Translations under genes and position numbers: made by a program
In this document: in pieces, positions 1 to 64,000 of the stretch
Layout of the letters: every line of letters begins with the position of its first letter
How positions within the stretch are numbered: position 1 is the first letter of the stretch
The notes under the pieces: generated by a model
Seen by the model: the letters and a program-made list of their open reading frames with translations, nothing else
What the model was told of the DNA's origin: nothing
Databases searched by the model: none
Source of the DNA: an uncultured Thermodesulfobacteriota bacterium
GTDB taxonomy: Bacteria; Desulfobacterota; WTBG01; CAIYCZ01; CAIRTM01
Direction: 5' to 3'
Assembly (NCBI GenBank): GCA_964518865.1
Contig: CAZFIB010000013.1
Coordinates: 2,777 to 66,776 of the forward strand
Length of the DNA stretch: 64,000 nt

Positions 1-274
1 TTTTGCCCAGGGTGATAAAGTTGTCCATGGGGGATTTTTTATGAGCCTCCGGGTCGTCGGATGTACGGGTGGTTTTTCGGGTGAATATTTCCTCACGGTT
101 GAACAGCGGGGAGGCCTGGGTTTTGATACGGTGACGGCTGGTTTCGCTGAAGATTACCCGTGCCAGGTAGAATATTTTCAGAATCTCCGGCGTCAGATGC
201 AGGTTGCGGGTGTCGCACACGCCGCAGGGCGGGGTGTAGAAATCAAGCTGTGCCTGAAACGAGGAGCTCTCCAT
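1..274 (-). CDS. Partial CDS (N-terminal ~91 aa, runs off the window start). Hypothetical protein translationally coupled downstream of the MoxR-like ATPase.
   Basis: Hand translation of the minus strand. ATG at plus 272-274 lies 7 nt after the ATPase stop (281-283). It reads MESSSFQAQLDFYTPPCGVCDTRNLHLTPEILKIFYLARVIFSETSRHRIKTQASPLFNREEIF... and stays open to position 1. The composition is protein-like. It is absent from the ORF track because it is truncated by the window edge. Confidence 0.35.
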   Translation of the reverse strand, partial: MESSSFQAQLDFYTPPCGVCDTRNLHLTPEILKIFYLARVIFSETSRHRIKTQASPLFNREEIFTRKTTRTSDDPEAHKKSPMDNFITLGK

Positions 275-280
275 GATGCG

Positions 281-1759
281 CTACAGCTGCAGAAGCTTTT
301 TTTCATTAAAAATGTCCTGCCGGAATCCCGTCAGGAGCTCGCGTGCCTCACGCGTCCGCACATCTTTGAGGGAAGCTTCGCTGATGTTTTCCAGCACCGT
401 AAACGTTTCCGGAATGTAGGTGTCGCGGGTCAGGCCCATGAATGTCTGCTTGAGCTTGTTGAAATATTCCGTCAAAAAGGAGTTTTCCCTGCGGGTCACC
501 TGGTCGAGCCGGGTCCGGATGCTGGTAAAGGTCCTGTCGGATTTAAGACTGTCCTGATCACGCGAGCTTTTTATAAGGGTGAGAATGCTGACGGCATCGA
601 AAATGTTTTCCAGCATTTTTTTGTCCTGGCGGAAATAATTTCTGGCGGCGCTCAGTATTTTGTTGAAGCGCACGGTTTCCTCCTCCCGGCCGAGTGTGCA
701 GACAGCGAAAAAAAGATTGTCGAGGTCTTTTTCCTCAACTGTGTGGCGGCCGTCAAGTATGGCCGCGGCCCGCAGGGTGTCCTGGGTTTTCACGCTTTTG
801 CGGTCGCTGATGGTATAATTTTTTCGATCGGAAACCATGTTGCGGGTTTCTTCAATGTATTTTTTCATGATGTAGTTTTTCAGAAAAAGCACATAGCCGG
901 GTATGTCGATCTGCCGGCTTTGAATGAGCTTTTTCAAAAACGACAGCTCGCCGAGCGTTATGCGTATATCGGGCGCGGCGATTTTTCCGAAGTGCTGCTG
1001 ATAGATATGATCTATCGAATACTGGAAATACAGATCCTTGTTTTCCGGTATATAACTTTTGTACATGAAGCGGTCGATCACCGCTTCCAGCACTTCGGTG
1101 AGCCGTATGTAGTTGGCCGCGGCGATTGCGCTCAGCAGCGTCGAGGATACGATCTGCTCACCGTTGACAAGCTGCTTTTCGTTCAGGAGCGACAGCAGGG
1201 AGCGCAGCAGCATGTCGTTTGCATCGAATATTTCGTCAAGGAAGGCAAAGTGCGAAAGAACCAGAGAGCCCTCGACGTTGTGGATCATTTTGCCTTTTTT
1301 CATGGCATCGATATCGTATGCGCCGAAGAGGTTTTCAGGCATCGTATCCTTGGTAAGCTGCTTTTCGAATATCTGAGCTCCGTCGAAACAGGAAAATATC
1401 TGCCGGGCCAGCAGCGATTTGGCCATGCCGGTGCGGCTGATAAGCAGTTGGTGCTCGCCGGTTATGATGGCCATGAAGGCCTGTCTGATAATGTTTTCGC
1501 GTCCCAGCACCTGCTTGCCGACAAAGACCATGCACTCGTTGAGCTTTGCGGTGATAGAGCCCAGCTTTTGCAGCGACGCCTGTTCGGCGCTTTCCTCCGA
1601 AACAGCCATGGGCTCAGGCTCGGATTGCGGCATCATCAAAACCTGCTCGGCTGCCTCGGGCGGACGGGCCTCGTCCACCTTGCCGGTTGCCAGGGAAAGA
1701 ACGGATGCCTCCAGGGGATGCAGATTGGATTTTGTCTCGTCGGTTTTATCGTTCGGCAT
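281..1759 (-). CDS. MoxR/RavA-like AAA+ ATPase (AAA_5-type) with a divergent Walker A and a disordered acidic N-terminus.
   Basis: 492-aa ORF. Motif GEHQLLISRTGMAKSLLARQIF resembles MoxR hVLLEGvPGlAKT. Walker B and sensor region FLDEIFDANDMLLRSLLSLLNEKQLV. The overlapping plus-strand 605-aa ORF (41..1858) is G/A/R/L/V-rich and is judged a shadow ORF. Confidence 0.6.
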   Translation of the reverse strand: MPNDKTDETKSNLHPLEASVLSLATGKVDEARPPEAAEQVLMMPQSEPEPMAVSEESAEQASLQKLGSITAKLNECMVFVGKQVLGRENIIRQAFMAIITGEHQLLISRTGMAKSLLARQIFSCFDGAQIFEKQLTKDTMPENLFGAYDIDAMKKGKMIHNVEGSLVLSHFAFLDEIFDANDMLLRSLLSLLNEKQLVNGEQIVSSTLLSAIAAANYIRLTEVLEAVIDRFMYKSYIPENKDLYFQYSIDHIYQQHFGKIAAPDIRITLGELSFLKKLIQSRQIDIPGYVLFLKNYIMKKYIEETRNMVSDRKNYTISDRKSVKTQDTLRAAAILDGRHTVEEKDLDNLFFAVCTLGREEETVRFNKILSAARNYFRQDKKMLENIFDAVSILTLIKSSRDQDSLKSDRTFTSIRTRLDQVTRRENSFLTEYFNKLKQTFMGLTRDTYIPETFTVLENISEASLKDVRTREARELLTGFRQDIFNEKKLLQL

Positions 1760-2108
1760 GGGAAATTCCGATCACCTCGGGCTGTTGTTATGGTTTCGTG
1801 TCCGCCCGGCTGCAGCGTCTATCGATTACTGTGTCGGCCGTTGTACGGAAATGAATAAGAGTAATTTGCATACCGGCTTTACAAGCAATAATAGCGCCAG
1901 AGCCTGTCATGTCGGCTGATTATTTATTTTTTATGGCAGCCGGGTCAGGCACTGTTTCAGGCTGCTCTTGATGAGTATAAAAATCAAACAAATTCAATAT
2001 GTTGCTTGTTTTCACCATGTCGGGGCCGTATAGCACAGGCATGAGAACGGTTGTGCCGCTGCTTTTGCCGTTCCGGCAGCCTGACAAAATGTCAGGCGTT
2101 ATTGTAGG

Positions 2109-2141
2109 TACTACTCTGTAGTCAAAGATTACAGAGTAGTA
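2109..2141. promoter_or_regulatory. Perfect 12-bp inverted repeat TACTACTCTGTA-N9-TACAGAGTAGTA. Candidate transcription-factor / enhancer-binding-protein site in the AT-rich divergent intergenic region.
   Basis: Read directly. The revcomp of TACTACTCTGTA is TACAGAGTAGTA. It lies about 175-205 bp upstream of the -24/-12-like motif at 2314-2328 and about 340-370 bp upstream of the acs start. Confidence 0.45.
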
Positions 2142-2313
2142 AGAAATGATTTAAATTATATTTATTGTTTATTAAAGAAAAACAGCAATGCTGTGACAAA
2201 CTGACAAAAGAAAACCATGCAACTTATTCCAGTGAATTTCTATTGACAAAGTGAACTATATGAAATAACATTTATAATTCTTTATCGTGCAGTTTGAAGC
2301 CATATATGATTCT

Positions 2314-2328
2314 TGGCATATTTATTGT
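2314..2328 (+). promoter_or_regulatory. Candidate sigma-54 (-24/-12) promoter for acs.
   Basis: TGGCAT-ATTTA-TTGT against consensus TGGCAC-N5-TTGC. The GG is at -24. The -12 GC dinucleotide is replaced by GT, with C-to-T changes in both elements. About 150 nt upstream of the acs ATG. An NtrC-family activator is encoded 4.5 kb downstream. Confidence 0.3.
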
Positions 2329-2477
2329 TTGAATTAGCTGATTTACACTATGCCGGCAGTTCCCGGCATCAGCTTTGAATCGATCAGAGACGTAAACAGC
2401 TTTATACTCTGCACCTTTCCGGTAAGCTGTTGCTGCCAAAAAGGAACCGAACAAATCGTAGAAGGAGGATTGAAGGG

Positions 2478-4463
2478 ATGGCTGAAGAGAAAAAATCAAT
2501 GACTTCCGTTGCGTCCGAAGGGTACAAGCGCGTATTTGATATCCCCAAGGACCTGCAGGAAAAAGCGCACGTCAAGAGCATTGAACAGTACGAAGAAATG
2601 TACAAACGCTCCATCGAGGACCCGGAAGGTTTCTGGGGCGAGCAGGCCGAGCAGAATCTTGATTTCTTCAAGAAATGGGACAAGGTCCTGGACTATGAAT
2701 GGGGCGACAAGGTGCGCATCGAGTGGTTCAAGGGAGCCAAGCTGAATGTGTCCTGCAACTGCCTGGACCGCCACATCAAGACCGAGCGCAAAAACAAGGC
2801 TGCAATCATGTGGCAGGGCGAGCCGGTCGACGAGGCGCGCACCTATACCTATATCGAACTGTATTACGAGGTCAACAAGTTCGCCAACGTGCTGAAGAAA
2901 AAGGGCGTCAAAAAAGGCGACCGCGTATCCATCTACCTGCCCATGATTCCCGAGCTGCCGATCGCCATGCTGGCCTGCGCCCGTATCGGCGCAATCCACA
3001 GCATCGTATTCGGCGGTTTCAGCGCCGACGCTCTGCGCGACCGCATTCTTGACTGTGATGCCAGGGTGCTGATCACCAGCGATGCGAGCTACCGCTCGGG
3101 CAAGGTCATCCCCCTGAAGGGCAATGCCGACCAGGCCCTGAATGAATGCCCGAACGTCGCAACCACGATCGTCGTCAATCGCACCGGCACCGATGTTCCC
3201 ATGAAGGAGGGCCGCGATGTGTGGTGGCATGAGGAGATGAATGCCAAGGGGCTGCCTTCATACTGCGAGCCCGAACAGATGGACGCCGAGGACCCGCTGT
3301 TTATTCTCTATACATCCGGTTCCACCGGCAAGCCCAAGGGCGTGCTTCACACGACCGCCGGCTACCTGCTGTACACGAATGTAACGCTGAAGTATACCTT
3401 CGATCTGCAGGAAGAAGACACCTTCTGGTGCACGGCCGATATCGGCTGGGTAACCGGTCACAGCTACATTGTCTACGGCCCCCTGTCGAACGGCGCTGCA
3501 AGCGTTATGTTCGAGGGCGTGCCCAGCTATCCGGACTACTCCCGTTTCTGGCAGATAGTTGAAAAATACAAAATCAACCAGTTTTACACCGCACCGACCG
3601 CTATCCGCGCCATCAATGCTCAGGGCGACTCCTGGCTCGACGGCATCGACCTGTCAAGCCTGCGCATTCTCGGCACGGTCGGCGAGCCGATCAATCCCGA
3701 GGCATGGATGTGGTATTACAACAAAATCGGCGGCGGCAAATGCCCCATCGTCGACACCTACTGGCAGACCGAGACCGGCGGCTTCCTGATCACGCCGCTG
3801 CCCGGTGCGATGAAAATCAAGCCCGGCTCCGCCAATCGCCCCTTCTTCGGCATCAAGCCTGCGATTATCCGTGAAGACGGCTCCGAGGTGGATGTGAACG
3901 AAGGCGGTCACCTGACGGTCACCCAGCCCTGGCCGGGCATGATGCGTACGGTGTACGGCGATCATGACCGTTTCAAAGAGACCTATTTCAGCCAGTTCCC
4001 CGGCAAGTACTATACCGGTGACGGCGCCCGGATCGACGACGACGGCGACTTTATCCTGATGGGCCGCCTCGATGACGTTATCAACGTATCCGGTCACCGC
4101 ATGGGTACCGCCGAGGTTGAAAGCGCGCTTGTTGCGCATGAAAAGGTTGCAGAGGCAGCGGTTGTGGGTATGCCCCATGAGATCAAGGGGCAGGGCATCT
4201 ATGCATTCGTGACCCTGAACTCGGGAGTCGAGGGTACCGATGATCTGAAGAAGGTGCTGGTCAAGCACGTGCGCTCCGAGATCGGCCCCATCGCGACACC
4301 CGACAAAATCCAGTTTGCCGCGGGTCTTCCCAAAACACGCAGCGGCAAAATCATGCGCCGCATCCTGAAGAAGATAGCAGCAGGCGATACCGGAGAACTC
4401 GGTGATACGTCCACGCTGGCCGATCCTTCAGTTGTCGACGACCTGATTTCCGGCAAGCAGTAG
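2478..4463 (+). CDS. acs: Acetyl-CoA synthetase (AMP-forming).
   Basis: [57 protein letters not shown]... with a [14 protein letters not shown]-binding motif and a C-terminal GKIMRR. RBS AGGAGG at 2461-2466. The ORF track begins at 2430, but the ATG at 2478 has the RBS. Confidence 0.95.
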
Positions 4464-4497
4464 CATTCGGAAATTTTTTCGCGATGTACATTCAAAG

Positions 4498-4538
4498 GCC
4501 TGCCGCCGGACCGGGTTCCGGCGGCAGGCTTTTTTTTG
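4498..4538 (+). terminator. Rho-independent terminator after acs.
   Basis: GCCTGCCGCCGGA-ccgggt-TCCGGCGGCAGGC followed by TTTTTTTT. Confidence 0.8.
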
Positions 4539-4625
4539 CGGCGGCAGAAGGCGGTGCGCACGGCGCGCCGTGCAGTCTCGCCCCTGTGCTTTCTAAACTC
4601 ACTTTAGAGCATGTTCACACCACTG

Positions 4626-4723
4626 CAGCCATTCTGTCATTTCGAAGGAGCACGGCGACTGAGAAATCTCACGCCCCTGAAGAGATTTCTCCCCTTCGGT
4701 CGAAATGACAAAAAAACAGCCGG
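4626..4723 (+). repeat. Repeat family A, copy A1 (~100-bp imperfect palindromic element).
   Basis: ...ccattCTGTCATTTCGAAGGAGcacggcgactGAGAAATCTCacgcccctgaaGAGATTTCTCcccttcggtcgaaatgacaaaaaaaCAGccgg. Near-identical copies occur at 10693-10792 and 51519-51620. The two ends are inverted repeats of each other. The inner stem is GAGAAATCTC/GAGATTTCTC. Confidence 0.8.
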
Positions 4724-4931
4724 CGACAGTAAAGAGAAAGGCACGCTGCTTCAGCTTTTCTTCTTCGCCCCCGTCTCCGCACCTGCACCTTAAACCCGTT
4801 GCTTTATCGCAGTATTTAAATTAGTATAGATTTTATTTAATCTTCGCTCCTGCTGTGCACGCCATGAGCGGGACGCATCGTGCCTGCGGGGCGGGGACAC
4901 GCACACCGTTTGGACAGGAGAGCACCGGGCG

Positions 4932-6998
4932 ATGAAATCGCGCAGCACGACCGTCAATATCTGCTTTGCGACTGCGGTATTAATTGCCGGTATCGGGGTG
5001 ATCGTTCTGGCGACCCAGCGTGCCATCGGACGAAACACCGCCGAAGCCTTCAACCGCCAGCAGCTGTTTCTGGTGCGGGAGACGGCCCGCGGCATCGAGC
5101 AATCCGTACAGGATATCACGGTACATTTGAAGAGTGCGGCGGAAATGTACCGCTCTTCGGGCCGAACGGAGACGCTGGAAATCATGTACCGCCACCGCAG
5201 CTCCATGGTGAGAGCGGTTTTTCTTTGCGGTGCCGGAGGCGGGGTGCCGTTTGTGTACCCCGGGGGCAGTCATGACGAAACAGCACTTGCGGAAAAAGTG
5301 ACGCCTGTCATTGCCGCGGCAACGGCTGCCGGACATGATGTGTGTATCAGCGATTTTATGACCTTCGGCAGCGGGAGTGAAGGTGTTTTTTCATTTGTCG
5401 TCGCAGTACCCGTTCAGGACGGCGGGGGACAGTGGCTGTGCTGCATTCCCGATTTTGCGGCAATGAAAAAAGAGTATGTGTACCCTATCAGAACCGGGGC
5501 CACCGGATATGCCTGGATGATCGACAGCACCGGTGTGCTGCTCGCCCATCCCAACACCGCCATGGAGGGTCGCAAAGCACTTGAGGTTCTCAGGGAGCTC
5601 TGGCCCGCCTACTCGGACTACAATCTCGAAATGATCATCAACCGAGAAATGACCCGGGGGGAGGAGGGCAGCGGCCGATATACCGGCTGGCACATCGGCG
5701 AGAAGAAGCTGACGAAAAAACTCATCGCCTACAGCCCGGTCCGCATCGAGCAGGTGCTGTGGTCGATCGGCGTGTCCGCACCGTACCGGGAGGTCATGGC
5801 ACCGCTCATGAAGAGCATCGCCGGCCCGCTGATTTTTATCGCCTGTTTTATCGTGGTCATTCTGGCGGGCGCGTGGCTGCTGATCGTGCAGGAGAGAAAA
5901 AAGAGCGGGGCTCTCCAGGAGCTGCGCTGGGGCCAGGAGGTGTTTGACGGTATTACCGACGGCATTTCAATTATCGACCGGGACTATCGCGTGCTGATGG
6001 TCAACCGGGCGGTGTCGCAGTGGCAGGGCAGGCCGCAGAATTATTTCAGGGGCAGGCGCTGTCATGAGGTTTTTCAGCAGCAGGATACTTTGTGTGTCGG
6101 ATGCCCGGCCAGGGAAACGTTCGAGACCGGGAAGCCGGCCCTGCGCGAGCGCGTGAGCACGACACTGGCAGGAAAGAAATACTATTTTCATCTGGCAGCC
6201 TTCCCCTTGAAGGATCCTGACGGTAACATCGTTCGCGTTGCCGAATGCGTGCGTGACGTGACCCGTGAGATGGAGCTGCGTCAGGAACTGCTGCAGCACG
6301 AGCGCAAGTCCGTAATCGTCAAGATGTCGGCACAGGTCGCACATGAAATCAGGAACCCGCTCGGTACGCTTACGCTCAATATCGACCTGCTCGAAGACGA
6401 GATCGACGGTTTCGGGATAACCGATACTGCCGAGGCAAAACAGCTCATCTCAAAAATAAAGTCCGAGATCGAGGGCCTGCACCGCGTTTTGCAGGAGTAC
6501 CTCGAATGCACGCGCTTTCCCACAATCAAGCCGGAGAAGCATGACGCGGGCGCCGTTATCGAAGACCTGCTCAACCTTATGGAGGAGGATCTGCGCAGAA
6601 AAAAAATAGTTTTCACAACAGGTTTCGAATACGATCTGCCCGCCGCCCGCATCGACCAGGACCAGATACGCCGGGCGTTCATCAACATTATCCAGAACGC
6701 GGTCGATGCAATGGGATCCGGCGGGGGCGCAATAGACGTGCGGACGCGTTCGATCGACGGATGGCTTGAAATCGTCTTCCAGGACAGCGGGCCCGGCATA
6801 CCCGCTGACAGAATCGACAAGATTTTCACTCCGTTTTTTACCACAAAGAGCGGGGGCACCGGCCTGGGGCTTTCCATTACGCAGCATATTGTCGAGGAGC
6901 ACAAAGGAACGATCACCTGCGAAAGCGCAGAAGGCCGGTACACGCGCTTCATTATGAAGCTGCCGGTCTGGCGTGACGAGGAGCAGGGGGAGGTGTGA
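4932..6998 (+). CDS. Sensor histidine kinase: TM - periplasmic dCache-like domain - TM - Cys-rich PAS - HisKA - HATPase_c.
   Basis: 688 aa. N-terminal TM ICFATAVLIAGIGVIVLA. Cache-like YAWMIDSTGVLLAHP. Second TM IAGPLIFIACFIVVILAGAWLLIV. PAS with CHEVFQQQDTLCVGCPARETFETGK. H-box VAHEIRNPLGTL. G-boxes DSGPGIP / GGTGLGLSI. Confidence 0.85.
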   Translation: MKSRSTTVNICFATAVLIAGIGVIVLATQRAIGRNTAEAFNRQQLFLVRETARGIEQSVQDITVHLKSAAEMYRSSGRTETLEIMYRHRSSMVRAVFLCGAGGGVPFVYPGGSHDETALAEKVTPVIAAATAAGHDVCISDFMTFGSGSEGVFSFVVAVPVQDGGGQWLCCIPDFAAMKKEYVYPIRTGATGYAWMIDSTGVLLAHPNTAMEGRKALEVLRELWPAYSDYNLEMIINREMTRGEEGSGRYTGWHIGEKKLTKKLIAYSPVRIEQVLWSIGVSAPYREVMAPLMKSIAGPLIFIACFIVVILAGAWLLIVQERKKSGALQELRWGQEVFDGITDGISIIDRDYRVLMVNRAVSQWQGRPQNYFRGRRCHEVFQQQDTLCVGCPARETFETGKPALRERVSTTLAGKKYYFHLAAFPLKDPDGNIVRVAECVRDVTREMELRQELLQHERKSVIVKMSAQVAHEIRNPLGTLTLNIDLLEDEIDGFGITDTAEAKQLISKIKSEIEGLHRVLQEYLECTRFPTIKPEKHDAGAVIEDLLNLMEEDLRRKKIVFTTGFEYDLPAARIDQDQIRRAFINIIQNAVDAMGSGGGAIDVRTRSIDGWLEIVFQDSGPGIPADRIDKIFTPFFTTKSGGTGLGLSITQHIVEEHKGTITCESAEGRYTRFIMKLPVWRDEEQGEV

Positions 6999-8377
6999 CA
7001 GGCGTGGAATATGCCGGTGACAGATCGGTGCTGGTTGTCGAGGATACGGCAGGTATCCGGGAAGCGCTGGTAAAAATATTGTCCAAAGAGAATTACGCTG
7101 TTTTTTCCGCGGCAGACGGACAGGAAGCCGTGACGCTTTTACAGCAGGAGGATATCGGCGTCGTGGTGACGGACTTGAAAATGCCCCGCATCGACGGCGT
7201 TGAGCTGCTGCGCATTGCAAAAACCATTTCGCCGGATATCGAGGTTATCCTGATTACCGGCCACGGCACGGTGGAGGTTGCGGTGGAGGTGATGAAGGAC
7301 GGCGCGTTCGACTTTATTCAAAAGCCCTTCAACAAGCTGACCGTTCTCAAAATCGTCAGGAATGCCCTGGAAAAGCGCTCGCTTGTGCGTGAAAACAGAA
7401 TGCTGCTCGAACGGCTGCAGGATGCCAGGGGAACCGACAGCGTTATCGGCAAAAGCGCGGCCATGCGGCGGGTCATGGACCTGGTCGCGCAGGTGGCACC
7501 GAGCTCGGCAAACATCCTGGTTACCGGTGAGAGCGGCGTCGGCAAGGAGGTCATCGCCAAAGCCCTGCACGATATGAGCCCGCGCCGCGAATGCAATTTC
7601 ATCAAGGTCAGCTGTGCGGCACTTCCCGAGACCCTGCTGGAGGCGGAACTGTTCGGCTATGAGAAAGGCGCATTTACCGGAGCGGTCAGCCGCCGGGAGG
7701 GCCGCTTCGAGCTTGCCCACGGAGGAACGCTTTTTCTGGATGAGGTCGGTGAAATCAAACCGGCCATGCAGGTCAAGCTTCTCCGGGTGCTGCAAAGCGG
7801 TGAGTTCGAGCGGCTGGGCGGCGGAAAAACCATAAAAGCCGATGTGCGTGTCATAGCCGCCACCAACGCCGCCCTCAAAGATCTTGTGGAGCGCAAGCGG
7901 TTTCGCGAAGACCTGTACTACCGGCTGAATGTCATCAATATCGAGCTGCCGCCGCTTGTCGAGCGCCGGGAGGACATCCCGCTTCTGGCCGACCACTTTC
8001 TTAATCGCTATATGAAAAAAAACGGCAAGAACATCGAGGGTGTTTCGCGGGAAACCATGGACATTCTGACACGATATCACTGGCCGGGAAATGTGCGTGA
8101 GCTCGAAAACACCATGGAACGTGCCGTGGTGCTGTCACGGGACAGAATCATTTCACCCGACGATCTGCCGTCGGATATCGTATCCTCAGCCGCGGCAGTC
8201 AGGGATGTTTCTGCGGGAGGGCGTGTGCTCAATATTCAGGTCGGTAAAACCCCGCTCAAGGAAATCGAGAAAAAGGTCATCGAGGAAACCCTCAGGCAGG
8301 CAAAGGGCAATAAAAACATCGCCGCAAAGATCCTCGGCGTTTCGGCGCGCACCCTGTATCGCCGCATTGAAGAATAA
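6995..8377 (+). CDS. Sigma-54-dependent response regulator (NtrC/AtoC family): REC - AAA+ sigma-54 activator - Fis-type HTH.
   Basis: REC domain with [28 protein letters not shown] Walker A. GAFTGA loop ([17 protein letters not shown]). C-terminal [24 protein letters not shown] start overlaps the kinase stop (GTGA). Confidence 0.85.
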
Positions 8378-8598
8378 CTAATTGAAATATCTTTATTAAT
8401 TTTAATTATTGCTCCTCGGTACCTCCAGATTTCACTTGACACTTTTTTTATCACCATGATATGTTTAGAACTTTATTACTGCTCGGCGGAAGACCATGGG
8501 CGTAAGCCCGCGGGTATCTACGGATTATGATTATTCATTCTTATTAAGATTTAGGGCCGCACGAAAAGACTCATAAAATTACAAAGCAGGGAGGTAAA

Positions 8599-9396
8599 AT
8601 GAACAGTATTGTATGTTTAAAACAGGTTCCTGACACAGAAGCACAGATTGTGGTGAAGCCCGACGGATCAGGGGTCAAAATGGACGGAATCAAGTTCGTT
8701 ATCAACCCCTACGATGAATTCGGCATCGAGGAAGCCCTGGTGAAAAAGGAACAGGCCGGTGCCGGCGAGGTGACCCTGGTGTGCATGGGTCCCGACAGGT
8801 GCGTCGAGTCGATCCGCACCGGACTTGCCATGGGTGCTGATAAGGCTGTTCACATCGATGATCCGGCCTGTGACGACAGCGATGCCATGGCAACCGCTGC
8901 GGTTCTGGCCGAGCAGATCAAGAAGATGGAATACGACCTTGTATTCTGCGGCAAGCAGGCAATCGACGACGACCAGGCGCAGGTCGGCGTTGCACTGGCC
9001 GAGCTGCTGGGCATTCCGCACGCATCGCTGGTGACAAAGGTCGAGGTCGCCGACGACAAGAAGAGCGTTACGGTCAATCGGCAGATCGTGGGCGGTGAAG
9101 AGGTGCTCGAAATGCCCATACCCTGCGTTATTACCGCTCAGAAAGGTCTGAACGAACCGCGCTATGCCTCGCTTCCCGGCATCATGAAGGCCAAGAAAAA
9201 ACCGCTGACGCCGGTGAAAACAGCCGATCTGGGCATTGATGCAGGCACGGTGGGTGCCGGCGGCTCCCGGACAAAAGCATCCAATTTCACCAATCCGCCT
9301 GCCAGAACCGCCGCTAAAATCATCGAGGGCGAGTCCCCCGAGGAAAAGGCCGCCAACCTTGCAAAAGCCCTGCGGGAAGAGGCAAAGGCAATCTAA
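8599..9396 (+). CDS. etfB: Electron transfer flavoprotein subunit beta.
   Basis: MNSIVCLKQVPDTEAQIVVKPDG...INPYDEFGIEEAL. RBS GGGAGG upstream. Confidence 0.9.
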   Translation: MNSIVCLKQVPDTEAQIVVKPDGSGVKMDGIKFVINPYDEFGIEEALVKKEQAGAGEVTLVCMGPDRCVESIRTGLAMGADKAVHIDDPACDDSDAMATAAVLAEQIKKMEYDLVFCGKQAIDDDQAQVGVALAELLGIPHASLVTKVEVADDKKSVTVNRQIVGGEEVLEMPIPCVITAQKGLNEPRYASLPGIMKAKKKPLTPVKTADLGIDAGTVGAGGSRTKASNFTNPPARTAAKIIEGESPEEKAANLAKALREEAKAI

Positions 9397-9452
9397 AGCC
9401 GTTACGTACATAAGAGCGAAACGATTCAGATCATATAAAGGAGAGAGTGACA

Positions 9453-10439
9453 ATGGGAAATATATGGGTTTTTGCCGAACAGGATCAGGGTAATCTGCGC
9501 AAGGTTACCTTTGAGATGCTGAGTGAAGCGCGAAAAATCGCAGATGCCAAAGGCGACAAGCTGTGCGCCGTTTGTCTCGGAAAAGACATCGCCGGTCTTG
9601 CCGACAAGTTCGCTCCCTACGGAGCGGACAAGGTCTACATGGTAGAGCACGAGCTGCTGGATCAGTACACGACCGATGCCTATGCCAAGGCACTGTGTGA
9701 CCTTATCATTAAGGAACAGCCCTCCATCGTGCTGTTCGGCGCAACCGTTCTGGGCAAGGACCTGGCGCCGAAAGTCGCAGCGCGCTGCAAAGCGGGCCTT
9801 GCCTCGGACTGCAGTGAGATCAAGCTCGACGGCGATAATTTTTGCATACGCCGTCCGATGTATGCCGGCAAGGCATATGCCGATGTTACCTATCAGAATA
9901 CCGACATCATGATGGCCTCGATCAGACCCAATGTGCTGATCGCTTCAGAGCCCGATGCGTCGAAGTCGGCCGAAGTGGAGAACGTCACCCCCGAAATCTC
10001 GGCAGACGATATCAAGGTAAAAGTGGCCGAGGTCATCAAGGGCGATGCCGGCAAGGTGGATCTTACCGAGGCCGAGATCATCGTTTCCGGCGGCCGCGGC
10101 ATGAAGGGCTCTGAAAACTACAAAATGCTCGAGGATCTGGCTGATGTGATCGGCGCAACGGTCGGCGCCTCGCGTGCGGCAGTCGATTCCGGCTGGCGGC
10201 CACAGTCGGACCAGGTGGGCCAGACCGGCAAGGTCGTATCACCCAACCTCTATATCGCCTGCGGTATCTCCGGCGCCATTCAGCACTACGCCGGCATGGG
10301 AACCTCCAAGGTCATTGTCGCCATCAACAAGGACGAAGAAGCCCCGATTCTCACCAAGAGCGATTATGCTGTCGTGGATGACCTGTTCAAGGTCGTGCCC
10401 GCGCTGACCGGAGAGATGAAAAAGCTGATGGCCGAATAA
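9453..10439 (+). CDS. etfA: Electron transfer flavoprotein subunit alpha.
   Basis: [15 protein letters not shown]... with a C-terminal FAD-binding region ([37 protein letters not shown]). RBS AAGGAGAGAG. The ATG at 9453 is preferred over the track start at 9447. Confidence 0.9.
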
Positions 10440-10466
10440 AAAACAGGCAGCGTTTCCTGACAAACA

Positions 10467-10503
10467 AAAAGCTCCCCTTTTGCACGGGGAGCTTTTTGTT
10501 TTG
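10467..10503 (+). terminator. Rho-independent terminator after etfA.
   Basis: AAAGCTCCCC-ttttgcac-GGGGAGCTTT followed by TTGTTTTG. Confidence 0.8.
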
Positions 10504-10692
10504 TGCGGTCACGCAACTTTGACGGTTCCGTAAAAAGTCCATCTGCTGCGTTGCGCGGCATCTTCAGTCATTGCGGCGTACAAACAAGTACGCCTCATTT
10601 CTTCAGATTTGCGCGCCTTGCATCTGAAGCTTTTTACAAAACCGCCCCGTTTCTTGCTTTTTACGACTTCATCAATTTTAAATGTCATAATC

Positions 10693-10792
10693 TACTATGG
10701 CCATTCTGTTACTTCGAAGGAGCAGGGCGACTGAGAAATATCACGCCCTGAAGAGATTTCTCCCTTCGGTCGAAATGACAAAAAACAGATGG
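10693..10792 (+). repeat. Repeat family A, copy A2.
   Basis: tactatggccattctgttacttcgaaggagcagggcgactgagaaatatcacgccctgaagagatttctcccttcggtcgaaatgacaaaaaacagatgg. It differs from A1 by point changes and 1-nt indels. Confidence 0.8.
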
Positions 10793-10892
10793 TTATAGAA
10801 AATAGAAAATTACTCTATGTAAAAAAGTTGATTGCAAATATAGCATTAAAATGTTATTTAATATTATTAAATAACAATAATATGTTATTTAT

Positions 10893-11026
10893 GGCATTTA
10901 TTGATAGAGTGCAGCCGTGCAGGAGCGGCCTCCGTCCGCGAAAAAAATTGCAGCTAAAGCAGCTCCCGCATTTTCGCACCACACGGCGGGCACCGAAAAA
11001 AGGCTGTAGAACAGAGTGAAGTGCAC
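10893..11026 (+). repeat. Repeat family B, copy B1 (~133-bp structured element).
   Basis: ggcatttattgatagagtgcagccgtgcaggagcGGCCTCCGTCCGCgaaaaaaattgcagctaaagcagctcccgcattttcgcaccacacggcgggcaccgaaaaaaggctgtagaacagagtgaagtgcac. About 80% identical to the copies at 45256-45388 and 51372-51500 (the latter in reverse orientation). Confidence 0.75.
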
Positions 11027-11076
11027 GGGACCATCAATTTTAAGATATATGCTGCTATAAAACGTACAGGGGGTTT

Positions 11077-12222
11077 ATGCTGTTTCGTCGGTTGCTCGAC
11101 CTTGAAAAACTGAAAAGTTCAGCATTTGTTTTCGGTCCCCGGATGACCGGTAAAACGACGTTGCTGCACAGGCTGGGCTCCGATGCGGCCTTCGATTTGC
11201 TTGACCCGGAACTGGAACTCGAATACCGGGCAAACCCGAAACTCTTCTGGGAGGTCGTTTCCGCTTTAGCCGAAAACTCACTGGTAGTGATTGATGAAAT
11301 ACAGAAAGTGCCGGCACTTTTGAACTATGTTCAAATGGGAATGGATCGCTTCAATCACAGGTTCATTCTTACCGGATCGAGTGCCAGGAAGCTCAAGCGG
11401 GGCGGGGCTAACCTGCTTGGCGGAAGAAGCCTCGACTTGAAACTTCACCCCTTGACGCACGAAGAGCTGGAAAATCATTTTTCCATCGACCGTGCATTAC
11501 TGTACGGGACGCTTCCGAAAATAGCCGCTCTGCTTGTCGATCAGGATGTCTCGCTCGCTAAAAAACATCTCAGAAGCTATGTGACAACGTATATCAAGGA
11601 GGAAGTTCAGGCTGAAGCGCTTACCCGGAACCTTGGCGCCTTCCAGCGGTTTTTGAACGTTGCCGGTCAAAGCAACGGGCAGATTGTTGAATTCTCCAAT
11701 ATTTCACGGGAATGCGCGGTTCCGGCAAGTACCGTCAAAGAGTATTACCAGATTCTGGAAGACACGCTGCTCGGCTTTTTTCTATGGCCGTTCGATCGCA
11801 ATGAGCGGAAGAAAGCGCGACCGAAATTTTATTTTTTTGACTGTGGTGTTGTTCGATCCATTCAAAACAGACTGGAAGATCCTCCGACGGCCCCTGAGAC
11901 GGGTTTTTTATTTGAAACCTGGTTTGTAACGGAAGTTATCCGTATACGGGATTATTATGAAAAAGACCATCAGATAGCCTTCTGGCGCAGCCGGAACCAT
12001 GAAATAGATATTATCATTTCAGGAGGGCACGGGCCGATACTGGCTATTGAGTGCAAGTCGGGAAAATCGGACGTTGCCGGTTCGACCTTCCATGCATTTA
12101 AAACCTCTTTCCCCGGAACGCCGTTACTCGTTGCTTCGCTTACTGATGACCGCCCCAGGAGAGCGGGCGGCGTCGATATCCTGCCCTGGCGACAGGTGCT
12201 CGAAACGTACCGTATGCTGTAA
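11077..12222 (+). CDS. AAA+ ATPase of the COG1373 type (AAA_14 plus a DUF4143-like C-terminal domain).
   Basis: 381 aa. Walker A GPRMTGKTTLL. Walker B LVVIDEIQKVP. The C-terminal region is typical of this orphan ATPase family. Confidence 0.75.
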   Translation: MLFRRLLDLEKLKSSAFVFGPRMTGKTTLLHRLGSDAAFDLLDPELELEYRANPKLFWEVVSALAENSLVVIDEIQKVPALLNYVQMGMDRFNHRFILTGSSARKLKRGGANLLGGRSLDLKLHPLTHEELENHFSIDRALLYGTLPKIAALLVDQDVSLAKKHLRSYVTTYIKEEVQAEALTRNLGAFQRFLNVAGQSNGQIVEFSNISRECAVPASTVKEYYQILEDTLLGFFLWPFDRNERKKARPKFYFFDCGVVRSIQNRLEDPPTAPETGFLFETWFVTEVIRIRDYYEKDHQIAFWRSRNHEIDIIISGGHGPILAIECKSGKSDVAGSTFHAFKTSFPGTPLLVASLTDDRPRRAGGVDILPWRQVLETYRML

Positions 12223-12352
12223 ATGTCTCCACCCGCCCCGCAGTATTGCATGTACCGGTATCCTGTAGCCGCAAACCGGATTCCGGAATCAAGAGGCTGT
12301 GTCGTAATGCATTCATATGCGATTTCGAGCAACAGCGGGAAACGGCAAGGTT

Positions 12353-13177
12353 TCAGGCCGCCCCTTCTTTATCCGCTGCCGGGCGGCGCAGCAGACAGGA
12401 GAGCGCCTGCGCTGCACGCGCGGCAGTGCACCGGGCCTGCAGCACCAGAAACAGTTCAAGCGCGATTTTACAGATTTTCACAGCGGACAGGGGAGCGGAG
12501 ACCACGCGTACGCTTCCTTTCTTTACGGCGCGTATGATTTCTGCTGCATCCTTCGGTGCCTGTATCAGGGAGTAGGTGGTCCCGAACTGGCTGAGCGTGT
12601 GACTGTCCGAGGTTCCGATCAGGGGCAGGCCGAGCCCGCGGGCGAGTTTTCTGGCACGCCGGTTGAAGTCGACGGCTGTTGTATAAAAATGGCACAGCTC
12701 GATTGCATCGAAGAGCCCGGCATGCTGTATGCACCGTGAGCCCAGGCTGTGACGCGAGGGGAAAAAGGGATGGGGCGCGATTATCAGCGACGCATCGGTC
12801 CGGCAGCGCTGCAGATCGCGGAATGAACTTATTTTTTCAGGTGCTGTTTTCAGGTTGTAGGCCAGCACATGCGTGCCCTGAACGGTCAGCTCAACACCCG
12901 GTATCAGAACGATACCGCGCTCTGCAGCATAATCGCGCAGGTAGGCGGTGCAGGTCACCGTATCGTGATTGGTGATCGACAGGACATCGTAGCCCCGACG
13001 GTGCGCTTCGTCGATCAGCCCGCATGCATCGTACCTGATTTCAGGCTCTTTGTCGGATTCGCAGGTGTGCAGGTGCAGGTCGGCTTTAAGCCATGCCGGA
13101 CGGTTGTGAGCGCCGGGCGCATCAGCTGACATATGTTTCACATCATTTCTCCCGCAGGTTGATCGTTTTCCATACAA
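12353..13177 (-). CDS. PHP-domain metal-dependent phosphoesterase.
   Basis: KADLHLHTCESD ... ITNHD ... HP ... GTSDSH motifs of the polymerase/histidinol-phosphatase fold. The start is uncertain: ATG at 13177 (per the ORF track), internal ATG at 13132, or an internal GTG 6 nt after GGGAGA. Convergent with the ATPase. Confidence 0.65.
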   Translation of the reverse strand: MYGKRSTCGRNDVKHMSADAPGAHNRPAWLKADLHLHTCESDKEPEIRYDACGLIDEAHRRGYDVLSITNHDTVTCTAYLRDYAAERGIVLIPGVELTVQGTHVLAYNLKTAPEKISSFRDLQRCRTDASLIIAPHPFFPSRHSLGSRCIQHAGLFDAIELCHFYTTAVDFNRRARKLARGLGLPLIGTSDSHTLSQFGTTYSLIQAPKDAAEIIRAVKKGSVRVVSAPLSAVKICKIALELFLVLQARCTAARAAQALSCLLRRPAADKEGAA

Positions 13178-13267
13178 GACAGCATTCTACCCTGAAAAAA
13201 ATCGTATATTCACAGAATTTTACTCTAAAAACCGCTGTTCCCGGTGATTGTCGTATCGGCCCGGTAC

Positions 13268-13282
13268 TGGTACATCTGTAGC
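13268..13282 (+). promoter_or_regulatory. Candidate sigma-54 promoter upstream of the first FimT-like pilin gene.
   Basis: TGGTAC-ATCTG-TAGC. GG-N10-GC spacing is correct, with one mismatch in each element versus TGGCAC-N5-TTGC. It lies 70-100 nt upstream of the pilin ORF. Confidence 0.3.
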
Positions 13283-13355
13283 GAAATCAATCAGCATTTT
13301 TTACAGGTGTAGCATGCAACGTCCAACTGTTAAATACGAAAAAAGTGTTAAATGT

Positions 13356-13907
13356 GACATTTTGTGTAAAATTTACCTTTTCCGCATTCTGACGTACCGA
13401 CGGGGATTCTCGCTTGTCGAGCAGATGGTGGTGGTTGCCGTTATCGGAATTATTGCAGCGGTAAGTGTTCCGAACCTGGTTACGGGATTGCCGAAATACC
13501 GCGTCAGGTCCGCCGCCGTCGACCTGATATCAAAAATGCGGGTTTCGCGCTTCAAGGCCATAAAGGAAAAGCGTACCGTCAGGATGCTGTTTTATGATGA
13601 TGCAGGTATATACAGCGTTGATGGTGAGGCCTATCCGCGCAGCGGCTCTTTTGCCGAACATTACGGCAGCGGCGTCGGATACGGATTCGGCAGCGCAACC
13701 AAAAGCGCCGCCGGCGGGGGCGGCAGCCTGCCGTCCAGGCCCATAACCTTCTGGGGCAATCCGAAATATCTGGCATTCAACAGCCGGGGGCTGAGCAATC
13801 CGGGTTCGGTCTATCTGTGTAACAACAAGGGGGATGCCTATTGTATCGTAGTGAATTCCGCCGGCAGACTACGGCTTCGACACTGGACCGGCGGCGGCTG
13901 GGAGTAG
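13356..13907 (+). CDS. Type IV minor pilin / pseudopilin, FimT-FimU/GspH-like (paralogue 1).
   Basis: Class III prepilin motif RG|FSLVEQMVVVAVIGIIAAV. It is then alignable to the gene at 16898 (VPNLVTGLPKYRVRSAAVDLISKMRVSRFKAIKEKRTV vs VPSMTRGIPKYRVKSSATDLAAKLRKARWVAVKEKRDV). The C-terminus ends WTGGGWE, versus WTGGDWD in the paralogue. The start is uncertain: in-frame TTG at 13356 gives the leader MCKIYLFRILTYRRG, while the upstream ATG at 13311 gives a 30-aa leader. Confidence 0.65.
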   Translation, partial: DILCKIYLFRILTYRRGFSLVEQMVVVAVIGIIAAVSVPNLVTGLPKYRVRSAAVDLISKMRVSRFKAIKEKRTVRMLFYDDAGIYSVDGEAYPRSGSFAEHYGSGVGYGFGSATKSAAGGGGSLPSRPITFWGNPKYLAFNSRGLSNPGSVYLCNNKGDAYCIVVNSAGRLRLRHWTGGGWE

Positions 13908-14133
13908 CATCCAAGCTGTTTTAGATTTATGATATTCGCGGTTCGCGTTTTTGTCCTTTCCCTCCACCCTCTTTCCTGTGCCGCGGCCGAAAGCCGCTCC
14001 TGCCTCTTTGCCTTGCTGCCTTCTCAACATAGCGGCCATTCGTTGACTTGCCGGACGTAATCTGGTAGGTGTCTCATACACCGGAGAGGAAACGCTTCCG
14101 CGTGCTGTTCATAACCCATGGCTGCTGTCAACA

Positions 14134-16569
14134 ATGAGTTCTGAAACCATCATTTCACCGGTGTCCTCCGGGCACCAGTATCCCGGCGTGCCATCCCTAG
14201 GTAAGCTGACGGCGGTCTATTTTCTCTTTTTCGTTTCGGGCGCAACCGGTCTGGTGTACGAGGTTGTCTGGAGCCGGATGCTTGTGCTGGTGACCGGCAA
14301 TACCGCCGCTGCCACGTCGCTCATTCTGGCAGCGTTCATGGCCGGCCTCACCCTCGGAAGTTTTTTCTGGGGACGCTTTGTCGTGCAATGGCGGTTCAGC
14401 GGCCTTGTGCTGTTCGGCTGCCTCGAGGCCGCAACCGGCCTGCTGGCGCTGTGTGTGCCCGTGTGTATCAGCCGGGCCGCAGGGGTCGAAGCAGCGCTCA
14501 TGGCCGCGGTTCCCTGGCACCAGCCTGTGCGGTTCGGCTATTGTTTTCTGGTGCTTCTGGGACCTGCCTTTCTCATGGGGGGAACCTATGCCGTACTCGG
14601 GCACCACATTATCCGAAGGCGCCGCCGGTTCGGACGACATGCGTCACTGCTGTATGCCGTCAACACACTCGGTGCGGCTGCCGGCTCGCTGCTTACCGGT
14701 TTTCTGCTGATACGGCTGCTGGGGCACACGGGCAGCATTACTGCAGCGGCACTTGTCAACCTGGCAGTCGGCGGGAGTGCCCTTTTTTTCGGCCTCCGGA
14801 AAAGCCTGCTGCCGGACGTTGCCGAGCCTGACCGGCTGGGTGAGAATGGAACGTCGGGGCCGTCGGTGCCCCGGACAGTTGCCGTGACAGCTCTTGTTGC
14901 GGTGACCGTCAACGGTTTCTGCAGCATCGCCTATCAGGTGCTGTGGACGCGGCTGCTCGTGCTTGTTGTAGATAACTCCGTTTATTCGTTTGCCTTTATG
15001 CTTACCTGCTTTCTGCTCGGCATGGGGCTTGGCAGCCTCTGGCTCGGGATGCTTGACGGCTTTGTGCGCAGGCAGCCGGTTGTGACATACGGGCTGGTCT
15101 GTGCCGGTATGGGTATTTCATCCTTTTTCGTGCCCTTTTTCATAGCGTGCAGTCCGCCGGACCCGGCCCAGCCGTACTGGGTGTTCCTGCTGCAGCGGCT
15201 GCCCCCCTTTGTGTTCGTGCCGACGCTGTTTATGGGCATGAGCGTGCCGCTTGCCGCCCGACTGTATGCGGTTCGTGCCTGCGGGACGGGAAAGCGGCTG
15301 GGCATTGTGTACGGGCTCAGTACGGCAGGCGGTGTGCTGGGGGCTCTGGCAGCCGCTGTCCTGCTGCTTCCCGTGATGGGGGTTCGCACAAGCCTGCTGC
15401 TGCTGCCCGCCCTGAGCATTGTGTGCGGGGGGCTGCTGCTGGTGCAGCACTTCAAGGGTTTGCAGGCCCTGGGCGTTGCCGGCCTGATGACCGTTCTCTT
15501 CGTCACCGGGCCGCTGCTCATGCCTGAAAATTATTTTGCAGACAAATACAGCGGCCTGGAGCCGGGCAGCGAGCTGCTCTACTATGAAGAAAGCCTGGCT
15601 GCAACCGCAACGGTTTTCAGGCGTCCGGACGGCAATGTGCTGCTGTACCTGAACGGCATTCCCGAAGTCGACACCACCAGGCTGTCGGTTATGACGTTCA
15701 AGCTGCTCGGTGCGCTTCCCTGCCTGCTGCACCGTGGTCCCGGGCGCGCGCTGATGATAACATTCGGGGCAGGTATTACCTCAGGCACGGCGGCTCTGTT
15801 TGCCGACCGCGTCGACTGTGTCGACCTTGCCGGGCAGGCGCGGCGTATCGCCGCGCTGTTCAGGCCGGTCAACAACGGTGTTGCTGCGCTTCCGAACGCA
15901 ACCCTGCATATTGATGACGCGCGTCATTTTCTGCAGACCGACATGCAGCGCTATGCGGTCATTGTCTCCGATGCGACGCATCCGCGCTCCTATGACTCCT
16001 GGATACTCTATACGGAAGAGTTTTACCGCCTGGTAGCGCAGCGCCTCGGCCCCCAGGGTGTTTTCTGCCAGTGGGTGCCGTTCCACGGCCTGGCCCCGCA
16101 GCAGTTTGCAAGCATCATAGCGACATTTCACAGTGTGTTTCCTCACACATCGCTGTGGCGGATCGGGCAGGGATATGCCGTGCTTGCCGCAACACCGGAA
16201 GAACTGCGCATTGACGTAAAAAACATGTTTGCGCGTCTTTCCGCGCCTGATGTGCAGCGCGATCTGAAAATGGTGGGTCTCGACAATCTTTTTGAGCTGC
16301 TTGCCTGCTTTGTGATGGGTGAGCAGCGGGTCGGCGGCATTGCGCGTACCGCATCCACGGTCATCCGTGACAACAGCCCCGCAAACCTTTTTTTTCCGTT
16401 CACCGCGACCCTCGATGAACAGTACCAGGGATGGCCGCGGGAGAATTTCTCCCTGATCGCTCAGCATGAGGAGTCAATAGAGCCCTACCTTGCAAACATC
16501 AGCAGTAATCCAGAGGACCGCCGCAAAATTATCGACATCATGAAAAAATATGAACAGCGCCGCAGGTGA
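14134..16569 (+). CDS. Fused MFS-like polytopic membrane domain / spermidine synthase-like (aminopropyltransferase fold) protein.
   Basis: 811 aa. N-terminal ~12 TM helices beginning FLFFVSGATGLVYEVVWSRML. C-terminal SpeE-like domain ALMITFGAGITSGTAALFADRVDCVDLAGQARRIAALF...LHIDDARHFLQTDMQRYAVIVSDATHP. Confidence 0.8.
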   Translation: MSSETIISPVSSGHQYPGVPSLGKLTAVYFLFFVSGATGLVYEVVWSRMLVLVTGNTAAATSLILAAFMAGLTLGSFFWGRFVVQWRFSGLVLFGCLEAATGLLALCVPVCISRAAGVEAALMAAVPWHQPVRFGYCFLVLLGPAFLMGGTYAVLGHHIIRRRRRFGRHASLLYAVNTLGAAAGSLLTGFLLIRLLGHTGSITAAALVNLAVGGSALFFGLRKSLLPDVAEPDRLGENGTSGPSVPRTVAVTALVAVTVNGFCSIAYQVLWTRLLVLVVDNSVYSFAFMLTCFLLGMGLGSLWLGMLDGFVRRQPVVTYGLVCAGMGISSFFVPFFIACSPPDPAQPYWVFLLQRLPPFVFVPTLFMGMSVPLAARLYAVRACGTGKRLGIVYGLSTAGGVLGALAAAVLLLPVMGVRTSLLLLPALSIVCGGLLLVQHFKGLQALGVAGLMTVLFVTGPLLMPENYFADKYSGLEPGSELLYYEESLAATATVFRRPDGNVLLYLNGIPEVDTTRLSVMTFKLLGALPCLLHRGPGRALMITFGAGITSGTAALFADRVDCVDLAGQARRIAALFRPVNNGVAALPNATLHIDDARHFLQTDMQRYAVIVSDATHPRSYDSWILYTEEFYRLVAQRLGPQGVFCQWVPFHGLAPQQFASIIATFHSVFPHTSLWRIGQGYAVLAATPEELRIDVKNMFARLSAPDVQRDLKMVGLDNLFELLACFVMGEQRVGGIARTASTVIRDNSPANLFFPFTATLDEQYQGWPRENFSLIAQHEESIEPYLANISSNPEDRRKIIDIMKKYEQRRR

Positions 16570-16844
16570 TTTGCGGGATTCCGCCGGACTTTTTTTCTGC
16601 TGCATGAAGACTGCGCAAATGTCTTGAATATACGGTTTTCCGTCCGATATGAACAAAGAGGCGCGTCTGCCGCTGGTTCTGAAGCATGGTGCGAGACCAT
16701 ACCGATTATTGTGCTGTAGTGTAAAATTATTTTATAGTTACTATAAAAATAGTTTATATTTTCACGTGGCAATTATTGAAATACGGTATGTAAAATAATA
16801 AATAGTATGAAAAATCAAATATTTAAATAATTTCGGTTTTTCAG

Positions 16845-16858
16845 GGAATGATTTATGC
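16845..16858 (+). promoter_or_regulatory. Weak candidate sigma-54 promoter (GG-N10-GC) in the very AT-rich leader of the fimT2-pilWVXY1 unit.
   Basis: GGAATGATTTATGC. The spacing is correct but both hexamers are poor matches. About 40 nt upstream of the ATG at 16898. Confidence 0.15.
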
Positions 16859-16897
16859 TTTATAAGTGAAACTGAAAATTATCAGCAGGGGGAAGAA

Positions 16898-17404
16898 ATG
16901 CTTTCATCCTCAAAAGGTTTTTCCTTGGTGGAACTCATGGTTGTCGTTGCCATAGTATCATTAATGGCAATCGTGAGCGTTCCGAGCATGACACGAGGCA
17001 TACCAAAATACCGTGTCAAGTCATCCGCAACCGACCTGGCGGCTAAGCTGAGAAAGGCCCGCTGGGTGGCTGTCAAGGAAAAGCGCGATGTGTCAGCCAC
17101 CTTCGATACCTCCAGGAATAATTATATCGTTGACGGAACAGAGTTTCCCCGCACCGGCGGTCTTTCATCGTATTACGGCAGCGGTGTCACCTACGGGGTC
17201 GGTGCTACAGGTGAGCCCCAGGCCGTTGACTGCGGGGGGGCTGACATCAAAACCCTCAGTTTTAACAGCCAGGGCCTTCTGGAAGACGGAGACGCGGTCA
17301 TTCACCTGATCAACAACAAGAACAAGGTATACCGGGTCAGGATCACCGCCGCCGGCAGCATCGTTGTCCAGAACTGGACAGGCGGAGACTGGGACCCGAG
17401 CTGA
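16898..17404 (+). CDS. Type IV minor pilin FimT/FimU (GspH-like), paralogue 2.
   Basis: MLSSSKG|FSLVELMVVVAIVSLMAIV prepilin signal. 168 aa. GGAAGAAATG RBS. Confidence 0.8.
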   Translation: MLSSSKGFSLVELMVVVAIVSLMAIVSVPSMTRGIPKYRVKSSATDLAAKLRKARWVAVKEKRDVSATFDTSRNNYIVDGTEFPRTGGLSSYYGSGVTYGVGATGEPQAVDCGGADIKTLSFNSQGLLEDGDAVIHLINNKNKVYRVRITAAGSIVVQNWTGGDWDPS

Positions 17405-17452
17405 CACAGGACCGCTTTGTTATAATATATACTGCATGAGGGGTTGATCGTA

Positions 17453-18250
17453 ATGAATACAAACCGCGGATTTACTATTATCGAGCTGATGGTAGCAATG
17501 GGGGTCTTTTTTATCGCCGTCACCAGCATCTATCAGACCTATCACTATCAGCAGCGGGCATACATCAAGCAGGAGCAGGTTGTCAACATGCAGCAGGAGA
17601 CACGGGCCAGTCAGTTTTTTATCGGTCGCGATATACGCATGGCCGGCTTCGACCCGACCGGAACCGCCGAGCTTACGCTTCCCCTGGGAACCGAAAAAAT
17701 TTCCATTGCAACCGTCGGAGAGCTTGAGTTCTACATCGACGACAATGCCGACGGCGACTACTGCAGCTCAGGGGGCACCGATCCGACAAGCTGTACGCTG
17801 GATGCGCGGGAACGGGTCCGCTTCGCCCTGACCAATGATGCAGACAAAAACGGCATCGCAGACGGTTTTCCCTGCCGGCTCGGACGGGAGTACAACAACG
17901 GCGGGCTGCAGCCGGTGGCGGAAAATGTTCAGGCGCTTGAATTCTGCTACGTTCTCAATGACGGCACGGAAACGGTTGCGCCGACGGCCGACGAGCTTCC
18001 GCTGATTCAGTCGGTGTTCGTTTCCCTGCTGCTGCGCAGCAGTCAGAGGATTCACAACTATCAGAATACGGACAGCTATTTTCAGGCCGGTGCCTCTACC
18101 AATCTGACGCCAAGCTTTCGCGGATCGCGCCCGTCCGAATGGGGGCCGTTTCTGGACGGAAACGGCAACCCCGATGCGTATAAGCGCCGGCTGTCGGTTT
18201 CCAAGTTCCGTTGCCGAAACATGGGTCTCGATCCGTTCGGCGACATATAA
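17453..18250 (+). CDS. pilW: Type IV pilus minor pilin PilW-like.
   Basis: MNTNRG|FTIIELMVAMGVFFIAV then YQQRAYIKQEQ...IRMAGFDP. 266 aa, which is PilW size. Confidence 0.7.
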   Translation: MNTNRGFTIIELMVAMGVFFIAVTSIYQTYHYQQRAYIKQEQVVNMQQETRASQFFIGRDIRMAGFDPTGTAELTLPLGTEKISIATVGELEFYIDDNADGDYCSSGGTDPTSCTLDARERVRFALTNDADKNGIADGFPCRLGREYNNGGLQPVAENVQALEFCYVLNDGTETVAPTADELPLIQSVFVSLLLRSSQRIHNYQNTDSYFQAGASTNLTPSFRGSRPSEWGPFLDGNGNPDAYKRRLSVSKFRCRNMGLDPFGDI

Positions 18251-18293
18251 GCTGCTGCGGTGCCTGTCAGGCACTGCTGCCGGAGGACACTAC

Positions 18294-18779
18294 ATGAAAC
18301 GATCTGCTACAGTACACAACCAGCGCGGATTCACCCTGCTGGAGGTCATTATTGCGGTTATGGTTCTTACGGTCGGCCTGGTCAGCACGGCGGCCATGCA
18401 GACGCGGGCCGTTGACGAGTCAAACGAGGCCTACCGGCAAAGCGAGCGTGTCATGAACTCCGAATACTGGATGGAAGATCTCATCAACCGCCCGGTCGTT
18501 GCCGACCGCGAGATCGAGCCTGATGAAATTTTCAGCGACAACTGTACCGGGGATCGGGAATGTGCCGACGGAAGCTGGTTTGACTCATCGTCGGTCGGGG
18601 TCGCCGCGTCAAGCAGCAGCAGCTACCGGGTTGTCCCCGGCAACCCCATGCCGTTTTTGATGACCATTGAAGTGAGAACCGAGCCCAGCTACGGGCACGG
18701 CGGCAGCGACGATCGTGATGCATGGCTTGATAAAAAAGCCGTAACGTTTTCCTATATCCGCTCGTCGCGATATAACTGA
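18294..18779 (+). CDS. pilV: Type IV pilus minor pilin PilV-like.
   Basis: MKRSATVHNQRG|FTLLEVIIAVMVLTVGLVSTAAMQTRAV. 161 aa. Start taken at the internal ATG 18294 of ORF 18174..18779. Confidence 0.7.
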   Translation: MKRSATVHNQRGFTLLEVIIAVMVLTVGLVSTAAMQTRAVDESNEAYRQSERVMNSEYWMEDLINRPVVADREIEPDEIFSDNCTGDRECADGSWFDSSSVGVAASSSSSYRVVPGNPMPFLMTIEVRTEPSYGHGGSDDRDAWLDKKAVTFSYIRSSRYN

Positions 18780-18849
18780 GTCCCGCAGGCGGGCTCCGAG
18801 CCTGCCGGGGGCAGTAACGCAAACACTACATAGAAAGCGGGTAGGTACG

Positions 18850-19521
18850 ATGATGCGCAATGATTCCGCCCTCGGCAATCAAAACGGCGTTGTGCTGGTG
18901 CTGTCGATATTCATGCTGGCGCTGCTTTCGATGATCGGAATGGCATCCATGATGCTTGGCACCTCCGAAATCGAAATTTCGGCAGGTGAAAAACATCACA
19001 AGGTCGCTTTTTACCAGGCGGAGTCCGGCCTGTCCATCGCGGCGGAGATCATTGAACAGCTTGACGGGTATGAATCGGTTTCCGACAATTTCCTTTTTGA
19101 CGACAACAGCACCATCGAGGTGGTGGACGGAGACTTTCTGTTCGAAAGCAAGGAAGTCAGTCAGGCAACCGGTATCTGGGACAAGGACAACCAGACCCAG
19201 GATTCGGTAAACATAAAAAAAAGAGGCCAGTCGGGTGAATCCATGTATCCGTATCTTGCCTCAGGGTCGACGCCCGATATCGTCGTCCGGTACTATACGG
19301 ACGATTCCCAGACAAACTATTCTATCGATATGAGTGTTGATGTCGACAAGGTCGGTGTGCGGCATGTAGTCGGAGGCGGTGCGGAATTCGGAGCCGGATC
19401 CCAGGGTATCGGGGTTGCATCGCACCGCGTGATTTATAATCTTGACTGTATCGCCACGCTGCCGGGCAGCAACCGAAACCCGCAAAATCACATTCTGGGC
19501 TATCAGCTGCTGCCTCGGTAG
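18850..19521 (+). CDS. pilX: Type IV pilus assembly protein PilX-like.
   Basis: QNGVVLVLSIFMLALLSMIGMASMMLGTSEIEISAGEKHHKVAFYQAESGL matches the PilX N-terminal domain pattern (hydrophobic helix, then EI..AG..........AF..AE.GL). Confidence 0.65.
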   Translation: MMRNDSALGNQNGVVLVLSIFMLALLSMIGMASMMLGTSEIEISAGEKHHKVAFYQAESGLSIAAEIIEQLDGYESVSDNFLFDDNSTIEVVDGDFLFESKEVSQATGIWDKDNQTQDSVNIKKRGQSGESMYPYLASGSTPDIVVRYYTDDSQTNYSIDMSVDVDKVGVRHVVGGGAEFGAGSQGIGVASHRVIYNLDCIATLPGSNRNPQNHILGYQLLPR

Positions 19522-19577
19522 CCCGCAACCCGAATTTCCGGGCCAGGCCCTGTGCGGCACGGCCGGGAGGAGTCGCC

Positions 19578-22500
19578 ATGAAGCTATACTACAGGTGGAT
19601 TGTACTGCTGCTCGCTGCGTTGTATCTCGCGGGCGCGGCGGATGCCCAGGCGGTCGAGCCCGATGTCGCCGACTATGCCAACCCCCCGATGTTTTTAACG
19701 GCTGATGTGCCGCCGCTGGTCATGCTGGTTATGGGACGCGACCACAAGCTGTATTATGAAGCCTATAACGATGCGTCCGACCTTGACGAGGACGGAAACC
19801 TCGATGTGGGGTTCGATCCGTCAATCGACTACTACGGCTATTTCGACTGTTACAAGTGCTATGAGTACAATTCGTCGAACAGCCGCTTCGAACCCCTGTC
19901 GGTAACGGCCGACAAAAAATGCACCAATGCCTGGAGCGGCAATTTCCTGAACTATGCCACCATGTCCCGCATGGATACGCTGCGCAAGGTTCTTTACGGC
20001 GGCAGGCGCTCGACCGACACGGCGACCGAAACCGTGCTGGAGCGGGCCTATATTCCGAAAGATGCCCACTCCTGGGGCAAGGAGTATCACAGCATAGCCC
20101 GCGACGGCTATGATATCAGCGACTACACCCCGCTCAGCGAGCCCCAGGGCGGCACCTATCACCAGTTTGTCAGCACAACGCTTTCGGACGCGGGCGACCC
20201 CCTGATGCGCGTGCTTGAAAACACCATTTACCGCGTCTGGGAGTGGGTGTCGATCGAGCGGCCTGTGGCCAGCGACAGGGCCCTGCACGGCGGCAGCGGC
20301 CCGTCGATTACCGATAACGGTGCTACCGGGGACCCGGAAGACGTCACGCTGGGCGGCAGCGCCGGCACCGCCAGCGACAATGCGGCCGGCGGCACTACCA
20401 CCACGGATGACGATTTCGACGACGACAGCCTGGACGCCATGTGGACCACCGCCGACCACGATACCGACCCCGGAACGACGTTTCAGGAGACCGGCCAGGA
20501 GCTCGTCATCACGGCAGCCGGCGCCGACGTGTGGACGAGTTCGGACGAATTCGGGGTCGTCTACCTTGACGATGTTACCGGCAATTTCGACGTCAGGGTT
20601 CAGGTCACCCAGCAGCAGAATACCAACGAATGGGCCAAGTGCGGCATCATGGTCAGGAACGACATGACCCAGCCGGGCTCTTCGACCGGCTACTGCATCA
20701 TGGGTGTGACACCCGGCAACGGGCACTCGTTTCAGTACGATAACAACGATAACGGTTTCCTTGACTCGCATGTCACCAACACCGGCGTCTCCCTGCCGCG
20801 CTGGGTTCGCCTGACCAAGGTCGGCACCACGTTCACCGCCTACCGCTCGGGCGACGGCGTCAACTGGACCGAGCACACGACCCAGACCATTTCTTCGGCC
20901 GCCACAACCCAGGACGTGGGCCTGTTCGTGACTTCCCACAGCGGCGGCAACCTGAGCGAGTGTCACTTCGATAATTTCTATATGGAACAGACCGCCAACG
21001 CGGATCCGGCGTTCGCCTTTGACGACAACACGTCGACCAAGTGGCTCATAGCCGATGAGCCGAGCCTTGCCGATCCCGCCTGCATACAGTTCGCGTTCGA
21101 CTCCGCGCAGCGCGTCCTTAAGTACACCATTACAACGGCCAACGATGCCGAAGGGCGCGACCCCAGGACCTGGATTCTTGCCGGCTCCAACAATGAAGTC
21201 GACTGGACCGAGATCGACACGGTTGTCAACGGCGCGCTGCCCGCGGACCGCGAGGAAGAGACGGAGTTTATCTGCTCAAATCCGCCCGGCGACAACGAGA
21301 CCTATATCTACTACCGGCTGTGCATATCGGACACGAAGGATGCGGGCGTGCCGGGTGTGCAGATCGGCGAGATCGAGTTCCTGACGTCCCTCGACCCGGT
21401 GCCGGCAACCGCCACGCTGACGGACTATGTTGTGCGCGTGCAGGTGGGGGTGGCCTCGATGCCCGAAGAAAACGCCAAGATGTACGGCGAAGGCGCCTCT
21501 GCCGTGTACAAGCCGATCGGCCTTTTGCAGCGCCACGGGGAAAACGAACGAATGTACTTCGGGCTTATAACCGGGTCGTATGCCAAAAATACCTCGGGCG
21601 GCGTGCTGCGCAAGGGCATCCGCTCAATCGCCGATGAAATCAATCTCACGACCGGGCAGTTTACCTCGGTCAACGGGATTCTCAACACGATCGACACGCT
21701 GCGAATCGTCGACTTCAGCTACAGCAACAATTCATACAACAGCAACTGCGGCTGGATCACGACCCGGCCGATCAACGAGGGCGAGTGCCGCATGTGGGGA
21801 AATCCGCTCGCCGAGATGATGTATGAGGGCCTGCGGTATTTCGGCGGCAAATCCGCCGGCACGGCAGACTATGACTATTCCTCGGGCGATGACGTCGATC
21901 TCGGTCTTCCCAAGGATTCCTGGATCGATCCCTACGACCCGTCGATCGGCTACGGCAAGTGCGCCCAGGCGGTCATGCTGGTCATGAGCGATGTCAACCC
22001 CTCGTTCGACTCCGACCAGCTTCCCGGAGTCGACAGTAACTTCGGCTCGTTCAGCGCCGCCCTGGAAGACCACAGCGGCGGGCCGGACCTCGACGTTGCG
22101 ACGCTGGCCGATGTGATCAGCGCCCAGGAGGGCATATCCGGCAACTATTTCATCGGTCAGCAGGACACGACCTACGACGGGGCCTGCACCGAAAAGTCAG
22201 TCAGCGGCTTCGGCGATATCCGCGGCCTGTGCCCCGAAGAGCCGACCAAAAAGGGCAGCTACTACTCGGCTGCGGTTGCCTATTTCGGCCAGACCGCCGA
22301 CATAAGCGCCGAGGAGGACAATCAGACCGTCATGACCTATGCCGTTGGCCTGTCCTCACCGCTGCCGCGCATCGAGATACCGTTTCCGGGCCAGACCGTC
22401 ACCCTGGTGCCCTTTGCCAAGTCGGTCGGCGGATCGAGCATCAGCGCGGCCCGCGGCAGCTTTCAGCCGACAAACACCATTGTCGATTTTTATGTCGATG

Positions 22501-25500
22501 TCATCGAGCCCACCTACGGCAGGTTCAGGATCAACTACGAAGACGTTGAGCAGGGCGCCGACCATGACATGGACGCCATAGCATTCTACGAGTATCAGCT
22601 GGTGGACGCTGCCGGTGACCCGACCGACAATGCAAGCCTTGCAGTCGGAATCGATGTTACGCTCACCTCCGAGTATGCGGCCGGCGGCATCGCCCAGCAC
22701 ATGGGGTATATCATCTCGGGAACCACGCAGGACGGCATTTACCTCGAGATTCGCGACTGCGACACGGCCAACCCCGCAGGCGTCGACCCCTGCGACGGCA
22801 ACAACCCTTCGACCGACCCGGACTATTTTCTCGATACGCCTCCGGGCATCGGGCCGAATCAGGGCGCAGGCGACACCAACTGGGATGACGATGCGCCCCT
22901 GCCGCTGCAGACCACCAGAAATTTTACGCCCGCGCCGGCGGGGACGGGGTCGGCCAACCTGCTGGAAAACCCGCTCTGGTTTGCCGGCAAGTACGGCGGG
23001 TTCGACGACAAAAACAACAACGATCTGCCCGACCTGCAGGAGGAATGGGATGATGACGCCGACGGCGTGCCGGACAACTACTACTATGTCGTAAACCCCC
23101 TGAAGCTCGAGGAGGAACTCAACCGCACCTTTGCCGACATCCTGAAGCGCACCGGCTCGGGTACGTCCGTCTCGGTTCTGGCAACCAAGGGCGAGGGCGA
23201 GGGAACCCTTGTACAGGCCTACTTCAAGCCCAAGGTAACCGGCCCCAGCGCTCTCTACGACGTGATCTGGGTCGGCTACCTGCAGTCGCTCTGGATCGAC
23301 CGCTACGGCAATACGCGCGAGGATTCCAATCACAACTATACGCTCGACCTGTACGAAGACGACATCGTCAGGTTTTATCTGGACAATAACGAGACGCGCT
23401 TCAGGCGCTACGAGGTTACGGTGGACGATCCCTACGCCGAGAACAATCCGGCGGTGGACGATTTTCCGCTCGATGACCTTGAGCCCATCTGGGAGGCGGG
23501 TGAGCTGCTGGCGCTGCAGCCCGAAAGCCAGCGTAAAATCTTTACCTATATCGGACCGGGCACCGAACTCGAACCTGACACAAACAAAATCGAGTTCAAC
23601 GAAATGAACATCGATCAGATAAAAAGTTATCTGGGTGTCGAGGACAGCGCCTGGGACTATCTGGGCACATCCTACGAGGACCGGGCCGCAAACCTCATAC
23701 GCTTCGTGCGCGGCGTTGAGGATGACGATCCGCCGTCGGTCTATAACTATGAGCCCGGCCATCAGATCCGGCCGCGCAAGCTCGAACTCAGCGACGCTTC
23801 GCTTGCCACGTGGAAGCTCGGGGATATTGTCTACTCCACACCGCTGTCCATTTCAAAGCCGGTTGAAAACTACGGCCTGCTCTATGATGACGATTCTTAC
23901 AAGAATTATTACGGCATGTACAGGGACAGGGAAACCGTGGTGTACGTTGGGGCCAATGACGGCATGATTCATGCGTTCACCTCCGGGGTCTTCCGGCTCG
24001 AGGACCAGAAGTTTTACAGTATTCACGATGTCGATTCCGGTTACAACCTCTCTGAAATCCCCGACACGCTGGGAATTGGCGATGTGCCGCTGGGCAGCGA
24101 GCTGTGGGCCTACATTCCCCAGAACCTGCTGCCGCACCTGAAGTTTCTGCCGGACCGTGACTATCCGCACGTGTCCTATGTCGATTTGCGGCCGAAGGTG
24201 GTCGATGCCAAGGTCTTTGCCGATGACGGTACGCACCCCGAGGGCTGGGGAACGATTCTGATCGGCGGCCTCAACATGGGCGGCAAGCAGATCTCCACAG
24301 CGAGTGCGGGAACGTTTAAGCCCTGCTTTTTCGCCATCGATATCACCAACCCCCGCAACCCGGTCCTGATGTGGGAAAAAACCTACACCGGGCTCGGTTT
24401 CGCATCCAACGAGCCGGCAGTCATAAAAGTCGAGGATGAGTGGATGCTTGCCATCGGGTCGGGCCCCACCGACTTTGACGGATCGAGCACGCAGAACGCC
24501 AAGGTGTTCATCGTCGATCTTGCAACCGGCACCCTCCTGCAGACGTTTACCGCTGCGGAGGGCAGCTCCGTCATGAACGCTCCGGTGGCGCTCGACAAGG
24601 GCCTCAATTTCAATGTCGACGCGATTTTCGCGGGCGCCACCTATCCCGATGCAGGCAGCCTGAAGGCAAAGGTGTACCGCGTCACCGTGCCCCAGACCGG
24701 CTCGGACTTCGATCCGGCGGCGGATGCCGAGTACATACCCGACCCGACCGACAGCAAGTGGAACATGGTCAGGGTGTTCGACTCGCCGCGGCCGCTTTCA
24801 GCGCCGTTTTCGCTCAGCGTCGACAAATTCGACAACAACTGGATTTTCTGCGGCACCGGACGGTACATCGAAACCTCTGATAAAACCAATACCGATCAGA
24901 ACTATATTTTCGGGCTCAAGGACCCCTTCTTCAATCCGGACAACAATACGACCTGCTACGGCCATTATCCGGCGGTGGAGTGCGAGCTGACCACAGCCGA
25001 CCTGTTCAATGCCGAGCTTTTTAAAGATCAGATTCACAGCACCGGCCAGATCGACCCGGTCAACATCGACGGTGAAACCGTGGACAGCTTTTCCGAGCTC
25101 CTCAACCAGGCGCGCAAAGACGACTACCGCGGGTGGTACCGGTATATGTGTCAGGGCCGTACCGATGAGGACGGCAACTGCTACCCTGCCGGCCCCTCGG
25201 AGAGAAATATCAGCAAGCCGTCTGTCCTGGGCGGGATAGTGCTGGTGCCGTCGTTTTCACCCAATGAGGATATCTGCGGTTTCGGCGGCAACGGCCGGCT
25301 GTTCGCGCTGTATTATGAAACCGGCACGTCATACCAGCGCAGAATCGTCGGTGCCATGGATCAGGATATCGTGCTGGATGTGGTGTCCCTCGGCGAGGGG
25401 CTTCCCTCGAGCTTCGGTATTCATGTCGGCCTCGAAGAGGGCGGCACCCTGTACAGCCAGGACAGTACCGGCAAAATTCTGCAGATCGATATTACCCCGG

Positions 25501-25547
25501 CCTTCAATCCCAAAAGCGCCCCGATTTACTGGCGTGAAGAGCCCTGA
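19578..25547 (+). CDS. pilY1: PilY1-like type IV pilus tip adhesin (1989 aa) with inserted ConA/LamG-like and discoidin (F5/8 type C)-like modules and a C-terminal PilY1 beta-propeller.
   Basis: Signal peptide MKLYYRWIVLLLAALYLAGAADAQA. N-terminal PilY1 region (YEAYNDASDLDEDGNLDVGFDPSIDYYGYFD). LamG-like segment ~20405-20985. Discoidin-like segment ~21001-21385 (FAFDDNTSTKWL...WILAGSNNEVDWTEI). Propeller from ~23700 (GDIVYSTPL...VYVGANDGMIHAF). Ca-binding loop DPVNIDGETVDS at 25053-25088. Confidence 0.85.
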   Translation: MKLYYRWIVLLLAALYLAGAADAQAVEPDVADYANPPMFLTADVPPLVMLVMGRDHKLYYEAYNDASDLDEDGNLDVGFDPSIDYYGYFDCYKCYEYNSSNSRFEPLSVTADKKCTNAWSGNFLNYATMSRMDTLRKVLYGGRRSTDTATETVLERAYIPKDAHSWGKEYHSIARDGYDISDYTPLSEPQGGTYHQFVSTTLSDAGDPLMRVLENTIYRVWEWVSIERPVASDRALHGGSGPSITDNGATGDPEDVTLGGSAGTASDNAAGGTTTTDDDFDDDSLDAMWTTADHDTDPGTTFQETGQELVITAAGADVWTSSDEFGVVYLDDVTGNFDVRVQVTQQQNTNEWAKCGIMVRNDMTQPGSSTGYCIMGVTPGNGHSFQYDNNDNGFLDSHVTNTGVSLPRWVRLTKVGTTFTAYRSGDGVNWTEHTTQTISSAATTQDVGLFVTSHSGGNLSECHFDNFYMEQTANADPAFAFDDNTSTKWLIADEPSLADPACIQFAFDSAQRVLKYTITTANDAEGRDPRTWILAGSNNEVDWTEIDTVVNGALPADREEETEFICSNPPGDNETYIYYRLCISDTKDAGVPGVQIGEIEFLTSLDPVPATATLTDYVVRVQVGVASMPEENAKMYGEGASAVYKPIGLLQRHGENERMYFGLITGSYAKNTSGGVLRKGIRSIADEINLTTGQFTSVNGILNTIDTLRIVDFSYSNNSYNSNCGWITTRPINEGECRMWGNPLAEMMYEGLRYFGGKSAGTADYDYSSGDDVDLGLPKDSWIDPYDPSIGYGKCAQAVMLVMSDVNPSFDSDQLPGVDSNFGSFSAALEDHSGGPDLDVATLADVISAQEGISGNYFIGQQDTTYDGACTEKSVSGFGDIRGLCPEEPTKKGSYYSAAVAYFGQTADISAEEDNQTVMTYAVGLSSPLPRIEIPFPGQTVTLVPFAKSVGGSSISAARGSFQPTNTIVDFYVDVIEPTYGRFRINYEDVEQGADHDMDAIAFYEYQLVDAAGDPTDNASLAVGIDVTLTSEYAAGGIAQHMGYIISGTTQDGIYLEIRDCDTANPAGVDPCDGNNPSTDPDYFLDTPPGIGPNQGAGDTNWDDDAPLPLQTTRNFTPAPAGTGSANLLENPLWFAGKYGGFDDKNNNDLPDLQEEWDDDADGVPDNYYYVVNPLKLEEELNRTFADILKRTGSGTSVSVLATKGEGEGTLVQAYFKPKVTGPSALYDVIWVGYLQSLWIDRYGNTREDSNHNYTLDLYEDDIVRFYLDNNETRFRRYEVTVDDPYAENNPAVDDFPLDDLEPIWEAGELLALQPESQRKIFTYIGPGTELEPDTNKIEFNEMNIDQIKSYLGVEDSAWDYLGTSYEDRAANLIRFVRGVEDDDPPSVYNYEPGHQIRPRKLELSDASLATWKLGDIVYSTPLSISKPVENYGLLYDDDSYKNYYGMYRDRETVVYVGANDGMIHAFTSGVFRLEDQKFYSIHDVDSGYNLSEIPDTLGIGDVPLGSELWAYIPQNLLPHLKFLPDRDYPHVSYVDLRPKVVDAKVFADDGTHPEGWGTILIGGLNMGGKQISTASAGTFKPCFFAIDITNPRNPVLMWEKTYTGLGFASNEPAVIKVEDEWMLAIGSGPTDFDGSSTQNAKVFIVDLATGTLLQTFTAAEGSSVMNAPVALDKGLNFNVDAIFAGATYPDAGSLKAKVYRVTVPQTGSDFDPAADAEYIPDPTDSKWNMVRVFDSPRPLSAPFSLSVDKFDNNWIFCGTGRYIETSDKTNTDQNYIFGLKDPFFNPDNNTTCYGHYPAVECELTTADLFNAELFKDQIHSTGQIDPVNIDGETVDSFSELLNQARKDDYRGWYRYMCQGRTDEDGNCYPAGPSERNISKPSVLGGIVLVPSFSPNEDICGFGGNGRLFALYYETGTSYQRRIVGAMDQDIVLDVVSLGEGLPSSFGIHVGLEEGGTLYSQDSTGKILQIDITPAFNPKSAPIYWREEP

Positions 25548-25590
25548 CCTGCATATCCGGCCGTTTCGGAAGCCGACCTGTTTTTTGTGC

Positions 25591-25619
25591 AAAGCCCCTT
25601 TCAGAAGGGGCTTTTTTTA
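25591..25619 (+). terminator. Rho-independent terminator after pilY1.
   Basis: AAGCCCCTT-tcag-AAGGGGCTT followed by TTTTTTT. Confidence 0.85.
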
Positions 25620-25659
25620 TGGATTTGACTTTTAGACGAAACATTATATTCTTAAGCCC

Positions 25660-27462
25660 ATGAAAGAGCGGCTGACCCTCCAGGATTACTGCGACATACT
25701 GTTGCGGCAGAAGGCGATTACCGCCGAGAGCCGCGCGATGCTGCTTTCACAGGAGTCGGAGCAGCGCGAAAAGCTTGAAAAGATTCAGGAGCTCAAGGGC
25801 GATGCGGGTGACTTTGCCGTCACCCCGGCTGAAATCATCGCCTCGCTGCACATAACCGATGCGCGCAGCAACACGGATCAGCTGACCGAGGAGGCGGTCA
25901 TGCGCGAGGTGGCCGCAGCCCTGGGGTTCGATTTCAAGAAGATCGACCCGCTTGAGCTCGACCTCGACGTGGTCACGCGCACTGTCTCGAAAGCCTTTGC
26001 CGTCAGGAGCCTGGCGGTTCCCATAGAGCTTCAAAACGGCGTGCTGAAAGTCGCGATGGTCGATCCCCTCAACCGGGAAATCGTGGACGACATTCACAAG
26101 GTTCACAAGCTGAACGTCACGCCGGTGATGAGCACCAAGTCCGATATCGTCAAGCTCATCCAGGAGTTTTACGGGTTCAAGCAGTCGGTGGTCAAGGCCG
26201 AGCGCGAGCTGGTGGCGCCGTTCAGCGATATCGGCAACCTCGAGCAGTACGCACGCCTGGGAACCGTCGGGGAAATCGAGTCGACCGACAAGTATATTCA
26301 AAACGCGGTGGACTACCTCTTCCGCTACGCGTTCGAGCAGCGCGCCAGCGATATTCATATCGAGCCCAAGCGGGAAAAAAGCATCGTGCGCTTCCGTATC
26401 GACGGGCTGCTGTATCCGATCTACTCGGTACCCGGCGTTGTGCACAATGCCATGATTTCGCGCATCAAGTCGATATCCCGGCTCAATATCGCCGAAAAGC
26501 GCCGGCCGCAGGACGGCAGGATCAAGCTGCAGCATGACGAGCGCGAGGTGGAAATACGCGTTTCCACCGTGCCGGTGGCGTTCGGCGAAAAAGCCGTGCT
26601 GCGCGTCCTGAATCCGGAGGTGCTGTTTCAGGACCTTGAGATGCTCGGCTTCGATGCCGGCGAACTCATCCGGTATCGCGGTTTTCTCGATCAGCCCAAC
26701 GGCATTATACTGTTTACCGGCCCGACCGGCAGCGGCAAGACGACCTCGCTGTACTCCTCGCTCAGGTTTCTTTCCTCGACCGAGACGAATATAACCACCA
26801 TCGAAGATCCCATCGAGATGGTCTGCGAGGACTATAACCAGATCGCCGTGCAGCCGGCGGTGGGCATCACCTTCGCCTCCATACTGCGCACCATTCTCAG
26901 GCAGGATCCCGATATCATAATGGTCGGTGAGATACGCGACCGGGAGACGGCCCGCAATGCCATCCAGGCCGCCCTGACCGGCCACCTTGTGCTGAGCACC
27001 CTGCACACCAATGACGCATCCTCCGCGGTTACGCGTCTCATCGATCTTGAGATCGAGCCGTTTCTGATAAGCTCGACCCTCATCGGCGTTGTTGCCCAGC
27101 GCCTGGTCCGCACGGTCTGCCCGCGCTGCACGGAGTCATACGATCTGACGCGGGAGGATTTCGAAGGCCTGGGCCTGCAGCTGCCCCCCGACAACCGCGA
27201 TGAGGTGATAACCATGAAACGCGGTACGGGGTGCCTGCACTGCCGGTCGACCGGGTATGTCGGCAGGGAGGCGGTTTTTGAAATTCTGAGCATTACCGAA
27301 AAAGTGCGCACGCTGATCAACCGGAGTGCCCATGCAGAGTCGATACGCAAAACCGGGCAGTCCGAAGGCATGAAGCTTCTCAGGGAAAGCGCCGTGCAGA
27401 AGGTGCTCAAAGGCAGAACCACCTACAACGAGGTGCTGCGGTGCATCAGCCAAGAAGCCTGA
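25660..27462 (+). CDS. pilB: GspE/PilB-family secretion ATPase (type IV pilus extension ATPase-like) with an N-terminal T2SSE_N domain and a tetracysteine zinc motif.
   Basis: Walker A GPTGSGKTT. Asp and His boxes. CPRC...CLHC. Confidence 0.85.
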   Translation: MKERLTLQDYCDILLRQKAITAESRAMLLSQESEQREKLEKIQELKGDAGDFAVTPAEIIASLHITDARSNTDQLTEEAVMREVAAALGFDFKKIDPLELDLDVVTRTVSKAFAVRSLAVPIELQNGVLKVAMVDPLNREIVDDIHKVHKLNVTPVMSTKSDIVKLIQEFYGFKQSVVKAERELVAPFSDIGNLEQYARLGTVGEIESTDKYIQNAVDYLFRYAFEQRASDIHIEPKREKSIVRFRIDGLLYPIYSVPGVVHNAMISRIKSISRLNIAEKRRPQDGRIKLQHDEREVEIRVSTVPVAFGEKAVLRVLNPEVLFQDLEMLGFDAGELIRYRGFLDQPNGIILFTGPTGSGKTTSLYSSLRFLSSTETNITTIEDPIEMVCEDYNQIAVQPAVGITFASILRTILRQDPDIIMVGEIRDRETARNAIQAALTGHLVLSTLHTNDASSAVTRLIDLEIEPFLISSTLIGVVAQRLVRTVCPRCTESYDLTREDFEGLGLQLPPDNRDEVITMKRGTGCLHCRSTGYVGREAVFEILSITEKVRTLINRSAHAESIRKTGQSEGMKLLRESAVQKVLKGRTTYNEVLRCISQEA

Positions 27463-27959
27463 AAAGCAAACTCAAAACACTCGAGGAGCTGCGGGACATC
27501 ATCGCCGGCATGAAACGCGAGGGAAAGCGCATCGTGTTCACCAACGGCTGTTTCGATATCCTGCACGCGGGGCATGTGTGTCTGCTGGAGGAGGCGCGCC
27601 GGCAGGGCGATGCGCTGGTTGTCGCCATGAACAGCGACCGCTCGGTAGCCGGTCTCAAGGGCGCCGGCAGGCCTGTGGTGCCCGAGCATCTTCGCGCGCA
27701 GGTGCTGGGGGCCCTGGAATCTGTCGACTATGTGGTCATCTTCGACGAGCCCGACCCACTGTGCCAGATCAGCACCGTCGTTCCCGATATACTTGTAAAG
27801 GGAGGCGACTGGAAGCCGGAACAGATCGTCGGACGAGATGTCGTGGAGCGGGCCGGCGGGCGCGTGGTGACGATTCCGCTAAAGTATGGCGCTTCTACAA
27901 CCGATATAATAAGCACGGTTATCAAAAAACACTCATATCGGTATGATTCAGGGCCATGA
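27441..27959 (+). CDS. D-glycero-beta-D-manno-heptose-1-phosphate adenylyltransferase-like cytidylyltransferase (HldE domain II / RfaE2 type).
   Basis: IVFTNGCFDILHAGHVCLL...NSDRSVAGLKGAGRPVVPEHLRAQVLGALESVDYVVIFDE...LVKGGDW is near-colinear with E. coli HldE C-domain motifs. It overlaps the pilB 3' end by 22 nt. Confidence 0.8.
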   Translation: MHQPRSLKSKLKTLEELRDIIAGMKREGKRIVFTNGCFDILHAGHVCLLEEARRQGDALVVAMNSDRSVAGLKGAGRPVVPEHLRAQVLGALESVDYVVIFDEPDPLCQISTVVPDILVKGGDWKPEQIVGRDVVERAGGRVVTIPLKYGASTTDIISTVIKKHSYRYDSGP

Positions 27960-28477
27960 ACTCAGGCAGCGTACAGGATGGGGGGCAGGTATGTCCTATG
28001 ACGGCTGATCAGGCAAAAAGGGTGCGCGGGTCACAGTTGCAGGGGGTGGAGAAACGGAAATTCCAGCGCCTCGATTTCCCGCTGCAGGTACAGGTAACGG
28101 TTGTTACCGAGGAGGATCCCGCAGGACAGGACCCCTCCTGCATCGCCAAATGTCTCAATGTTTCTTTGCAGGGCATATGCCTTGAAACCCCGAACATACT
28201 GCTCGGCCCCTTCAATATCCTTTCGGGCTCACCCGGTTCCCGGGAATATATTCTCAGGCTTGCATTCAGCTGTTTGCCGGACACGGCACCGGTGATCGCC
28301 ACCGGGCAGGTGTGCTGGTATGATGTTGCCTGCGAGAGCGATGATTTCAGATATCAGGTAGGAATAGTGTTTCTTGAAATCGAGGGCGACGGCAGGGAGC
28401 AGCTGAAGCGTTTTCTCAAGACAAACAGAAAAAAAACAGGCTTTTTCCAGTCACTTTGGGCACGGGTTGCCCATTGA
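27956..28477 (+). CDS. PilZ-domain protein (c-di-GMP binding).
   Basis: RxxxR motif (EKRKFQRLDF) and D/NxSxxG motif (LNVSLQGICL). The start may instead be the internal ATG at 27998. It overlaps the preceding gene by 4 nt. Confidence 0.7.
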   Translation: MNSGSVQDGGQVCPMTADQAKRVRGSQLQGVEKRKFQRLDFPLQVQVTVVTEEDPAGQDPSCIAKCLNVSLQGICLETPNILLGPFNILSGSPGSREYILRLAFSCLPDTAPVIATGQVCWYDVACESDDFRYQVGIVFLEIEGDGREQLKRFLKTNRKKTGFFQSLWARVAH

Positions 28478-28575
28478 TACATCTTTCGCAGAGGTCCCGT
28501 TTTTACCCTCCCGCTTTTTTTTTTACCCTTTTCGATATATCCTAAAAAATAATTAAAAATCTTTGAATATTTTTT

Positions 28576-28626
28576 CTTGACATTCCCCTATATGTTGTGT
28601 TTTATAGAACCACAAAACACAACATA
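28576..28626 (+). promoter_or_regulatory. nrdD promoter (TTGACA at 28576-28581) with an overlapping perfect 13-bp inverted repeat TATGTTGTGTTTT-N10-AAAACACAACATA (28591-28626). Candidate repressor operator.
   Basis: Read directly. The palindrome covers the predicted -10 region (TTTTAT, 28600-28605). Confidence 0.5.
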
Positions 28627-28651
28627 GCGATATTTAAACGGGGAGGGCGCC

Positions 28652-30769
28652 ATGGGGTCTTTGGTAGAGCTTAAAGCTCACGCAGGAGAGAAGCAACAAA
28701 AAGGTGAGACCACCGATTTAGCTCTTTTTGTCCGGACGTCGAGCGAGGATCTGGCCGGCTGGAATCGACAGAAAATTGTCGATGCTCTGGTGCGTGAAGC
28801 AAGCCTCGATACGAGCGTTGCCGAAGAGATCAGCAAAGAAGTTCAGGAAATCATACTCGCCTCCAAGATCAAGTGGGTTACCGCGCCGCTCGTACGAGAG
28901 CTGGTCGACTCCAAGCTGATAGAGCGCGGGCTTGAGGATGCCCGCAAGAAACACACCCGCCTCGGTGTTCCCCTGTGGGATGTCGAGCAGCTTCTGCTTC
29001 ATCCCAACAAGGAAAACGCCAATGTCCCCCACGGGCCGGAAGCCACCAACCTGACCCTGGCGGAAGGAATCAAAAAAGAATATGCCCTGCTGAAAGTTTT
29101 TTCTCCGGCGGTGAGCGATGCGCATATGCGCGGTGACATGCATCTGCACGACCTGGGATTCATCGATCGTCCGTACTGTTCCGGCCAGTCGCTGGAGTAC
29201 ATAAAAAAGTTCGGTCTCAGCCTTCCCAATTCGCTCTCCAATGCAAAGCCGGCAAAACAGCCCGAGGTGCTGCTGGCTCACATGGTAAAGTTCGCTGCCG
29301 CCCTGCAGAGCCACTTTGCCGGCGCGATCGGCTGGGATGCGGTGAATCTGTTTTTTGCCCCGTATCTTGAAGGCCGCAGCGACCGGGAGGTGCGTCAGCT
29401 TGCCCAGATGATGGTGTACGAGTTTTCGCAGCAGGCGGTGGCCCGCGGCGGACAGGCGATTTTTACCGACATTAACCTGTACTGGGAGGTGCCGAAGCAC
29501 TTTGAGAACGTACCCGCTATCGGCCCGGGCGGCGCATTTACCGGTAAAACCTACGGCGACTATGAAAAGGAAGCGCAGCGTTTTGTCTGGGAGCTGTTTA
29601 ACGTTTATAAAGAGGGTGACGGAACGGGCAGACCGTTTTTCTTCCCCAAGCCTTTGGTGCATATCACCGAAAAGTTTTTCAGAACCGAGGGCCACAACGA
29701 ATTCCTCAACCACATCTGCGATATTGCCAGCGAAAAGGGCACAACGTATTTTGTGTTCGACCGCGGCGAAACAGCCAAGATATCGGAGTGCTGCCGTCTG
29801 AGCTTCAAGCTTAACGATAATGATCTGCTCGATGCAAAAGAGCCCTGGCGCATGCGTTTTTGTGCGCTGCAGAACGTGACGATCAATCTCCCGCGCCTGG
29901 GGTACCGGGCGGACGGCAACGAGGAGCTGCTGTTCGAGCACCTGACGAAAATGATGGAAACGGCCGTTACGGCCCACCTGGAGAAAAAGGCCTTTATCGA
30001 GAATCTGCTTGACCTGGGCGAAAACGGCCCTCTGGCGCTGCTGACCATGAACAAGGACGGCATGGGCTATCTCAGAATGCACCGTGCCTCGTTTCTGATC
30101 GGTATGGTCGGACTCAACGAGCTGGTGAAAATCCAGACCGGCGAAGAGATGAACGAATCGCGCCGGGCGCTCAAGTTCGGACTGAAGGTTATTTCACACA
30201 TGAACCTGCTGTGCCACCGCTGCAGCGAGCAGTACGGCATGCATTTTGTGCTCGAGCAGACCCCGGCTGAAAGCACCGCCTACCGCTTTGCAAAGCTTGA
30301 TTTGCGCGATTTTCCCGAACATGCGCCGAAGCATGTAAAGGGAAGCATTCCCTACGGTGAGGTATACTACACGAATTCGACCTGTCTGCCGGTTTCGTCG
30401 CGAGAAAATCCTGTCGAGCGCGTCAAGGCCGAAGGTATGTTTCATCCCATTATCGAGGCCGGCGCAATTACCCATATCTGGCTCGGCGAATCCAAGCCGT
30501 CCAAGGAATCGCTGGCGAATTTCGTCAAAAAGGTTTTCAGGGAAACACAGAACGACCAGATCGCGTTTTCACCTGAGTTCACCAACTGTCTGCAGTGCGG
30601 TAAAACCGTCCGCGGCCTGCGCGAAACATGCCCGCACTGCGGCTCTCCCGAAGTCGACGGCATAACCCGGATCACCGGCTATTTTACAAAGATATCGAGC
30701 TGGAACAAGGGCAAGCTGGGTGAGCTCAAGGAACGCAACAAGAACAAGGGATATTTTTCCGTTCACTAG
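28652..30769 (+). CDS. nrdD: Anaerobic ribonucleoside-triphosphate reductase (class III).
   Basis: ATP-cone N-terminus. C-terminal zinc ribbon CLQCGKTVRGLRETCPHCG. Glycyl-radical motif RITGYFTK. Confidence 0.9.
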   Translation: MGSLVELKAHAGEKQQKGETTDLALFVRTSSEDLAGWNRQKIVDALVREASLDTSVAEEISKEVQEIILASKIKWVTAPLVRELVDSKLIERGLEDARKKHTRLGVPLWDVEQLLLHPNKENANVPHGPEATNLTLAEGIKKEYALLKVFSPAVSDAHMRGDMHLHDLGFIDRPYCSGQSLEYIKKFGLSLPNSLSNAKPAKQPEVLLAHMVKFAAALQSHFAGAIGWDAVNLFFAPYLEGRSDREVRQLAQMMVYEFSQQAVARGGQAIFTDINLYWEVPKHFENVPAIGPGGAFTGKTYGDYEKEAQRFVWELFNVYKEGDGTGRPFFFPKPLVHITEKFFRTEGHNEFLNHICDIASEKGTTYFVFDRGETAKISECCRLSFKLNDNDLLDAKEPWRMRFCALQNVTINLPRLGYRADGNEELLFEHLTKMMETAVTAHLEKKAFIENLLDLGENGPLALLTMNKDGMGYLRMHRASFLIGMVGLNELVKIQTGEEMNESRRALKFGLKVISHMNLLCHRCSEQYGMHFVLEQTPAESTAYRFAKLDLRDFPEHAPKHVKGSIPYGEVYYTNSTCLPVSSRENPVERVKAEGMFHPIIEAGAITHIWLGESKPSKESLANFVKKVFRETQNDQIAFSPEFTNCLQCGKTVRGLRETCPHCGSPEVDGITRITGYFTKISSWNKGKLGELKERNKNKGYFSVH

Positions 30770-30779
30770 GAGTGACGCC

Positions 30780-31043
30780 ATGAGCGTGATCAAGCTTTTT
30801 GTTCAGCAGCAGTGCGCCAAGTGCCCGCAGGCCAAGGAACTTGGACAGGCCCTGCGGCAGGAAGGGTGTACCGTGCTGGAGTATGATGTCGGCACAACCG
30901 AGGGTCTTGCCGAGGCAACCTTTTACGGTGTGCAGGCAACCCCGACGTTTATCGTTGAAGATGATCAGGAAAACATGATTGCAGATTTCAGGGGAACACT
31001 TCCCGTCAAGGACGAACTCAGGCAAATCGCCACTGCCCGGTAG
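30780..31043 (+). CDS. Small thioredoxin-fold (glutaredoxin/NrdH-like) protein.
   Basis: MSVIKLFVQQQCAKCPQAK (CxxC) ... ATPTFIV. RBS AGGAGTG. Lies between nrdD and nrdG. Confidence 0.65.
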   Translation: MSVIKLFVQQQCAKCPQAKELGQALRQEGCTVLEYDVGTTEGLAEATFYGVQATPTFIVEDDQENMIADFRGTLPVKDELRQIATAR

Positions 31044-31049
31044 AACGTT

Positions 31050-31769
31050 ATGGAACGCCTCAACCATATACCCGTCAAGGGCTTTATTGAGAATTCATTT
31101 GTCGACTGGCCGGGCATGCTGTGCGCGGTAGTCTTTCTGCCGGGCTGCAATTTCCGCTGCCCGTACTGTCACAATGCAGAGCTTGTGCTCAGGCCGGATG
31201 CGCTGCAGGACGTCGACTGGACCGAGATAGCCGACTATTTGCACAGTCAGCGCGGCTGGATCGACGGCGTATGTATCTCGGGAGGTGAGCCGACGCTGCA
31301 CAGGGGGCTTCCCGATGTTTTTCGTGCAGTGAGGGCCATGGGCCTTGCGGCAAAACTCGACACCAACGGCAGCAATCCCGCAATGCTTGAAGCGCTTATG
31401 GCTGAAGGACTTCTGGACTATGTAGCCATGGATGTCAAGTCATGTCTCGACGAACAGCATTACTGTATGATCACCGGTGCTGCAAACATGTTCGATGCCG
31501 TCAAACAGAGCATACGCATTCTGCTCGGGGGCAGCGTTGACTACGAGTTCAGGACGACGGTGGTTCCGACCTTTCACAAGCCTGATGATATTTTTCGCCT
31601 GGCTGCGGAGCTCAACGGGGCTCCCCGGCTCAGAATCCAGAATTTCAGCCCCTCCGAGTCGATCCTCGATCCGCGCCTGAAGAATCTGCAGCCGTTCACG
31701 GACGAGCAGATCAGCAGTATTCAGCAGCGCGTGGACAGGCTGATAGCCCCGAGCTGCCGACCTGTCTGA
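31050..31769 (+). CDS. nrdG: Anaerobic RNR-activating protein (radical SAM).
   Basis: CNFRCPYCHN cluster motif near the N-terminus. ~239 aa. Confidence 0.85.
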   Translation: MERLNHIPVKGFIENSFVDWPGMLCAVVFLPGCNFRCPYCHNAELVLRPDALQDVDWTEIADYLHSQRGWIDGVCISGGEPTLHRGLPDVFRAVRAMGLAAKLDTNGSNPAMLEALMAEGLLDYVAMDVKSCLDEQHYCMITGAANMFDAVKQSIRILLGGSVDYEFRTTVVPTFHKPDDIFRLAAELNGAPRLRIQNFSPSESILDPRLKNLQPFTDEQISSIQQRVDRLIAPSCRPV

Positions 31770-31944
31770 ACAGAACCTCCGTGAGTACAAGGATCCTGCG
31801 GGAACCTTTTGAAACACGACGGAGCGTGATCCTCAACCTGCATATAACAACAGTATCGCGAGCATTTGACACTGGTTGGCCGGGGTTCTTCATGCAATGA
31901 ACAGAGGCACTGTCACCGGATATGGTGCGGTGTTTGTGGAGATT

Positions 31945-31972
31945 GCTTCGTCACGCCACGGCGTGACGAAGC
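31945..31972. other. Strong 13-bp stem hairpin GCTTCGTCACGCC-ac-GGCGTGACGAAGC in a 390-bp ORF-poor spacer.
   Basis: Read directly. An A-run follows on the plus strand (a T-run precedes it on the minus strand). Confidence 0.4.
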
Positions 31973-32162
31973 AAGGACAGTAAAAAAATGACGTTATGGA
32001 AAATCAATAGCTTACCGTATGTTCATCAGGAATCACGCTTTGGAGGGATGACCAATCTCAATTACCTGATTTTATGAGCCGTGCCCCATCCATGCCCCGT
32101 CCATTGACTTTGAAAAATCATTATGGTACATTTTTTTACTTGAGTTAAACAGTCTCGCAGCT

Positions 32163-32624
32163 ATGGAATACAACAGGCAGTTTGATGAGCTGTGCATGCG
32201 GGCAGCGCTTGAGCAGGCCTGTCTGGCGCGCCGCAGCGGCGAAGTGCCGGTCGGTGCGGTGCTTGCCGGAAAAGACGGTATTATCGCGCGGGGCTACAAC
32301 AGTCCCCGGTCGCTGCATGACCCGAGCGCACACGCTGAAGTTGTAACGCTTCGGCGGGCCGGTGAGGCGGTCGGCAACTATCGCATGCCGGGCACGGTGC
32401 TGTATGTAACGATCGAGCCGTGCATTATGTGCATGGGAGCGCTGGTCCAGGCCCGTGTCGACCGCCTGGTGTACGGAGCGCCGGACCCGCGGGCTGGGGC
32501 AGCCGGAACGGTTTTCGATTTTTCAAACGACCGGCGGCTCAACCATCGCATGGACGTGTGCGCCGGCGTTCTGGAGCATGAGTGCCGTGCCGTGCTTCAG
32601 GTTTTTTTTGAGCAAAAACGCTGA
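32163..32624 (+). CDS. tadA: tRNA-specific adenosine deaminase.
   Basis: HAEV...TIEPCIMCMGAL CMP/dCMP deaminase zinc motif. 153 aa. Confidence 0.85.
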   Translation: MEYNRQFDELCMRAALEQACLARRSGEVPVGAVLAGKDGIIARGYNSPRSLHDPSAHAEVVTLRRAGEAVGNYRMPGTVLYVTIEPCIMCMGALVQARVDRLVYGAPDPRAGAAGTVFDFSNDRRLNHRMDVCAGVLEHECRAVLQVFFEQKR

Positions 32625-32670
32625 GCACACCGGCGTGTGCGATCAGCTATGCATGCTGTTGAACAATTGC

Positions 32671-32762
32671 GGAGAGATGGCCGAGCTGGCTGAAGGTGCA
32701 CGACTGGAAATCGTGTGTGCGTTAACAGCGTACCGAGGGTTCGAATCCCTCTCTCTCCGCCA
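32671..32762 (+). tRNA. tRNA-Ser (anticodon GGA).
   Basis: GGAGAGA-TG-GCCGAGCTGGCTGAAGGTG-CACGA-CTGGAAA-TCGTG-long variable arm-GAGGG-TTCGAAT-CCCTC-TCTCTCC-G-CCA. CCA is encoded. 92 nt. Confidence 0.9.
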
Positions 32763-32912
32763 TTTATATCCGGAAACCAGGAATGTAGCCGGATCCCAAG
32801 CAACAGGTGATTTGCGAACCCCGCCAGGTCCGGAAGGAAGCAACGGTAGTAAAGATCCTGTGTGTTTGGTGTATCCGGCTATTTTTCCTCTCTGCCCGGT
32901 CGTGCCGACGTC

Positions 32913-34553
32913 ATGACATCCGATCAGCCATCTCAACAGACAAGCGCTTCCTACCGGGTTCTGGCCCGCAAATGCCGCCCGCAGACTTTTGCAGAGGTCG
33001 TGGGGCAGCAGCATGTCACCCGCACGCTGGCCAACGCCATCAGCGAAGGCCGCCTCGCGCATGCATTTCTTTTCAGCGGCGAGCGCGGTGTCGGCAAGAC
33101 CTCGGTTGCGAGAATCCTCGCCAAGGCCCTGAACTGTCACGGCGGCCCGACCGAGACCCCCTGCGATGCCTGTGCATCCTGCACTGAAATCGCAGCCGGC
33201 TCAAGTCTTGATGTTCATGAAATCGACGGTGCGTCCAACAACAGCGTGGAGGATGTCAGAACGCTTCGCGAAAATGTGAAGTATATGCCCTCGCGCGACA
33301 GGTTCAAGATATACATCATCGATGAAGTGCACATGCTGTCCACCTCGGCGTTTAATGCTTTGCTGAAAACCCTTGAGGAGCCGCCGCAGCATGTCAAGTT
33401 CATATTCGCCACCACCGAACCCCATAAAATTCCGGACACCATCAATTCCCGATGCCTGCGTCTGGACTTCAAGCGCATACCGCTGCGGGATATTGCGGCC
33501 CAGCTTGAAACCATTGCCGCGGCCGAAAAGGTAAGCATCAGCGCCCGGGCCCTGCATCTCATTGCACGGGAGGCCGAGGGCAGCATGCGCGATGCCCAGA
33601 CGATGCTGGAGCGCGCAATCTCGTATTGCGGGGATACGGTGGGCGATGAGGCGCTCGCCGACCTGCTGGGCCATGTCGACCGAAGCCTGCTGCACGGCAT
33701 TCTGGAGGGCCTTGTTCAGTCTGACGCCGCCGCGGTTGCGCGCAGTATCGGGGATGCCTACAGCAGCGGTGTCGACCTGCACCGGCTGTACTACGGCCTG
33801 GTCGAGCTGCTGCGGGATGTGCTGATGACCAAAACAGGAGGGGGCGAAAGCAGGCTGATCGATGCATCGGACGATGAGCGTTCGATTCTTCAGCAGCACG
33901 CCGAATCGCTGTCGCACGATGATCTTTTACGGTGTCTGCGGCTTGCCATGGCATCCGAACCCGACATCACCCGCTCGCAGAACCCGCGCATAGCCCTTGA
34001 GGTGCTGCTGCTTGAAATGGTTTTTATCAGAGAATCACTGCCGATTGACGAAGTAATGACGCATATCGATGCGCTTGCGCGTCAGGGCACGGCGGGGGCA
34101 CGGCCCGGGGGGTCCGCCGGTTCTCCGCCACAGCCGAAGCAGCAGGTCTCCCGCACGGTGCCGCGCACGAGCGGAGGCACCCCCGATGCGGAGGCTCTGC
34201 TGCAGTTCATCAAGAAAAAAAGCCCGCCCATGGCCGGCAAGCTTTCCGGCTGCACGATAAGCATTGACAAAGACGCCGCGATACGGCTTATGATGCCCGA
34301 GGGTTCTTTTTTTGCCGAGCAGCTCAAAGAGACTGAAGAGCTTGAGCGTCTGACAGAATGGTGCTCTGAGTTCTTCGGCCGTGACGTGCGGGTGGCCGTT
34401 TCCCAGACCCGGATGCGACGGCAGGAAGCCGATCGGCCCGATCCGCGTGAACTAAAAAAAAAAGCACGGGATCAGGCGCTGCACAATCCCGTCATTCAAA
34501 AAGTGATGGAAACCTTTAACGGACAAATCATAGAGATCCGTACCGATCTCTGA
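32913..34553 (+). CDS. dnaX: DNA polymerase III subunit gamma/tau.
   Basis: GERGVGKTS Walker A, zinc module CHGGPTETPCDACASC, DEVHML Walker B. Start chosen at ATG 32913 within ORF 32862..34553. Confidence 0.85.
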   Translation: MTSDQPSQQTSASYRVLARKCRPQTFAEVVGQQHVTRTLANAISEGRLAHAFLFSGERGVGKTSVARILAKALNCHGGPTETPCDACASCTEIAAGSSLDVHEIDGASNNSVEDVRTLRENVKYMPSRDRFKIYIIDEVHMLSTSAFNALLKTLEEPPQHVKFIFATTEPHKIPDTINSRCLRLDFKRIPLRDIAAQLETIAAAEKVSISARALHLIAREAEGSMRDAQTMLERAISYCGDTVGDEALADLLGHVDRSLLHGILEGLVQSDAAAVARSIGDAYSSGVDLHRLYYGLVELLRDVLMTKTGGGESRLIDASDDERSILQQHAESLSHDDLLRCLRLAMASEPDITRSQNPRIALEVLLLEMVFIRESLPIDEVMTHIDALARQGTAGARPGGSAGSPPQPKQQVSRTVPRTSGGTPDAEALLQFIKKKSPPMAGKLSGCTISIDKDAAIRLMMPEGSFFAEQLKETEELERLTEWCSEFFGRDVRVAVSQTRMRRQEADRPDPRELKKKARDQALHNPVIQKVMETFNGQIIEIRTDL

Positions 34554-34564
34554 AGGAGTCAGCC

Positions 34565-34876
34565 ATGGATATTCCCGGCATGATGAAACAGGCTCAGAAA
34601 CTTCAGGAACAGATGGCGAACATGCAGGAACAGCTCGGTTCCAGAACGGTACAGGCAGCATCGGGGGGCGGTATGGTAACGGTTGTCGCCAACGGCAGAC
34701 AGGAGATCGTTTCCGTCCGGATAGCGCCGGAGATCGCCGCCGGCGGTGATGTCGGCATGCTGCAGGACCTGGTTGCGGCAGCGGTCAATGAGGCGCTGCG
34801 GTCTTCGAGAAACATGATGCAGGAGGAGCTCGGCAAGCTTACCGGCGGTCTGAAAATACCGGGTATCACTACGTGA
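34565..34876 (+). CDS. ybaB: YbaB/EbfC nucleoid-associated protein.
   Basis: MMKQAQKLQEQMANMQEQL N-terminus. 103 aa. Lies between dnaX and recR. Confidence 0.85.
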   Translation: MDIPGMMKQAQKLQEQMANMQEQLGSRTVQAASGGGMVTVVANGRQEIVSVRIAPEIAAGGDVGMLQDLVAAAVNEALRSSRNMMQEELGKLTGGLKIPGITT

Positions 34877-34886
34877 GGAGTGCATA

Positions 34887-35483
34887 ATGAGCGTGCAGAA
34901 CCCGATACAGCATCTTGTGGCATGCCTGTCCCGTCTGCCGGGGGTCGGCGAGAAGACGGCAACCAGGCTGGCCCTGTACCTGGTCAACTGCCCTCGCGAG
35001 GAGGCGCTCGATTTAGCACGCAGTATCGACGATGCCCGTCGGAAAGTCTCATTGTGCAGCCGCTGTTTTAACTATGCAGAGGGTGATGTGTGCTCGATCT
35101 GCTCGGAGACCGTTCGGGACCACACGACCGTCTGCGTTGTGGAGACACCGGCCGATATCCTGTCAATCGAGCGTACCGGCGGGTATCGGGGCGTATATCA
35201 TGTCCTGCACGGCTCGATCGTGCCGCTGGACGGAATCGGTCCGGAGCAGCTGCGCATCAGCGAGCTTGTCGAGCGCATCAGGGCGGGTGGTGTTGATGAG
35301 GTCATTATCGCCACAAACCCGACCATGAGCGGCAATGCCACCGCCGCTTACATCGCGGACAGGCTGAAAAGCGGCAGCGCAAAGGTTTCACGTATTGCTC
35401 AGGGCATACCCTCCGGGGGAGATATCGGCTATGTGGACACGGTAACGCTGAAAAATGCGCTTGACGGCCGCCGCTGCATCTGA
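34887..35483 (+). CDS. recR: Recombination protein RecR.
   Basis: HhH (LPGVGEKTATRLA), C4 zinc finger (CSRCFNYAEGDVCSIC), Toprim region. Confidence 0.9.
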   Translation: MSVQNPIQHLVACLSRLPGVGEKTATRLALYLVNCPREEALDLARSIDDARRKVSLCSRCFNYAEGDVCSICSETVRDHTTVCVVETPADILSIERTGGYRGVYHVLHGSIVPLDGIGPEQLRISELVERIRAGGVDEVIIATNPTMSGNATAAYIADRLKSGSAKVSRIAQGIPSGGDIGYVDTVTLKNALDGRRCI

Positions 35484-35552
35484 GAAATCAAAATTAATAT
35501 TGCAATAAATCGATAAAATATATTTACTGTATTACTTTCCGGTATGTGCATA

Positions 35553-35581
35553 TTGACAAAATGCTACCGCCGCGATATGAT
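35553..35581 (+). promoter_or_regulatory. Sigma-70-type promoter of the por operon.
   Basis: TTGACA - 17 nt - TATGAT. About 80 nt upstream of porG. Confidence 0.55.
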
Positions 35582-35660
35582 TTCACCCTTCTTTTCGGGA
35601 GCACCGTGCAGAGGATGATTCGATAAATAGCTATTTACAGGTCATACAGGAGGACATTCT

Positions 35661-36212
35661 ATGATTGAAGTCAGAATTCACGGAAGAGGCGGGCAGGGTG
35701 GTGTGACATCCGCCGAGCTGGTTGCGCTGGCGGCGATCAGCGAGGGCAAGTATGCCCAGGCTTTTCCAAGTTTCGGTCCCGAGCGCAGGGGCGCTCCGGT
35801 GCTGTCGTTTATCCGTGTCGACTCGGCGCCCATCAAGGCGCGATATGAAATTCGCGAGCCGGATGTGGTCGTCGTTCTGGACCCATCGCTCATCGATGTC
35901 GCCAATGTGACGTCCGGGCTGAAGCCGGGCGGTATGATCGTCATCAACACCGGCAAGCCCATCGATGTCATCAAGAAAAACTATAACATTCAGGCTGCAA
36001 CGGCAACGGTCGACGCAACAAACATAGCACGGGAAATTCTGGGCCTGCCGATCACCAATACCACAATGATCGGCGCCCTTGTCCGTGCAACGGGCATCGT
36101 CGAGATGGACTCTCTTGTCGAGCCGCTCAAGCACCGGTTCGGCCGGATCGCGGAAAAGAATATCGCCGTCTGCCGCAAGGCCTACGAAGAGACCAACATG
36201 GAGGGAAACTGA
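35661..36212 (+). CDS. porG: Pyruvate/2-oxoacid:ferredoxin oxidoreductase gamma subunit.
   Basis: MIEVRIHGRGGQGGVTSAELVALAA...FGPERRG. Confidence 0.85.
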   Translation: MIEVRIHGRGGQGGVTSAELVALAAISEGKYAQAFPSFGPERRGAPVLSFIRVDSAPIKARYEIREPDVVVVLDPSLIDVANVTSGLKPGGMIVINTGKPIDVIKKNYNIQAATATVDATNIAREILGLPITNTTMIGALVRATGIVEMDSLVEPLKHRFGRIAEKNIAVCRKAYEETNMEGN

Positions 36213-36214
36213 CG

Positions 36215-36507
36215 TGGCCAAAAAAGACTCGGAAATAACCTGGAAAGATCTCGATATCGGCTGCATCGTCGTCGAAGCGGGCAATGCCGCGCAGTACAAG
36301 ACCGGCGACTGGCGCTCGCAGCGCCCCGTGTGGGACAAAGGCAAGTGCGTGAAATGCGGCCGCTGTTATTCATTCTGCCCCGAGCCCTGCATTGTGCAGG
36401 ATGAGGAAGGGTATTACGAAGCCGATCTGTACTGGTGCAAGGGCTGCGGCATATGCGCCCACGAATGCCCCAAAGGCGCTATAACTATTCTACAGGAGGA
36501 GAACTGA
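36215..36507 (+). CDS. porD: Pyruvate:ferredoxin oxidoreductase delta subunit (2x[4Fe-4S] ferredoxin).
   Basis: CVKCGRCYSFCP and CKGCGICAHECP. GTG start after GGAGGG. The ORF track frame 36079..36507 is trimmed to this start. Confidence 0.75.
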
Positions 36508-37682
36508 TGAGCAGGAGAGTAGGAACGGAGGCGTCGTTCGCCATAGCCGATGCGGCTATCCTTGCCGACGTTGATGTTGTGGCAGCCTATCCTATCACCC
36601 CGCAGACCCATATCGTCGAGCACCTTTCAGAAGTCGTCGCCGACGGCGAGCTCAACGCCGAGTTTATCTGCGTCGAGTCGGAGCACTCCGCCATGAGCGC
36701 CTGTCTCGGATCTTCGGCCACGGGAGCGCGCACCTTTACCGCTACGGCCGGGCAGGGGCTCGAGCTCATGCACGAGGTTCTTTATGTCGCCTCATCCATG
36801 CGCCTGCCGATTGTAATGGCGGTTTCGAACAGGGCCCTCTCCGGACCGCTGAATGTGTGGGGCGACCACTCGGATGCCATGGCCGCCCGTGACTGCGGCT
36901 GGATACAGTATTTTACCGAAAACGCCCAGGAGGTATTCGACCTGACGCTGTGCGCGTTCCGCATCGCCGAGTCTCCCGACGTGCTCTTTCCGGTTATGGT
37001 TCACCTTGACGGATTCAACGTTTCACACGTGGTCGAGCCGCTGGAGATGATCGAAAAAGACGAGCTTGGGGACTTCATCCCGCCGATCAGTCTGCCGCAT
37101 CCCCTGGACCCCAACCGGCCGGTCACCATGGGCGCATTTGCACCCCCGGTGCTGTACTCGGAGTGCCGCAAGGCCCAGGAGATGGCCCTGCGGCCGACGA
37201 AGAATAAAATAATCGAGGTGTGGGACGAGTTCGGCAAGCGCTTCGGCCGTCAGTACCGTCCGGTGGAAACGTACCGGGCCGAGGACGCCGAAACCCTGCT
37301 TATTGCCATGGGAAGCTTTACCGAAACCGCCACCAATGCAATAGACGCCCTGCGGGAGCGCGGCGAAAAGGCGGGCCTCGTGCGGCTGCGGCTGTGGCGC
37401 CCGTTTCCCTTCGAGGAATTCCGCGAAACCGTCCGATCTGCAAAGCAGCTTATCGTTTTCGACCGCGCCATTTCCTACGGCGGCCCCGGCGGGCCGCTGT
37501 GCTCGGAGATCAAGGCCGCGCTGTACCGCGAGCCGGTACGGCAGCCGATCGTGAATTTTATCGGCGGCCTCGGCGGCCGCGACATCACGCCGCAGCAGTT
37601 CGAACAGATGTTCGAGCGCGGGCGGGAAATACTGGACAAGAACCTAGACTTAGAATATGAAACGATTGGAGTCCGAGAATGA
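36507..37682 (+). CDS. porA: Pyruvate:ferredoxin oxidoreductase alpha subunit.
   Basis: MSRRVGTEASFAIADAAILADVDVVAAYPITPQT. ATG overlaps the porD stop (TGATG). Confidence 0.85.
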   Translation: MSRRVGTEASFAIADAAILADVDVVAAYPITPQTHIVEHLSEVVADGELNAEFICVESEHSAMSACLGSSATGARTFTATAGQGLELMHEVLYVASSMRLPIVMAVSNRALSGPLNVWGDHSDAMAARDCGWIQYFTENAQEVFDLTLCAFRIAESPDVLFPVMVHLDGFNVSHVVEPLEMIEKDELGDFIPPISLPHPLDPNRPVTMGAFAPPVLYSECRKAQEMALRPTKNKIIEVWDEFGKRFGRQYRPVETYRAEDAETLLIAMGSFTETATNAIDALRERGEKAGLVRLRLWRPFPFEEFRETVRSAKQLIVFDRAISYGGPGGPLCSEIKAALYREPVRQPIVNFIGGLGGRDITPQQFEQMFERGREILDKNLDLEYETIGVRE

Positions 37683-38596
37683 ATGAGCAGACATTTCAGA
37701 AGCTGAAAGACGCCGGTGAGCTTTTTTCTCCGGGCCACAGGTCCTGTATAGGCTGCGGCGAGGTGCTGGCAGTCAGGCAGGTATGCAAGGCGCTCGGCAA
37801 GGACACCATTATCGCCAATGCCACCGGTTGTATGGAAATCGTATCATCGCCGCTGCCGACAACCAACTGGATGGTTCCCTGGATTCACACGCTGTTTGAA
37901 AACACCGCGGCTGTGGCGGCAGGCATTGAATCAGGGCTGAAATCCATGAAAAAGAAAGGGCGGGGGCCTTCCCAGGATGTCACCGTTGTTGCCATGGGCG
38001 GCGACGGCGCCACCTGCGATATCGGCTTTCAGGCGCTGTCCGGTGCACTCGAGCGCGGCCATAACTTCATCAATGTTTGCTTCGACAATGAAGCCTATAT
38101 GAATACCGGCATTCAGCGGTCAAGCTCCACACCGTTCGGTGCCATGACCACCACCTCGCCGCCCGGCAAAAAAAGTATCGGCCAGGTTACCTGGAAAAAG
38201 GACATGCCCTCTATTGCGGTTGCCCACAACATCCCCTATGTCGCAACGGCCTGCCCCAGCTATGCCGGCGACCTTGTCAAGAAGGTGCAGAAGGCCCAGG
38301 CGGTACAGGGACCGGCTTACCTGCACATTTTTTCGGTATGTCCGACTGGCTGGCGGTCAAAGCCCGAGCTTTCCATAGAACTGGGACGCCTGGCGGTAGA
38401 AACAGGTGTTTTTCCGCTCTATGAAGTCGAAAACGGTGCCTACCGGCTTACCAAAAGCGTCAAGGAGCTGAAGCCCATTCGGGACTATATGAAGCCGCAG
38501 GGGCGGTTCCGTCATCTTACCGATGACGTCATCGATGATATCCAGAAAAAGGTCTGGGAGCGCTACGAGGCACTCAAACAGCGCTGCGGCGCATGA
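37679..38596 (+). CDS. porB: Pyruvate:ferredoxin oxidoreductase beta subunit (TPP-binding).
   Basis: CIGCGEVLAV...GCMEIV...GGDGATCDIGFQAL. Confidence 0.85.
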   Translation: MNEQTFQKLKDAGELFSPGHRSCIGCGEVLAVRQVCKALGKDTIIANATGCMEIVSSPLPTTNWMVPWIHTLFENTAAVAAGIESGLKSMKKKGRGPSQDVTVVAMGGDGATCDIGFQALSGALERGHNFINVCFDNEAYMNTGIQRSSSTPFGAMTTTSPPGKKSIGQVTWKKDMPSIAVAHNIPYVATACPSYAGDLVKKVQKAQAVQGPAYLHIFSVCPTGWRSKPELSIELGRLAVETGVFPLYEVENGAYRLTKSVKELKPIRDYMKPQGRFRHLTDDVIDDIQKKVWERYEALKQRCGA

Positions 38597-38626
38597 TCCC
38601 GCTGCACCGCTACCGAAGAATTCTGC

Positions 38627-38655
38627 AAAGGCCTCCCGCGCGGAGGCCTTTTTTG
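38627..38655 (+). terminator. Rho-independent terminator after porB.
   Basis: AAAGGCCTCCCGCGCGGAGGCCTTTTTTG. Confidence 0.85.
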
Positions 38656-38656
38656 A

Positions 38657-38697
38657 ATTTTTATGCTGCTGAAACACCCGGCAGCAGCATAAAAAAC
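38657..38697. terminator. Second hairpin flanked by T-run and A-run (bidirectional terminator-like).
   Basis: TTTTTATGCTGCTG-aaacacccgg-CAGCAGCATAAAAAA. Confidence 0.5.
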
Positions 38698-38798
38698 ACT
38701 CGACAGCTCCAAAAGGTCTTGACAATTAATATTTTTTTGTATTAATATATTAATTTCTTTAAAACTATTATATCGAATGTTATCTTTTTAAAAGGAAG

Positions 38799-39845
38799 AT
38801 GCCTATGGCCTGGGGAGACGACAAAAACATTCAGCAGGGCCCGTGGAAAAAGAATGACGGCCCGCCCGACCTGGACGCGTTGTTTCGAAAGTTCGGGGAC
38901 TGGTTTTCCAAGGGCGGCTTTCCCGGCTTTTTCATTATAGCTGCGATTCTGGCGCTGATGATCCTGTTCTCCTGCTTTTACAGCATACAGTCGGGCGAGG
39001 TGGGTGTCGTGCAGCGGTTCGGAAAATTTGTCAGGCTGGCGCAGCCCGGCCTGAACTGGAAGCTCCCGGCCGGGATAGAAAAAGTCACAAAGGTGAAGGA
39101 TGCCTTTGTGTACACCGAGGAGTTCGGCATCAGAACCGTGCGCCCCGGTGTCAGAACGCAGTATGCGCCCGAGCGGGGGTTTGTCGAGGAGTCGCTGATG
39201 CTGACGGGGGACCTCAACTGCGCCATTGTCCCCTGGGTCGTACAGTACAGAATCAGCGATCCCTACAGATACATGTTTAAAGTGCGCCGGGTAAACGAGA
39301 CGCTGCGCGACATGTCGGAGGCGATCATGCGTCAGGTGGTCGGCGACCGCAGCATCAACGAAGTAATCACCGAGCGGCTTGAAATAGCGACCGAGGCACA
39401 GCGGCAGCTTCAGGTTGCGCTAAACGACGCCGAAACGGGTTTGACGATCGCCAACCTCGAGCTGAAAAAAACAACCGTGCCGGAGCCTGTCCAGCCGTCG
39501 TTTAACGAAGTAAACCAGGCCCTGCAGGAGAAAGAAAAAATGATCTACCAGGCCCGGGAAGCCTACAACAAGGTCATTCCTGAAGCCCGCGGCGAAGCCG
39601 AACGCCTCATCAAGGATGCCGAGGGCTATGCGCTCGAGCGCATCAACAGGGCCAAAGGTGATGCGAACAGGTTTCTCGAGGTGTGGAAAGAGTACAGCAA
39701 GGCCAAGGATGTCACCCGGCGGCGGCTCTATCTTGAAGCCATGGGTGAGGTTATACCGAAGCTTGGTACGAAATACATTCTCGATCCCGAGCAGAGCTCT
39801 TTGCTGCCGCTGCTTGACCTGGGAGTGAAAGGGGGCGGGCGATGA
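38799..39845 (+). CDS. hflK: HflK (SPFH/band-7) membrane protease modulator.
   Basis: TM then SGEVGVVQRFGKFVRLAQPGLNWKLP... Confidence 0.8.
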   Translation: MPMAWGDDKNIQQGPWKKNDGPPDLDALFRKFGDWFSKGGFPGFFIIAAILALMILFSCFYSIQSGEVGVVQRFGKFVRLAQPGLNWKLPAGIEKVTKVKDAFVYTEEFGIRTVRPGVRTQYAPERGFVEESLMLTGDLNCAIVPWVVQYRISDPYRYMFKVRRVNETLRDMSEAIMRQVVGDRSINEVITERLEIATEAQRQLQVALNDAETGLTIANLELKKTTVPEPVQPSFNEVNQALQEKEKMIYQAREAYNKVIPEARGEAERLIKDAEGYALERINRAKGDANRFLEVWKEYSKAKDVTRRRLYLEAMGEVIPKLGTKYILDPEQSSLLPLLDLGVKGGGR

Positions 39846-40786
39846 CGAAAACAATAACTATCGTAGCAGCTGTCGCTGTGGCGGCGGTTTTGATTATCGG
39901 CACCCCGTTTTACGTGGTTGATGAAACCGAGCAGGTCATCATCACGCAGTTCGGCAAGCCGGTAGGCGATGCAGTAATCGAACCCGGTCTGCATGTGAAG
40001 CTGCCCTTTATACAGGAAGCCAACTATTTTGCCAAGAATCTGCTCGAGTGGGACGGCGATGCCGGCCAGATACCGACCAACGATAAAACCTTTATTTCGG
40101 TAGACACGTTTGCCCGCTGGCGAATAAAGGACCCGCTGCAGTTTTACAAATCGGTCAACAATGAGCGCTTTGCGCAAAAAAAACTCGATGATATTCTGGA
40201 TGCTGCAACCTATAATTTTATTACTTCCTACCACCTGATCGAAGTGGTGCGCAGCTCAAACCGACTGATGAAAGCCGAAAAAATAACCATCGTGGGGCTG
40301 CCGGAGAAGGTCGATCAGAAAGCCCGGATAAAGCTCGGTCGCGAGCAGATGACCAGAGGCATTCTGGAGCAGGCTGCCCCCAAGCTCGACAAATTCGGTA
40401 TCGAAATTGTCGATTTCCGCATCAAGCGCGTCAACTATGTCGAGGAAGTCCGCAGGAAAGTATACGAGCGGATGATAGCCGAACGCAGGCAGATTTCCGA
40501 GAAATTCCGTTCCGAGGGCAAGGCTCAGAGCAAGCGCATCGAGGGAGAGCGTCAGAAGGAGCTGCGCAAGATAAAATCTGAGGCCTACCGAACGGCTGAG
40601 GAAATCAAGGGCAAGGCCGATGCGGAGGCCACAAAGATCTATGCCCGGGTGTTCAACAAGGACCCCGAGTTCTACTCTTTCGTAAAGACACTTGAAATTT
40701 ACAAAAAATCTCTTAATGAGGATTCGCGGGTGCTGATGAGCACCAACAGCGATTTTTTCAAATATCTTAAAAACTATAATAAATAA
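39842..40786 (+). CDS. hflC: HflC (SPFH/band-7).
   Basis: N-terminal TM, then YVVDETEQVIITQFGKPV. 4-nt overlap with hflK. Confidence 0.8.
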   Translation: MTKTITIVAAVAVAAVLIIGTPFYVVDETEQVIITQFGKPVGDAVIEPGLHVKLPFIQEANYFAKNLLEWDGDAGQIPTNDKTFISVDTFARWRIKDPLQFYKSVNNERFAQKKLDDILDAATYNFITSYHLIEVVRSSNRLMKAEKITIVGLPEKVDQKARIKLGREQMTRGILEQAAPKLDKFGIEIVDFRIKRVNYVEEVRRKVYERMIAERRQISEKFRSEGKAQSKRIEGERQKELRKIKSEAYRTAEEIKGKADAEATKIYARVFNKDPEFYSFVKTLEIYKKSLNEDSRVLMSTNSDFFKYLKNYNK

Positions 40787-40813
40787 AAAGGTTTTACAGC
40801 AGGAGGTTGCATA

Positions 40814-41077
40814 ATGGCTCATAAAAAGGCGGGAGGAAGCTCGCGAAACGGACGGGACAGCGCCGGTCAGCGCCGCGGTGTAAAGCGCTACAGCGGTCAG
40901 ACGGTCAAGGCCGGCAATATCATCGTCAGACAGCTCGGAACCAGGCTTCATCCGGGCGAAAATGTTGGAATGGGAAGGGATTACACGCTGTTTGCAAAAA
41001 TAGACGGTGTTGTGCGTTTCGAACGGTTCGGGCGCACGAAAAAAAAGGTCAGTATCGTTCCGCCCAGTGCAGCTTAG
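40814..41077 (+). CDS. rpmA: 50S ribosomal protein L27.
   Basis: [29 protein letters not shown]...DYTLFA. Confidence 0.95.
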
Positions 41078-41155
41078 TGCTGTGATGTGTCAGTGCGGCA
41101 ACCACGCTACCGTGTCACGTTTTGTTGTATGCTCACACACCACTGAGTCCTTTGT

Positions 41156-41181
41156 GAATGCGTTCCCGTGTGAACGCATTC
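41156..41181 (+). other. 10-bp perfect stem hairpin GAATGCGTTC-ccgtgt-GAACGCATTC between rpmA and proB.
   Basis: Read directly. No T-run follows. Confidence 0.4.
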
Positions 41182-41209
41182 AACGGCGGGCTTAGCGAGA
41201 TCGTCTGCA

Positions 41210-42355
41210 GTGACCGCAGGACATTACAGAAAAAACATACTCTCGAAAGTTCAGAGAATCGTCTTAAAGCTCGGCAGCTATGTCCTGACGACACCTTCCT
41301 GGAAAATCGACCGCAAGGTTATTTCCGACGTTATTCAAACCATTGCCGAAATACACTCCACAGGCAGGGAGTTTGTCCTTGTCAGCTCAGGGGCAATCGC
41401 CGCCGGCATGGGCAGGCTCGGCCTGAAAGAGCGGCCCCGCATTATCGCTCAGGAGCAGGCTGCCGCCGCTGTCGGACAGATCGGGCTGATGGGCATGTAT
41501 GAACGGCTTTTCAGCCGTCACGGGCTTCACGCAGCCCAGGTGCTGTTGACGCATGACGACTTTCGCAACAGGAAGCGGTTTCTGAATGCACGGCTTACCC
41601 TCAGCAGCCTGCTCGAGTTCGGCACCGTACCGGTAATCAATGAAAACGATACGACCGTTGTTGAAGAGATAAAGTGCGGGGACAATGATTACCTCGCCTC
41701 GATGGTGACGAACCTGGTGCAGGCGGATCTGCTTATTATTATGACCGACATCGACGGGTGCTATGACAAGGATCCCCGGCGGTACAAGGATGCACGACTT
41801 ATTCCGCTGATTGAGAATATCGACAAAAGTTTTGAACGTTTTGCGCTGGGAACAAAGCGCACGATAGCGCGGGGCGGCATGGCGACAAAGATAGCGGCCG
41901 CCAAGACGGCTGCACGGTTCGGCGTGCCGACGATCATCGCCAACGGAAAAGTTGCCGGAACACTCAGCCGCATTCTGGCGGGGCACGAGGAGGGCACACT
42001 GATTTTGCCGCAGAAGAACAAGCTCGCAAGCCGCAAGCACTGGATAGCCTACATGCTCAATCCGCAGGGAACGCTGCAGGTGGATGACGGCGCGCGGGAT
42101 GCGATTATACGGCACGATAAAAGCCTTCTTCCAAGCGGCATTGTATCCGTTTCAGGGCACTTCGACACCGGTGAGTCGGTAAGCTGCACAGACAGCGCCG
42201 GGCGGGAGTTCGCCCGGGGCCTGGCCGGGTACCCGTCGGCGGAAATCTCAAAAATCAAGGGACTCAAGACGTCCGAAATAGCGCGGGTGCTGGGCGTGTG
42301 TCCACACCCTGAAGTCATTCACCGCGATGATCTGGTCGTTATCGACGGTCACTGA
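41210..42355 (+). CDS. proB: Glutamate 5-kinase with a C-terminal PUA domain.
   Basis: RIVLKLGSYVLT...VLVSSGAIAAG... and a PUA-like C-terminus. The track start at 41210 is a GTG; the start codon is uncertain. Confidence 0.85.
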   Translation: MTAGHYRKNILSKVQRIVLKLGSYVLTTPSWKIDRKVISDVIQTIAEIHSTGREFVLVSSGAIAAGMGRLGLKERPRIIAQEQAAAAVGQIGLMGMYERLFSRHGLHAAQVLLTHDDFRNRKRFLNARLTLSSLLEFGTVPVINENDTTVVEEIKCGDNDYLASMVTNLVQADLLIIMTDIDGCYDKDPRRYKDARLIPLIENIDKSFERFALGTKRTIARGGMATKIAAAKTAARFGVPTIIANGKVAGTLSRILAGHEEGTLILPQKNKLASRKHWIAYMLNPQGTLQVDDGARDAIIRHDKSLLPSGIVSVSGHFDTGESVSCTDSAGREFARGLAGYPSAEISKIKGLKTSEIARVLGVCPHPEVIHRDDLVVIDGH

Positions 42356-42436
42356 CGGCATGCCTGTTTCAGTATAACTGTGTGCCGGATCATAACCGGT
42401 TTGACCGAAACCTTGTTGTAGGCGCGAGAGCAGCAC

Positions 42437-43102
42437 GTGGATCGAATCAGCGATAACAGACATGCACCGGGCATTTTCGGCGGAACCTTTAACCCGCTGC
42501 ATTTCGGCCACCTGCGGGCCGCGGAAGAGATCCGTGAACAGTTTCTCCTTGCAAAAGTCGTTTTTGTTCCCGCCCGCATACCGCCGCACAAGAAAGCTCC
42601 TGCCGCCTCGGCAGAACAGCGTTACAAAATGGTCGAACTGGCCATAGCCGACAACCCCGCCTTTGAACTATCTCATGTCGAGCTTGACCGGCCCGGCAGC
42701 TCGTATGCTGTTGAAACCATTCGCTTTTTTCTTGACGCCTGCCCGGACGGCATAAAACCGTACTTTATCATGGGAGCGGATGCGTTTCAGGATATCGCTT
42801 CGTGGAAAGAGTACCCGGATTTTTTTTCGCTGTGCCACTTCATAATCATGAGCCGGCCGGGCCACGGCACCGACACTTCGGAATTGCCGCCGGATTTGCG
42901 CGACGTTTTTATGCCCGGGGAACAGAAGCATGTGTATCGGCATCGCAGCGGAACGCTATTATGTTTCAGCTCAATTACGGCCCTGGATATTTCTTCAAGC
43001 CGTATTCGTCATATGGTGCGCGACGGCAGGAATATCCGCTATCTCGTACCCGAACCTGTTGAGCGGTATGTGCGCGAGCAGGGTCTGTATGCAAAGCAGT
43101 GA
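42437..43102 (+). CDS. nadD: Nicotinate-nucleotide adenylyltransferase.
   Basis: GIFGGTFNPLHFGHL. GTG start. Confidence 0.85.
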   Translation: MDRISDNRHAPGIFGGTFNPLHFGHLRAAEEIREQFLLAKVVFVPARIPPHKKAPAASAEQRYKMVELAIADNPAFELSHVELDRPGSSYAVETIRFFLDACPDGIKPYFIMGADAFQDIASWKEYPDFFSLCHFIIMSRPGHGTDTSELPPDLRDVFMPGEQKHVYRHRSGTLLCFSSITALDISSSRIRHMVRDGRNIRYLVPEPVERYVREQGLYAKQ

Positions 43103-43167
43103 GCGGCGGTGTCCGGCAACAACACGCGGCGACGGCACACGACAGAAAAAAGCAAGGAGGATTGTAG

Positions 43168-43524
43168 TTGGATTCGCTTGAAAAAGCTCTTTACTGCGCA
43201 CGATGCGCTGATGATACAAAGGCACAGGACCTGGTTATTCTTGAACTGAAAGAGATATCATCACTGGCCGATTATTTCATCATTTGCAACGGGACCTCGG
43301 ACAGGCAGGTCCGGGCTATCGCAGATCACATAGCAAAACGTCTGACCGAGATCAAGGCCAAACCCCTGGGAGTGGAGGGGCAGCGCGAGGGAACATGGAT
43401 TCTGATGGATTGTGATGATGTCATTATTCATGTTTTCCAGGAACAGGATCGAAGGTTTTATGACCTTGAAAACCTTTGGACGGATTGCCCGAGAGTACCG
43501 TTTGAGGCTGTGTCATCAAAGTAG
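43168..43524 (+). CDS. rsfS: Ribosomal silencing factor RsfS (Iojap).
   Basis: DYFIICNGTSDRQVRAIADHI...DCDDVIIHVF. TTG start after AAGGAGG. Confidence 0.8.
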   Translation: MDSLEKALYCARCADDTKAQDLVILELKEISSLADYFIICNGTSDRQVRAIADHIAKRLTEIKAKPLGVEGQREGTWILMDCDDVIIHVFQEQDRRFYDLENLWTDCPRVPFEAVSSK

Positions 43525-44275
43525 GGTCGTTCGCAAGGCAACGCGGATACTTGCGGGCGGTTTTTGTGATGTGCTTTTCCCGCCGCAGTGCCTGCTGTGC
43601 GGCTCGACGGTCGAGCAGCGGGAGTACGGCAGCCTGTGCAGCTCCTGCATCGCTGAAATGCCGATATGCGCCGGTCCCGTCTGTTCGCAATGCGGTGCGC
43701 CGTTTGTTTCAGAGGAAGGTTCGGATCATCTATGCGGATCGTGCATCGTGCGACCTCCGCGGTACGACCAGGCCCGGGCGGTCGGCACCTACAGTGGATA
43801 TTTGCGGGAAGCGATACAGCTCTTTAAATACGGCAAAAAAACATTATTTGCACGGCCCCTGGGCACTCTGCTGGCTGATCATGGTAAAAGACTTTTACCC
43901 GGAACGCGCTATGATAGTATCGTACCCGTGCCGCTTCACCGCCGCAGGCTTCGTCGACGGTGCTTTAATCAGTCACTGATGCTTGCCCGCCGGGTCGGCG
44001 CGCTGTGGGGGGTGCGTGTGAGCATATCGGGGTTCAAACGGATACACTGGACCGACCCGCAGGTGGGTCTTGCACTGGCTGAACGAAGACGGAATATAAA
44101 GGGTGCTTTCGCCTGCAGCGCGGGACTGTTTTCCGGTGCCCGCGTGCTGCTGGTCGACGATGTCTACACGAGCGGTGCAACGGTGAATGAATGCGCAGCA
44201 GTGCTGAAAAGGGCAGGAGCCGTAACCGTAGATGTTTTAACGCTCGCACGAGCACAACGGGAGAATGAACGTTGA
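43466..44275 (+). CDS. comF: ComF-family phosphoribosyltransferase.
   Basis: N-terminal Cys pairs (CLLCG...CSSC...CSQCG...CGSC) and a PRT motif VLLVDDVYTSGAT. The start is uncertain and overlaps the rsfS 3' end. Confidence 0.7.
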   Translation: MKTFGRIAREYRLRLCHQSRVVRKATRILAGGFCDVLFPPQCLLCGSTVEQREYGSLCSSCIAEMPICAGPVCSQCGAPFVSEEGSDHLCGSCIVRPPRYDQARAVGTYSGYLREAIQLFKYGKKTLFARPLGTLLADHGKRLLPGTRYDSIVPVPLHRRRLRRRCFNQSLMLARRVGALWGVRVSISGFKRIHWTDPQVGLALAERRRNIKGAFACSAGLFSGARVLLVDDVYTSGATVNECAAVLKRAGAVTVDVLTLARAQRENER

Positions 44276-45249
44276 ATAGACTGGACAGCGTATTTGATAT
44301 CGTTGCGGACGAGATGAAGGTTGTTGAAAAAACACTGTTGGCGCATGTCGGAAGCGATATAGACCAAATTAACAGTATCTGCTCGTATGTTTTCAAAAGC
44401 GGGGGCAAGCGGCTGCGGCCGCTGATACTGCTGCTTGCGGCACGCTGCTGCGGGTATCAGGGCGACAGCCATATTACCGTTGCCTGCGTGATGGAGTATA
44501 TTCATACGGCTACACTTCTGCATGACGATGTAATCGACCATGCCGAGATACGACGGGGCAATTCTTCGGCAAACATACTCTGGGGCAACCAGTCGACGAT
44601 ACTGAGCGGTGACTTTCTGTTTGCCAAGGCCTTTTCGCTTGCTGTCTCGATCCATGATATCGAAGTACTCGATATCATCGCCGAGACCTGCAGCCGTCTT
44701 GCAGAGGCCGAAATGATGCAGGTTATCAAAGCAGGGGACCCCCGAATAACGGAACAGGAGTACTTTACAATCATTACCGATAAAACGGCATCCCTTTTTT
44801 CCGCCTGCACACGCATCGGCGGAATTCTCGGCCGGGTGTCCGGGGAGAAAGTAAAAGCCGTAGAGCGCTACGGCCACCACTTCGGCATAGCTTTTCAGAT
44901 TATGGATGATGTGCTTGACTATTCCGCCCGCGAAGAGGACCTCGGCAAGACTATCGGCAAAGACCTGCAGGAAGGCAGCATAACCCTTCCCTTTATTGCC
45001 GCCCTGGAACGAAGCTCACCGCAGGACCGTGATTGTCTGCTCAATGCCTTCGGCCCGGGCAGCGTATCACCGGAAAACCTTTCGAGAATTATCAAAATTG
45101 TCGAGCACTACAAGGGCAGCGATTATGCTGTAGCGCGTGCGCGCGACCATGTGCAGCATGCCATCGATGCGCTTGAGGCTTTTAAAGATCGTGATGCGGT
45201 ACAGCCGCTCATCGATCTGGCGAAGTACGTCGTTGAGCGCACATCATGA
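44272..45249 (+). CDS. ispB: Polyprenyl diphosphate synthase (IspB-like).
   Basis: FARM LLHDDVIDHAEIRRG and second DD motif FQIMDDVLD. Confidence 0.85.
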   Translation: MNRLDSVFDIVADEMKVVEKTLLAHVGSDIDQINSICSYVFKSGGKRLRPLILLLAARCCGYQGDSHITVACVMEYIHTATLLHDDVIDHAEIRRGNSSANILWGNQSTILSGDFLFAKAFSLAVSIHDIEVLDIIAETCSRLAEAEMMQVIKAGDPRITEQEYFTIITDKTASLFSACTRIGGILGRVSGEKVKAVERYGHHFGIAFQIMDDVLDYSAREEDLGKTIGKDLQEGSITLPFIAALERSSPQDRDCLLNAFGPGSVSPENLSRIIKIVEHYKGSDYAVARARDHVQHAIDALEAFKDRDAVQPLIDLAKYVVERTS

Positions 45250-45255
45250 TGCTGT

Positions 45256-45388
45256 GGCATGTATCAAAATAATGCAGCCGGGCAGGAGCGGCCTCCGGCC
45301 GCAAAAAGAATCGCAGCCAACGCAGCTCCTGCATTTTCGCACAACCTGCGGGCACCGGACTAAGGCTATGGAATAGGGTGAAATGCAC
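45256..45388 (+). repeat. Repeat family B, copy B2.
   Basis: ggcatgtatcaaaataatgcagccgggcaggagcGGCCTCCGGCCGCaaaaagaatcgcagccaacgcagctcctgcattttcgcacaacctgcgggcaccggactaaggctatggaatagggtgaaatgcac. It abuts the stop of the minus-strand gene at 45388. Confidence 0.75.
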
Positions 45389-45756
45389 TAGCGCTGAATG
45401 GTTTTATCGATTTCATACTCGAGGTAATAGGTGTATCCGGGAAACTCCAGTGCGGTCTCCCACCAGACGTAGATGTTGAGGCTGTGCGGCCTGGCCGTAA
45501 TTTCTACATCTTCTTCATACAGCTCGATGCCGATTTTTTCGGCTTTCAGAATAACTTCGTTTCGGATTTTGTCGGCATCTTTGGGCCCTGCTCCCGCATT
45601 GGCCCAGTATTTTGTGATTGTAGTCACCTCCTCCTTCAGCGATTCATAGTCCCACTGTGCGTACCCCCACTTCAGACCAAACCAGACTCCAATTGCAATC
45701 AGCAGTATCGGGAAGATACAGCCGACGGCCGAGCCTCCTCGCATGGATTTCAGCAT
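45388..45756 (-). CDS. Hypothetical small membrane-anchored protein.
   Basis: 122 aa. N-terminal TM CIFPILLIAIGVWFGL. Co-oriented with the downstream dtd. Confidence 0.55.
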   Translation of the reverse strand: MLKSMRGGSAVGCIFPILLIAIGVWFGLKWGYAQWDYESLKEEVTTITKYWANAGAGPKDADKIRNEVILKAEKIGIELYEEDVEITARPHSLNIYVWWETALEFPGYTYYLEYEIDKTIQR

Positions 45757-45797
45757 CGCGGCTTACTCCTCTGGTAGTGAACGAAAAGCTCCGATTT

Positions 45798-46250
45798 TCA
45801 GAACAGCCTGGTGCTGTCGAGCATGAATGTCACCGGGCCGTCGTTTATCAGCGAAACCTCCATCATTGTTTGAAATCCGCCTTCCGCCACGCTGATGCCG
45901 CCTTCCCGCAGCCTTTCGATATATGTCCGGTAGAGCTGCACAGCACTTTCGGGCTGTGCGGCACCGCTGAACGACGGACGGCGTCCTTTGCGGCAGTCAC
46001 CGTACAGGGTGAATTGCGAAATCACCAGCGCTTCTCCGTTGATGTCCAGAAGGCTCAGGTTCATTTTATCGTTATTGTCCGAAAATGCGCGCACGTGAAT
46101 GGTTTTCGAAACCATGTAATCGACATCCTTCACTCCGTCCTCGACCCCGACACCCAGAAAAACAAGCAGGCCCCGTCCGATGTGTGCGCTGTGGTTTTGA
46201 TCGACTATATCGACCGATGCTTTTTTGACTCGCTGAATTATTGCCCGCAT
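45798..46250 (-). CDS. dtd: D-aminoacyl-tRNA deacylase.
   Basis: MRAIIQRV...SQFTLYGD...GRRPSF. Confidence 0.9.
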   Translation of the reverse strand: MRAIIQRVKKASVDIVDQNHSAHIGRGLLVFLGVGVEDGVKDVDYMVSKTIHVRAFSDNNDKMNLSLLDINGEALVISQFTLYGDCRKGRRPSFSGAAQPESAVQLYRTYIERLREGGISVAEGGFQTMMEVSLINDGPVTFMLDSTRLF

Positions 46251-46444
46251 TTTCGAGAGGCGGTTTGTCCGCAGGTGATGGTGGTTGACCTGAGCGATAC
46301 GCTCCCGAAATCAGTTTTGACTACCTGGATGCACTGCGCGCGGGGAGCATCACTTTTTTTCAATTTATGCAGATTTTTTTTGTGAAGTAAAGTAAAATAT
46401 TAAAATCATGGCATTGTTCACAAAATCTTCAGGGGACATTTACA

Positions 46445-47260
46445 ATGGAGCATGAAAATATTACCTGCGTTGTAACCGGCGCTGCCGGAAGAATGGGCCG
46501 GCGGCTCTGCAGCCTGATTGAAACTTCGCCGAATCATGTGCTGGCCGGAGCAACCGAGCACCCGCACAGCGAACATGCAGGAGACACCCTGCAGGATGCA
46601 ACCGGAATACCGCGCAGGGATATCGTTATCGCAGACAGCCTCGATGCGGTTGCCGCTGACTTCGAAGTCGTTATCGACTTTACGTTTCCCGAGGTCTCCA
46701 TGGAAACGGTTCGCTTTGCCGCCGCCAGGCGCGTGCCTGCCGTGGTCGGTACAACCGGGTTCAGCGAGGAGCAGCGGAGCGAAATCCAGCACCTGAGCAG
46801 GTCGTTTCCCTGTGTCTGTGCTCCGAATATGAGCATGGGGGTCAATGCCCTTTTCAAGCTGGTTGCCGAGGCCGCCGGGGTTCTGCGTGAGGGATTTGAT
46901 GCGGAGATCATGGAGATCCACCACCGCCACAAAAAGGATGCTCCCAGCGGAACGGCCGTGCGGCTTGCCGAAATTATTGCCGACAAATACGGCCGCGATC
47001 TTGCAGCGGTCGGTGTTTTCGGACGGAAGGGTTTTATCGGCGAACGCTCTTGTGAGGAAATCGGTGTTCAAACAATGCGTGCCGGGGATATCGTCGGAGA
47101 GCACACCGTTCTGTTCGGTGGTGCCGGCGAGAGAATCGAGCTTGTCCATCGTGCCCAGAGCCGGGACTGTTTTGCGCAGGGGGCACTGCGTGCCGCCCGC
47201 TGGATTGTCGGACGCCCGGACGGACTCTACGACATGCAGGATGTGCTCGGCTTGAGGTGA
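46445..47260 (+). CDS. dapB: 4-hydroxy-tetrahydrodipicolinate reductase.
   Basis: VTGAAGRMGR NAD(P)-binding motif ... EIMEIHHRHKKDAPSGTA. Confidence 0.9.
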   Translation: MEHENITCVVTGAAGRMGRRLCSLIETSPNHVLAGATEHPHSEHAGDTLQDATGIPRRDIVIADSLDAVAADFEVVIDFTFPEVSMETVRFAAARRVPAVVGTTGFSEEQRSEIQHLSRSFPCVCAPNMSMGVNALFKLVAEAAGVLREGFDAEIMEIHHRHKKDAPSGTAVRLAEIIADKYGRDLAAVGVFGRKGFIGERSCEEIGVQTMRAGDIVGEHTVLFGGAGERIELVHRAQSRDCFAQGALRAARWIVGRPDGLYDMQDVLGLR

Positions 47261-47359
47261 CCGGATACACTGCCCCGGCCGGCACAGCGGCACACCCCCG
47301 GATAAGCAATCATCGAAAAGAGTTCCTCCGGGGCTGCTGCAGTAACGCACACTCCGTCT

Positions 47360-47878
47360 ATGCGGGCTATGGAATCGCTTTGTAACACAGCATTGGTGGG
47401 TATCGGATCCAATATCGGCAACAGGCGCAGGAACTGCCGTCGCGCCGTCGAGGCGCTTCATGCTGCAGCGCGCCTGCAGGTGTGTCACGTTTCCTCATAC
47501 TACGAAACAGAACCATGGGGGGTGCCGGATCAGCGCGGGTTTGTAAACTGTGCTGCAAGGCTTGCGACTTCTCTGAGCGCTGCCGGTGTGTTTTCGGAAC
47601 TGCAGCGCCTGGAAAAGGAACTGGGAAAAAAGGTCGTATCAGTGTGGGGGCCGCGCAGGATAGATATCGACCTTCTTTTTTTTAACAGCGATGTTATTAC
47701 GACAGACCGCCTTGTCGTACCGCACCCCCTGCTGCATGAACGACGGTTTGTGCTGGCGCCTCTTGCCGAAATCGAGCCGGAGTTCGTTCACCCCATCCTG
47801 GGCCTGACGGTCAGAGACCTTCTTGAGAACGTCAGCGATATTAAAAAAGTTGCAAAAATTTCCGGGAGCGTGTATTGA
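47360..47878 (+). CDS. folK: 2-amino-4-hydroxy-6-hydroxymethyldihydropteridine pyrophosphokinase.
   Basis: ALVGIGSNIG...ETEPWG...GPRRIDIDLLFF...HPLLHERRFVLAPL. Confidence 0.85.
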   Translation: MRAMESLCNTALVGIGSNIGNRRRNCRRAVEALHAAARLQVCHVSSYYETEPWGVPDQRGFVNCAARLATSLSAAGVFSELQRLEKELGKKVVSVWGPRRIDIDLLFFNSDVITTDRLVVPHPLLHERRFVLAPLAEIEPEFVHPILGLTVRDLLENVSDIKKVAKISGSVY

Positions 47879-48165
47879 TACTTTCAGGACTTATCAGGCT
47901 TGTTTTTTTTATTCTGCTTGTTTATTTGTTTACGAAGCTGTTTAAAAAGCTTTTTCTCAAGGTCGGCCGGCCCCGGCAAAGCTTTAATGACAAGTTTGCA
48001 GGACGCAAAAGCCCAGCTGTAAACGAAATGGTGCAGGATCCGGTGTGCAGCGTGTATATCCCCCGCACGGAAGCACAGACGCTTATCCATAACGGCACGA
48101 CCTATTTTTTTTGCAGCGCTGCGTGCAAAAAGCGTTTCCAGCGTGACATGGCTTCCGATGCGTAA
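47875..48165 (+). CDS. Small membrane protein with a C-terminal YHS/TRASH-like Cys motif.
   Basis: [22 protein letters not shown]...[12 protein letters not shown]. Confidence 0.5.
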
Positions 48166-48272
48166 AGCATGATCTGTGCGGGGGGTTCCGATTCTCCAGA
48201 TTTTTTCGACCTGACGCGTACAACGGGTCCGGTGGCCCGCTACGGTATCTTTTTAACAATCCGGCAGAGACC

Positions 48273-49631
48273 ATGAAACCATCCGGTACTGATCAGGGCA
48301 AGCATCGCGACGATGCCGGTCCGGACGATGCTATCGGCAAAGAGGTTATTGTCGAGGATTCGTCCGATACGGCCGAACCCCAGCAGTCATCCGGCCAGAC
48401 CGCCTCCCAGAAGGATCCGCTTGAAATCTATCTCAAAGAAATCCGAAAGATTCCGCTGCTTGACCAGAAGGAGGAGCTGTACTGGGCACGCATGCTGAGC
48501 CGCCGCACAAAAGAGAAAATCAAGCTTCTCAAGCAGGTTGTCGAAATACTCAGCACGGGAAAGTTTTCCCGCCCGCTTAATCAGCTCATGCTTTTTACCA
48601 ACGAATCACTCTACGAGTATGTTCACCTCAAAGAGGCGGTCGATCTTTTCAAGAAAATAAATAAAATCGAGGTGCAGCTCACGCAGCAGGGCGGCCAGCG
48701 TGAAAAGCGCAAGCTGAGCAAGGAAAAAATGAAGCTGAAAAGCGACTATAGCGACAGCCTCGCCAAAATCAGAATCAAAGAACTCAGCGACTGGGAGATG
48801 TTTCTCGACTTTGATAAAAAACGCGGCGGAACCCCGGGCCGCATGCGCAAGGAATATAACGATCTCAAGGGCCTGTGGGAACAGCTGATCGCGCTTGAGC
48901 CCGACATACGCCAGGCCAGACAGAAGCTTATCCAGAGCAACCTGCGGCTTGTCGTCAGTATCTGCCGGCACTACAAAAACAGGATGGTTTCGTTTCGCGA
49001 CCTTGTGCAGGAGGGGAACCTGGGCCTTATAAAAGCAGTGGAAAAATTCGATTACAAGAGGGGCTTTCGCCTGAACACCTATGCTTCCTGGTGGATACGT
49101 GAGAGCATCAACCGGGCTATTGAAGAGAAAAGCCGTGTTATCAGAATTCCGGTGTACGTCAACGAGAAGTTTTACAAAATAAAAAAGGCAGCGAAAGAGA
49201 TGCTGCAGGACGAGGGGCGCGAGTCTTCGATATGCGAGATTGCCAGCAAGCTCAAGATGAATCAGTCCGAAGTCTCGCGCATCCTGACGGCCTTCAAGGA
49301 TCCGGTTTCGCTTGAAACGTCGTCCGCGGACAACGTCGATCCCCTGGAGAACTTTCTTTCAGACGATCAGCCCTCACCGGTTGAAAATATCTGTGAAGAA
49401 ATAATCAGGGAAAGCGCCAACAAAATCATCAACAGCCTGCCCCCGCGTGAGGCCTCTATTCTCAAACTGCGTTTCGGCCTGAGCGAAGAAGGCGAAAAAA
49501 CTCTTGAAGAGGTCGGCGCACGCTTTGCGGTTTCCCGCGAGCGCGTGCGTCAGCTTGAGAACAAGGCACTCAGAAAGCTCAGGAAAAACAAGGAGCTTCG
49601 CACGCTTTTGTCGCTGCTGTCAAAGGGCTAG
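48273..49631 (+). CDS. RNA polymerase sigma-70 family factor (RpoD/RpoS-like, group 1/2; 452 aa).
   Basis: Region 1.2 [16 protein letters not shown]. Region 2 [61 protein letters not shown]. Region 4 HTH. Shorter than canonical RpoD. Confidence 0.8.
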
Positions 49632-49712
49632 CTCCAGGACAAGCAATAGAGCGATGATGGGGAGAGATGTGCTGCCCTGAAAAATTCGTGTTTTGAAACG
49701 ACAGGCCCGCAT

Positions 49713-51224
49713 ATGGCCCGGCTACCGTGTTTTCCCGTTTGTTCCGTGCTGCTTATTGTGCTCTGGATCACTCCTGCAGCGTATTCGCATGATACCTGCT
49801 CGATCGAACTCGACTGCAGCGATGCAGAAGGTACGGTGCGGCCCTTTGCCGAGATAAACTGCGGACCGATTCCGGTCTCTGCATCCGCAACCCAGGTCGA
49901 TGTGACCCGCCAGTTTCAGGAAATCGGCATTACCTCAGTGCGAACGCATGATTTTTACGGTCCGACCGACATATCCATGATATTTCCGGACTGGACGGCG
50001 GACCCGTCCCTGGCGTCCAGCTATGATTTTTCAGAAAGCGACCGTCATATAAACAGTATCGTCGACGGCGGGTTCGAGGTTTTTTTTCGCCTGGGGGAGA
50101 GTGCAAGCGACAATGAGTCGCTGCGGCAGCCGCCGCCCGATTTTTCCGTCTGGGCCGAGGTGTGCAGGCACGTTGTCATGCATTACAATGAGGGATGGGC
50201 CGAAGGTTACCGCTACGATATACGGTACTGGGAGATATGGAACGAGCCCGACCTGGACGGTTTCTGGGCGGGAACCGCTGAGGACTATTATGAGCTGTAC
50301 CGGCTGGCTGCCGAAACCCTCAAAGCGCACGACCCCGACTTGAAGGTCGGCGGGCCGTGCACGTCGAACATAGCCGACGAGCGCTTTGCCGGAGGCTTTC
50401 TTGCCTATATCGATGAACATGATGTGCCGCTTGATTTTTATTCGTGGCACAACTATGCCGACTCCCCGGCAGAGCTGTACGGCAATGCCCTGGCCGTCCG
50501 CAGCATGCTTGACGCCTGCGGGCTGACCGGCTGTGAGAATATCAATACCGAGTGGAACATAAATATTCTCTATCCCCAGCGCGACAATGATAATGCCAAG
50601 AACGCGGCCTTTACCGCCTCCTGCCTGACCGCCTTTCAGGATGCGGGACTTGACCGCGCCTTTCGCTATCGCGCCACCCAGGATGACAGCAGCCTGCTGG
50701 GGCTGATGCTGGGATTCGACCTGAGCCTGTTTGCTGCTGACGGCACCTATAAAGCCCCCGCGCTTTCATATCTTGCGATGCAGTACCTGTACCGTGACAG
50801 CCCGCTGCGCCTTGCCTCCCCCGCAATGGACGCCTCGTCAGGCATTACCTGGCTGGCGGGAAAAGCCGCAGACGGCTCCTGCGTGTCAGTGCTTGTCAGC
50901 AACTACGAAACCGGCGATACGATGTGTAACGTGCGTATCGACAGTCTGCCGTTTCAGGGCGGCTATGCGGCGGCACGCTACCGGATCGACGACACCAGCC
51001 ACCTTGAGACGGTCGGTGCTGCAGCGGTGATGTCCGGTGCCTATGAGACATCCTTTGTGCTTAAGCGTAATTCCGTCGTGCTGCTGCGTCTGGCAGCGTC
51101 TCCCGATCAGCTTCCGCCGGAAGGACCGGCGGTTGCCGATATCCCGCTGCTGCTGCAGCTCAAAATTCTCGATCCAATATTCAAACTGCTCGGGTACTGG
51201 CTGCTGCTGGCAGTGTTCGGGTAG
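49713..51224 (+). CDS. Secreted glycoside hydrolase, (beta/alpha)8-barrel, GH39/GH5-like.
   Basis: Signal peptide. YWEIWNEPD (NEP catalytic-acid motif). WHNY. C-terminal hydrophobic tail. No exact family can be assigned without a search. Confidence 0.55.
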   Translation: MARLPCFPVCSVLLIVLWITPAAYSHDTCSIELDCSDAEGTVRPFAEINCGPIPVSASATQVDVTRQFQEIGITSVRTHDFYGPTDISMIFPDWTADPSLASSYDFSESDRHINSIVDGGFEVFFRLGESASDNESLRQPPPDFSVWAEVCRHVVMHYNEGWAEGYRYDIRYWEIWNEPDLDGFWAGTAEDYYELYRLAAETLKAHDPDLKVGGPCTSNIADERFAGGFLAYIDEHDVPLDFYSWHNYADSPAELYGNALAVRSMLDACGLTGCENINTEWNINILYPQRDNDNAKNAAFTASCLTAFQDAGLDRAFRYRATQDDSSLLGLMLGFDLSLFAADGTYKAPALSYLAMQYLYRDSPLRLASPAMDASSGITWLAGKAADGSCVSVLVSNYETGDTMCNVRIDSLPFQGGYAAARYRIDDTSHLETVGAAAVMSGAYETSFVLKRNSVVLLRLAASPDQLPPEGPAVADIPLLLQLKILDPIFKLLGYWLLLAVFG

Positions 51225-51371
51225 GTCGAAAAAATCATAAATGTGTGTCCGGCGAAGGCGGGAATCCAGTGCTTTCGTTTTCGACTGACTTCTCATCCCG
51301 CCGGGGCTGGATTCGAAATGACAGTACGGATCGGTGCGCACGGCACACCCTGCGGAAGCTTTTCCGCATTA

Positions 51372-51500
51372 GTGCACTTTACACTATTCCATAGCCTTTT
51401 TCCGGCGCCCGCCTGGTGGTGCGAAGCCGGAGCCTCTTTATCTGCGATTTATTTTCGCGGCCGGAGGCCGCTACCCGGCTTCATTGTTTTGGTACATGCC
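51372..51500 (-). repeat. Repeat family B, copy B3 (reverse orientation).
   Basis: Its revcomp reads ggcatgtaccaaaacaatgaagccgggtagcGGCCTCCGGCCGCgaaaataaatcgcagataaagaggctccggcttcgcaccaccaggcgggcgccggaaaaaggctatggaatagtgtaaagtgcac. Confidence 0.75.
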
Positions 51501-51518
51501 GTAGAGCCATTTTTACAC

Positions 51519-51620
51519 TACTATGGCCGTTCTGCCATTGCGAAGAAGCACAGCGACTGAGAAATCTCACGCCCCTGAGGAGATTTCTCCCTTCAATCGA
51601 AATGACAAAAAAAAGATGGC
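51519..51620 (+). repeat. Repeat family A, copy A3.
   Basis: ctactatggccgttctgccattgcgaagaagcacagcgactgagaaatctcacgcccctgaggagatttctcccttcaatcgaaatgacaaaaaaaagatggc. Confidence 0.8.
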
Positions 51621-51742
51621 TGCAAACAAGAGGAAACTGCTTCAGACGGCAGCAGTTCTATTCACCATAGAAGTAATAACAGGGAATATGGTATAATCAT
51701 TTGTGTTTTATATGCTATACACCAATGCGTGTGGAGGGGACG

Positions 51743-54385
51743 ATGAAACTAAAAAAACAAGGCATTGTATGCTGTCTGGCGTTGCTGGTTATGCTTCCCT
51801 GCTGCCGTACCGATCAGCCGTCGACTATCGAAGACGGATCGCAGTGGGAAACGGTCTGCGACCCGGGACTGGGAAACATCAAAAACTACTCAATCGTCGC
51901 CATGGCCGAGTTCCAGGGGCTTCTCTATGCAATGACCCGCAACGAGGAGGCCGGAGCCGAGGTCTGGCGCTACGGGGGAACATCCTGGGAGCAGGTTCCG
52001 TACCCTGACGGAGAAACAAACGGCATATACGGCAATCCGTGGCTGAACTGCCTGTGGGGCGAGATGATTGTTTTCAACGAAAAGCTCTACTGCGGTTTTT
52101 CCTCCGGCTGCCAGGGCCGGGTGCGCAGGTCAACCGGCTGCGAGATCTGGCGTTATGACGGCGATGTCTGGGAGCCGGTCATTTCGGACCGGCTCGATAC
52201 GGAAGAGAACGGTACGATTACCGGCATTGCCGGCTGTGACGACGCCGACACCGAAACAACAGCTTTTTTCACTGACGCGGGTAAAATCTGGGAGATTGAT
52301 CAGTGGGCCGGGGCCGTGCTGCAGATAACCTCGGGCGAGGGACGGTTCCGCCGGTTCGATATTATTGCAAACACCGCCGACACGCTTACCGTGCAGCAGA
52401 ACGAGGTCGACAGCACCGCAAACGATGACTTTACCGAATACACCGTCTGCGGCTCCCGGCACTTCGACAACCCCTTTCCGCCGCATGAGACGGATATCGG
52501 CGCAGTGGCGGCCGGCGATACCTATGAAATCGGCAGCGGCAGCGATGAAAACGGATTCGGCGACTACTGGAACCGCATGGTGACCGGCATGGTAATATTC
52601 GAGGACCGTCTCTATGTCAGCACCGGGCTGAATTACGAGCGCGGCGGCCAGATATGGTACTCCTCCGACGGTGATACCTGGCAGGTAACCAGCCCCGCAC
52701 ACAGCTTCGGCAACTACCACAACAATGAGCTTTACCCCACCGGCCTCAAGCCGGTCAGCACCAGCATCACCGACCTGTGCGTCTCGAGCGTTTCGGGCAA
52801 GCCCGTGCTGTACGCGGGCGGCACGGGCGCCTCGGGCGACAAGGGGCGCTGCTCGCGCATGGCGCGCCTGACCGACGAGGGCTGGGAGCTGATTGTCGAT
52901 GCGGGCGTTGACGACAATGACGAGGGCAGCAATGAAAACGGGTTCGGCTGCGGCATGGACTGCTCGATGTTCAACGGCGACTTCATGCCGTGGAGCCTGG
53001 CTGAGTTCAACGGCATGCTGCACGTGGGCATCCAGTCGATCGCGGGCGCGCGGGTCGTCTATACCCCCACCGGCAGCCCGGAGGACGGCAGCTGGTTTCA
53101 CAGCGTGGGAGGTGACGCCGCTCTGCCCAACGGCTTTGACAACAGCCGCAACCGCGGCAACTATTTTTATTACCAGAACACGGCCGCCAACCTGTATGTG
53201 TATGAGGACACCATGTATGCCGGGCTGGTGTCGCTGTACGCGCCGTCTATCGGCGCCCGGCAGGAGGATCTGACCGGCGCGCAGCTCTGGAAAACCGGCG
53301 ACGGGCTCAGCTGGACGCCGGTGACGCGCAACGGTTTCGGGGATACGAATGCCATCGCCTTTGATGCGTTTGCAGAATACAACGGCGAACTGTATGTGTC
53401 GGTCAACAAGGGAAGCGTCGACAGCCCCGAGGGACTGGAACCGGAGGAGGGCGGCCTGGTGTACCGGCAGGTGTCATACCCCCGGATGCCTGAGCCCGCC
53501 TATGATGCAGTGGAATCGTACACAACCGTTATGCCTCAAAACGGCGACCCGGTCGATATCCATCATCCGGTCCCGGCAGCCGTCCCTGAGGGCACGGTCC
53601 TGCCGGTTGCGCTGCTGCTGCAGGGCGGCCGGGTGGACAAACAGCACTACAGCTCCTACGCACGCATTGTCGCCGCCTACGGTTTTATCGTGCTGGTGCC
53701 GAATCACACCGCGACGTTTTCATTCCCGGGGTACTCATCCGAAGGGCTTTTTTCGCAGATGCGCCAGATTACCGATACGCTTGCGTATGCGGCCGAGCAG
53801 AACGACAATGCAACCTCCCCGCTTGCCGGCATCGTCGACACCGAACGGCTTGTCATGCTGGGGCACTCCTACGGCGCGGCCTGCACGATCGGCGCGATTC
53901 AGAACCAGTGCGAGTATCCCTTCTGCGAGGAGGGCGAAACCTTTACCCGGCCGCCCGAGCTGAAGGCCGCGGCCCTGTGCGGCATCAATACCAAGCCGCG
54001 CGGCAAGCCGTTCGACTACAAGATCAGGGAAACGGACAACGACGGCATCCCGCTGGCGTTCATCAACGGCAGCATCGACAACAATGCCCGCTACTGGGTG
54101 ACCAGGCGCTCGTACGCACTGATCGCTGATCCGCCCAAAATGCTGGTTTTTATCAACGGCGCAAATCATTATGCCATGTGCGACATCAACAACCCCGAGG
54201 GCCCCGGCGAAGATCCCAACGATCCCACGCTTTCGCAGAGCGTTTCCGTTGAGACGGCCGCCCGCTGGAGCGCCCTGTTTCTGCGGGCCTTTGCTCTCGA
54301 TGACGCCGACGCGCTGGCCTATGTCGGCAGTACGGGCGCAAGCCTCGATCCGAACGTGGAGGTGCTGATCGAAACCGGCGGGTAA
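51743..54385 (+). CDS. Secreted/lipoprotein fusion: BNR (Asp-box) beta-propeller-like N-terminal region plus C-terminal alpha/beta-hydrolase esterase domain.
   Basis: Signal peptide MKLKKQGIVCCLALLVMLPCC. Repeated SxDGxTW-like motifs (YSSDGDTWQV, KTGDGLSWTPV; EVWRYGGTSWEQV, EIWRYDGDVWEPV). GHSYGA nucleophile elbow. PVALLLQGGRVDKQHYSSYARIVAAYGFIVLVPNH (PAF-AH/chlorophyllase-like). The ORF track starts at 51701; the ATG at 51743 is preferred. Confidence 0.6.
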   Translation: MKLKKQGIVCCLALLVMLPCCRTDQPSTIEDGSQWETVCDPGLGNIKNYSIVAMAEFQGLLYAMTRNEEAGAEVWRYGGTSWEQVPYPDGETNGIYGNPWLNCLWGEMIVFNEKLYCGFSSGCQGRVRRSTGCEIWRYDGDVWEPVISDRLDTEENGTITGIAGCDDADTETTAFFTDAGKIWEIDQWAGAVLQITSGEGRFRRFDIIANTADTLTVQQNEVDSTANDDFTEYTVCGSRHFDNPFPPHETDIGAVAAGDTYEIGSGSDENGFGDYWNRMVTGMVIFEDRLYVSTGLNYERGGQIWYSSDGDTWQVTSPAHSFGNYHNNELYPTGLKPVSTSITDLCVSSVSGKPVLYAGGTGASGDKGRCSRMARLTDEGWELIVDAGVDDNDEGSNENGFGCGMDCSMFNGDFMPWSLAEFNGMLHVGIQSIAGARVVYTPTGSPEDGSWFHSVGGDAALPNGFDNSRNRGNYFYYQNTAANLYVYEDTMYAGLVSLYAPSIGARQEDLTGAQLWKTGDGLSWTPVTRNGFGDTNAIAFDAFAEYNGELYVSVNKGSVDSPEGLEPEEGGLVYRQVSYPRMPEPAYDAVESYTTVMPQNGDPVDIHHPVPAAVPEGTVLPVALLLQGGRVDKQHYSSYARIVAAYGFIVLVPNHTATFSFPGYSSEGLFSQMRQITDTLAYAAEQNDNATSPLAGIVDTERLVMLGHSYGAACTIGAIQNQCEYPFCEEGETFTRPPELKAAALCGINTKPRGKPFDYKIRETDNDGIPLAFINGSIDNNARYWVTRRSYALIADPPKMLVFINGANHYAMCDINNPEGPGEDPNDPTLSQSVSVETAARWSALFLRAFALDDADALAYVGSTGASLDPNVEVLIETGG

Positions 54386-54503
54386 AAAGACGCTGAGGCA
54401 GGTGCGGCCTCCGGCCTTGAAGGACGAGGGAAGAGGCGAAAGCTTCGGCCTGCCTGCGAAAAGCCGCTATACAACAGCAGCCGGAAGGCGGATGTCCACC
54501 GAT

Positions 54504-55271
54504 TCACCTTTTCTTGTTTATTTTGCAGAGTACGGGATACAGTATAACCGAAGCTGCCAGCAGGCACCAGGCAAGCACCTGTGAGGTGGGGAAGCGTTCG
54601 AACAGCAGATCGCCGCGAACATCACCGCGGAACAGCTCGTTGATCGATCGGAAGCCCGAGTACAGAAACACCCACAGAACGGCAAGCTGCCCGTCGAATG
54701 ACTTGCGCGTTCGAATCGCATACAGCACCAGGAAGGTAATGAGCGCGCCGCCGGCTGAGTAGAGCTGCACCGGGTGCAGCGGCGTGTTGAGTCGTGCAAG
54801 GCTGTGAGGATTCGTGAAGGTAACAGCCCAGGGCAGGCTGCAGGAGGTGCCGTAGCAGCATCCGGCGAAAAAGCAGCCGATTCTTCCGAAAAAGACGCCG
54901 GCGGCGAGAGAAGGCGCAAAAATGTCGAAGGTTTCCCATGTGCCCATGCCGCGCCGGCGTATGATCCAGATGCACAACAGGAGCGCCATGATAAAGCCGC
55001 CGAAAAAGGTAAGGCCGCCTTCCCATATTTTAAACGCATCCAGCACGTGGCCCCGGTAATAGCTCAGGTGTGTCAGTACATAGAACAGCCGGGAGCCGAC
55101 AATAGCCCCCACGATGATGTAGAAGGAAAGATCCAGGACAAACTGCGGATCACGGCCGGCCCGTTTTGCCTCGCGCATTGCCAGCGTAATACCTGCCAGA
55201 AAAGCCGTTGCGACGAAAAAGCCATAGGTTTTGATGGAATACCCGCCGATTTCGATCAGGAGTGGGTGCAT
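54504..55271 (-). CDS. lgt: Prolipoprotein diacylglyceryl transferase.
   Basis: MHPLLIEIGGYSIKTYGFFVATAFLAG...GGLTFFGG...GRIGCFFAGCCYG. Confidence 0.85.
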   Translation of the reverse strand: MHPLLIEIGGYSIKTYGFFVATAFLAGITLAMREAKRAGRDPQFVLDLSFYIIVGAIVGSRLFYVLTHLSYYRGHVLDAFKIWEGGLTFFGGFIMALLLCIWIIRRRGMGTWETFDIFAPSLAAGVFFGRIGCFFAGCCYGTSCSLPWAVTFTNPHSLARLNTPLHPVQLYSAGGALITFLVLYAIRTRKSFDGQLAVLWVFLYSGFRSINELFRGDVRGDLLFERFPTSQVLAWCLLAASVILYPVLCKINKKR

Positions 55272-55789
55272 GGATTCCGTCCCTTCCCGGCGCTGTGCCG
55301 CTTGTTTATAAAAAGTTCGCACACGACATACACGGCAATGCCCACACTGATGGCCGAATCGGCGATGTTGAACGCAGGCCAGTGCCAGGATTTCCAGTAG
55401 ACATCCAGAAAGTCCACAACTTCCCCCTGCCGGAACAGGCGGTCGATAAGATTGCCCAGCGCACCGCCCAGCACCAGGGCCAGGCTCGTTGTTTCAAGCA
55501 TACGCGACCTGTTCACCTGCGTAATGAGATAGCCGATCAGCACAACGGCGATGACGCCGATAAGGGCAAGCGACACCATGCGGTACTGACTGCCGAACTG
55601 TTTGAAAAGCCCGAACGCGATGCCGGTGTTGCGGATGTGGACGATATCGAACAACCCCGGTATCACGGTAACCGTATCATATCGCGAAAGATTTACGCAG
55701 ATAAGGTATTTCGAGGCCTGATCGGCAGCCACCGTCAGGGATGACACAAGGGCTGCAAAAATGATTTTCTTTTTACCGTTGTTCAGCAT
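55256..55789 (-). CDS. lspA: Lipoprotein signal peptidase II.
   Basis: VIPGLFDIVHIRNTGIAFG...FNIADSAISVG. Confidence 0.85.
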   Translation of the reverse strand: MLNNGKKKIIFAALVSSLTVAADQASKYLICVNLSRYDTVTVIPGLFDIVHIRNTGIAFGLFKQFGSQYRMVSLALIGVIAVVLIGYLITQVNRSRMLETTSLALVLGGALGNLIDRLFRQGEVVDFLDVYWKSWHWPAFNIADSAISVGIAVYVVCELFINKRHSAGKGRNPCTHS

Positions 55790-55891
55790 GACGGTGGATG
55801 CTTGCCGCGCTTAGCGCTGCGTTACACACAGGGTTGCGGTCAGTGTCTCGGATAAGCCGAAGCGGAACAGCGTGCGCAAAAAGCCGCACCC

Positions 55892-58690
55892 TCACGAATT
55901 CTGTACATAGGCCGGTGATTGCAGGGCCTCTGAACATCGTTCACACACGTCGGGATGACCGTTGTATTCATCGTCGGGCAGCACTTTCCAGCAGCGCAGG
56001 CATTTTGTGCCCCCGGCGCGGGCGACCGTAAGCTCGATGTCCTGCGTCATGGTTTCCACGGAAAAACGCTCCCTGTCGTCGCTGCGCTGCAGTGATACCT
56101 GCGAAACGATGCACAGGTCGGGCAACTCGTTTTCGTAGCGCTGCACGATGTCGAACAGACCGGAAGGAAGCCTCAGGCTGACGGCGGCTTCCAGCGAGTT
56201 GCCGATCTGCTTGTTCTCCCGGGCTGTTTCGAGCTCTTTCAATACGCACTCGCGCAGTTTGAGCAGAACGGCCCATGTTTTTTCAAGGTCGGCATTGTCA
56301 AACGATTCCTCGGGTGCGGGAAAAGTCGAGAGATGAACGCTTTCCAGCGGGGTGCCGGGCATCGCCGCCCAGGCCTCATCTGCAGTGAATGACAGAACGG
56401 GGGCAAGCAGCTCAAGCAGGCTTTTCAGAACCGTATAAATAGTGCTTTGCGCCGCCCGGCGCTCCGGCGCCTCCGGCGCCGAGCAATACAGGCGGTCCTT
56501 GAGTATGTCGAGATACACGGCGCTCATGTCGATGATGCAGAAATTCAGCAGGCTGTGGTAGACTGTATGAAACTCATAGGTCTCGTAGGCCGGCAGCACC
56601 TTGCGGATTACAGTGTTAAGCCGCATAAGGGCCCAGCGGTCGATTTCAGAAAGCTCGGCATAGGGCACTGCGTCACGAGCAGGGTCGAAGTCCGCCAGGG
56701 TTCCCAGCATGAAGCGGCAGGTATTGCGTATCTTGCGGTATGCCTCGGAGAGCCGCTTGAGAATATCCTGGGAGATGCGCATGTCCTCCTGATAATTTTC
56801 CGAGGCGACCCACAGCCGGATGATTTCTGCGCCGTACTGCTTGATGATTTTATCAGGGCTTATGACATTGCCCTTGGATTTGGCCATTTTTTCGCCTTTG
56901 CCGTCGACGACGAACCCGTGAGTCAGGACCGAACGGTAGGGGGCCTGTCCGCGGGTGCCGACTGCGGTGAGCAGCGAGCTCTGGAACCAGCCGCGGTGCT
57001 GATCGCTGCCCTCGAGATACATGTCGCAGGGGCTTGCAAGCTCCCGGCGCTGCTCGAGCACGGCAGCATGGCTGACCCCGGAGTCGAACCACACATCCAG
57101 GATGTCGGTTTCTTTATCGAATGAGGCAGATCCGCAGGACGGGCACACGGTGCCGTCGGGCAGGAGTGTTTCGGCCGGCTCGCTGAACCAGATGTCGCTG
57201 CCCTCCCGCTCGAACAGGCCCGCTACGTGATTGACGATTGCGCTGTCGAGCAGGAGCCCGCCGCAGTCGCCGCAGTAGAACGCCACAATGGGAACGCCCC
57301 AGGACCGCTGCCGGGAGATGCACCAGTCGGGTCTGTTTTCGACCATGCCGGTTATGCGCTCGCGCCCCCAGCGCGGAATCCACCGCGCACCGGCTATGCA
57401 GTCAAGCGCTTTGGTGCGCAGGCCGTTTTTGTCCATGGAAACAAACCACTGCTCGGTCGCCCTGAAGATGACGGGTTTTTTGCACCGCCAGCAGTGGGGA
57501 TAGGAATGGCTGATGTGCTCCTCTTTCAGCAGGGCGCCGGCCTCGCGCAGCATGTCGTTTATGCGCTCATTGGCGGCGAACACGAACTCGCCCGCAAGCG
57601 AACCGGCATCGCCGGTAAAGCAGCCGCGGTCGTCTACGGGTGCATAGATATCAAGGCCGTAGCGCATGCCCGCGACATAGTCCTCCTGGCCGTGTCCGGG
57701 AGCGGTATGCACGCAGCCTGTTCCCGCCTCGAGCGTGACATGGTCGCCGAGGATCAGCGGGGATTCGCGCTCATAGAGCGGATGGCGGCAGCGGACGCCT
57801 TCGATATCCCTGCCGGGAAATCGATTCAGGATTTCAAAGCCCTGAATGTCGCAGGCCAGCATGGTGCGGTTCAAAAGCCCTTCGGCAAGAATAAGAATGT
57901 CGTTTCCGGCACGAACCGCCACATAGTCGAAATCGGGGTGCAGGCAAACCGCCAGATTCGCCGGAATGGTCCAGGGCGTGGTGGTCCAGATGAGCACCGA
58001 TACCGCTCCCTGCAGCCCGGGAATCTGTTCGGCGATATCCGACACGACCGGAAACTTTACATATATCGACGGAGAGGACTCGTCCCGGTACTCGACTTCC
58101 GCCTCGGCAAGCGCGGTCCTGCATGAGGCGCACCACTGAATGGGTTTTTTCTGCTTGTAGAGATCGCCCGTGTCGACAAAGCGGGCAAACTCCCGGACGA
58201 TAGCCGCCGTATAGGCGGGGCTCATGGTCAGGTAGGGGGCCGCCCACTCGCCGAACACACCCAGGCGCTTGAACTCCTCGCGCTGGATATCGACGTGCTT
58301 TTCAGCATAGGCGCGGCAGCTTCGGCGGATTTCCTGTTTTGAAAGGCTGTTCTTCTGTTTGCCCAGCTGTTTCTCAACGTTTATTTCAATCGGCAGTCCG
58401 TGACAGTCCCACCCCGGAACATAGAGCGTGCTGCAGCCGGACATGGTCTTCGATTTGATGATAATGTCTTTCAGGATTTTATTCAGCGCGTGTCCGATAT
58501 GGATGGAGCCGTTTGCGTATGGCGGGCCGTCATGCAGGATGAACGAATCGGCGCCTGCACGGGCCTGTCTGATTTTTTCATACAACCCGCTGTCCTGCCA
58601 GTGCTGCAGCATTTCAGGCTCCTTGCGCGGCAGGCTGGCCTTCATGGGAAACGCGGTCTTCGGCAGATTGATGGTGTTTTTGTAGTCCAT
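55892..58690 (-). CDS. ileS: Isoleucine--tRNA ligase.
   Basis: PYANGSIHIGH (HIGH). KMSKS as KMAKSKGN. C-terminal zinc CLRCW...CERC. Confidence 0.95.
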   Translation of the reverse strand: MDYKNTINLPKTAFPMKASLPRKEPEMLQHWQDSGLYEKIRQARAGADSFILHDGPPYANGSIHIGHALNKILKDIIIKSKTMSGCSTLYVPGWDCHGLPIEINVEKQLGKQKNSLSKQEIRRSCRAYAEKHVDIQREEFKRLGVFGEWAAPYLTMSPAYTAAIVREFARFVDTGDLYKQKKPIQWCASCRTALAEAEVEYRDESSPSIYVKFPVVSDIAEQIPGLQGAVSVLIWTTTPWTIPANLAVCLHPDFDYVAVRAGNDILILAEGLLNRTMLACDIQGFEILNRFPGRDIEGVRCRHPLYERESPLILGDHVTLEAGTGCVHTAPGHGQEDYVAGMRYGLDIYAPVDDRGCFTGDAGSLAGEFVFAANERINDMLREAGALLKEEHISHSYPHCWRCKKPVIFRATEQWFVSMDKNGLRTKALDCIAGARWIPRWGRERITGMVENRPDWCISRQRSWGVPIVAFYCGDCGGLLLDSAIVNHVAGLFEREGSDIWFSEPAETLLPDGTVCPSCGSASFDKETDILDVWFDSGVSHAAVLEQRRELASPCDMYLEGSDQHRGWFQSSLLTAVGTRGQAPYRSVLTHGFVVDGKGEKMAKSKGNVISPDKIIKQYGAEIIRLWVASENYQEDMRISQDILKRLSEAYRKIRNTCRFMLGTLADFDPARDAVPYAELSEIDRWALMRLNTVIRKVLPAYETYEFHTVYHSLLNFCIIDMSAVYLDILKDRLYCSAPEAPERRAAQSTIYTVLKSLLELLAPVLSFTADEAWAAMPGTPLESVHLSTFPAPEESFDNADLEKTWAVLLKLRECVLKELETARENKQIGNSLEAAVSLRLPSGLFDIVQRYENELPDLCIVSQVSLQRSDDRERFSVETMTQDIELTVARAGGTKCLRCWKVLPDDEYNGHPDVCERCSEALQSPAYVQNS

Positions 58691-58887
58691 GGAACGCTCC
58701 GCTGGTACGTACCGATCGCATTTTCTTCAGTACGTTTCGGATGCATGCGCTCGGTAAATGTAGAAATTTATCATATGTCTTTGTAAAGTCAATAAAAACC
58801 TTCTTTTAACTTGCCAAGCCTGCAAAGGCTGTGATAAAAATTTTAGTTTATGTAATCGAGAATACTTTTCATACAGGATCCGGCGGT

Positions 58888-61464
58888 ATGCAGAAACAGT
58901 ACGAGCCCCACGCCGTAGAGGAGAAGTGGCAGCGCATCTGGGAAGAACAGCAGGTGTTCAAAACCGTTGAGGGCGGCGACCGCAAAAAATATTACCTGCT
59001 TGAAATGTTCCCCTACCCCTCAGGGCGCATCCACATGGGGCATGTCAGAAACTACACGATCGGCGACGTCGTGGCACGCTACAAGGCGATGCAGGGCTAT
59101 AATGTGCTGCATCCCATGGGGTGGGACGCATTCGGCATGCCTGCTGAAAACGCGGCACTGCAGAGCGGCACCCACCCGTCCTCATGGACCTACAGCAACA
59201 TCGACATGATGAAAAAGCAGCTCAAACGCATGGGTTTCAGCTATGACTGGGACCGTGAGCTGGCAACCTGCGATGTGTCGTACTACAGGTGGGAGCAGTG
59301 GATTTTTCTGCAGATGTATGAGCGCGGACTGGCGTTCCGCAAAAAATCCTATGTCAACTGGTGTGCCGCCTGCAGCACGGTTCTGGCCAATGAGCAGGTG
59401 GAAAGCGGCCGGTGCTGGCGCTGCAAGAACGAGGTCTCGCAGAAAGAGCTGAGCCAGTGGTTTTTCCGCATCACTGACTATGCCGATGAACTGCTCGCAT
59501 CCCTGGACGCCCTTTCCGGCTGGCCCGAGCGGGTGATTGCCATGCAGCGCAACTGGATCGGGCGCAGCTACGGAACCGAGATAGACTTTGTTGTCGAGGG
59601 AACGGGCGAAAAGATCACCGTTTTCACCACCAGGCCGGACACGCTTTACGGGGCGACCTTTATGAGCCTTGCACCCGAGCACCCGCTTGCCGGGCATCTT
59701 GCAGCAGGCACACCGCAGGAACAGCCGGTGCGCGAGTTCGTCGATCGGGTTCTGGTGCAGGACCGGACGGTCAGGACATCGGATGATCTTGAAAAAGAGG
59801 GCGTGTTTACCGGCGCCTACTGCATCAATCCGGTAACGTCGCAGCGGATGCCCGTGTATGTCGCCAATTTTGTGCTGATGGAGTACGGCACCGGTGCGGT
59901 TATGGCGGTACCGGCACATGATCAGCGTGATTTCGAATTCGCAAAAAAATACGGGCTGGAGGTCAAGGTCGTTATTCAGCCCGAGGACAGACCGCTCGAC
60001 GCCGATTCGATGACCGTGGCCTATGTCGATGAAGGGGTTCTGGTGAACTCGGGCCGTTTCGACGGCCGGAAAAACACGGCCGCCATGCAGGCTATAACTG
60101 ACTATCTTGCAGAGCAGGAAGCCGGTCGGCAGGCAGTCAACTACCGTCTGAAAGACTGGGGTATCTCACGGCAGCGCTACTGGGGAGCGCCGATTCCGAT
60201 ACTGTACTGCGACGCCTGCGGCACGGTGCCGGTTCCCGCAGACGATCTGCCGGTGACGCTGCCCGAGGAAGTGTCGCTGGAAGTCATGGGGCGCTCACCC
60301 CTGGCCGACTGTGAGGCATTCGTTGCCGCCGTCTGCCCGACGTGCGGTGGGCCCGCCAGGCGGGAAACCGACACGATGGATACATTTGTCGAGTCCTCCT
60401 GGTATTTCGAGCGCTATGCCTGCCCGGACTGCGACGCAGGCCCCCTTGACGCCGGTCGGGTGAACTACTGGATGCCGGTCGATCAGTATATCGGCGGCAT
60501 AGAGCACGCTGTCCTGCACCTGCTCTATGCGAGGTTTTTCACAAAGGTGCTGCGCGATCTGGGGCTGGTCGGCGTCGACGAGCCGTTTGTCAACCTGCTG
60601 ACCCAGGGTATGGTGTGCATGGAAACCTGCCGCTGCGAATCCTGCGGCTGGCTGTATCCGGAAGAGGTTCGCGACGGCTGCTGCACCAGGTGCGGCGGTC
60701 CCGCCCGGATCGGGCGTACGGAAAAAATGTCCAAATCTACCAGAAACGTTGTTGACCCCGAAAAGCTGATTGCGCGGTACGGGGCGGATACCGCGCGTCT
60801 TTTCTGCCTGTTTGCAGCCCCGCCAGAACGCGACCTGGAGTGGAGCGACAAGGGTGTTGAGGGCTCATATCGGTTCCTGCAGCGCATATGGCGTCTTCTG
60901 GCCGACCGCGGTGATGCTGCAGCGGCCACGACCCGGGTCGACTGGAGCGGCGCCGATGAAGAGACGGCAACCATCCGGAGAAAAACGCATCAGACCATAC
61001 GAAAGGTAACCGAGGATATCGAAAAGCGCTTTCATTTCAACACCGCTATCAGCGCCGTTATGGAACTCGTCAATGATTTGTATCAGTTCGATGCCGGCCG
61101 GGATGCAGGCCCCCAGCGACAGGCGGCGTTCAGGGAGGCCTTTGAATCGGTGGTCCTGCTTCTCTCGCCCATGGTGCCCCATGTCTGCGAGGAGCTGTGG
61201 AGCCGGCTGGGAAACGAGGGCGGCATCAGCCGGGCGGCCTGGCCGGTTTTCGATCCGGCGATAGCACGGGCGGATGAAGTCGAGATCGTCATACAGGTCA
61301 ACGGCAAACTGCGCGGTAAAATAAGCGCGGCAGCCGATGCTGCAGACGATGAGCTCAAGCAGCAGGCGCTCGATTCCGACAGCGTCAGGCCGTGGATCGA
61401 GGGCAGGGACATTAAGAAAGTTATTGTCGTTCCCGGAAAGCTTGTGAGTATTGTGGTAAAATAA
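58888..61464 (+). CDS. leuS: Leucine--tRNA ligase.
   Basis: [20 protein letters not shown]...[14 protein letters not shown]...KMSKS. Confidence 0.95.
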
Positions 61465-61517
61465 GCGGCCTGCGCCCGGTGCGCATGCGTGCCTGTTTAA
61501 AAAAAAGGAGGTCTGCT

Positions 61518-62036
61518 GTGCTCAAGCGTTTGCCGATTGTCTGTCTGCTGACCGTGCTGCTTCTTGCCGGCAGCTGCGGGTACCGTCTCGCCAGGCCGGG
61601 CAACAGCCTGCTTGCGGGAATTTCAACAATCGCCGTTCCCTACTTTCAGAACAAGAGCTATGAGCCCGGAGCCGAAGCGCTGTTTACGGAAGCCTTTGTC
61701 GATGAGTTCGTCAGGAGCGGCAGACTTGCGCTTGCCGACGCATCGGAAGCGGATGTCGTGCTGCAGGGGACCATACAACGCCTCAGCGACTACATAAGCG
61801 CTTACAGCACCGACGACAAGTCGCTGGAGTACCGGGTTGCTGCCGTGCTCGATCTTGTGCTTCTGGAGCGGACCAGCGGGGAGGTGCTCTGGAAGCGGAT
61901 ACGCCTTGTTCATGCTGAAGACTATTTAATCGGCGAAAGTATCGCAACCGGAGAGGCCGGCAAGCGGGAAGCTATCAGGCAGCTCGCCGTCGATCTGGCC
62001 GAACGGGTGCATGAAAGCATTATGCAGGGCTTTTGA
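61518..62036 (+). CDS. lptE: LPS-assembly lipoprotein LptE-like.
   Basis: Lipobox LLLAGS|C after GTG with AAGGAGG RBS. Conserved leuS-lptE-holA synteny. Confidence 0.65.
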   Translation: MLKRLPIVCLLTVLLLAGSCGYRLARPGNSLLAGISTIAVPYFQNKSYEPGAEALFTEAFVDEFVRSGRLALADASEADVVLQGTIQRLSDYISAYSTDDKSLEYRVAAVLDLVLLERTSGEVLWKRIRLVHAEDYLIGESIATGEAGKREAIRQLAVDLAERVHESIMQGF

Positions 62037-63047
62037 ATGCGACCCGACGAACTGCTGCGACAGATAAAAAAAAACACCATCGCCCCGGTCTGCCTTCTCC
62101 ACGGAAACAATCTCAGGGCCGTAAACCAGTGTGTCACGGCGCTGCGCACAGCGCTGTTCGGCGATGTCGAGCCGGATATGGACCTGCAGACGTTCGACGC
62201 TCAGGTGCATCAGCCGCAGGATATCGTGCAGGCGGCCCGAACCGTCCCGTTGCTGTTTCCCCGCAGGATGGTTCTTGTCAGACGCGCGGAGGCTTTCAGG
62301 GAACAGCAGTGGAAGGAATGCGAGCGCTGCTTCAGCGCGCCCTCCGCCCGCTGCTGCCTTGTCATAACCGCGCAAAAGCTTCCGCCGAAACGCTGGGCGG
62401 ACCTGCTGAAAAAAAACGGCGTGACGGTGGAGTGCAGCAATCCGCGCGGCGAACGCCAGGTGCGTGCACTTCTCAGGGAGGAGCTCAGGCGCCGCGGCCT
62501 GACAGCCACCGACGCCGCGCTCGACTATATGGTCGAAACGGTGGCGGCCGACGGCCAGTCGGTGGCCGCCGAAGCGGCAAAGATCGAACTGTACTGCCGC
62601 GGCAGAAAACAGGTCGATCTGCGCGATGCCCAAAGCATTATCACGGGATCGGGCTCGGTCACTATTTTCAAGGCGACCGATGAAATCTTCAGCGGAAACC
62701 GTCTTCAGGCGCTTGTGTATCTGCATGATCTTCTGATCGACAACTACGAGCCGCTTGTGTTTCTCAAGATGGTTGCCCGTCATCTGAGGCTTGTTTCCCG
62801 GGCGCATGAAGCGCTGCGTCACGGGGAGGGCGCCGCCGGTGCGGCACGACGCACGGGCGCAAAAGACTGGCTTGCGGAAAAGTACGCAAAACAGGCTCGC
62901 GGATGGTCACAAACGGCCCTGAGCAGGGCGTTCGAGGAGATTTTTCAGGCTGATGTGCGCATTAAAACCAGCCGCCTGGACAGGCGCTTTGTTCTGGAAG
63001 ACCTGGTGGGAAAACTTGTGCAGCTGCGCAATCAGCCGGCTGCCTGA
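62037..63047 (+). CDS. holA: DNA polymerase III subunit delta.
   Basis: 336 aa. Position after lptE. LLHGNN... pattern typical of HolA N-terminus. Confidence 0.7.
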   Translation: MRPDELLRQIKKNTIAPVCLLHGNNLRAVNQCVTALRTALFGDVEPDMDLQTFDAQVHQPQDIVQAARTVPLLFPRRMVLVRRAEAFREQQWKECERCFSAPSARCCLVITAQKLPPKRWADLLKKNGVTVECSNPRGERQVRALLREELRRRGLTATDAALDYMVETVAADGQSVAAEAAKIELYCRGRKQVDLRDAQSIITGSGSVTIFKATDEIFSGNRLQALVYLHDLLIDNYEPLVFLKMVARHLRLVSRAHEALRHGEGAAGAARRTGAKDWLAEKYAKQARGWSQTALSRAFEEIFQADVRIKTSRLDRRFVLEDLVGKLVQLRNQPAA

Positions 63048-63307
63048 AGAACCGAATTGGCACGCTTTGCAAGGCGCGCTATTTTTCGTGAAGCGGTTGT
63101 CTTTTTGATAATGCCCTTGCTTGCGGTCTTGTCGATCACTTTTGACGTTATCTGAAGCTGCTTTTTGACCGCCTCCCGGTCTTTCTCCTCAACGGCTTTC
63201 AGAAGCGACTTGATAGATGTTTTCATGAATGATTTTGCCGACCGGTTGCGGGCGCGACGAATAAGGCTCTGACGGTGGCGCTTGAGTGCCGATTTATGAT
63301 TAGCCAA
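63032..63307 (-). CDS. rpsT: 30S ribosomal protein S20.
   Basis: MANHKSALKRHRQSLIRRARNRS from a TTG start (plus 63305-63307) after AAGGAG. The ORF track's upstream extension is rejected. Confidence 0.85.
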   Translation of the reverse strand: MANHKSALKRHRQSLIRRARNRSAKSFMKTSIKSLLKAVEEKDREAVKKQLQITSKVIDKTASKGIIKKTTASRKIARLAKRANSVLQAAG

Positions 63308-63368
63308 AACAAACTCCTTGCTGTGAGTTATTATATTTAAATAAATTAAAATAACATATAGCATTTTA

Positions 63369-63914
63369 ATGTCAAGTAAAATTAACCATGATAAAAAATA
63401 TTTCACTGTTTTTACTACCGGTTTCGGCTGGTGCGGGGTGGTTTTCACCCTGCGGGGGGTTCAGCGTATTTTCCTGCCCGAAAAAAAGCGCGCGTATCTC
63501 GATAAGCGGATTCAGGATGCCTTCCCGGATGCTGTCACGGATACGGAAACGTTCTCCGGACTCTGCAGCGAGCTGATATCGTATTTCCGGGGTTCTGCCC
63601 CTCGTTTTGACTGCCGGCTGGATATGCGCAGGGCAACGGCGTTTCAAAGAAACGTCTGGAACGCTGCCCGCAAGATTCCTTATGGAGAGGTCACAACCTA
63701 CGGCGGCATCGCAGCACAGCTGCACCGGCCGCGCGCAGCCCGGGCGGTGGGCACGGCGCTGGGCCGCAACCCGTTTCCGATCGTCGTGCCCTGTCACCGC
63801 GTGCTTCCCGCTGCCGGCGGCCTGGGAGGGTTTTCCGGGCCGGATGGGGCCGCGTATAAAAAAAGACTTCTTCGGCTCGAGGGATCGCTCGGGAGGCAGC
63901 CGTCTGCAGCATGA
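63369..63914 (+). CDS. ogt: Methylated-DNA--protein-cysteine methyltransferase.
   Basis: IPYGEVTTYGGIA...VVPCHRVL active-site motif. Confidence 0.85.
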   Translation: MSSKINHDKKYFTVFTTGFGWCGVVFTLRGVQRIFLPEKKRAYLDKRIQDAFPDAVTDTETFSGLCSELISYFRGSAPRFDCRLDMRRATAFQRNVWNAARKIPYGEVTTYGGIAAQLHRPRAARAVGTALGRNPFPIVVPCHRVLPAAGGLGGFSGPDGAAYKKRLLRLEGSLGRQPSAA

Positions 63915-64000
63915 ATTATACTCTATGCATAAATTCCCGCCGGCTCGGGGATGACGGATGCAACGACGGTGGGCAGCGACTCTCATTGTGCAGACGGAAA

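Follow-up and report, generated by a model that had tools for sequence, protein, structure and literature searches.

The repeat present in three intergenic copies in the window, the 64,000-nucleotide stretch of DNA analysed here, is a TGTC-tagged REP heterodimer of a G·A/GNA variant located in gaps between a terminator and a promoter. Each copy is probably a REP dimer, a doublet resembling BIMEs and REPINs in which two inverted, non-identical units of the CGTC/TGTC superfamily are joined into a non-autonomous element that is now decaying. The repeats are real and exceed chance expectation, yet they belong to a described class: they are repeats of an ordinary type, if slightly unusual in structure, and not a new RNA gene.

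Extent and anatomy of the three copies

The three copies lie on the + strand in the same orientation and are preceded by the genes for acetyl-CoA synthetase, EtfA and a GH39-like protein (copies 1, 2 and 3, respectively), exactly as the preliminary description had placed them. The length of about 100 bp originally assigned to the element is too short, as homology runs past the claimed ends in all three cases. Copy 1 spans positions 4605-4754 (local alignment with copy 3; nhmmer 8e-45), copy 2 approximately 10685-10813 (alignments; nhmmer 7e-41) and copy 3 51502-51645 (alignment with copy 1; nhmmer 4e-46), all on the + strand. A profile HMM built from the three copies recovers just those three in the window (nhmmer), and the central 19-nt block GCGACTGAGAAATNTCACG occurs three times against 0.05 occurrences expected by chance. 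This stretch of the host genome holds three dimers per 64 kb. The arms are mutual inverted repeats, as checked in copy 1, and the copies differ by the 1-nt indels already described as well as by substitutions. The central stem, reported as perfect, is exact in copies 1 and 3, where it reads GAGAAATCTC-N11-GAGATTTCTC, whereas copy 2 presents GAGAAATATC with N10 and one mismatch. The element was rightly regarded as non-coding. It generates spurious ORFs, such as those of 82 aa and 84 aa over copies 2 and 3, and it may break assemblies, as the start of a Logan contig inside copy 1 suggests. That contig (L006, from SRR7048224) corresponds to window positions 4664-10548 in an independent assembly of the same organism and begins in the middle of copy 1; its start could mark a point where a repeat broke the assembly, and would fit an element that is repeated in that genome.

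Each copy is composed of the REP dimer core and lineage-specific flanks, the alignments of the copies defining around the core some 30-45 nt of flank conserved in this genome. The repeated segment is longer than a REP dimer and, therefore, a larger composite may have been duplicated by some other route. Just upstream of copy 3, at 51243-51326, there is a fourth, degenerate REP-like dimer (TGTGTCCGGCGAAGGCGGGAATCCAG...CTGGATTCGAAATGACAG), the left half of which resembles a CGTC-1-type unit with a deletion while the right half is without the upper stem-loop. A second, unrelated direct repeat of 135 nt, with predicted internal hairpins and a 91-nt core that is 84% identical, is located at 10892-11026 and 45255-45388; one site immediately precedes the DUF4143 ATPase gene, and the other is located past a gene ending at 45249.

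The core of each copy is formed by two inverted REP units whose TGTC tags face outward. The general unit, of about 30 nt, starts with Y-TGTC and continues with a base stem of 5 bp that opens with A,T, a tandem G·A mismatch (GA opposite GA) and a 2-bp upper stem closed by a GNA triloop, followed by a CTY tail. The short unit of the dimer, on the - strand, reads TGTC-ATTTC-GA-CC[GAA(G)]GG-GA-GAAAT-CTC and comprises nine stem positions, of which 6-7 form the tandem G·A mismatch and seven are Watson-Crick pairs. The long unit, on the + strand, reads TGTC-ATTTC-GA-AG-GA-GC[loop]GC-GA-CT-GA-GAAAT-CTC; compared with the general unit it has one additional layer of 2 bp plus G·A, giving 13 stem positions that include two tandem G·A mismatches. 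A CTC tail follows GAGAAAT in every unit of the window, and the A,T stem start is present as ATTTC/GAAAT in all intact window units. All three copies are heterodimers of a long and a short unit in which CTC and GAG border a conserved spacer of 10-11 nt, and their 3' tags GACA (TGTC on the - strand) are positioned at 4707-4710, 10777-10780 and 51604-51607.

In copy 1 the long unit occupies positions 4635-4670 of the + strand, with the tag TGTC at 4635-4638, the hairpin ATTTC-GA-AG-GA-GC[ACG]GC-GA-CT-GA-GAAAT and the tail CTC. It is predicted to adopt the fold (((((..((..((...))..))..))))) with -6.6 kcal/mol on its own strand versus -1.6 kcal/mol for the complement. The 11-nt spacer ACGCCCCTGAA (4671-4681) separates it from the short unit and is flanked by the mutually complementary tails CTC and GAG. 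The short unit of copy 1 (4682-4710, - strand), TGTC-ATTTC-GA-CC[GAAG]GG-GA-GAAAT-CTC, has a loop of 4 nt, GAAG, and folds with -6.6 kcal/mol on the - strand versus -2.4 kcal/mol on the + strand. The long unit of copy 2 (10707-10742, + strand) is degenerate, its tag being mutated to TGTT and its base stem, ACTTC/GAAAT, containing one mismatch. The short unit of the same copy, TGTCATTTCGACCGAAGGGAGAAATCTC (10753-10780, - strand), is intact and shares an identical 24-nt core with positions 8636-8659 of the viral contig L014. Similarly, the long unit of copy 3 (51533-51568, + strand) is degenerate, with the tag mutated to TGCC and one mismatch in the base stem ATTGC/GAAAT. In the short unit of copy 3 (51580-51607, - strand) the upper stem CC/GG has changed to TT/GG, where two T·G wobbles are kept on the - strand only. 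The uncompensated stem and tag mutations carried by the 5' units of copies 2 and 3 suggest that the copies are now decaying.

The same pairing of units is observed outside the window. A scan of viral contigs with the outer arms, GTCATTTCGA-N50-80-TCGAAATGAC, identified nine loci, and eight of the nine display the nested layout TGTCATTTCGA-variable-GAGAAATC-variable centre-GATTTCTC-variable-TCGAAATGACA. The recurrence of this layout defines the element as a pair of inverted units.

Hairpin conservation and strand preference

Covariation was evaluated in 100 distinct units from viral contigs that match TGTCATNNCGANNGNANNGAGNNATC, a pattern in which both stem segments are left free. The variable NN/NN segment of the base stem is fully Watson-Crick in 95 of the 100 units and is represented by five pair types (TC/GA 35, TT/AA 29, CC/GG 24, CT/AG 4 and GT/AC 3). 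The upper NN/NN segment, also with five types, is Watson-Crick in 85 units, and 7 more pair when a wobble is accepted. The maxima reached in 10,000 partner shuffles were 48 for the base stem and 46 for the upper stem. The observed complementarity is far above these values and, therefore, the unit hairpin is the selected structure. The unit hairpin is strongly conserved by compensatory change. The loops of the 100 units follow GNA (GAA 43, GCA 34, GGA 15, GTA 8). The A,T stem start is present in all recovered viral units, but AT was fixed in the search pattern and is hence not independent evidence. The tag of related units is mostly TGTC and in some cases CGTC, and the base following ATC is T in 77% of 98 related units.

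The folds predicted by ViennaRNA are exactly the proposed unit hairpins. The GA strand, which is the one that carries the tag first, is more stable than its complement in 29/33 units with RNA parameters and in 32/33 with DNA parameters. With the tag-first strand being the stabler, the optimal fold of the long unit is on the + strand and that of the short unit on the - strand. The two unit hairpins of a dimer are thus best formed on opposite strands, which argues for a repeat that operates at the DNA level rather than for a single RNA.

The preliminary description had proposed that the whole element folds into one long bulged hairpin. Copy 1 does fold in this manner (-36.3 kcal/mol, z -3.3), but copy 2 is branched, with an outer stem (z -6.1), and the fold of copy 3 is weak (z -1.9). 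The long hairpin is not retained as a conserved structure either, since RNAalifold on the three copies returns a penalising covariation term of +2.22 and counts a single compensatory pair and 9 that are broken in one copy. It is extremely unlikely that this long hairpin is the functional fold of a structured small RNA, or of a cis-regulatory leader, produced from the + strand. The folds of copies 1 and 2 are indeed significantly stabler than those of shuffled sequences, the outer flanking stem includes on the + strand one compensatory pair as well as G·U pairs, and the three copies are oriented like the neighbouring genes. However, the copy 3 fold is not significant, the covariation term is positive, and the hairpins that are conserved reside on opposite strands. 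In addition, neither the gathering threshold nor a limit of E <= 10 yielded a match in Rfam. The earlier suggestion of a stable structured sRNA is also not supported by the location of the copies, which lie past terminator-like hairpins and, for copies 1 and 3, upstream of the promoter of the next gene, conserved in the case of copy 1; the genes downstream, which encode a PAS/dCache histidine kinase, a DUF4143 ATPase and an unknown 894-aa protein, are functionally unrelated to one another, and no copy is present in about 110 kb from related genomes. A riboswitch or leader serving the downstream gene was rejected on the same two grounds, unrelated downstream genes and a position upstream of the promoter. 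A UUCG-type tetraloop in CCUUCGG was likewise rejected, as it is not conserved in copy 3.

Genomic setting, distribution and proposed spread of the units

The window is ordinary chromosome of an uncultured Desulfobacterota-like organism. Its LeuS has its best named matches in MAGs (71-74% identity), and cultured Desulfuromonadia reach 64-65%. A long-arm tRNA of 89 nt (32671-32759) is followed, 28 nt on, by a small SRP RNA (32787-32883; Rfam, 74.8 bits). Each copy of the REP dimer is placed between same-direction genes, 140-295 nt past the stop codon of the upstream one, with a terminator-like hairpin in between (4500-4537, 10575-10594 and 51464-51482 for copies 1, 2 and 3, respectively). Copy 1 is upstream of the promoter TTGCTT-N17-TAGTAT at 4799-4827, which is conserved at 3412-3440 of the related contig L016. 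This promoter is of sigma-70 type and heads the cluster of histidine kinase, sigma-54 regulator and etfBA in both genomes. Copy 3 is upstream of the extended -10 element TGgTATAAT at 51689-51697. On the + strand the element runs into a stretch of A residues (A-run), and on the - strand a T-run comes before it. The presence of an A-run rather than a T-run after the element means that it is not an intrinsic terminator, a candidate that was rejected also because terminator scans did not call the element. The ATGACA sequence at the 3' tag was considered as a -35 box and discarded; it is promoter-like in copy 2 only (9/12) and is not conserved in copies 1 and 3.

The copies lie downstream of an ORF and between same-direction genes, the typical position of REPs according to the available text of PMC3733652, and their hairpins are stable. 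Together with a phage lineage in which 66/66 units point one way per contig, suggesting a strand-specific role, these properties would fit an element used by its host, as reported for other REPs, either as a 3' stabiliser or backup terminator on read-through transcripts or as binding sites for nucleoid or topology proteins. Such use is nevertheless unlikely as the primary explanation, because the copies are situated beyond a separate terminator-like hairpin, the A-run on the + strand and the terminator scans speak against termination, decay is apparent in the 5' units of copies 2 and 3, close relatives do without the element at four syntenic loci and in about 110 kb of sequence and, across the other loci, units show no orientation bias relative to genes (44 vs 37). 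Any effect at the level of the host, such as an influence on read-through RNA stability or protein binding, would be secondary.

The gene order acs-HK-RR-etfB-etfA is retained in four related lineages, known from MAGs or assemblies, that do not carry the element; they have histidine kinases 58-68% identical to that of the window and acs-HK spacers of 260-283 nt versus 469 nt in the window. About 110 kb of sequence from the nearest relatives contained no unit and no profile match. Of the two related phages L014 and L031, only one has a REP-dimer array in a certain intergenic region. The distribution of the units is lineage-specific, and empty orthologous sites at 58-68% protein identity point to mobility. 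Alignment of filled and empty sites did not define the exact insertion ends, as the divergence of the intergenic DNA is too great. Between etfA and the PHP-domain gene, the window (10440-12350) contains about 1.9 kb of extra DNA relative to positions 9644-9757 of L016; this DNA, which may be an inserted segment, holds copy 2, an AT-rich stretch, the 135-nt repeat and the DUF4143/AAA_14 ATPase gene (11077-12222).

Units of the same type were recovered from other genomes. A contig scan with the 19-nt central block gave five matches, of which three are due to chance and two are half-elements in one Flavobacteriaceae MAG (binchicken_co31_337). These correspond to the 41-nt long unit plus tail TGTCATTTCGAAGGAGCGGAGCGACTGAGAAATCTCACG, found at 6885-6925 of L001 and 3575-3613 of L004. 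The Flavobacteriaceae unit is nearly identical to the long unit of the window, has no short partner there and belongs to a host of an apparently different phylum. A metagenome scan with AGCNNNGCGACTGAGAAATNTCACG and a viral scan for TGTCATTTCGAAGGAGC both gave 0 matches. The heterodimer of a short and a long unit recurs in contigs L041, L026 and L012, and units are known as singletons, as inverted dimers of both types, as head-to-tail arrays and as tandem partial arrays.

Four IMG/VR phage contigs (L029, L030, L034 and L040) carry 4-29 GTC-tagged units each, belonging to many different stem families. On these contigs the GA-type units share arrays with canonical-looking CGTC-type units, such as GTCATTCCTGCGCAGGCAGGAAT and GTCATCCTGAACTTGTTTCAGGAT; they are the contigs with the uniform orientation described above, and in L029 and L034 the tag-first strand is antisense to terminase and tail genes. 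The Mu-like phage contig L013, which encodes a MuA-like transposase, Gam and an amidase, contains at least seven REP dimers between 4245 and 11016, and the base stems ATTTC/GAAAT and ATTCC/GGAAT are mixed there within single dimers. Tandem arrays of half-units, consisting of the tag and the 5' stem half with a period of 24-30 nt, are present at 6916-6990 of L001, 5144-5220 of L009, 4086-4180 of L014 and approximately 12590-12790 of L031. In L031, solo TGTCA remnants are also found between repeated GCTAATTTTT spacers. The half-unit arrays and the solo remnants suggest hairpin-driven slippage or excision footprints.

By analogy with the GTAG-REP/RAYT pair and with IS200/IS605 ends, the units would act as single-strand hairpins and would spread as non-autonomous elements through an enzyme acting in trans that recognises the tag and the hairpin. 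The dimers of the window may then have landed in the gap separating the upstream terminator from the next promoter, or may have persisted nowhere but in this harmless interval. Inspection of the surroundings of the units by Pfam revealed no candidate for such an enzyme. Neither a Y1 nor another transposase family, nor a RAYT, is among the 25 most frequently matched of the 76 Pfam families with matches in the window; RAYTs are equally absent beside the units at other loci, and no transposase was found among 90 ORFs adjoining units. No Y1/HUH or other candidate mobilising enzyme was detected in the Flavobacteriaceae loci L001 and L004 or in the REP-rich phages L029 and L034. An association of the REPtron kind was rejected, as neither the Mu-like phage with at least seven dimers nor the neighbours of the window copies provide a Y1/HUH or other candidate enzyme. 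No later study addressing the mobilisation of CGTC REPs was found in the literature searched.

A classical MITE of the Correia or ERIC type, that is, a deletion derivative of an IS mobilised by a DDE transposase through terminal inverted repeats, would share with the element a size of about 100-150 bp, inverted-repeat arms, several copies and an intergenic location. It is very unlikely to explain the copies. No target-site duplication borders the homologous segments (4605/4754 and 51502/51645), whose flanks the preliminary description had singled out for inspection, and their extreme ends do not form inverted repeats. Moreover, the arms are tagged REP hairpins that also exist as singletons, in the opposite dimer type and in head-to-tail arrays, and no transposase is nearby, within the limits of the Pfam matches given above for the window and the 90 adjoining ORFs. 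E. coli genomes are expected to carry ERIC and REP sequences, but blastn with copy 1 gave no match in 5,426 of them and none in phage records, while plasmids yielded one marginal match (E 0.4). The arm sequences returned primer coincidences only from the full text of the literature. Of the earlier classification, the description as a dispersed, non-coding, palindromic intergenic repeat similar to REPs, BIMEs and MITEs stands, whereas an ERIC or Correia identity is not borne out.

Beyond the assignment of the window copies to decaying REP dimers, a tentative and rather doubtful proposal is that the TGTC units with G·A mismatches and GNA triloops form a distinct class of single-stranded DNA hairpin element, spread across phyla, partly on phages, by an undiscovered enzyme. 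The observations that prompt it are the 41-nt long unit shared by the window and the Flavobacteriaceae MAG and the dozens of units on phage contigs. If it were true, the strand-uniform arrays and the solo TGTCA remnants would be traces of the cleavage and joining chemistry.

For annotation, the assignment to REP dimers replaces a candidate novel sRNA or MITE by a recognisable repeat class. The three copies of the window are decaying passengers of little individual consequence, and the residual interest resides in the mobilising mechanism and in the abundance of the units on phage contigs. CGTC/TGTC REPs are widespread, yet they are without an assigned transposase or function. The signature Y-TGTC-AT-NN-C-GA-NN[GNA]NN-GA-G-NN-AT-CTY, which rests on clean covariation, strand asymmetry and abundance on phage contigs, is usable in phylogenetic profiling for the missing enzyme.

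Comparison with known repeat systems

REP sequences of the GTAG type, with their BIME and REPIN assemblies and their RAYT (TnpA-REP) transposases, are short tagged hairpins, an inverted pair of which makes a doublet of about 100 nt that folds as one or two hairpins. Their copies are dispersed and intergenic, and the hairpin evolves by compensatory change. The element described here has the same tagged hairpin unit, inverted doublet of about 100 nt, intergenic dispersal and compensatory change, and is distinguished by its tag, which is TGTC and not GT[AG]G. ERIC/IRU and Correia elements are similar in size class, in forming an imperfect palindrome and in their multi-copy spread between genes. 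In contrast to them, the present element is built of two autonomous hairpin units of REP type and not of terminal inverted repeats derived from an IS.

The ends of IS200/IS605 elements consist of a small imperfect subterminal hairpin and an adjacent tetranucleotide that are read in single-stranded DNA, according to the available text of PMC6006769. The units described here resemble these ends in combining a hairpin with an adjacent tetranucleotide and in the strand asymmetry of hairpin stability. Unlike IS200/IS605 elements, they have no tnpA or tnpB between or beside the hairpins, and they occur as singletons, dimers and arrays.

The closest relatives are the CGTC-tagged REPs described by Di Nocera, De Gregorio & Rocco (2013, BMC Genomics 14:522; PMC3733652), a superfamily which, in the available text, includes Neisseria dRS3 and Rickettsia RPE-4 and RPE-6. 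The family that the preliminary description did not recognise can thus be placed, as a dimer of TGTC-tagged REP units, in the superfamily set out in that text. Its members are defined there by an unpaired (C/T)GTC (or CCTC) tag at one foot of the hairpin and a 3-nt tail at the other, with a continuous stem of 8-9 bp in which positions 1 and 2 are complementary A,T and with loops of 4-5 nt. According to the same text, the units mostly form one type of inverted dimer (HH), often as heterodimers with a conserved spacer whose ends are often complementary; the many dispersed copies are located mainly between same-direction or convergent ORFs, and no dedicated transposase is reported for CGTC-type REPs. 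The tags-outward arrangement found here would correspond to the HH type, judging from the dimer peptides in the supplement of PMC3733652. The REP-encoded peptide VIPAKAGI given in that source would back-translate to a sequence like GTCATTCCCGCGAAGGCGGGAATC, the layout of which would be that of the short unit.

Against these descriptions, the element shares with CGTC/TGTC REPs the tag, the A,T stem start, the 3-nt tail, tags-outward heterodimers and the conserved spacer, as well as intergenic sites between same-direction genes and the absence of an associated transposase. Several features set it apart. Compared with the units as the text of PMC3733652 describes them, those found here combine a base stem of 5 bp with one or two tandem G·A mismatches and, in most cases, a GNA triloop, and they end in a CTY tail, whereas CCA is the tail of the published CGTC REPs. 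The host differs from those of the published CGTC families in being an uncultured Desulfobacterota-like MAG, with similar units abundant on phage contigs, and the dimer bears in this genome the extra conserved flank of about 30-45 nt. The G·A mismatches and the mostly 3-nt loops, where the available text describes perfect stems, therefore identify the units as a variant of the described superfamily.

Follow-up and report, generated by a model that had tools for sequence, protein, structure and literature searches.

Intergenic repeat families A and B of an uncultured Thermodesulfobacteriota-like bacterium are very probably MITEs of the IS630/Tc1-mariner type

Within the 64-kb window (the whole stretch of DNA that was analysed), two families of intergenic repeats, denoted here A and B, occur together at two loci with opposite relative orientation of B: at 10.7-11.0 kb, A(+) is followed by B(+), and at 51.4-51.6 kb, B(-) is followed by A(+). 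This arrangement, pointed out in the original prediction, raises the question of what these repeats are, whether they share an origin, and whether they delimit accessory insertions in an otherwise conserved gene order.

Copies and placement of families A and B

Application of find_repeats to the window identifies three copies of family A, all on the plus strand, and three copies of family B. Copy A1 (4607-4751, plus strand, 145 nt, flanked by TA at 4605-4606 and CA at 4752-4753) is located between the acetyl-CoA synthetase terminator and a histidine kinase gene and carries a 6-nt insertion at its 3' end. Copy A2 (10681-10815, plus strand, 135 nt) is flanked by TA at 10679-10680 and at 10816-10817 and has deletions in its 5' terminal inverted repeat (TIR). 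Copy A3 (51504-51642, plus strand, 139 nt, with CA as the 3' flank) is the neighbor of copy B3 (51372-51501, minus strand, 130 nt), which has TA on both sides (51370-51371 and 51502-51503). The two other copies of family B are B1 (10892-11026, plus strand, 135 nt, flanked by TA at 10890-10891 and by GG) and B2 (45255-45388, plus strand, 134 nt, flanked by TG and by TA at 45389-45390). A shorter, degenerate element, E (12246-12315, plus strand, 70 nt), in which the 5' TIR is good but the 3' TIR weak, and which is flanked by TA at either end, starts 24 nt past the stop codon of an ATPase gene that is discussed below. Altogether, seven elements (A1-3, B1-3 and E) are dispersed over five intergenic regions of the 64 kb.

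The mean column identity is 89% in the alignment of family A and 86% in that of family B. The covariance models of the two families score 135-170 bits on the six copies, do not exceed about 15 bits at any other place in the window, and detect no further copies either in the 64 kb or in 343 kb of related loci. The elements of the two families are 130-145 bp long, non-coding, and differ in their cores. Across all elements (70-145 nt), coding capacity is absent, with stop codons interrupting most frames, and a search with the concatenated translations of all open frames finds no protein homologues of A or B. Exact-pattern scans with the family A core (GCGACTGAGAAATNTCACGN{0,1}CCCTGA) give no match in genome or metagenome contigs, neither of which include the source species. 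The two Logan contigs from the same organism (SRR7048224) start or end inside A2, B2 and A3, as expected for multi-copy repeats.

Copy B2 occupies the entire intergenic space between two convergent genes (window 45247-45390). The element begins 6 nt past the stop codon, TGA, of polyprenyl synthase, and on its other side, the TAG stop codon of a minus-strand gene for a 122-aa membrane protein is made up of the B2-flanking TA and the terminal base of B2. In alignment, the C-terminus of this protein comes within 3 residues of the orthologue's end, so that the stop codon is in the native C-terminal position.

A terminal inverted repeat shared by the two families

The clue to the nature of the repeats came from two elements in related genomes, L004 11012-11207 and L059 6865-7040, the 3' tails of which resemble those of B and A2. 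When the 55 nt at the start of each of these two elements, of A1-3 and of B1-3 are aligned with the reverse complements of the 55 nt at their ends, all 16 ends fall into a single 27-nt block, with TA in front of it and AGCC as its last bases, reading (TA)GAGCATTTC...TAGCC. Accordingly, both A and B are bounded by a TIR of about 25 nt with the consensus GAGCATTTCACAAAATTCTGTAGCC, and given that the same TIR is present on both, A and B are not independent families. In leave-one-family-out profiles, the omitted ends come back as the best out-of-sample matches. The original prediction noticed a tatgg(a/c)c-like motif in A and B and took it as a hint of a shared recognition site; this understated the case, because the motif is the inner part of the ~25-nt TIR that is common to both ends of A, both ends of B and the ends of the IS630-family insertion sequence (IS) described below. 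Element E belongs to the same series: it is the top out-of-sample TIR match of the profile built without family A (E = 0.19) and the second-best match of the metagenome-only profile (E = 0.006), with both ends 16/25 identical to the consensus.

With E counted, TA flanks 10 of the 14 element ends in the window, compared with a background TA frequency of 3.2%, a count to be read with the fact that the end positions were partly set by aligning to a TA-containing model; the other 4 of the 14 ends have non-TA flanks. Immediately after the 3' ends of A1 (4752-4754) and A3 (51643-51645), CAG is found in place of TAG, and this identical T-to-C difference could be due to a source variant common to both copies, to gene conversion or to chance. 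Identity to the consensus is 14-20/25 (56-80%) for the ends of the window copies. Given these worn ends, the deletions in A2, the insertion in A1 and the four non-TA flanks, the window copies are probably old, immobile insertions. At A1, the orthologous intergenic DNA of the relatives is too diverged to be aligned as a filled and an empty site.

Elements with the same ends in metagenomes and an IS630-family IS

A scan of metagenome contigs with the degenerate end pattern TARWGCATTTCNCNNNNNNCYRTAGCC, in which one end was required, returned 51 loci. A profile search then finds the second end, in inverted orientation, in about 29 elements, with a spacing of 129-236 nt and most commonly about 185 nt; given that the scan required one end only, these paired ends are an independent confirmation of the TIR. 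The metagenome elements are flanked by TA in 29/29 cases on the left and 27/29 on the right (56/58 ends), the outer bases being CTA or TTA on the left and TAG or TAA on the right. Two of the elements, L085 3084-3231 and L111 1604-1751, are 148-nt homologues of family A with canonical ends, TA flanks and cores 80-83% identical to the A core. No family B core was found outside this organism among the relatives' loci and metagenome contigs compared.

The metagenome consensus can be tested back on the window. When all 31-nt windows on the two strands of the 64 kb are scored with a consensus derived from the metagenome elements only, three ends of the repeats come out at the top of 128,000 windows, namely, the 3' TIR of B2 (19/25 identical to the consensus), the 5' TIR of A1 (4607-4630, 20/25) and the 3' TIR of B3, in this order, and inward-facing element ends make up 7 of the 11 windows that reach a score of 9 or more. 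The family A ends are individually weak with the metagenome-only profile, where they rank 6 and 11.

The transposase is suggested by a 1-kb IS, L105 137-1141, the partner ends of which lie about 1 kb apart and are of the same type as those of A and B. All 14 element ends of the window align with the ends of this IS and of the 29 metagenome elements at 14-20/25 identity. Two ORFs that overlap each other lie between the ends of the IS and match HTH domains of the HTH_Tnp_IS630 type and DDE_3 (E = 6e-33); the transposase scores 119 bits against NCBIfam NF033545, IS630 family transposase (cutoff 100), and its best plasmid matches are annotated IS630 family transposases with about 52% identity. No transposase gene or full-length IS is present within the 64-kb window; the cognate IS comes from another metagenome contig, L105. 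Taken together, the common TIR, the TA flanks, the homologues of A with canonical ends and the matching IS make it very probable that A and B are two MITE families of the IS630/Tc1-mariner type that share their ends with an IS630-family IS.

Several observations on these contigs are of separate interest. The L105 IS needs a frameshift between the HTH ORF (731-1102) and the DDE ORF (148-768), and the 3' end of another MITE (L105 59-85) is located 52 nt from the left end of the IS, which is again a case of clustering. A 185-nt MITE family with the same ends is represented by 24 detected copies (L066, L080, L094, L099, L104; Ga0118677 and others), at a density of 2-4 copies per 10-14 kb contig, with 12 contigs coming from a single metagenome; this abundance suggests a recent burst in some organism. 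The elements of the relatives, L004e and L059e, were considered as members of the 185-nt family and rejected, their ends alone being in common with it.

Folding of the repeats and alternative identities

Family A folds into a long hairpin (z of -3.2 for A1 and -4.4 for A2), and each of the three A copies is oriented toward a gene that follows it on its own strand. Together with the presence of same-ended elements at orthologous intergenic sites in relatives, these features are compatible with A and B being structured RNA genes or cis-elements at set intergenic positions, the end block forming a closing helix. However, the A hairpin is fully explained by inverted ends and a palindromic core, and the covariation term is unfavourable (+2.64), with double changes in 3 of 43 pairs and many pairs broken. 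The folding of B is no better than that of shuffled sequences (z from +1.0 to -1.6), and B is found in both orientations and between convergent genes. The elements at orthologous sites have unrelated cores and share only the transposon ends. An Rfam search over the repeats yields nothing credible up to E = 10, the only gathering-level matches in the window being tRNA and SRP RNA at 32.7-32.9 kb. An RNA identity of A and B thus appears very improbable.

The palindromic character of the elements, their intergenic location, their length (70-145 nt) and their clustering also recall REP/REPIN-like or IS200/IS605-derived palindromes moved by a Y1 (RAYT/TnpA) transposase. Against this relationship, the long inverted ends match those of an IS with a DDE_3/IS630 transposase, TA is found as the flank on both sides, the conserved unit of GTAG plus a short hairpin is absent, and there is no Rfam match to IS605 or other RNAs, so that a Y1 origin is scarcely credible. 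As end motifs go, neither REP/RAYT elements nor integron attC sites fit the repeats, and both assignments were rejected. A sigma-54 promoter at the 5' end of B (TGGCAT...) was also rejected, the spacing being unsuitable, and the exact site TGGCAY-N5-TTGCW does not occur anywhere in the window. In promoter and terminator consensus scans, both loci are at the level of shuffled sequences, the one deviation being a slight surplus of weak terminator-like hairpins at 51.2-51.8 kb.

The two loci where A and B meet

Inclusion of the shared terminal repeats changes the geometry of both loci. At the first locus, the A2-B1 gap is then 76 nt rather than 100 bp. At the second, B3 and A3, thought to be 18 bp apart, are separated by a single TA (51502-51503), and it is the 5' end of B, not the 3' end as described in the original prediction, that faces A3. 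The junction at 51.5 kb reads ...GGTACATGCCG TA GAGCCATTT..., that is, B3 on the minus strand and A3 are arranged head to head around one shared TA, as expected if the TA next to one element served as the insertion site of the other.

Among the approximately 21 intergenic regions of at least 100 bp, three are occupied by A and three by B, and two are shared (hypergeometric P ~0.04), which weakly suggests co-occurrence beyond chance. The cluster at 10.5-12.3 kb includes, in this order, a repeat of a third kind, C, then A2, the ATPase cassette with B1 inside, and E. Family C (10505-10665, no strand assigned), downstream of etfA, is an unrelated long palindromic repeat with the ends GTAAAAAG...CTTTTTAC. 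It is 75% identical to L003 6985-7125 and is found also at L059 6805-6865, 7060-7205 and 11362-11470, L098 4658-4750 and L068 9753-9880. The family C elements are palindromes of about 140-160 nt with a central GGCGTAC-N6-GTACGCC hairpin and inverted ends of their own (GGTTCCGTAAAAAG...CTTTTTACAAAACC in the window and GGAGGCTGTCGGAGAA...TTCTCCGACAGCCTCC in relatives); the IS630-type TIR is absent. In relatives and metagenome contigs as well, family C is often located in the same gaps as IS630-type MITEs.

Next to the second locus, between the stop codon of the GH39 gene and B3, region D (51225-51345) contains interleaved complementary segments, GGCGGGA/TCCCGCC and ATCCAG/CTGGAT. Region D was considered as a decayed copy of A and rejected, given that it has only the exact 11-mer TCGAAATGACA in common with the A core.

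The ATPase cassette between etfA and PHP

The gene downstream of B1 (11077-12222, plus strand) encodes an orphan AAA_14/DUF4143 (Pfam) ATPase, an accessory protein that is a neighbor or cargo of the repeats and not part of them. Its match in PADLOC is the candidate defence family PDC-S01 (E = 1e-49). The GC content of the gene is 0.45-0.52, compared with 0.55-0.62 in the neighboring genes, and its homologues with 63-74% identity are scattered over many phyla, including Omnitrophota, Elusimicrobia and Firestonebacteria, in variable contexts, where they are encoded beside HigB and RelE toxin-antitoxin genes and transposases.

In two of the closest relatives, L003 and L004, the gene order is etfB-etfA-PHP(-)-gspH, with no ATPase between etfA and PHP, which identifies PHP as a core gene and the ATPase as an accessory one. 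The original prediction that the ATPase and the PHP phosphoesterase were inserted together therefore holds for the ATPase, which is missing from L003 and L004, low in GC and scattered among distant genomes, and fails for PHP, which is conserved in both relatives.

The 76-nt gap between A2 and B1 is the AT-rich promoter/operator-like region of the ATPase gene itself. The segment 10828-10889 (plus strand) is an AT-rich palindrome (inverted repeat I1) with 77% identity to the stretch that lies 20-80 nt ahead of the ATPase homologues in L121-L123 and L119/L120. The motif TTGCA-AATAACAT-N5-ATGTTAT is found in this segment and also in L112, and all the ATPase homologues carry the conserved AT-rich palindromic motif just upstream, TTGCA-AATAACAT-N5-ATGTTAT...AAATAACA, which is likely to be an operator. 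Given this conservation, the palindrome belongs to the ATPase cassette and not to the repeats. B1 is inserted between the palindrome and the start codon and hence, contrary to what had been proposed, is not a boundary of the cassette: it has the palindrome on one side and the start codon on the other.

The cassette is nevertheless bracketed by two repeats, A2 (ending at 10815) and E (starting at 12246), with TA at their outer ends. This configuration, the absence of the ATPase from L003 and L004 while etfA, PHP and gspH are kept, its GC content below that of the neighbors and its character of a widely scattered candidate defence gene are all compatible with a MITE-bracketed composite transposon, in which A2 and E would have moved the ATPase cassette as a unit and the repeats would be accessory borders. 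However, near the ATPase genes themselves, an IS630-type end is found at 0 of the 12 loci with the closest homologues, and in unrelated contexts the cassette is accompanied by its conserved palindrome upstream of the gene. E is itself a degenerate element with a weak 3' end; when the target is 2 bp long, TA flanks carry no information; a MITE is present in the same gap of L004 without cargo; and the repeats of the second locus are not at the borders of a variable block. Primarily on account of the 0/12 homologue loci with such ends, the composite transposon is quite improbable. Its extended form, whereby A2 and E would have mobilised the ATPase together with its operator as a composite and the MITE superfamily would re-target orthologous sites, turning them into reusable landing pads for accessory genes, is in our assessment unlikely.

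Synteny with relatives and the second locus

The nearest genomes (L003-L006), MAGs that bear the label Thermodesulfobacteriota, encode EtfA proteins 79-87% identical to that of the window. Most of the window is syntenic with one relative contig, JANQGV010000165.1 (which comprises L003 and L059). Conservation of gene order with the closest relative begins at about 38.8 kb and breaks off where the sigma-70 gene ends (49631): from 49632 (L059 11363 onward), the relative has a 1204-aa PAS histidine kinase, compared with GH39, the repeats and an 894-aa esterase-like protein in the window. There is no repeat at the start of the non-syntenic block, right after the sigma-70 gene, and B3 and A3 are located between GH39 and the esterase, that is, inside the variable block and not at its border as had been suggested. 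Thus, the general proposal that the repeats mark the borders of accessory insertions keeps part of its basis, namely, the accessory ATPase and its bracketing by A2 and E, and loses the rest, PHP being core, B1 internal to the cassette and the second locus internal to the variable block.

The relatives hold the same flanking genes without A or B, an observation that goes against the border proposal: in about 95 kb compared from the four closest relatives, both families are missing, also at the orthologous sites, which are polymorphic for presence and absence and contain either no element or elements of other families. The gap between etfA and PHP, with A2, B1 and E in the window, contains a different family in L004 (11012-11207), and the gap after the polyprenyl synthase gene, with B2 in the window, contains a different family in L059 (6865-7040); both of these MITE families have the same ends as A and B. 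Given that the relatives carry other same-ended MITEs there, these sites are recurrent landing places rather than island borders.

Two further observations concern the same comparison. An 811-aa protein (14134-16569) with a weak spermine-synthase-like domain is encoded between gspH and the next gene of the pilin operon; it has no counterpart in L003 and L004, where the two genes are adjacent, and accounts for a second insertion, of about 3.5 kb (window 13908-17440). Upstream of etfB, L003 contains textbook sigma-54 promoter motifs, TGGCATACGAGTTGCA and TGGCATAAAATTGCA (7403-7420 and 7508-7523), adjoining a sigma-54 activator gene.

Comparison with known elements

The small, non-coding, intergenic elements with IS630-like inverted ends and probable TA insertion described here closely resemble, in kind, RUP, a 107-bp MITE of Streptococcus pneumoniae for which mobilisation by IS630-Spn1 has been proposed (Oggioni and Claverys 1999, in PMC2229807). 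RUP was assigned to IS630-Spn1 by similar ends and the TA target (PMC2229807), and by analogy, the transposase assignment for A and B would rest on the same two arguments. In contrast to RUP, A and B are longer (130-145 nt), as are their ends (about 25 nt, with 9 contiguous bp given for RUP), and a single end type is common to several families with distinct cores. They also come from an uncultured Thermodesulfobacteriota-like bacterium, and their cognate IS is known from another metagenome contig only.

The Correia/NEMIS elements of Neisseria are 100-155 bp long and have inverted ends of about 24-26 bp with a terminal TA; their transcripts fold into long hairpins, and the elements insert near genes and can part promoters from coding regions (PMC2229807). 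A and B are similar to them in length, end length, terminal TA, hairpins and near-gene insertion, whereas the end sequences differ. The IHF site and outward promoter of Correia elements were not detected in A and B, for which the consensus scans are at shuffle level, and the cognate transposase of Correia is not established, whereas A and B have a matching IS630-family IS (L105). Compared by description only, the ends (GAGCATTTCAC...TAGCC) and cores of A and B are unrelated to those of RUP and Correia/NEMIS as given in PMC2229807; the host is different as well, and the resemblance is one of kind.

Among autonomous elements, A and B are akin to the IS630/ISY100/Tc1-mariner group through the end type of the L105 IS (HTH and DDE_3 domains, TA target and YTAR preference), differing in that they carry no transposase. 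For ISY100, it has been demonstrated in vitro that the N-terminal HTH binds the ends, that double-strand breaks are made, and that insertion occurs almost exclusively at TA, which is duplicated (PMC2170065).

A possible route of spread

By comparison with these systems, a transposase produced by a full-length IS elsewhere in the genome would bind both ends of A and B via its N-terminal HTH, excise the element and integrate it at a TA dinucleotide, preferably within YTAR, with duplication of the TA. Under this mechanism, A and B would be deletion derivatives of the IS or recruited sequences, reliant on the enzyme supplied in trans. The clustering of A and B would follow because the families share the same enzyme and the same TA target, and survive only in tolerant intergenic DNA; different families would then pile up in a few gaps, beside each other's flanking TA. 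At 51.5 kb, one of the two elements may have inserted into the TA flanking the other, and at 10.7-12.3 kb, A2, B1 and E may have landed around and inside the AT-rich ATPase cassette.

Implications

The kind of element represented by A and B is ordinary and well known, TA-targeting IS630-derived MITEs having been on record since RUP and Correia; the finding opens no new biological question, and what is new are the sequence families in an uncultured lineage. The repeats of the window, previously unexplained, can now be assigned to an annotated class, and at least seven core-distinct MITE families, A and B included, share one IS630-type end in uncultured anaerobic bacteria. Annotation of these elements explains breaks in assembly contigs and prevents spurious ORF calls over the repeats. 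It also flags insertions that may alter gene expression, in particular B1, which splits the ATPase gene from its likely operator, and B2, which abuts a stop codon.

Follow-up and report, generated by a model that had tools for sequence, protein, structure and literature searches.

A fused MFS/spermidine synthase-like membrane protein, a possible accessory factor, encoded beside a minor-pilin/PilY1 cluster of an uncultured Desulfobacterota bacterium

Introduction

What does a multi-spanning membrane protein with a spermidine synthase (SpeE)-like domain do beside a type IV pilus gene cluster? The assembly of type IV pili is primed by minor pilins and PilY1, and the same proteins make up the tip with which the pilus adheres and senses. 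The 64,000-nucleotide stretch of contig CAZFIB010000013.1 that was analysed here (hereafter the window) carries such a cluster, and an earlier note had described it as an operon interrupted by a gene for an 811-amino-acid fusion of a membrane domain and a spermidine synthase-like domain. We know of no described type IV pilus system with a SpeE-fold or MFS component, and of no member of the family to which the fusion belongs, NCBIfam NF037959, with a known experimental function. Literature searches on the fusion family found no functional study of NF037959. Searches for a spermidine synthase tied to minor pilins or PilY1, or for the fusion family itself, returned nothing relevant beyond a table entry for GSU2502. 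In this study, the fusion protein, its neighbours and its relatives were compared computationally.

Results

The fusion gene lies between a solitary pilin gene and a tight minor-pilin/PilY1 operon

All seven open reading frames of the cluster, in the order given by the earlier note, were found at the expected places on the plus strand, and Pfam and NCBIfam profiles matched their labels. The features are as follows.

13314..13907, plus strand: pilin 1, GspH/FimT-like minor pilin copy 1 (PF12019 GspH 30.4 bits, N_methyl 24.2 bits)
13908..14133, no strand: spacer between pilin copy 1 and the fusion gene, 226 nt (227 nt stop-to-start)
14134..16569, plus strand: 811-aa fused MFS/SpeE-like protein (NF037959 115.4 bits, PF01564 27.5 bits)
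16570..16897, no strand: AT-rich spacer between the fusion gene and pilin copy 2, 328 nt (329 nt stop-to-start)
16898..17404, plus strand: GspH/FimT-like minor pilin copy 2 (N_methyl 28.2 bits, GspH 19.8 bits, TIGR01708 N-terminal match)
17444..18250, plus strand: PilW-like minor pilin (N_methyl 27.6 bits)
18294..18779, plus strand: PilV-like minor pilin (N_methyl 30.6 bits; longest open reading frame from 18174)
18850..19521, plus strand: PilX-like protein (PF14341 PilX_N below cut-off; tblastn matches)
19578..25547, plus strand: PilY1-like tip protein, 1989 aa (PF05567, DUF1349, F5_F8_type_C)
25660..27462, plus strand: PilB/TfpB-like assembly ATPase with an MshEN N-terminal domain (T2SSE 411 bits, MshEN 64 bits)
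27441-27959, plus strand: RfaE domain II-type adenylyltransferase (TIGR02199 188.7 bits, cut-off 181.5)
27956-28477, plus strand: PilZ-domain protein (PF07238 PilZ 39 bits)

The cluster thus runs beyond 25547 to the genes for the ATPase (NF053534 TfpB 624.5 bits, cut-off 850), the RfaE domain II-type protein and the PilZ-domain protein, the last two in overlapping reading frames. Four genes encode a class III signal peptide (G|F-S/T-L-x-E followed by a hydrophobic helix; N_methyl 24-31 bits), and these motifs can be read in the translated sequences. The PilW-like (PF16074 PilW 16.4 bits, cut-off 26), PilV-like (TIGR02523 PilV 43.8 bits, cut-off 52.2) and PilX-like (PilX_N 21.6 bits, cut-off 25.5) products score below the cut-offs of their specific profiles, and their gene order and sizes are compatible with PilW, PilV and PilX; the tblastn matches of the PilX-like gene are the PilX-like genes of two orthologue loci, L012 and L019. 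The PilY1 beta-propeller is C-terminal (PF05567 47.5 bits, cut-off 28.1; aa 1414-1782), and the protein carries DUF1349 (30.5 bits) and F5/8-type-C-like (F5_F8_type_C 28.1 bits) inserts. Its orthologues in L003, L012 and L019 have 1921-1957 aa.

Position 13356, where the region of the earlier note begins, is not a start codon. The candidate starts of pilin copy 1 are ATG 13314, TTG 13362 and TTG 13248; an independent gene call (197 aa) uses ATG 13314. The start is uncertain: the leader is unusually long, and a ribosome-binding site is not evident. Cleavage is predicted at a G|FSLVE motif that starts at 13404. Both FimT-like genes are paralogues, as had been proposed: each carries G|FSLVE, and they share 42% identity over 175 residues (E 6e-48). 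They are also mutual closest relatives (42% against 25-31% to other loci), which favours a local duplication over a foreign pilin that came with the insertion. The idea that the fusion gene arrived with one pilin copy was therefore rejected. The word "interrupted" is too strong for the layout: pilin copy 2 is the first gene of a tightly spaced operon beginning at 16898, and the fusion gene stands between this operon and a solitary upstream pilin paralogue.

The fusion gene may form a transcription unit of its own

The spacers of 227 and 329 nt place the fusion gene upstream of the tight operon and suggest that it may be transcribed separately. In the upstream spacer (13908..14133), a weak CGCG-GUU-CGCG hairpin is followed by U5; its fold z-score is near 0, and it is unconvincing as a terminator. 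The downstream spacer (16570..16897) has a weak hairpin with a T7 run after the fusion-gene stop, again with a z-score near 0, and sigma-70-like hexamers (TTTATA-18-TATATT) at 16731-16760. The promoter-like and terminator-like matches in both spacers are weak and at chance level. Pilin copy 2 has a strong GGGGGAAG ribosome-binding site ahead of its start at 16898. Rfam, run over the window in full and again over 12900-17000, gave no riboswitch or leader in the spacers. A search for sigma-54 promoters (TGGCAC-N5-TTGCW, at most 2 mismatches) gave 19 matches against 36.6 expected, with none in the spacers; PilR-type control by the kinase and sigma-54 regulator pair that is encoded upstream is thus unsupported. 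The fusion gene of the window and the tightly spaced operon fimT2-pilW-pilV-pilX-pilY1-pilB are probably separate transcription units.

The fusion protein is an MFS/SpeE-fold member of NF037959

The 811-aa protein is an inner-membrane member of NF037959 ("fused MFS/spermidine synthase"; 115.4 bits, cut-off 40), a catalogued and functionally uncharacterised family. Its parts are an MFS domain (approximately aa 22-439, 12 TM helices), TM13 (aa 443-462), a SpeE-fold domain (approximately aa 476-690) and a helical C-terminal extension that reaches aa 811. The earlier note had counted about 12 TM helices; 13 are predicted, 12 of them in the MFS domain. The AF2 model has a pLDDT of 88.9, and that of aa 1-470 a pLDDT of 89.0. 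The best 50 Foldseek PDB matches of the aa 1-470 model are all MFS-type transporters, including NorA, VMAT2 and G6PT (E approximately 4e-6, about 440 columns, target-normalised TM 0.64-0.71), and the two 6-TM repeats have a common motif, YE/QxxW(S/T)R. The C-terminal domain matches the SpeE structures 1uir/3anx in Foldseek (E 2e-10) and 1uir in phmmer (E 7e-12). The fusion described in the earlier note was confirmed, the MFS-like N-terminus through NF037959 and Foldseek and the SpeE part through PF01564 (27.5 bits, cut-off 22.9). PF01564 was the sole match in a Pfam scan at E <= 0.01, which gave no O-antigen-ligase, GT-C or sulfatase-type match. The glycine-rich and HIDD signatures named earlier correspond to FGAG and LHIDDAR.

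Residues that define spermidine synthases are replaced

The active site was compared in alignments to 1uir and 1inl, and conservation was assessed over 24 orthologues. The GGG(D/E)G loop of SpeE is TFGAG in the window protein, and the acidic gatekeeper position is Ala546, conserved in at least 90% of the 24 orthologues. Tyr76 (T. maritima numbering) is replaced by Thr521. The DSTDP motif has become D613-A-T-H616-P, which keeps the first Asp and has an invariant His in place of the other. D613, H616, P617 and D595/R597 are invariant among the 24 orthologues, T521 and A546 nearly so, and D-x-T-H-P stays at least 90% conserved once distant homologues are included. The nucleotide-binding scaffold is retained (FGxG, the acidic residue after strand 2, IDDAR and Asp613). 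The SpeE equivalogs were not reached (TIGR00417 37.8 bits, cut-off 249.55; PRK00811 45.8 bits, cut-off 260), and the membrane-anchored SpeE model PRK03612 (NF002956) gave 125.5 bits with a cut-off of 472, over the second membrane repeat and the SpeE domain only (aa 249-668).

A canonical spermidine synthase is ruled out by the three replaced residues and the sub-cut-off equivalog scores. Because the replaced residues are those that define decarboxy-SAM and putrescine use, the protein is no polyamine-biosynthesis enzyme in the usual sense. A genuine polyamine aminopropyltransferase that works at the membrane and whose MFS domain exports spermidine or a related polyamine to the cell surface, with an indirect link to the pilus, would fit the SpeE fold with Asp613 at the catalytic position and IDDAR kept, and also the best MFS structural matches, which are cation and amine transporters (NorA, VMAT) and the spermine-bound 9d7x. 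We consider it quite unlikely, as all three equivalog scores are far under their cut-offs, the replacements are family-wide, and a periplasmic site such as that predicted below would part the domain from decarboxy-SAM.

The SpeE-like domain is predicted to face the periplasm

Averaged over the 24 orthologues, the K+R counts of the loops add up to about 23 on one side of the 13 hydrophobic helices and to about 4 on the other. This asymmetry implies an N-in, C-out topology, so that the SpeE-fold domain most likely faces the periplasm, as predicted by the positive-inside rule only. In L003 and L013, a TPR gene with a signal peptide lies downstream of the fusion gene. In distant homologues, TPR repeats are fused behind the SpeE-like domain, and TPR fusions are common in the family. 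The TPR protein of L003 is similar to pilotins of the PilF/PilW/Tgl type as well (TIGR02521 132 bits, against 154), and for this reason its standing as a dedicated partner is uncertain.

The nearest reading to the idea of the earlier note is a membrane-anchored, cytoplasm-facing SAM-dependent transferase that acts on the prepilin N-terminus or on another cytoplasmic face of the machinery. Loss of the gatekeeper (Ala546) would fit SAM binding, as the gatekeeper acid of SpeE excludes the SAM carboxylate, and the gene adjoins pilin genes. Against this stand the 13 helices with their strong, conserved positive-inside bias, which place the domain outside, and the TPR partners, of which some are exported and others follow the SpeE-like domain in one chain. 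Prepilin N-methylation is, moreover, normally the task of the prepilin peptidase. We regard this reading as distinctly improbable.

A periplasmic domain raises the question of a donor outside the cytoplasm. Neither SAM nor decarboxy-SAM is known to occur in the periplasm; a SAM-type transferase there would therefore need its donor to be exported, for which we know of no precedent. With defining SpeE residues absent and the domain predicted to be periplasmic, the set of plausible modification chemistries changes. A non-catalytic role, in which the SpeE-like domain and TPR partners bind exported filament proteins, such as beta-propellers of the PilY1 kind, during assembly and the MFS domain is only an anchor, agrees with the common TPR fusions and with the exported beta-propellers that recur beside family members (PilY1, NHL, YNCE and a double WD40 protein). 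It is highly improbable in our view, because the invariant FGxG, D595, D613, H616 and Y620-D621-S622 suggest an active enzyme and the conserved charged TM1/TM7 residues E43, R48 and R273 an active transporter.

Linkage to pilus genes recurs in a minority of orthologues

A minor-pilin/PilY1 cluster of the same type adjoins the fusion gene in 6 of the 23 orthologue loci: the window, L003/L015, L019, L012, L006 and L013. The arrangements differ. The fusion gene and the stop of PilY1 overlap by 4 nt in L003/L015; the two genes are convergent in L012, and L006 has pilin genes on either side of the fusion gene. An orthologue of the PilB/TfpB-like ATPase comes after the fusion gene in L003 and L013; the latter shows TPR-PilB synteny on a contig that ends upstream. 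At the other 17 loci, no pilus genes were found within 10 kb, and the contexts are heterogeneous, of at least eight kinds. No distant homologue with an intact gene adjoins pilus genes. The association proposed from the window is thus found elsewhere, in part of the orthologue group and in none of these distant homologues.

The pilus-linked loci fall in at least three tree lineages. L003, L006, L013 and L019 form one clade (bootstrap 88), which branched before the rest (82), and the window and L012 stand apart from each other among orthologues that lack the linkage. The linkage probably dates from the ancestor of the orthologue group, with losses in many descendants; if it goes back to one arrangement, the six linked cases are not independent.

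The fusion gene could also be a coincidental neighbour, with a general role in the envelope or in small-molecule transport and a pilus synteny that was inherited and is slowly decaying. The 17 orthologues elsewhere in their various contexts, the single clade that holds four of the six linked loci, and the long spacers with promoter-like hexamers in the window, which suggest a separate transcription unit, all speak for it. On the other side, the linkage survives 42-47% protein identity and several rearrangements and occurs at three or more positions in the tree, the overlap of 4 nt between the fusion gene and PilY1 implies an operon in L003, and chance adjacency to a PilY1 cluster is roughly estimated at 1% per locus. 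We hold mere coincidence to be somewhat unlikely. As the pairing recurs in some related bacteria, the fusion gene may be an unstudied pilus accessory factor.

Distant homologues lie in clusters that resemble a nanowire operon

Many distant homologues are encoded in clusters that resemble the Geobacter OmcS-companion (cytochrome nanowire) operon. Their neighbours, for example around L029, are OmcS-like cytochromes, beta-propellers, a PPIase and lipoproteins, in an order that matches that reported for the Geobacter osc operon (PMC10599522; PMC13194489). GSU2502, listed as a "spermidine synthase", is tabulated beside omcT and omcS (PMC10599522). No named Geobacter protein was among the best 120 matches of a homologue search with the L029 protein. 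The Pfam search of the larger open reading frames of the window gave no OmcS-like multihaem cytochrome, PPIase or osc-type beta-propeller or channel-like gene; such neighbours occur only around distant homologues, L029 among them.

Discussion

Our preferred reading, held tentatively at a little short of an even chance, is that the fusion protein is an NF037959 membrane protein with a periplasmic SpeE-fold domain, is no polyamine-biosynthesis enzyme of the usual sort and is accessory to the minor-pilin/PilY1 locus. The data show the identity of the protein, its folds, its motif changes and the recurrent linkage, from which we infer a periplasmic location, any role in the pilus and the chemistry. 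The gene would serve a type IVa-like priming-complex locus in this Desulfobacterales lineage. The MFS domain would deliver a small cationic molecule on the periplasmic side, and TM13 would carry the chain across the membrane to the SpeE-like domain, which may act on the delivered molecule or apply it to some exported part of the filament machinery; a TPR partner would sometimes join this domain. Modification of pilins or PilY1 after translation, which the earlier note suggested, is hypothetical.

A bolder reading, which we think unlikely, is that NF037959 proteins form a novel class of envelope enzymes whose MFS domain passes a SAM-derived or polyamine-type donor from the cytoplasm to their own periplasmic SpeE-fold domain, which then covalently modifies exported proteins of extracellular filaments. 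In the window the targets would be minor pilins or PilY1, and in the osc clusters components of the OmcS-type cytochrome nanowires. If true, SAM-type or aminoalkyl group transfer would be seen in the periplasm for the first time, and two unrelated filament systems would have a maturation step in common.

Family members on the pilus side and on the nanowire side point to a possible common accessory step for the extracellular filaments of sulfate and metal reducers. Among cultured organisms, family members are carried by Desulfamplus magnetovallimortis, in a pilus-linked position, and, as far as annotation shows, by Geobacter sulfurreducens (GSU2502). Even if the pilus link is decaying synteny, the "spermidine synthase" annotation of many family proteins is corrected.

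Compared with SpeE of Thermus thermophilus (1UIR/3ANX) and Thermotoga maritima (1INL), the window domain has the same fold, IDDAR and the catalytic-position Asp. It differs in the Ala gatekeeper, Thr for Tyr76 and His for the second Asp of DSTDP, in its fusion to 13 TM helices and predicted periplasmic site, and in scores far below the equivalog cut-offs. Plant putrescine N-methyltransferase, a soluble, cytosolic eukaryotic enzyme derived from SpeE, switched its donor from decarboxy-SAM to SAM and sets a precedent: on the SpeE scaffold, a new donor or chemistry has come together with the loss of the gatekeeper Asp from the glycine-rich loop. The window protein is instead membrane-anchored and bacterial, and a methyltransferase identity is not supported by the present data.

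The osc-type members of NF037959 have the same MFS and SpeE-like architecture and likewise lie beside genes for extracellular filaments (GSU2502 is placed by annotation and position only). DxTHP, HPRxYDSW and QWxPxHG are common to the distant members. The window protein is 31-35% identical to the osc-type members, has no fused TPR tail and adjoins type IV pilus genes, whereas they adjoin multihaem cytochromes.

The fimU-pilVWXY1E cluster of Pseudomonas aeruginosa and the priming-complex clusters of Myxococcus xanthus share their gene order with the GspH/FimT-like, PilW-, PilV- and PilX-like genes and PilY1 of the window. In the window, an assembly ATPase follows PilY1 and there is no PilE-like gene, a further FimT-like paralogue and the gene for the MFS/SpeE-like protein stand upstream, and PilY1 is about 1989 aa long with DUF1349 and discoidin-like inserts. 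For the proposed role, the analogy is with TfpO/PilO, TfpW and Neisseria PptA. These polytopic inner-membrane pilin modifiers have unrelated folds; they are encoded beside their pilin substrates, turn their catalytic part to the periplasm and draw on lipid-linked glycans or phospholipids that are available there.

Methods

For the fusion gene, 66 loci from species-representative genomes and several metagenome contigs were collected (loci in other genomes carry L handles). The pilus proteins of the window and prepilin motifs, in a strict and a relaxed form, were searched for in all loci, and all neighbouring ORFs were clustered. The orthologue set comprised 23 species-level loci whose protein was at least 42% identical to that of the window. 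An AlphaFold2 model of the 811-aa protein was built from 24 orthologues. The active site was compared through sequence alignments of this protein to 1uir and 1inl.

Organization of the minor-pilin/PilY1 locus

The ORFs of the locus were present in the order and at the places that the earlier note had given.

Genes of the minor-pilin/PilY1 locus in the window
stop at 13907, + strand, pilin 1, GspH/FimT-like (GspH and N_methyl matches)
14134-16569, + strand, fusion gene, 811-aa ORF
16898-17404, + strand, pilin 2, GspH/FimT-like (GspH and N_methyl matches)
17444-18250, + strand, PilW-like gene
18294-18779, + strand, PilV-like gene
18850-19521, + strand, PilX-like gene
19578-25547, + strand, PilY1, 1989 aa (propeller domain)

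The class of every cluster gene was backed by Pfam and NCBIfam. N_methyl was found in the four pilin-like genes, and the PilY1 propeller scored 47.5 bits against a Pfam cut-off of 28.1; the PilW, PilV, and PilX family scores of the individual genes were each under their own cut-off in Pfam and NCBIfam. PilY1, with orthologues of 1921-1957 aa in L003, L012, and L019, carries DUF1349 (LamG-like) and F5/8 type C (discoidin-like) domains at aa 302-553, N-terminal of the propeller. The locus continues 3' of PilY1 with a PilB/TfpB-like ATPase containing an MshEN domain. At 27441-28477, a gene for an RfaE domain II-type heptose-1-phosphate adenylyltransferase overlaps the 3' end of the ATPase gene and is in turn overlapped by a PilZ-domain gene. 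In this odd trio, the RfaE and PilZ genes may be co-translated with the pilus ATPase.

From 16898 on, the genes are tightly spaced (gaps of at most 113 nt, several overlaps), and the spacers on either side of the fusion gene are 227 and 329 nt. The 329-nt spacer is AT-rich, has sigma-70-like hexamers at 16731-16760, and is followed by a strong ribosome-binding site for pilin 2. The terminator-like hairpins 3' of pilin 1 and of the fusion gene are weak. No sigma-54 site and no known RNA element were found in the locus spacers. The earlier note had described an operon interrupted by the fusion gene. The pilus genes do adjoin it, but a position upstream of the tight operon, beside an extra pilin paralogue, describes the layout better.

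Genes for a histidine kinase with Cache and PAS domains and for a sigma-54-dependent response regulator lie 5 kb upstream of the pilus locus (4932-8377). Around the pilin genes, the search for a sigma-54 promoter consensus gave no match. The remainder of the window is housekeeping. A tRNA gene adjoins a small SRP RNA directly upstream of a dnaX-like gene (32671-32883), and a 605-aa ORF (41-1858) had no Pfam match at E ≤ 1e-5.

The two FimT-like pilins are paralogues, as had been proposed, sharing G|FSLVE and 42% identity (E 6e-48). Position 13356, at which the interval of the earlier note begins, does not coincide with a start codon. In an independent gene call, pilin 1 starts at ATG 13314, and its leader of 31 residues is unusually long; the alternative start codons leave 14 to 53 residues before G|FSLVE, and the region 13248-13410 lacks a clear ribosome-binding site. 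Pilin 1 may be poorly expressed or decaying. Because the pair is 42% identical, against 25-31% to homologues in other loci, sequence comparison favours local duplication rather than the arrival of the fusion gene with a foreign pilin copy. The earlier note had suggested that the insertion came in with one pilin copy.

Family, fold, and topology of the fusion protein

The profile search assigned the 811-aa protein to NF037959, 'fused MFS/spermidine synthase' (NCBIfam; 115.4 bits, cut-off 40). Its scores were far under the cut-offs of the equivalogs TIGR00417 (SpeE; 37.8 against 249.55), PRK00811 (SpeE; 45.8 against 260), and PRK03612 (125.5 against 472). The AlphaFold2 model was confident (pLDDT 88.9, pTM 0.89), and its C-terminal domain resembled aminopropyltransferase structures (T. 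thermophilus 1uir/3anx, E 2e-10), which bears out the predicted spermidine-synthase fold. A separate model of residues 1-470 (pLDDT 89) matched MFS-type transporters only, including NorA, VMAT1/2, G6PT, and SV2A, in alignments of about 440 columns (TM-scores 0.64-0.71, normalised to the target). The expected 'MFS' label is therefore structurally justified. A motif recurs in both six-helix halves, as YEVVWSR in TM1 and as YQVLWTR in TM7, and its charged residues are conserved.

The N-terminus is polytopic as anticipated, but hydropathy analysis gave 13 membrane helices rather than about 12. Averaged over 24 orthologues, K+R residues totalled about 23 for the N-terminus together with the even-numbered loops, against about 4 for the odd-numbered loops. 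From this bias, we infer an N-in, C-out protein with a SpeE-like domain predicted to be periplasmic. Its placing agrees with the gene directly 3' of the fusion gene in L003 and L013, a TPR protein with a signal peptide, and with the TPR repeats fused right after the SpeE-like domain in many distant homologues. A cytoplasm-facing transferase that modifies pilins is a rival reading, which this predicted topology does not fit.

Active site of the SpeE-like domain

Relative to SpeE, the protein retains the Asp of the catalytic position (D613) and the nucleotide scaffold (FGxG, IDDAR, and an acidic residue that follows strand 2). The acidic gatekeeper of GGG(D/E)G is replaced by Ala546, T. maritima Tyr76 by Thr521, and the second Asp of D-S-T-D-P by the invariant His616. 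In SpeE, the gatekeeper selects decarboxy-SAM over SAM, and the Tyr and second Asp hold the amine substrate in position. These replacements rule out a canonical spermidine synthase. A true membrane polyamine synthase-exporter is a rival, against which the same replaced residues speak.

D613, H616, P617, and Y620-D621-S622 were invariant in all 24 orthologues, Thr521 and Ala546 nearly so, and conservation of D-x-T-H-P was at least 90% with distant homologues included. A non-catalytic scaffold is another rival; the strict conservation argues instead for a real but different catalytic function.

Linkage to pilus genes in other genomes

An orthologous minor-pilin/PilY1 cluster adjoined the fusion gene in 6/23 orthologue loci, window included. 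In L003/L015, the order is pilins, PilX, DsbC, PilY1, fusion gene, TPR, and PilB, and the fusion gene overlaps PilY1 by 4 nt. It lies 125 nt after PilY1 in L019 and is convergent with PilY1 in L012 (Desulfamplus magnetovallimortis). In L006, the fusion gene diverges from a FimT/PilW/PilV set and has another FimT-like pilin gene after it. The L013 contig ends at the fusion gene, with downstream TPR-PilB synteny as in L003. In L012, many short minus-strand ORFs, among them a duplicated ~222-aa gene, lie upstream of the fusion gene (L012:2860-8483), and the pilus locus seems to have its border at the fusion gene. Among about 45 more distant homologues, only L070 was pilin-adjacent, and that copy is fragmentary.

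In a neighbour-joining tree, L003, L006, L013, and L019 grouped as one clade with bootstrap 88, and its basal position relative to the other orthologues had 82; the window and L012 were scattered among unlinked members. Most simply, the linkage would be ancestral: some lineages kept it while the genes were repeatedly rearranged, and other lineages lost it. The 17 unlinked loci occupy at least eight unrelated contexts and show that any dependence does not require linkage in cis. A rival, which these unlinked loci would suit, is synteny that is decaying around a fusion gene with no part in the pilus; linkage held at about 45% identity and the overlapping stop and start argue for selection. The earlier note's observation is confirmed, and its interpretation partly supported. 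The recurrent placement appears unreported in the literature searched; the family itself is already catalogued.

Discussion

In the proposed mechanism, the MFS domain, whose closest structural matches are amine and drug antiporters, would pass a small cationic molecule on to the SpeE-like domain, predicted to be periplasmic. That domain would either act on the molecule or use it in acting on some component of the filament machinery. The chief obstacle to this mechanism is that no SAM-type donor is known outside the cytoplasm.

In another orthologue context, the fusion gene is preceded by a gene for an exported double WD40 beta-propeller (685 aa, signal peptide; L002:6782-8839, similarly in L073). 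Some distant homologues have PMT_2 (GT-C glycosyltransferase-like) plus TPR proteins as neighbours, sometimes in several copies, at L058:13064-14707 and L035:7625-9646 (minus strand); these hint at a periplasmic protein-modification neighbourhood. Exported beta-propellers (PilY1, NHL, YNCE, double WD40) recur beside the family; what the contexts have in common are TPR modules and proteins that are exported or at the surface, many of them beta-propellers.

Distant homologues also recur within a conserved gene set, as in L029:7248-22377: NHL-type propeller, OmcS-like multihaem cytochrome, fusion gene, YNCE-type propeller lipoprotein, ~720-aa protein, GNA1162-like lipoproteins, PPIase, and multihaem cytochromes. 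The same cluster type occurs at L028, L036, L037, L042, L043, L046, L047, L058, and L061. Among the best 120 matches, this subfamily shows 61-68% identity, and the few named sources span several phyla, with Eisenbacteria, Gemmatimonadales, and Deltaproteobacteria among them; this points to either very strong constraint or horizontal spread. In its order, the gene set agrees with the osc (omcS-companion) operon of Geobacter sulfurreducens. There, GSU2502, a putative member of the fusion family by annotation and position, bears the annotation 'spermidine synthase' and is a neighbour of omcT and omcS (PMC10599522). Other osc genes are reported, in the passage of PMC13194489 that cites Shen et al. 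(2025), to have roles in OmcS nanowire folding, secretion, and morphology.

Follow-up and report, generated by a model that had tools for sequence, protein, structure and literature searches.

Two lectin-type domains form a single cassette in a scaffold loop of a PilY1-family protein from an uncultured Thermodesulfobacteriota bacterium

Introduction

PilC/PilY1 proteins are believed to determine the targets of type IV pilus adhesion, and most work on their ligand-binding regions concerns a small number of Proteobacteria and Myxococcus. A 64,000-nucleotide stretch of DNA from an uncultured Thermodesulfobacteriota bacterium (contig CAZFIB010000013.1; hereafter, the window) encodes a putative PilY1 protein that is far longer than P. 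aeruginosa PilY1 (~1160 residues). An earlier note, made from the letters of the DNA alone, described this protein as a 1989-residue PilY1 with a ConA/LamG-like domain and a discoidin-like domain between its N-terminal region and its C-terminal propeller, and proposed profile searches, structure prediction and a length comparison with relatives as checks. The locus raises the question of whether the two domains are genuine, how they are built into the protein and what they might bind.

PilY1 family membership of the window protein

The open reading frame at 19578..25547 on the forward strand encodes 1989 residues, and both peptides quoted in the earlier note are found in its translation. PF05567 (T4P_PilY1/IPR008707) matches residues 1414–1782 with an E-value of 1.6e-12 and a score of 47.5 bits (cut-off 28.1). 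Matches to the structure of P. aeruginosa PilY1, 3hx6, have E-values of 2.8e-13 for the single sequence (phmmer) and 4.3e-47 for the family profile. Judged by these sequence matches, membership in the PilY1 family is confirmed. The very large size of the protein and an N-terminus that reads as a Sec (SPI) signal peptide, where AlphaFold modelled an N-terminal helix (H2-22), are further traits of the family. An NCBIfam search with the whole 1989-residue protein gave no match, and an identical protein is present in public collections (P0001). The arrangement of minor-pilin genes with pilY1 (Table 1) is also found at three homolog loci (L016, L017 and L009), and several or tandem minor-pilin and PilY1 gene sets occur in this PilY1 family (L016).

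Table 1. Features of the pilY1 locus and of its product (positions in the window)
Feature	Residues	Position	Strand	Basis
Four minor-pilin genes, upstream of pilY1		16898..19521	+	Pfam N_methyl, GspH, PilW, PilX_N; gene calls, identical Logan contig (L001)
Minor-pilin gene, GspH/FimU-like		16898-17404	+	Pfam
Minor-pilin gene, PilW-like		~17444-18250	+	Pfam
Minor-pilin gene, N-methyl pilin		~18294-18779	+	Pfam
Minor-pilin gene, PilX_N		18850-19521	+	Pfam
pilY1-family gene, stop codon included	1989 aa	19578..25547	+	ORF list and translation, Pfam T4P_PilY1, 3hx6 match
Signal peptide (Sec), predicted, MKLYYRWIVLLLAALYLAGAADA/QA	1-25	19578..19652	+	Read from sequence
N-terminal scaffold part 1, ending ...RVWEWVSIER	26-228	19653..20261	+	Homolog identity, junction alignment
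Cassette entry linker	229-271	20262..20390	+	Motif PVAG..G.G...TDN....DVT.GG.AGT
ConA-like β-sandwich, DUF1349 type	~272-472	20391..20993	+	Pfam, Foldseek, alignment A1 invariants
Discoidin / F5/8 type C / CBM32 domain	~476-605	21003..21392	+	7nsn CBM32 sequence matches, Foldseek, Pfam
Cassette exit linker, DPVPATATLT	606-615	21393..21422	+	Motif P.P...ATLT
Scaffold part 2, starting DYVVRVQVGV	616-1413	21423..23816	+	Conserved in 120/120 homologs
DDDADGVPD, conserved motif of Dx[DN]xDGxxD type, in scaffold part 2	1158-1166	23049-23075	+	
PilY1 β-propeller, by Pfam	1414-1782	23817..24923	+	PF05567, 3hx6 alignment
C-terminal tail, PKSAPIYWREEP	1978-1989	25509..25544	+	Tail conservation across homologs
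PilB/MshE-type assembly ATPase gene, downstream of pilY1		25660-27462	+	Pfam T2SSE (E 3.6e-123), MshEN
Cytidylyltransferase-like gene, downstream		27441-27959	+	Pfam CTP_transf_like
PilZ-domain protein gene, downstream		27956-28477	+	Pfam PilZ

The calcium loop of the P. aeruginosa propeller (DNNSDGVAD) aligns, on the AG that follows it, with DKGLNFNVD (residues 1673–1681) of the window protein, which has Asp at positions 1 and 9, Asn at position 5 and Gly at position 3 and is thus partially conserved. The conserved C-terminal region runs past the propeller to the end of the protein, and the tail motif KS(G/A)...W(R/K)E is family-wide among the homologs. In N. meningitidis PilC, a 12-residue C-terminal plug docks by β-strand addition on the minor pilin PilK (bioRxiv 10.64898/2026.09.18.752573), and residues 1978–1989 of the window protein are a candidate for a plug that may dock on a minor pilin.

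The N-terminal scaffold is family-specific (Pfam PF28373, 'PilY1_homolog_dom'). The AlphaFold model of its second part is of high confidence as far as residue 1200 (pLDDT 85.9 for the AF2 model reaching this residue), and neither a vWA nor another PDB fold was found for residues 616–1413 by Pfam, Foldseek or the family profile. No VWA family was matched at E ≤ 1 in the Pfam scan of the window protein, no vWA domain occurs among the top 50 Foldseek structures for the model of residues 1–1200, and no vWA chain in the PDB was found by the family profile, the sensitivity being limited because lectin domains dominate the match list.

Structure of the ConA-like and discoidin domains

Profile searches, comparison with solved structures and AlphaFold/Foldseek modelling agree on a ConA-like domain at residues ~272–472 and a discoidin/CBM32 domain at residues ~476–605 and confirm both assignments. 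Matches to both families were thus returned by the profile searches that the earlier note had named as the test of its claim, and both folds by the structure prediction that it had proposed.

Pfam DUF1349 (PF07081), which we take to be a family of the Concanavalin clan, matches residues 302–470 at a borderline level, scoring 30.5 bits in the whole protein, under the cut-off of 32.4, and 34.2 bits, over it, in the isolated cassette, and is assigned to homologs of the window protein in precomputed annotation. In the AlphaFold model of residues 229–620 (mean pLDDT 83.8), the ConA-like domain mostly scores 85–95. Foldseek matches the modelled domain to the DUF1349 crystal structures 3mep (TM 0.73–0.78, rmsd 3.3–3.7) and 3o12 (TM 0.75), with target-normalised TM values of 0.73–0.75 for the model of residues 229–620, and also pairs it with GH43 xylosidase C-terminal domains, L-type lectins, ERGIC-53 and legume lectins. 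Many surface-type motifs are invariant in an alignment of 20 cassettes with an average column identity of 56% (alignment A1), including the ConA-like motifs W.K.GIM.RND and QD.G.F..SH. The segment DDDFDDDSLD (residues 277–286), previously described as a low-complexity linker, is instead the conserved and confidently modelled first strand region of the ConA-like domain, because it holds the invariant F of the 'DDF' motif and is modelled as a strand.

The domain that the earlier note had called ConA/LamG-like and placed at 20405–20985 (residues 277–470) is therefore retained as ConA-like on the evidence of Pfam DUF1349 and AlphaFold/Foldseek. Its LamG label is not specifically supported, since Laminin_G_1, Laminin_G_2 and Laminin_G_3 of Pfam match neither the window protein nor the cassette at E ≤ 0.1–1 and a DUF1349/GH43_C2-type ConA-like domain is the best match. 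Laminin G shares its fold superfamily with the ConA-like domain. Tandem arrays of modules related to the ConA-like one are present in large proteins, and some of these proteins carry fn3, rhamnogalacturonan-lyase β-sheet, galactose-oxidase-like E-set or GDSL domains. The literature found on DUF1349 consists of passing mentions, with no characterised ligand or function among them. When the ConA-like domain by itself was the query of a word-indexed homolog search, the only matches were six short metagenomic fragments named 'regulation of enolase protein 1 (ConA-like)', an uninformative outcome.

The discoidin domain, previously placed at 21001–21385 (residues 475–603), is borne out by Pfam, sequence matching and modelling alike. 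Pfam F5_F8_type_C (PF00754) matches residues 472–549 with 28.1 bits, just below its cut-off of 28.2, and homologous cassettes score 39–55 bits, well over that cut-off; Pfam NedA-like also matches the domain. Using phmmer, residues 480–610 match the N-terminal CBM32 of the GH92 mannosidase 7nsn (domain E-value 2.5e-10), and the family profile matches both CBM32 domains of 7nsn (2.9e-12 and 5.9e-11) and the CBM32 structure 4a42 (1.9e-4). The modelled domain is paired by Foldseek with 7nsn (rmsd 2.6 Å, 32% identity), 4lqr (TM 0.67), 2xqx, 2j7m and 4zxe (TM 0.72), and factor VIII C domains are also among the matches to the cassette model.

Two motifs of the discoidin domain, AFDDNTSTKW (residues 480–489) and NDAEGRDP (residues 522–529), were located in the window protein. 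In the N-terminal CBM32 of NnGH92, ligand contacts are made by Glu105, Phe122, Asp148 and Arg152 (the ligand being mannoimidazole for Asp148 and Arg152; 7nsn). The window residues Asp523 and Arg527 in NDAEGRDP align with the sugar-contacting Asp148 and Arg152, the position of the stacking aromatic Phe122 is taken by Asp493, and Glu105 falls beyond the aligned region. The Arg-containing loop is absent altogether from 18 of the 26 homologs with a ConA-like and discoidin cassette.

Insertion of the cassette in one scaffold loop

The ConA-like and discoidin domains form a single 387-residue cassette in one loop of the N-terminal scaffold, ~800 residues before the propeller. The loop is bordered by ...WEWVSIER (residue 228) and DYVVRVQVGV (residue 616). 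The entry-linker motif (pLDDT 51–75) is common to ConA-like and discoidin, single-discoidin and double-discoidin cassettes, and the exit motif P.P...ATLT is kept at the end of discoidin-containing cassettes. At the same site, six homologs have a loop of only 10–20 residues, and relative to these proteins the modules are inserted, as had been claimed. The insertion between the N-terminal region and the propeller thus stands, but it lies in a loop of the PF28373 scaffold rather than at the boundary between scaffold and propeller.

The length comparison with relatives revises the account of the ~830-residue excess over P. aeruginosa PilY1, which had been linked to the lectin-type domains. The 387-residue cassette covers under half of this excess. 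Relatives without a cassette, the six homologs above, are still 1566–1678 residues long, and most of the large size is therefore typical of the family. At the DNA level, the cassette displays no cassette-specific GC anomaly, and its flanks contain no direct repeats beyond chance-level 18–28-mers; such signs of recent acquisition were dropped as evidence either way.

Alternative cassettes and their exchange among homologs

One insertion site holds alternative cassettes in the homologs, and scaffold and cassette are discordant between them. In the best 120 of 2749 homologs, the loop contains a ConA-like and a discoidin domain (26 proteins), two discoidins (7), one discoidin (4), PA14 (77) or nothing (6). 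The combination seen in the window protein is not unusual in this group, and the Pfam domains in question are already annotated for the 26 proteins in databases. The family profile pairs the PA14 cassette with 6qdi and with 6m8m, a Lap adhesin domain. Scaffold part 1 is 60–73% identical across homologs, whatever the cassette type. Two homologs with 90% identical scaffolds (P0024 and P0055) differ in their cassettes, with just 37% identity between the discoidin domains, and the scaffolds of a PA14-containing homolog (P0059) and a homolog without a cassette (P0065) are 79% identical. The cassette types are interleaved in a neighbour-joining tree of the scaffold, calculated without support values. 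Because the two domains occupy a loop in which relatives hold other lectin-type domains or none, they look like an adhesion module that can be exchanged.

Among the named homologs, the best is from a metagenome-assembled genome of a multicellular magnetotactic prokaryote. No literature linking PilY1 with a PA14 domain was found. For PilY1 and discoidin, the lone co-mention, in a source on the Methylococcus capsulatus secretome, was judged unrelated from the part of that source available.

The ConA-like module of the window protein is 50% identical (E 2e-43) to the N-terminal module of a Desulfobacter vibrioformis protein with another PilY1 architecture, although the propellers of the two proteins are only 28% identical and their scaffolds are without similarity. 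Besides D. vibrioformis DSM 8776, Desulfocicer vacuolatum DSM 3385 also has this ConA-like module on a PilY1 of another kind. We tentatively suggest, at somewhat less than an even chance, that the Desulfobacterales PilY1 loop is a recombination hot spot at which whole lectin-type cassettes are swapped between lineages, even between unrelated PilY1 architectures. If true, the loop would give closely related strains different pilus-tip specificities, as in the exchange of receptor-binding modules of phage tail fibres, and in aggregate- or consortium-forming Desulfobacterota swapped cassettes could set the surfaces or partner cells to which a pilus attaches.

Probable function of the cassette

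We favour, with moderate confidence, a cassette that serves at the pilus tip as an adhesin module, one that can be exchanged and probably binds glycans. From what is known of the PilY1 family, the window protein would be displayed at the tip of a type IVa pilus as the large non-pilin component on the minor-pilin cap. The scaffold loop 228/616 would provide the docking site for exchangeable β-sandwich modules, and the ConA-like and CBM32/discoidin cassette would form an adhesive, carbohydrate-recognising pilus head. Upon pilus extension, the lectin-type modules would bind glycan on a surface, a matrix or a neighbouring cell, and retraction would then pull on this contact. Related Desulfobacterales have two discoidins, one discoidin, PA14 or nothing in place of the whole cassette, and such a replacement would change what the pilus sticks to. 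CBM32, ConA-like and PA14 domains are typical carbohydrate-binding families, and the usual roles of these families suggest that the cassette binds glycans. The view of the earlier note that the protein 'appears specialised for glycan binding at the pilus tip' is a reasonable proposal on these grounds.

Discoidin and ConA-like folds elsewhere bind proteins and lipids too. Phospholipid (factors V and VIII) and collagen (DDR) are ligands of F5/8 type C domains, and the ligands of LamG/ConA-like domains include many that are not glycans. The cassette could accordingly be a tip adhesin built on generic binding scaffolds with a non-carbohydrate ligand, such as a partner-cell protein or lipid or a mineral or particle surface, an alternative that we regard as unlikely but worth weighing. 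The nearest relatives of its discoidin domain are bacterial glycosidase-attached CBM32s and not eukaryotic lipid binders, even though factor VIII C domains appear among the Foldseek matches. The site itself points both ways: Asp523 and Arg527 are kept in the window protein, but Asp493 occupies the place of the stacking aromatic found in the closest solved CBM32 site, and most homologs with the same cassette type lack the sugar-contacting Arg loop. The ConA-like domain fits this alternative in that DUF1349 has no ligand in the literature, whereas the alternative PA14 cassette likewise comes from a sugar-binding adhesin family.

A mainly structural role, in which the cassette, lacking a specific ligand, would space out or stabilise the scaffold or protect it from proteases, phages or recognition, appears improbable. 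Whole cassettes are repeatedly replaced by binding-type modules between proteins that are 79–90% identical, which is expected of a specificity determinant and not of a neutral spacer and thus counts against such a role, as do the invariant surface-type motifs of alignment A1. On the side of a structural role, the CBM32s of NnGH92 changed substrate affinity little and chiefly kept the enzyme stable, being needed for its structural integrity (7nsn study), so that such modules can be structural, and the six family members without any cassette suggest that it is dispensable in those proteins.

An enzymatic role of the ConA-like domain, for instance as a glycoside hydrolase or lyase with which the pilus tip would degrade polysaccharide, is highly improbable and was rejected. 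The ConA-like superfamily includes glucanases and the Foldseek matches include GH43 xylosidases, but these enzymes resemble the domain in their non-catalytic C-terminal part (Pfam GH43_C2). The Pfam and NCBIfam scans returned no glycoside hydrolase family, and 3mep and 3o12, which match best in structure, are small, functionally uncharacterised DUF1349 proteins.

Significance of the cassette

Modular N-termini of PilC/PilY1 proteins are an already established idea, to which the cassette described here adds another module set. The family offers a clean natural experiment, with one conserved scaffold and a single loop that has at least five alternative contents, and with proteins that are otherwise 79–90% identical and differ only in the loop cassette. 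If the cassette does bind glycans, it would offer a direct way to study what sulfate-reducing Desulfobacterales adhere to in sediments, biofilms and consortia, a first ligand for the large family of DUF1349-type ConA-like modules and a scaffold for domain-swap work on pilus-tip display. If it does not, the finding would amount to an ordinary multi-domain adhesin annotation.

Comparison with known systems

The window protein and P. aeruginosa PilY1 (3hx6, the C-terminal domain) have in common a homologous β-propeller, a gene located after minor pilins and the character of a large secreted non-pilin. The window protein differs in that no vWA domain was detected by Pfam or Foldseek, the calcium loop of the propeller is only partly conserved, and the N-terminal ~1400 residues form a different, PF28373 scaffold with a lectin-type cassette.

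M. xanthus PilY1.1 and PilY1.2 carry a lectin-like DUF4114 domain and PilY1.3 carries a vWA domain; PilY1.1 is linked to exopolysaccharide-dependent motility, and the variable N-terminal modules are proposed to set the adhesion substrate (PMC9109919). As in the window protein, variable modules are combined with a conserved C-terminal PilY1 domain, which in M. xanthus serves pilus priming. The modules differ in type and position, being a DUF1349 ConA-like domain and a CBM32 in a scaffold loop in the window protein and a DUF4114 domain that forms the N-terminus in M. xanthus. A DUF4114-type architecture in Desulfobacter vibrioformis carries the same ConA-like module as the window protein, at its N-terminus.

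The PA14 domains of RTX/Lap adhesins (6qdi and 6m8m) resemble the alternative cassette of 77 of the 120 homologs and are absent from the window protein. The closest relatives of its second domain are the CBM32s of glycosidases (Neobacillus novalis GH92, 7nsn; Micromonospora viridifaciens sialidase; Clostridium perfringens). The pattern NDA.GRDP..W, including the ligand-contacting Asp and Arg, is common to the window domain and the N-terminal CBM32 of 7nsn. The window domain differs in that it resides on a pilus protein instead of an enzyme and has Asp493 in place of the stacking Phe122.

The closest functional analogue of the ConA-like domain, likened by fold superfamily, is the S. sanguinis minor pilin PilC, which has a ConA-like lectin module and belongs to a minor-pilin complex whose glycan binding is reported in the title and abstract of the study (PMC9934059). 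The module is grafted on a pilin and not on a PilY1 protein, and the organism is monoderm.

N. meningitidis PilC1 and PilC2 are tip adhesins with a conserved propeller and a variable N-terminus that is predicted to be lectin-like (bioRxiv 10.64898/2026.09.18.752573). The window protein likewise combines a conserved propeller with a family-conserved C-terminal tail, for which docking is a candidate function. The N-terminus of N. meningitidis PilC is without recognisable Pfam domains, whereas that of the window protein contains two CBM-type domains.

The pilY1 locus and its product

The 1989-residue product of the window's pilY1 gene is assigned to the PilC/PilY1 family on the basis of its propeller, gene context and signal peptide, each of which was tested and found. 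Pfam places the PilY1 β-propeller at residues 1414–1782 (E 1.6e-12, whole protein), and the C-terminal domain structure of Pseudomonas aeruginosa PilY1 (3hx6) is matched with an E-value of 2.8e-13 by the single sequence and 4.3e-47 by the family profile. The protein has minor-pilin neighbours and the family-conserved terminal motif KS(G/A)...W(R/K)E. A vWA domain was not detected by Pfam, among the top Foldseek hits or with the family profile against the PDB, searches of limited sensitivity; on this basis, the protein is not a Pseudomonas-type vWA PilY1.

The calcium loop of the propeller (DKGLNFNVD, residues 1673–1681, window 24594–24620) is only partly conserved relative to the P. aeruginosa loop DNNSDGVAD, with Gly at position 3 and Asn at position 5. 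A Dx[DN]xDGxxD-type calcium-binding motif, DDDADGVPD (residues 1158–1166, window 23049–23075), lies in the scaffold, far on the N-terminal side of the propeller. W1157, D1158 and D1166 never vary across 55 family members, and D1162 and G1163 hardly do. The motif may bind calcium as a second site, comparable to the integrin-type one in P. aeruginosa PilY1.

A Logan contig (run SRR7048224) encodes an identical protein flanked by the same genes. Housekeeping genes (IleRS, LeuRS, DnaX, a sigma-70 factor, SRP RNA and tRNA-Ser) occupy the window elsewhere, so the locus is ordinary chromosomal DNA. At its N-terminus the assembly ATPase adjoining pilY1 has a domain of MshEN type, and two genes further on comes one for a PilZ-domain protein, a combination that hints at c-di-GMP control of the pilus. 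The region of the extra GspH-like gene and the following 811-residue ORF is unusual for the window in GC (0.61) and AT skew (-0.28). The closest relatives of the window protein come from Desulfobacterales MAGs, and the best named one is PilY1 of 'Candidatus Magnetomoraceae bacterium gMMP-15' (51% identity).

Features of the window and of homologous loci (L-numbers denote homolog contigs)
Feature	Position	Strand	Remarks
pilY1-family gene	19578-25547	+	ORF of 1989 residues
Four minor-pilin genes	16898-19521		directly before pilY1; GspH/FimU-like, PilW-like, N-methyl and PilX_N model matches
PilB/MshE-type ATPase, cytidylyltransferase-like and PilZ-domain genes	25660-28477		downstream of pilY1; Pfam
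Extra GspH-like pilin gene	13248-13907		precedes the minor-pilin operon by ~3 kb
811-aa ORF	14134-16569		weak spermine-synthase-like match only
Sensor kinase (Cache/PAS/HisKA) and sigma-54-dependent response regulator	4932-8377		precede the pilin genes by ~9 kb; possible PilS/PilR-like pair
tRNA-Ser(GGA), small SRP RNA immediately after	32671-32883		upstream of dnaX
ORF of 894 aa	51701-54385		no Pfam match at 1e-5 or 1e-3
ORF of 605 aa	41-1858		no Pfam match at 1e-5 or 1e-3
ORF of 356 aa	46418-47488	-	no Pfam match at 1e-5 or 1e-3
Second PilY1 architecture	L009:7764-12533		Desulfobacter vibrioformis DSM 8776
Second PilY1 architecture	L013:7650-12665
BrnT toxin-family gene and small ORF	L017:6658-7225		gMMP-15 operon, between minor-pilin genes and pilX/pilY1

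One scaffold loop with alternative contents

The window protein and its 119 best homologs (the best 120 of 2749; BLAST and MAFFT) share two conserved blocks, residues 1–228 and 616–1988, which enclose a variable stretch with sharp junctions (...R.W.WVSIER before it and DY.VRV.VGV after it). This loop contains a PA14 domain in 77 of the 120 proteins (~175–225 aa), a ConA-like plus a discoidin domain in 26 including the window protein (375–399 aa), two discoidin domains in seven (~350 aa), one discoidin domain in four (~195 aa) and no cassette in the remaining six (10–20 aa). The PA14 cassette matches a PA14 domain-containing protein (6qdi) and the large adhesion protein Lap (6m8m).

The earlier note had described a protein roughly 830 aa longer than P. 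aeruginosa PilY1, with two inserted domains. The 387-residue insertion is real, but most of the excess belongs to the family-specific scaffold, which precomputed annotation names PF28373 'PilY1_homolog_dom'. Pseudomonas PilY1 has ~1160 residues and the cassette makes up less than half of the excess over it, because relatives without a cassette already have 1566–1678 residues. Material is also added elsewhere in some homologs: P0063 (1990 aa) has extra sequence near the C-terminus with EF-hand Pfam matches, and P0002 (2194 aa) has an insertion of ~230 residues ahead of its final 54 residues. Variability in the family is thus not confined to the cassette loop.

Structure of the cassette

An AlphaFold2 model of residues 229–620, built from 20 homologous cassettes, is all-β and consists of two domains (mean pLDDT 83.8). 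Pfam assigns DUF1349, a member of the Concanavalin clan, to residues 302–470 of the whole protein (30.5 bits) and to the isolated cassette with 34.2 bits against a cut-off of 32.4. In a Foldseek search of the PDB, the first domain superposes on the DUF1349 structures 3mep and 3o12 with target-normalised TM-scores of 0.73–0.78; further matches are the ConA-like C-terminal domain of GH43 β-xylosidases and the L-type lectins ERGIC-53, Emp47p and legume lectins. The second domain is matched by Pfam as F5/8 type C (residues 472–549), and residues 480–610 align with the N-terminal CBM32 of the Neobacillus novalis GH92 mannosidase NnGH92 (7nsn; phmmer domain E 2.5e-10). The cassette profile matches both CBM32 modules of 7nsn (2.9e-12 and 5.9e-11) and a Clostridium CBM32 (4a42, 1.9e-4), and Foldseek retrieved 4lqr, 2xqx, 2j7m, 4zxe and the galactose-binding module of the M. 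viridifaciens sialidase. Taken together, the profiles, model and Foldseek matches place both domain identities well beyond chance.

These data bear out the discoidin-like domain that the earlier note had recognized at residues 475–603. The note's ConA/LamG-like domain (residues 277–470) holds as ConA-like but not as LamG specifically, since no Laminin_G profile matches the window protein. The segment DDDFDDDSLD (residues 277–286), previously read as a linker, is instead part of the ConA-like domain's first-strand region, which is conserved and modelled with confidence and has an invariant Phe in its DDF motif. The actual entry linker comprises residues 229–271 and has its own conserved motif.

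Distribution of cassettes and of the ConA-like module

Several comparisons speak for an exchange of cassettes among family members. Cassette types are interleaved on a tree built from the scaffold only (neighbour-joining, without support values). The homologs P0024 (ConA-like plus discoidin) and P0055 (two discoidins) have scaffolds 90% identical over 1387 positions; their cassettes share 58% identity over the first 36 residues and their discoidin domains 37%. The scaffolds of P0021 and P0040, with different cassettes, are 81% identical, and those of P0059 (PA14) and P0065 (no cassette) 79%. The window scaffold (616–1330) is 61–64% identical both to PA14-type proteins and to its nearest ConA-like plus discoidin relatives. 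Neither compositional anomaly nor flanking repeats were found around the window cassette. One homologous contig (L016:1-15186; GCA_026388865.1, JAPLIX010000439.1) carries two tandem sets of minor-pilin genes followed by a PilY1 gene, both products (P0018 and P0019) having a PA14-type cassette, a layout reminiscent of Myxococcus with its multiple PilY1 clusters.

In a scan of one genome per species, the full cassette is confined to seven MAGs of Desulfobacterota (Desulfobacterales, Desulfobacteraceae, Desulfobacula and Desulfohalobiaceae), and seven further loci have the ConA-like half alone. Two of the latter, from D. vibrioformis DSM 8776 and a Desulfatiglandales MAG, were read and encode a second PilY1 architecture of 1589–1671 residues, in which an N-terminal DUF1349-type ConA-like domain is combined with an InlB B-repeat (Flg_new_2), DUF4114 and the propeller; the other five (L010–L012, L014 and L015) probably share it. 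This architecture is present in cultured strains, and in D. vibrioformis its gene comes after GspH/PilW/PilX-type pilin genes. The ConA-like domains of the window and D. vibrioformis proteins are 50% identical (E 2e-43), whereas identity falls to 28% in the propellers and the scaffolds lack similarity, so the module has passed from one PilY1 lineage to another.

When 1.84 billion representative proteins were searched in full by HMMER with a profile of the cassette, 2060 were retrieved at E ≤ 1e-30. Among the best 150 of these, about six match the entire two-domain cassette, at PilY1-like positions where the protein start is present. The others match with the ConA-like module alone, often in 3–11 tandem copies in proteins of 1000–6700 residues, and the module is part of a very large, uncharacterised family, represented here by P0127–P0274. 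DUF1349 is repeated in four or five of seven such proteins scanned (the family includes P0127, P0131, P0133, P0134 and P0136), and some of the seven contain fn3, GDSL esterase, rhamnogalacturonan-lyase β-sheet, galactose-oxidase E-set or LamG domains. Such domains are the usual company of carbohydrate-binding modules, an association, not proof, that ties the ConA-like module to carbohydrate binding.

Proposed role and comparison with known pilus proteins

PilC/PilY1 proteins attach to the minor-pilin cap through their C-terminal propeller and a short terminal 'plug', are required for priming assembly, and adhere by means of a variable N-terminal region (PMC9109919; bioRxiv 10.64898/2026.09.18.752573). 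The window cassette, in a loop predicted to be exposed, would be displayed at the distal pilus end and would bind a glycan there. That it is an exchangeable, glycan-binding tip adhesin module is the reading we moderately favour. Glycan binding is suggested because all alternative cassettes come from sugar-binding families and because the discoidin domain is most closely related to glycosidase CBM32s. The NDAEGRDP motif also keeps Asp523 and Arg527, which align with the NnGH92 CBM32 residues Asp148 and Arg152 that contact mannoimidazole.

Other observations point away from a glycan. The stacking aromatic Phe122 of the NnGH92 CBM32 aligns with Asp493 of the window protein, in 18 of the 26 ConA-like plus discoidin homologs the loop is shorter and lacks the Arg, and the literature offers no known ligand for DUF1349. 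The NnGH92 CBM32s, too, served mainly as structural elements. A non-glycan ligand is conceivable but unlikely, and a mainly structural role for the cassette is less probable still. A catalytic cassette deserves very little credence.

The N-terminal recruitment of diverse ligand-binding modules by PilC/PilY1 has already been published (PMC9109919; bioRxiv 10.64898/2026.09.18.752573), and public databases already assign DUF1349 and F5/8 type C to homologs, some of which are named 'discoidin domain-containing protein'. The searchable literature yielded no description of this PilY1 scaffold family, of a fixed insertion loop with five alternative contents or of a ConA-like module common to two PilY1 architectures. 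Glycan binding by the window cassette is further suggested by analogous lectin modules on other pili. The Streptococcus sanguinis pilin PilC carries a ConA-like module, and its minor-pilin complex is reported to bind glycans (PMC9934059). Likewise, Myxococcus xanthus PilY1.1 bears a lectin-like DUF4114 module (PMC9109919), an analogue of the pilus-borne cassette of the window protein.
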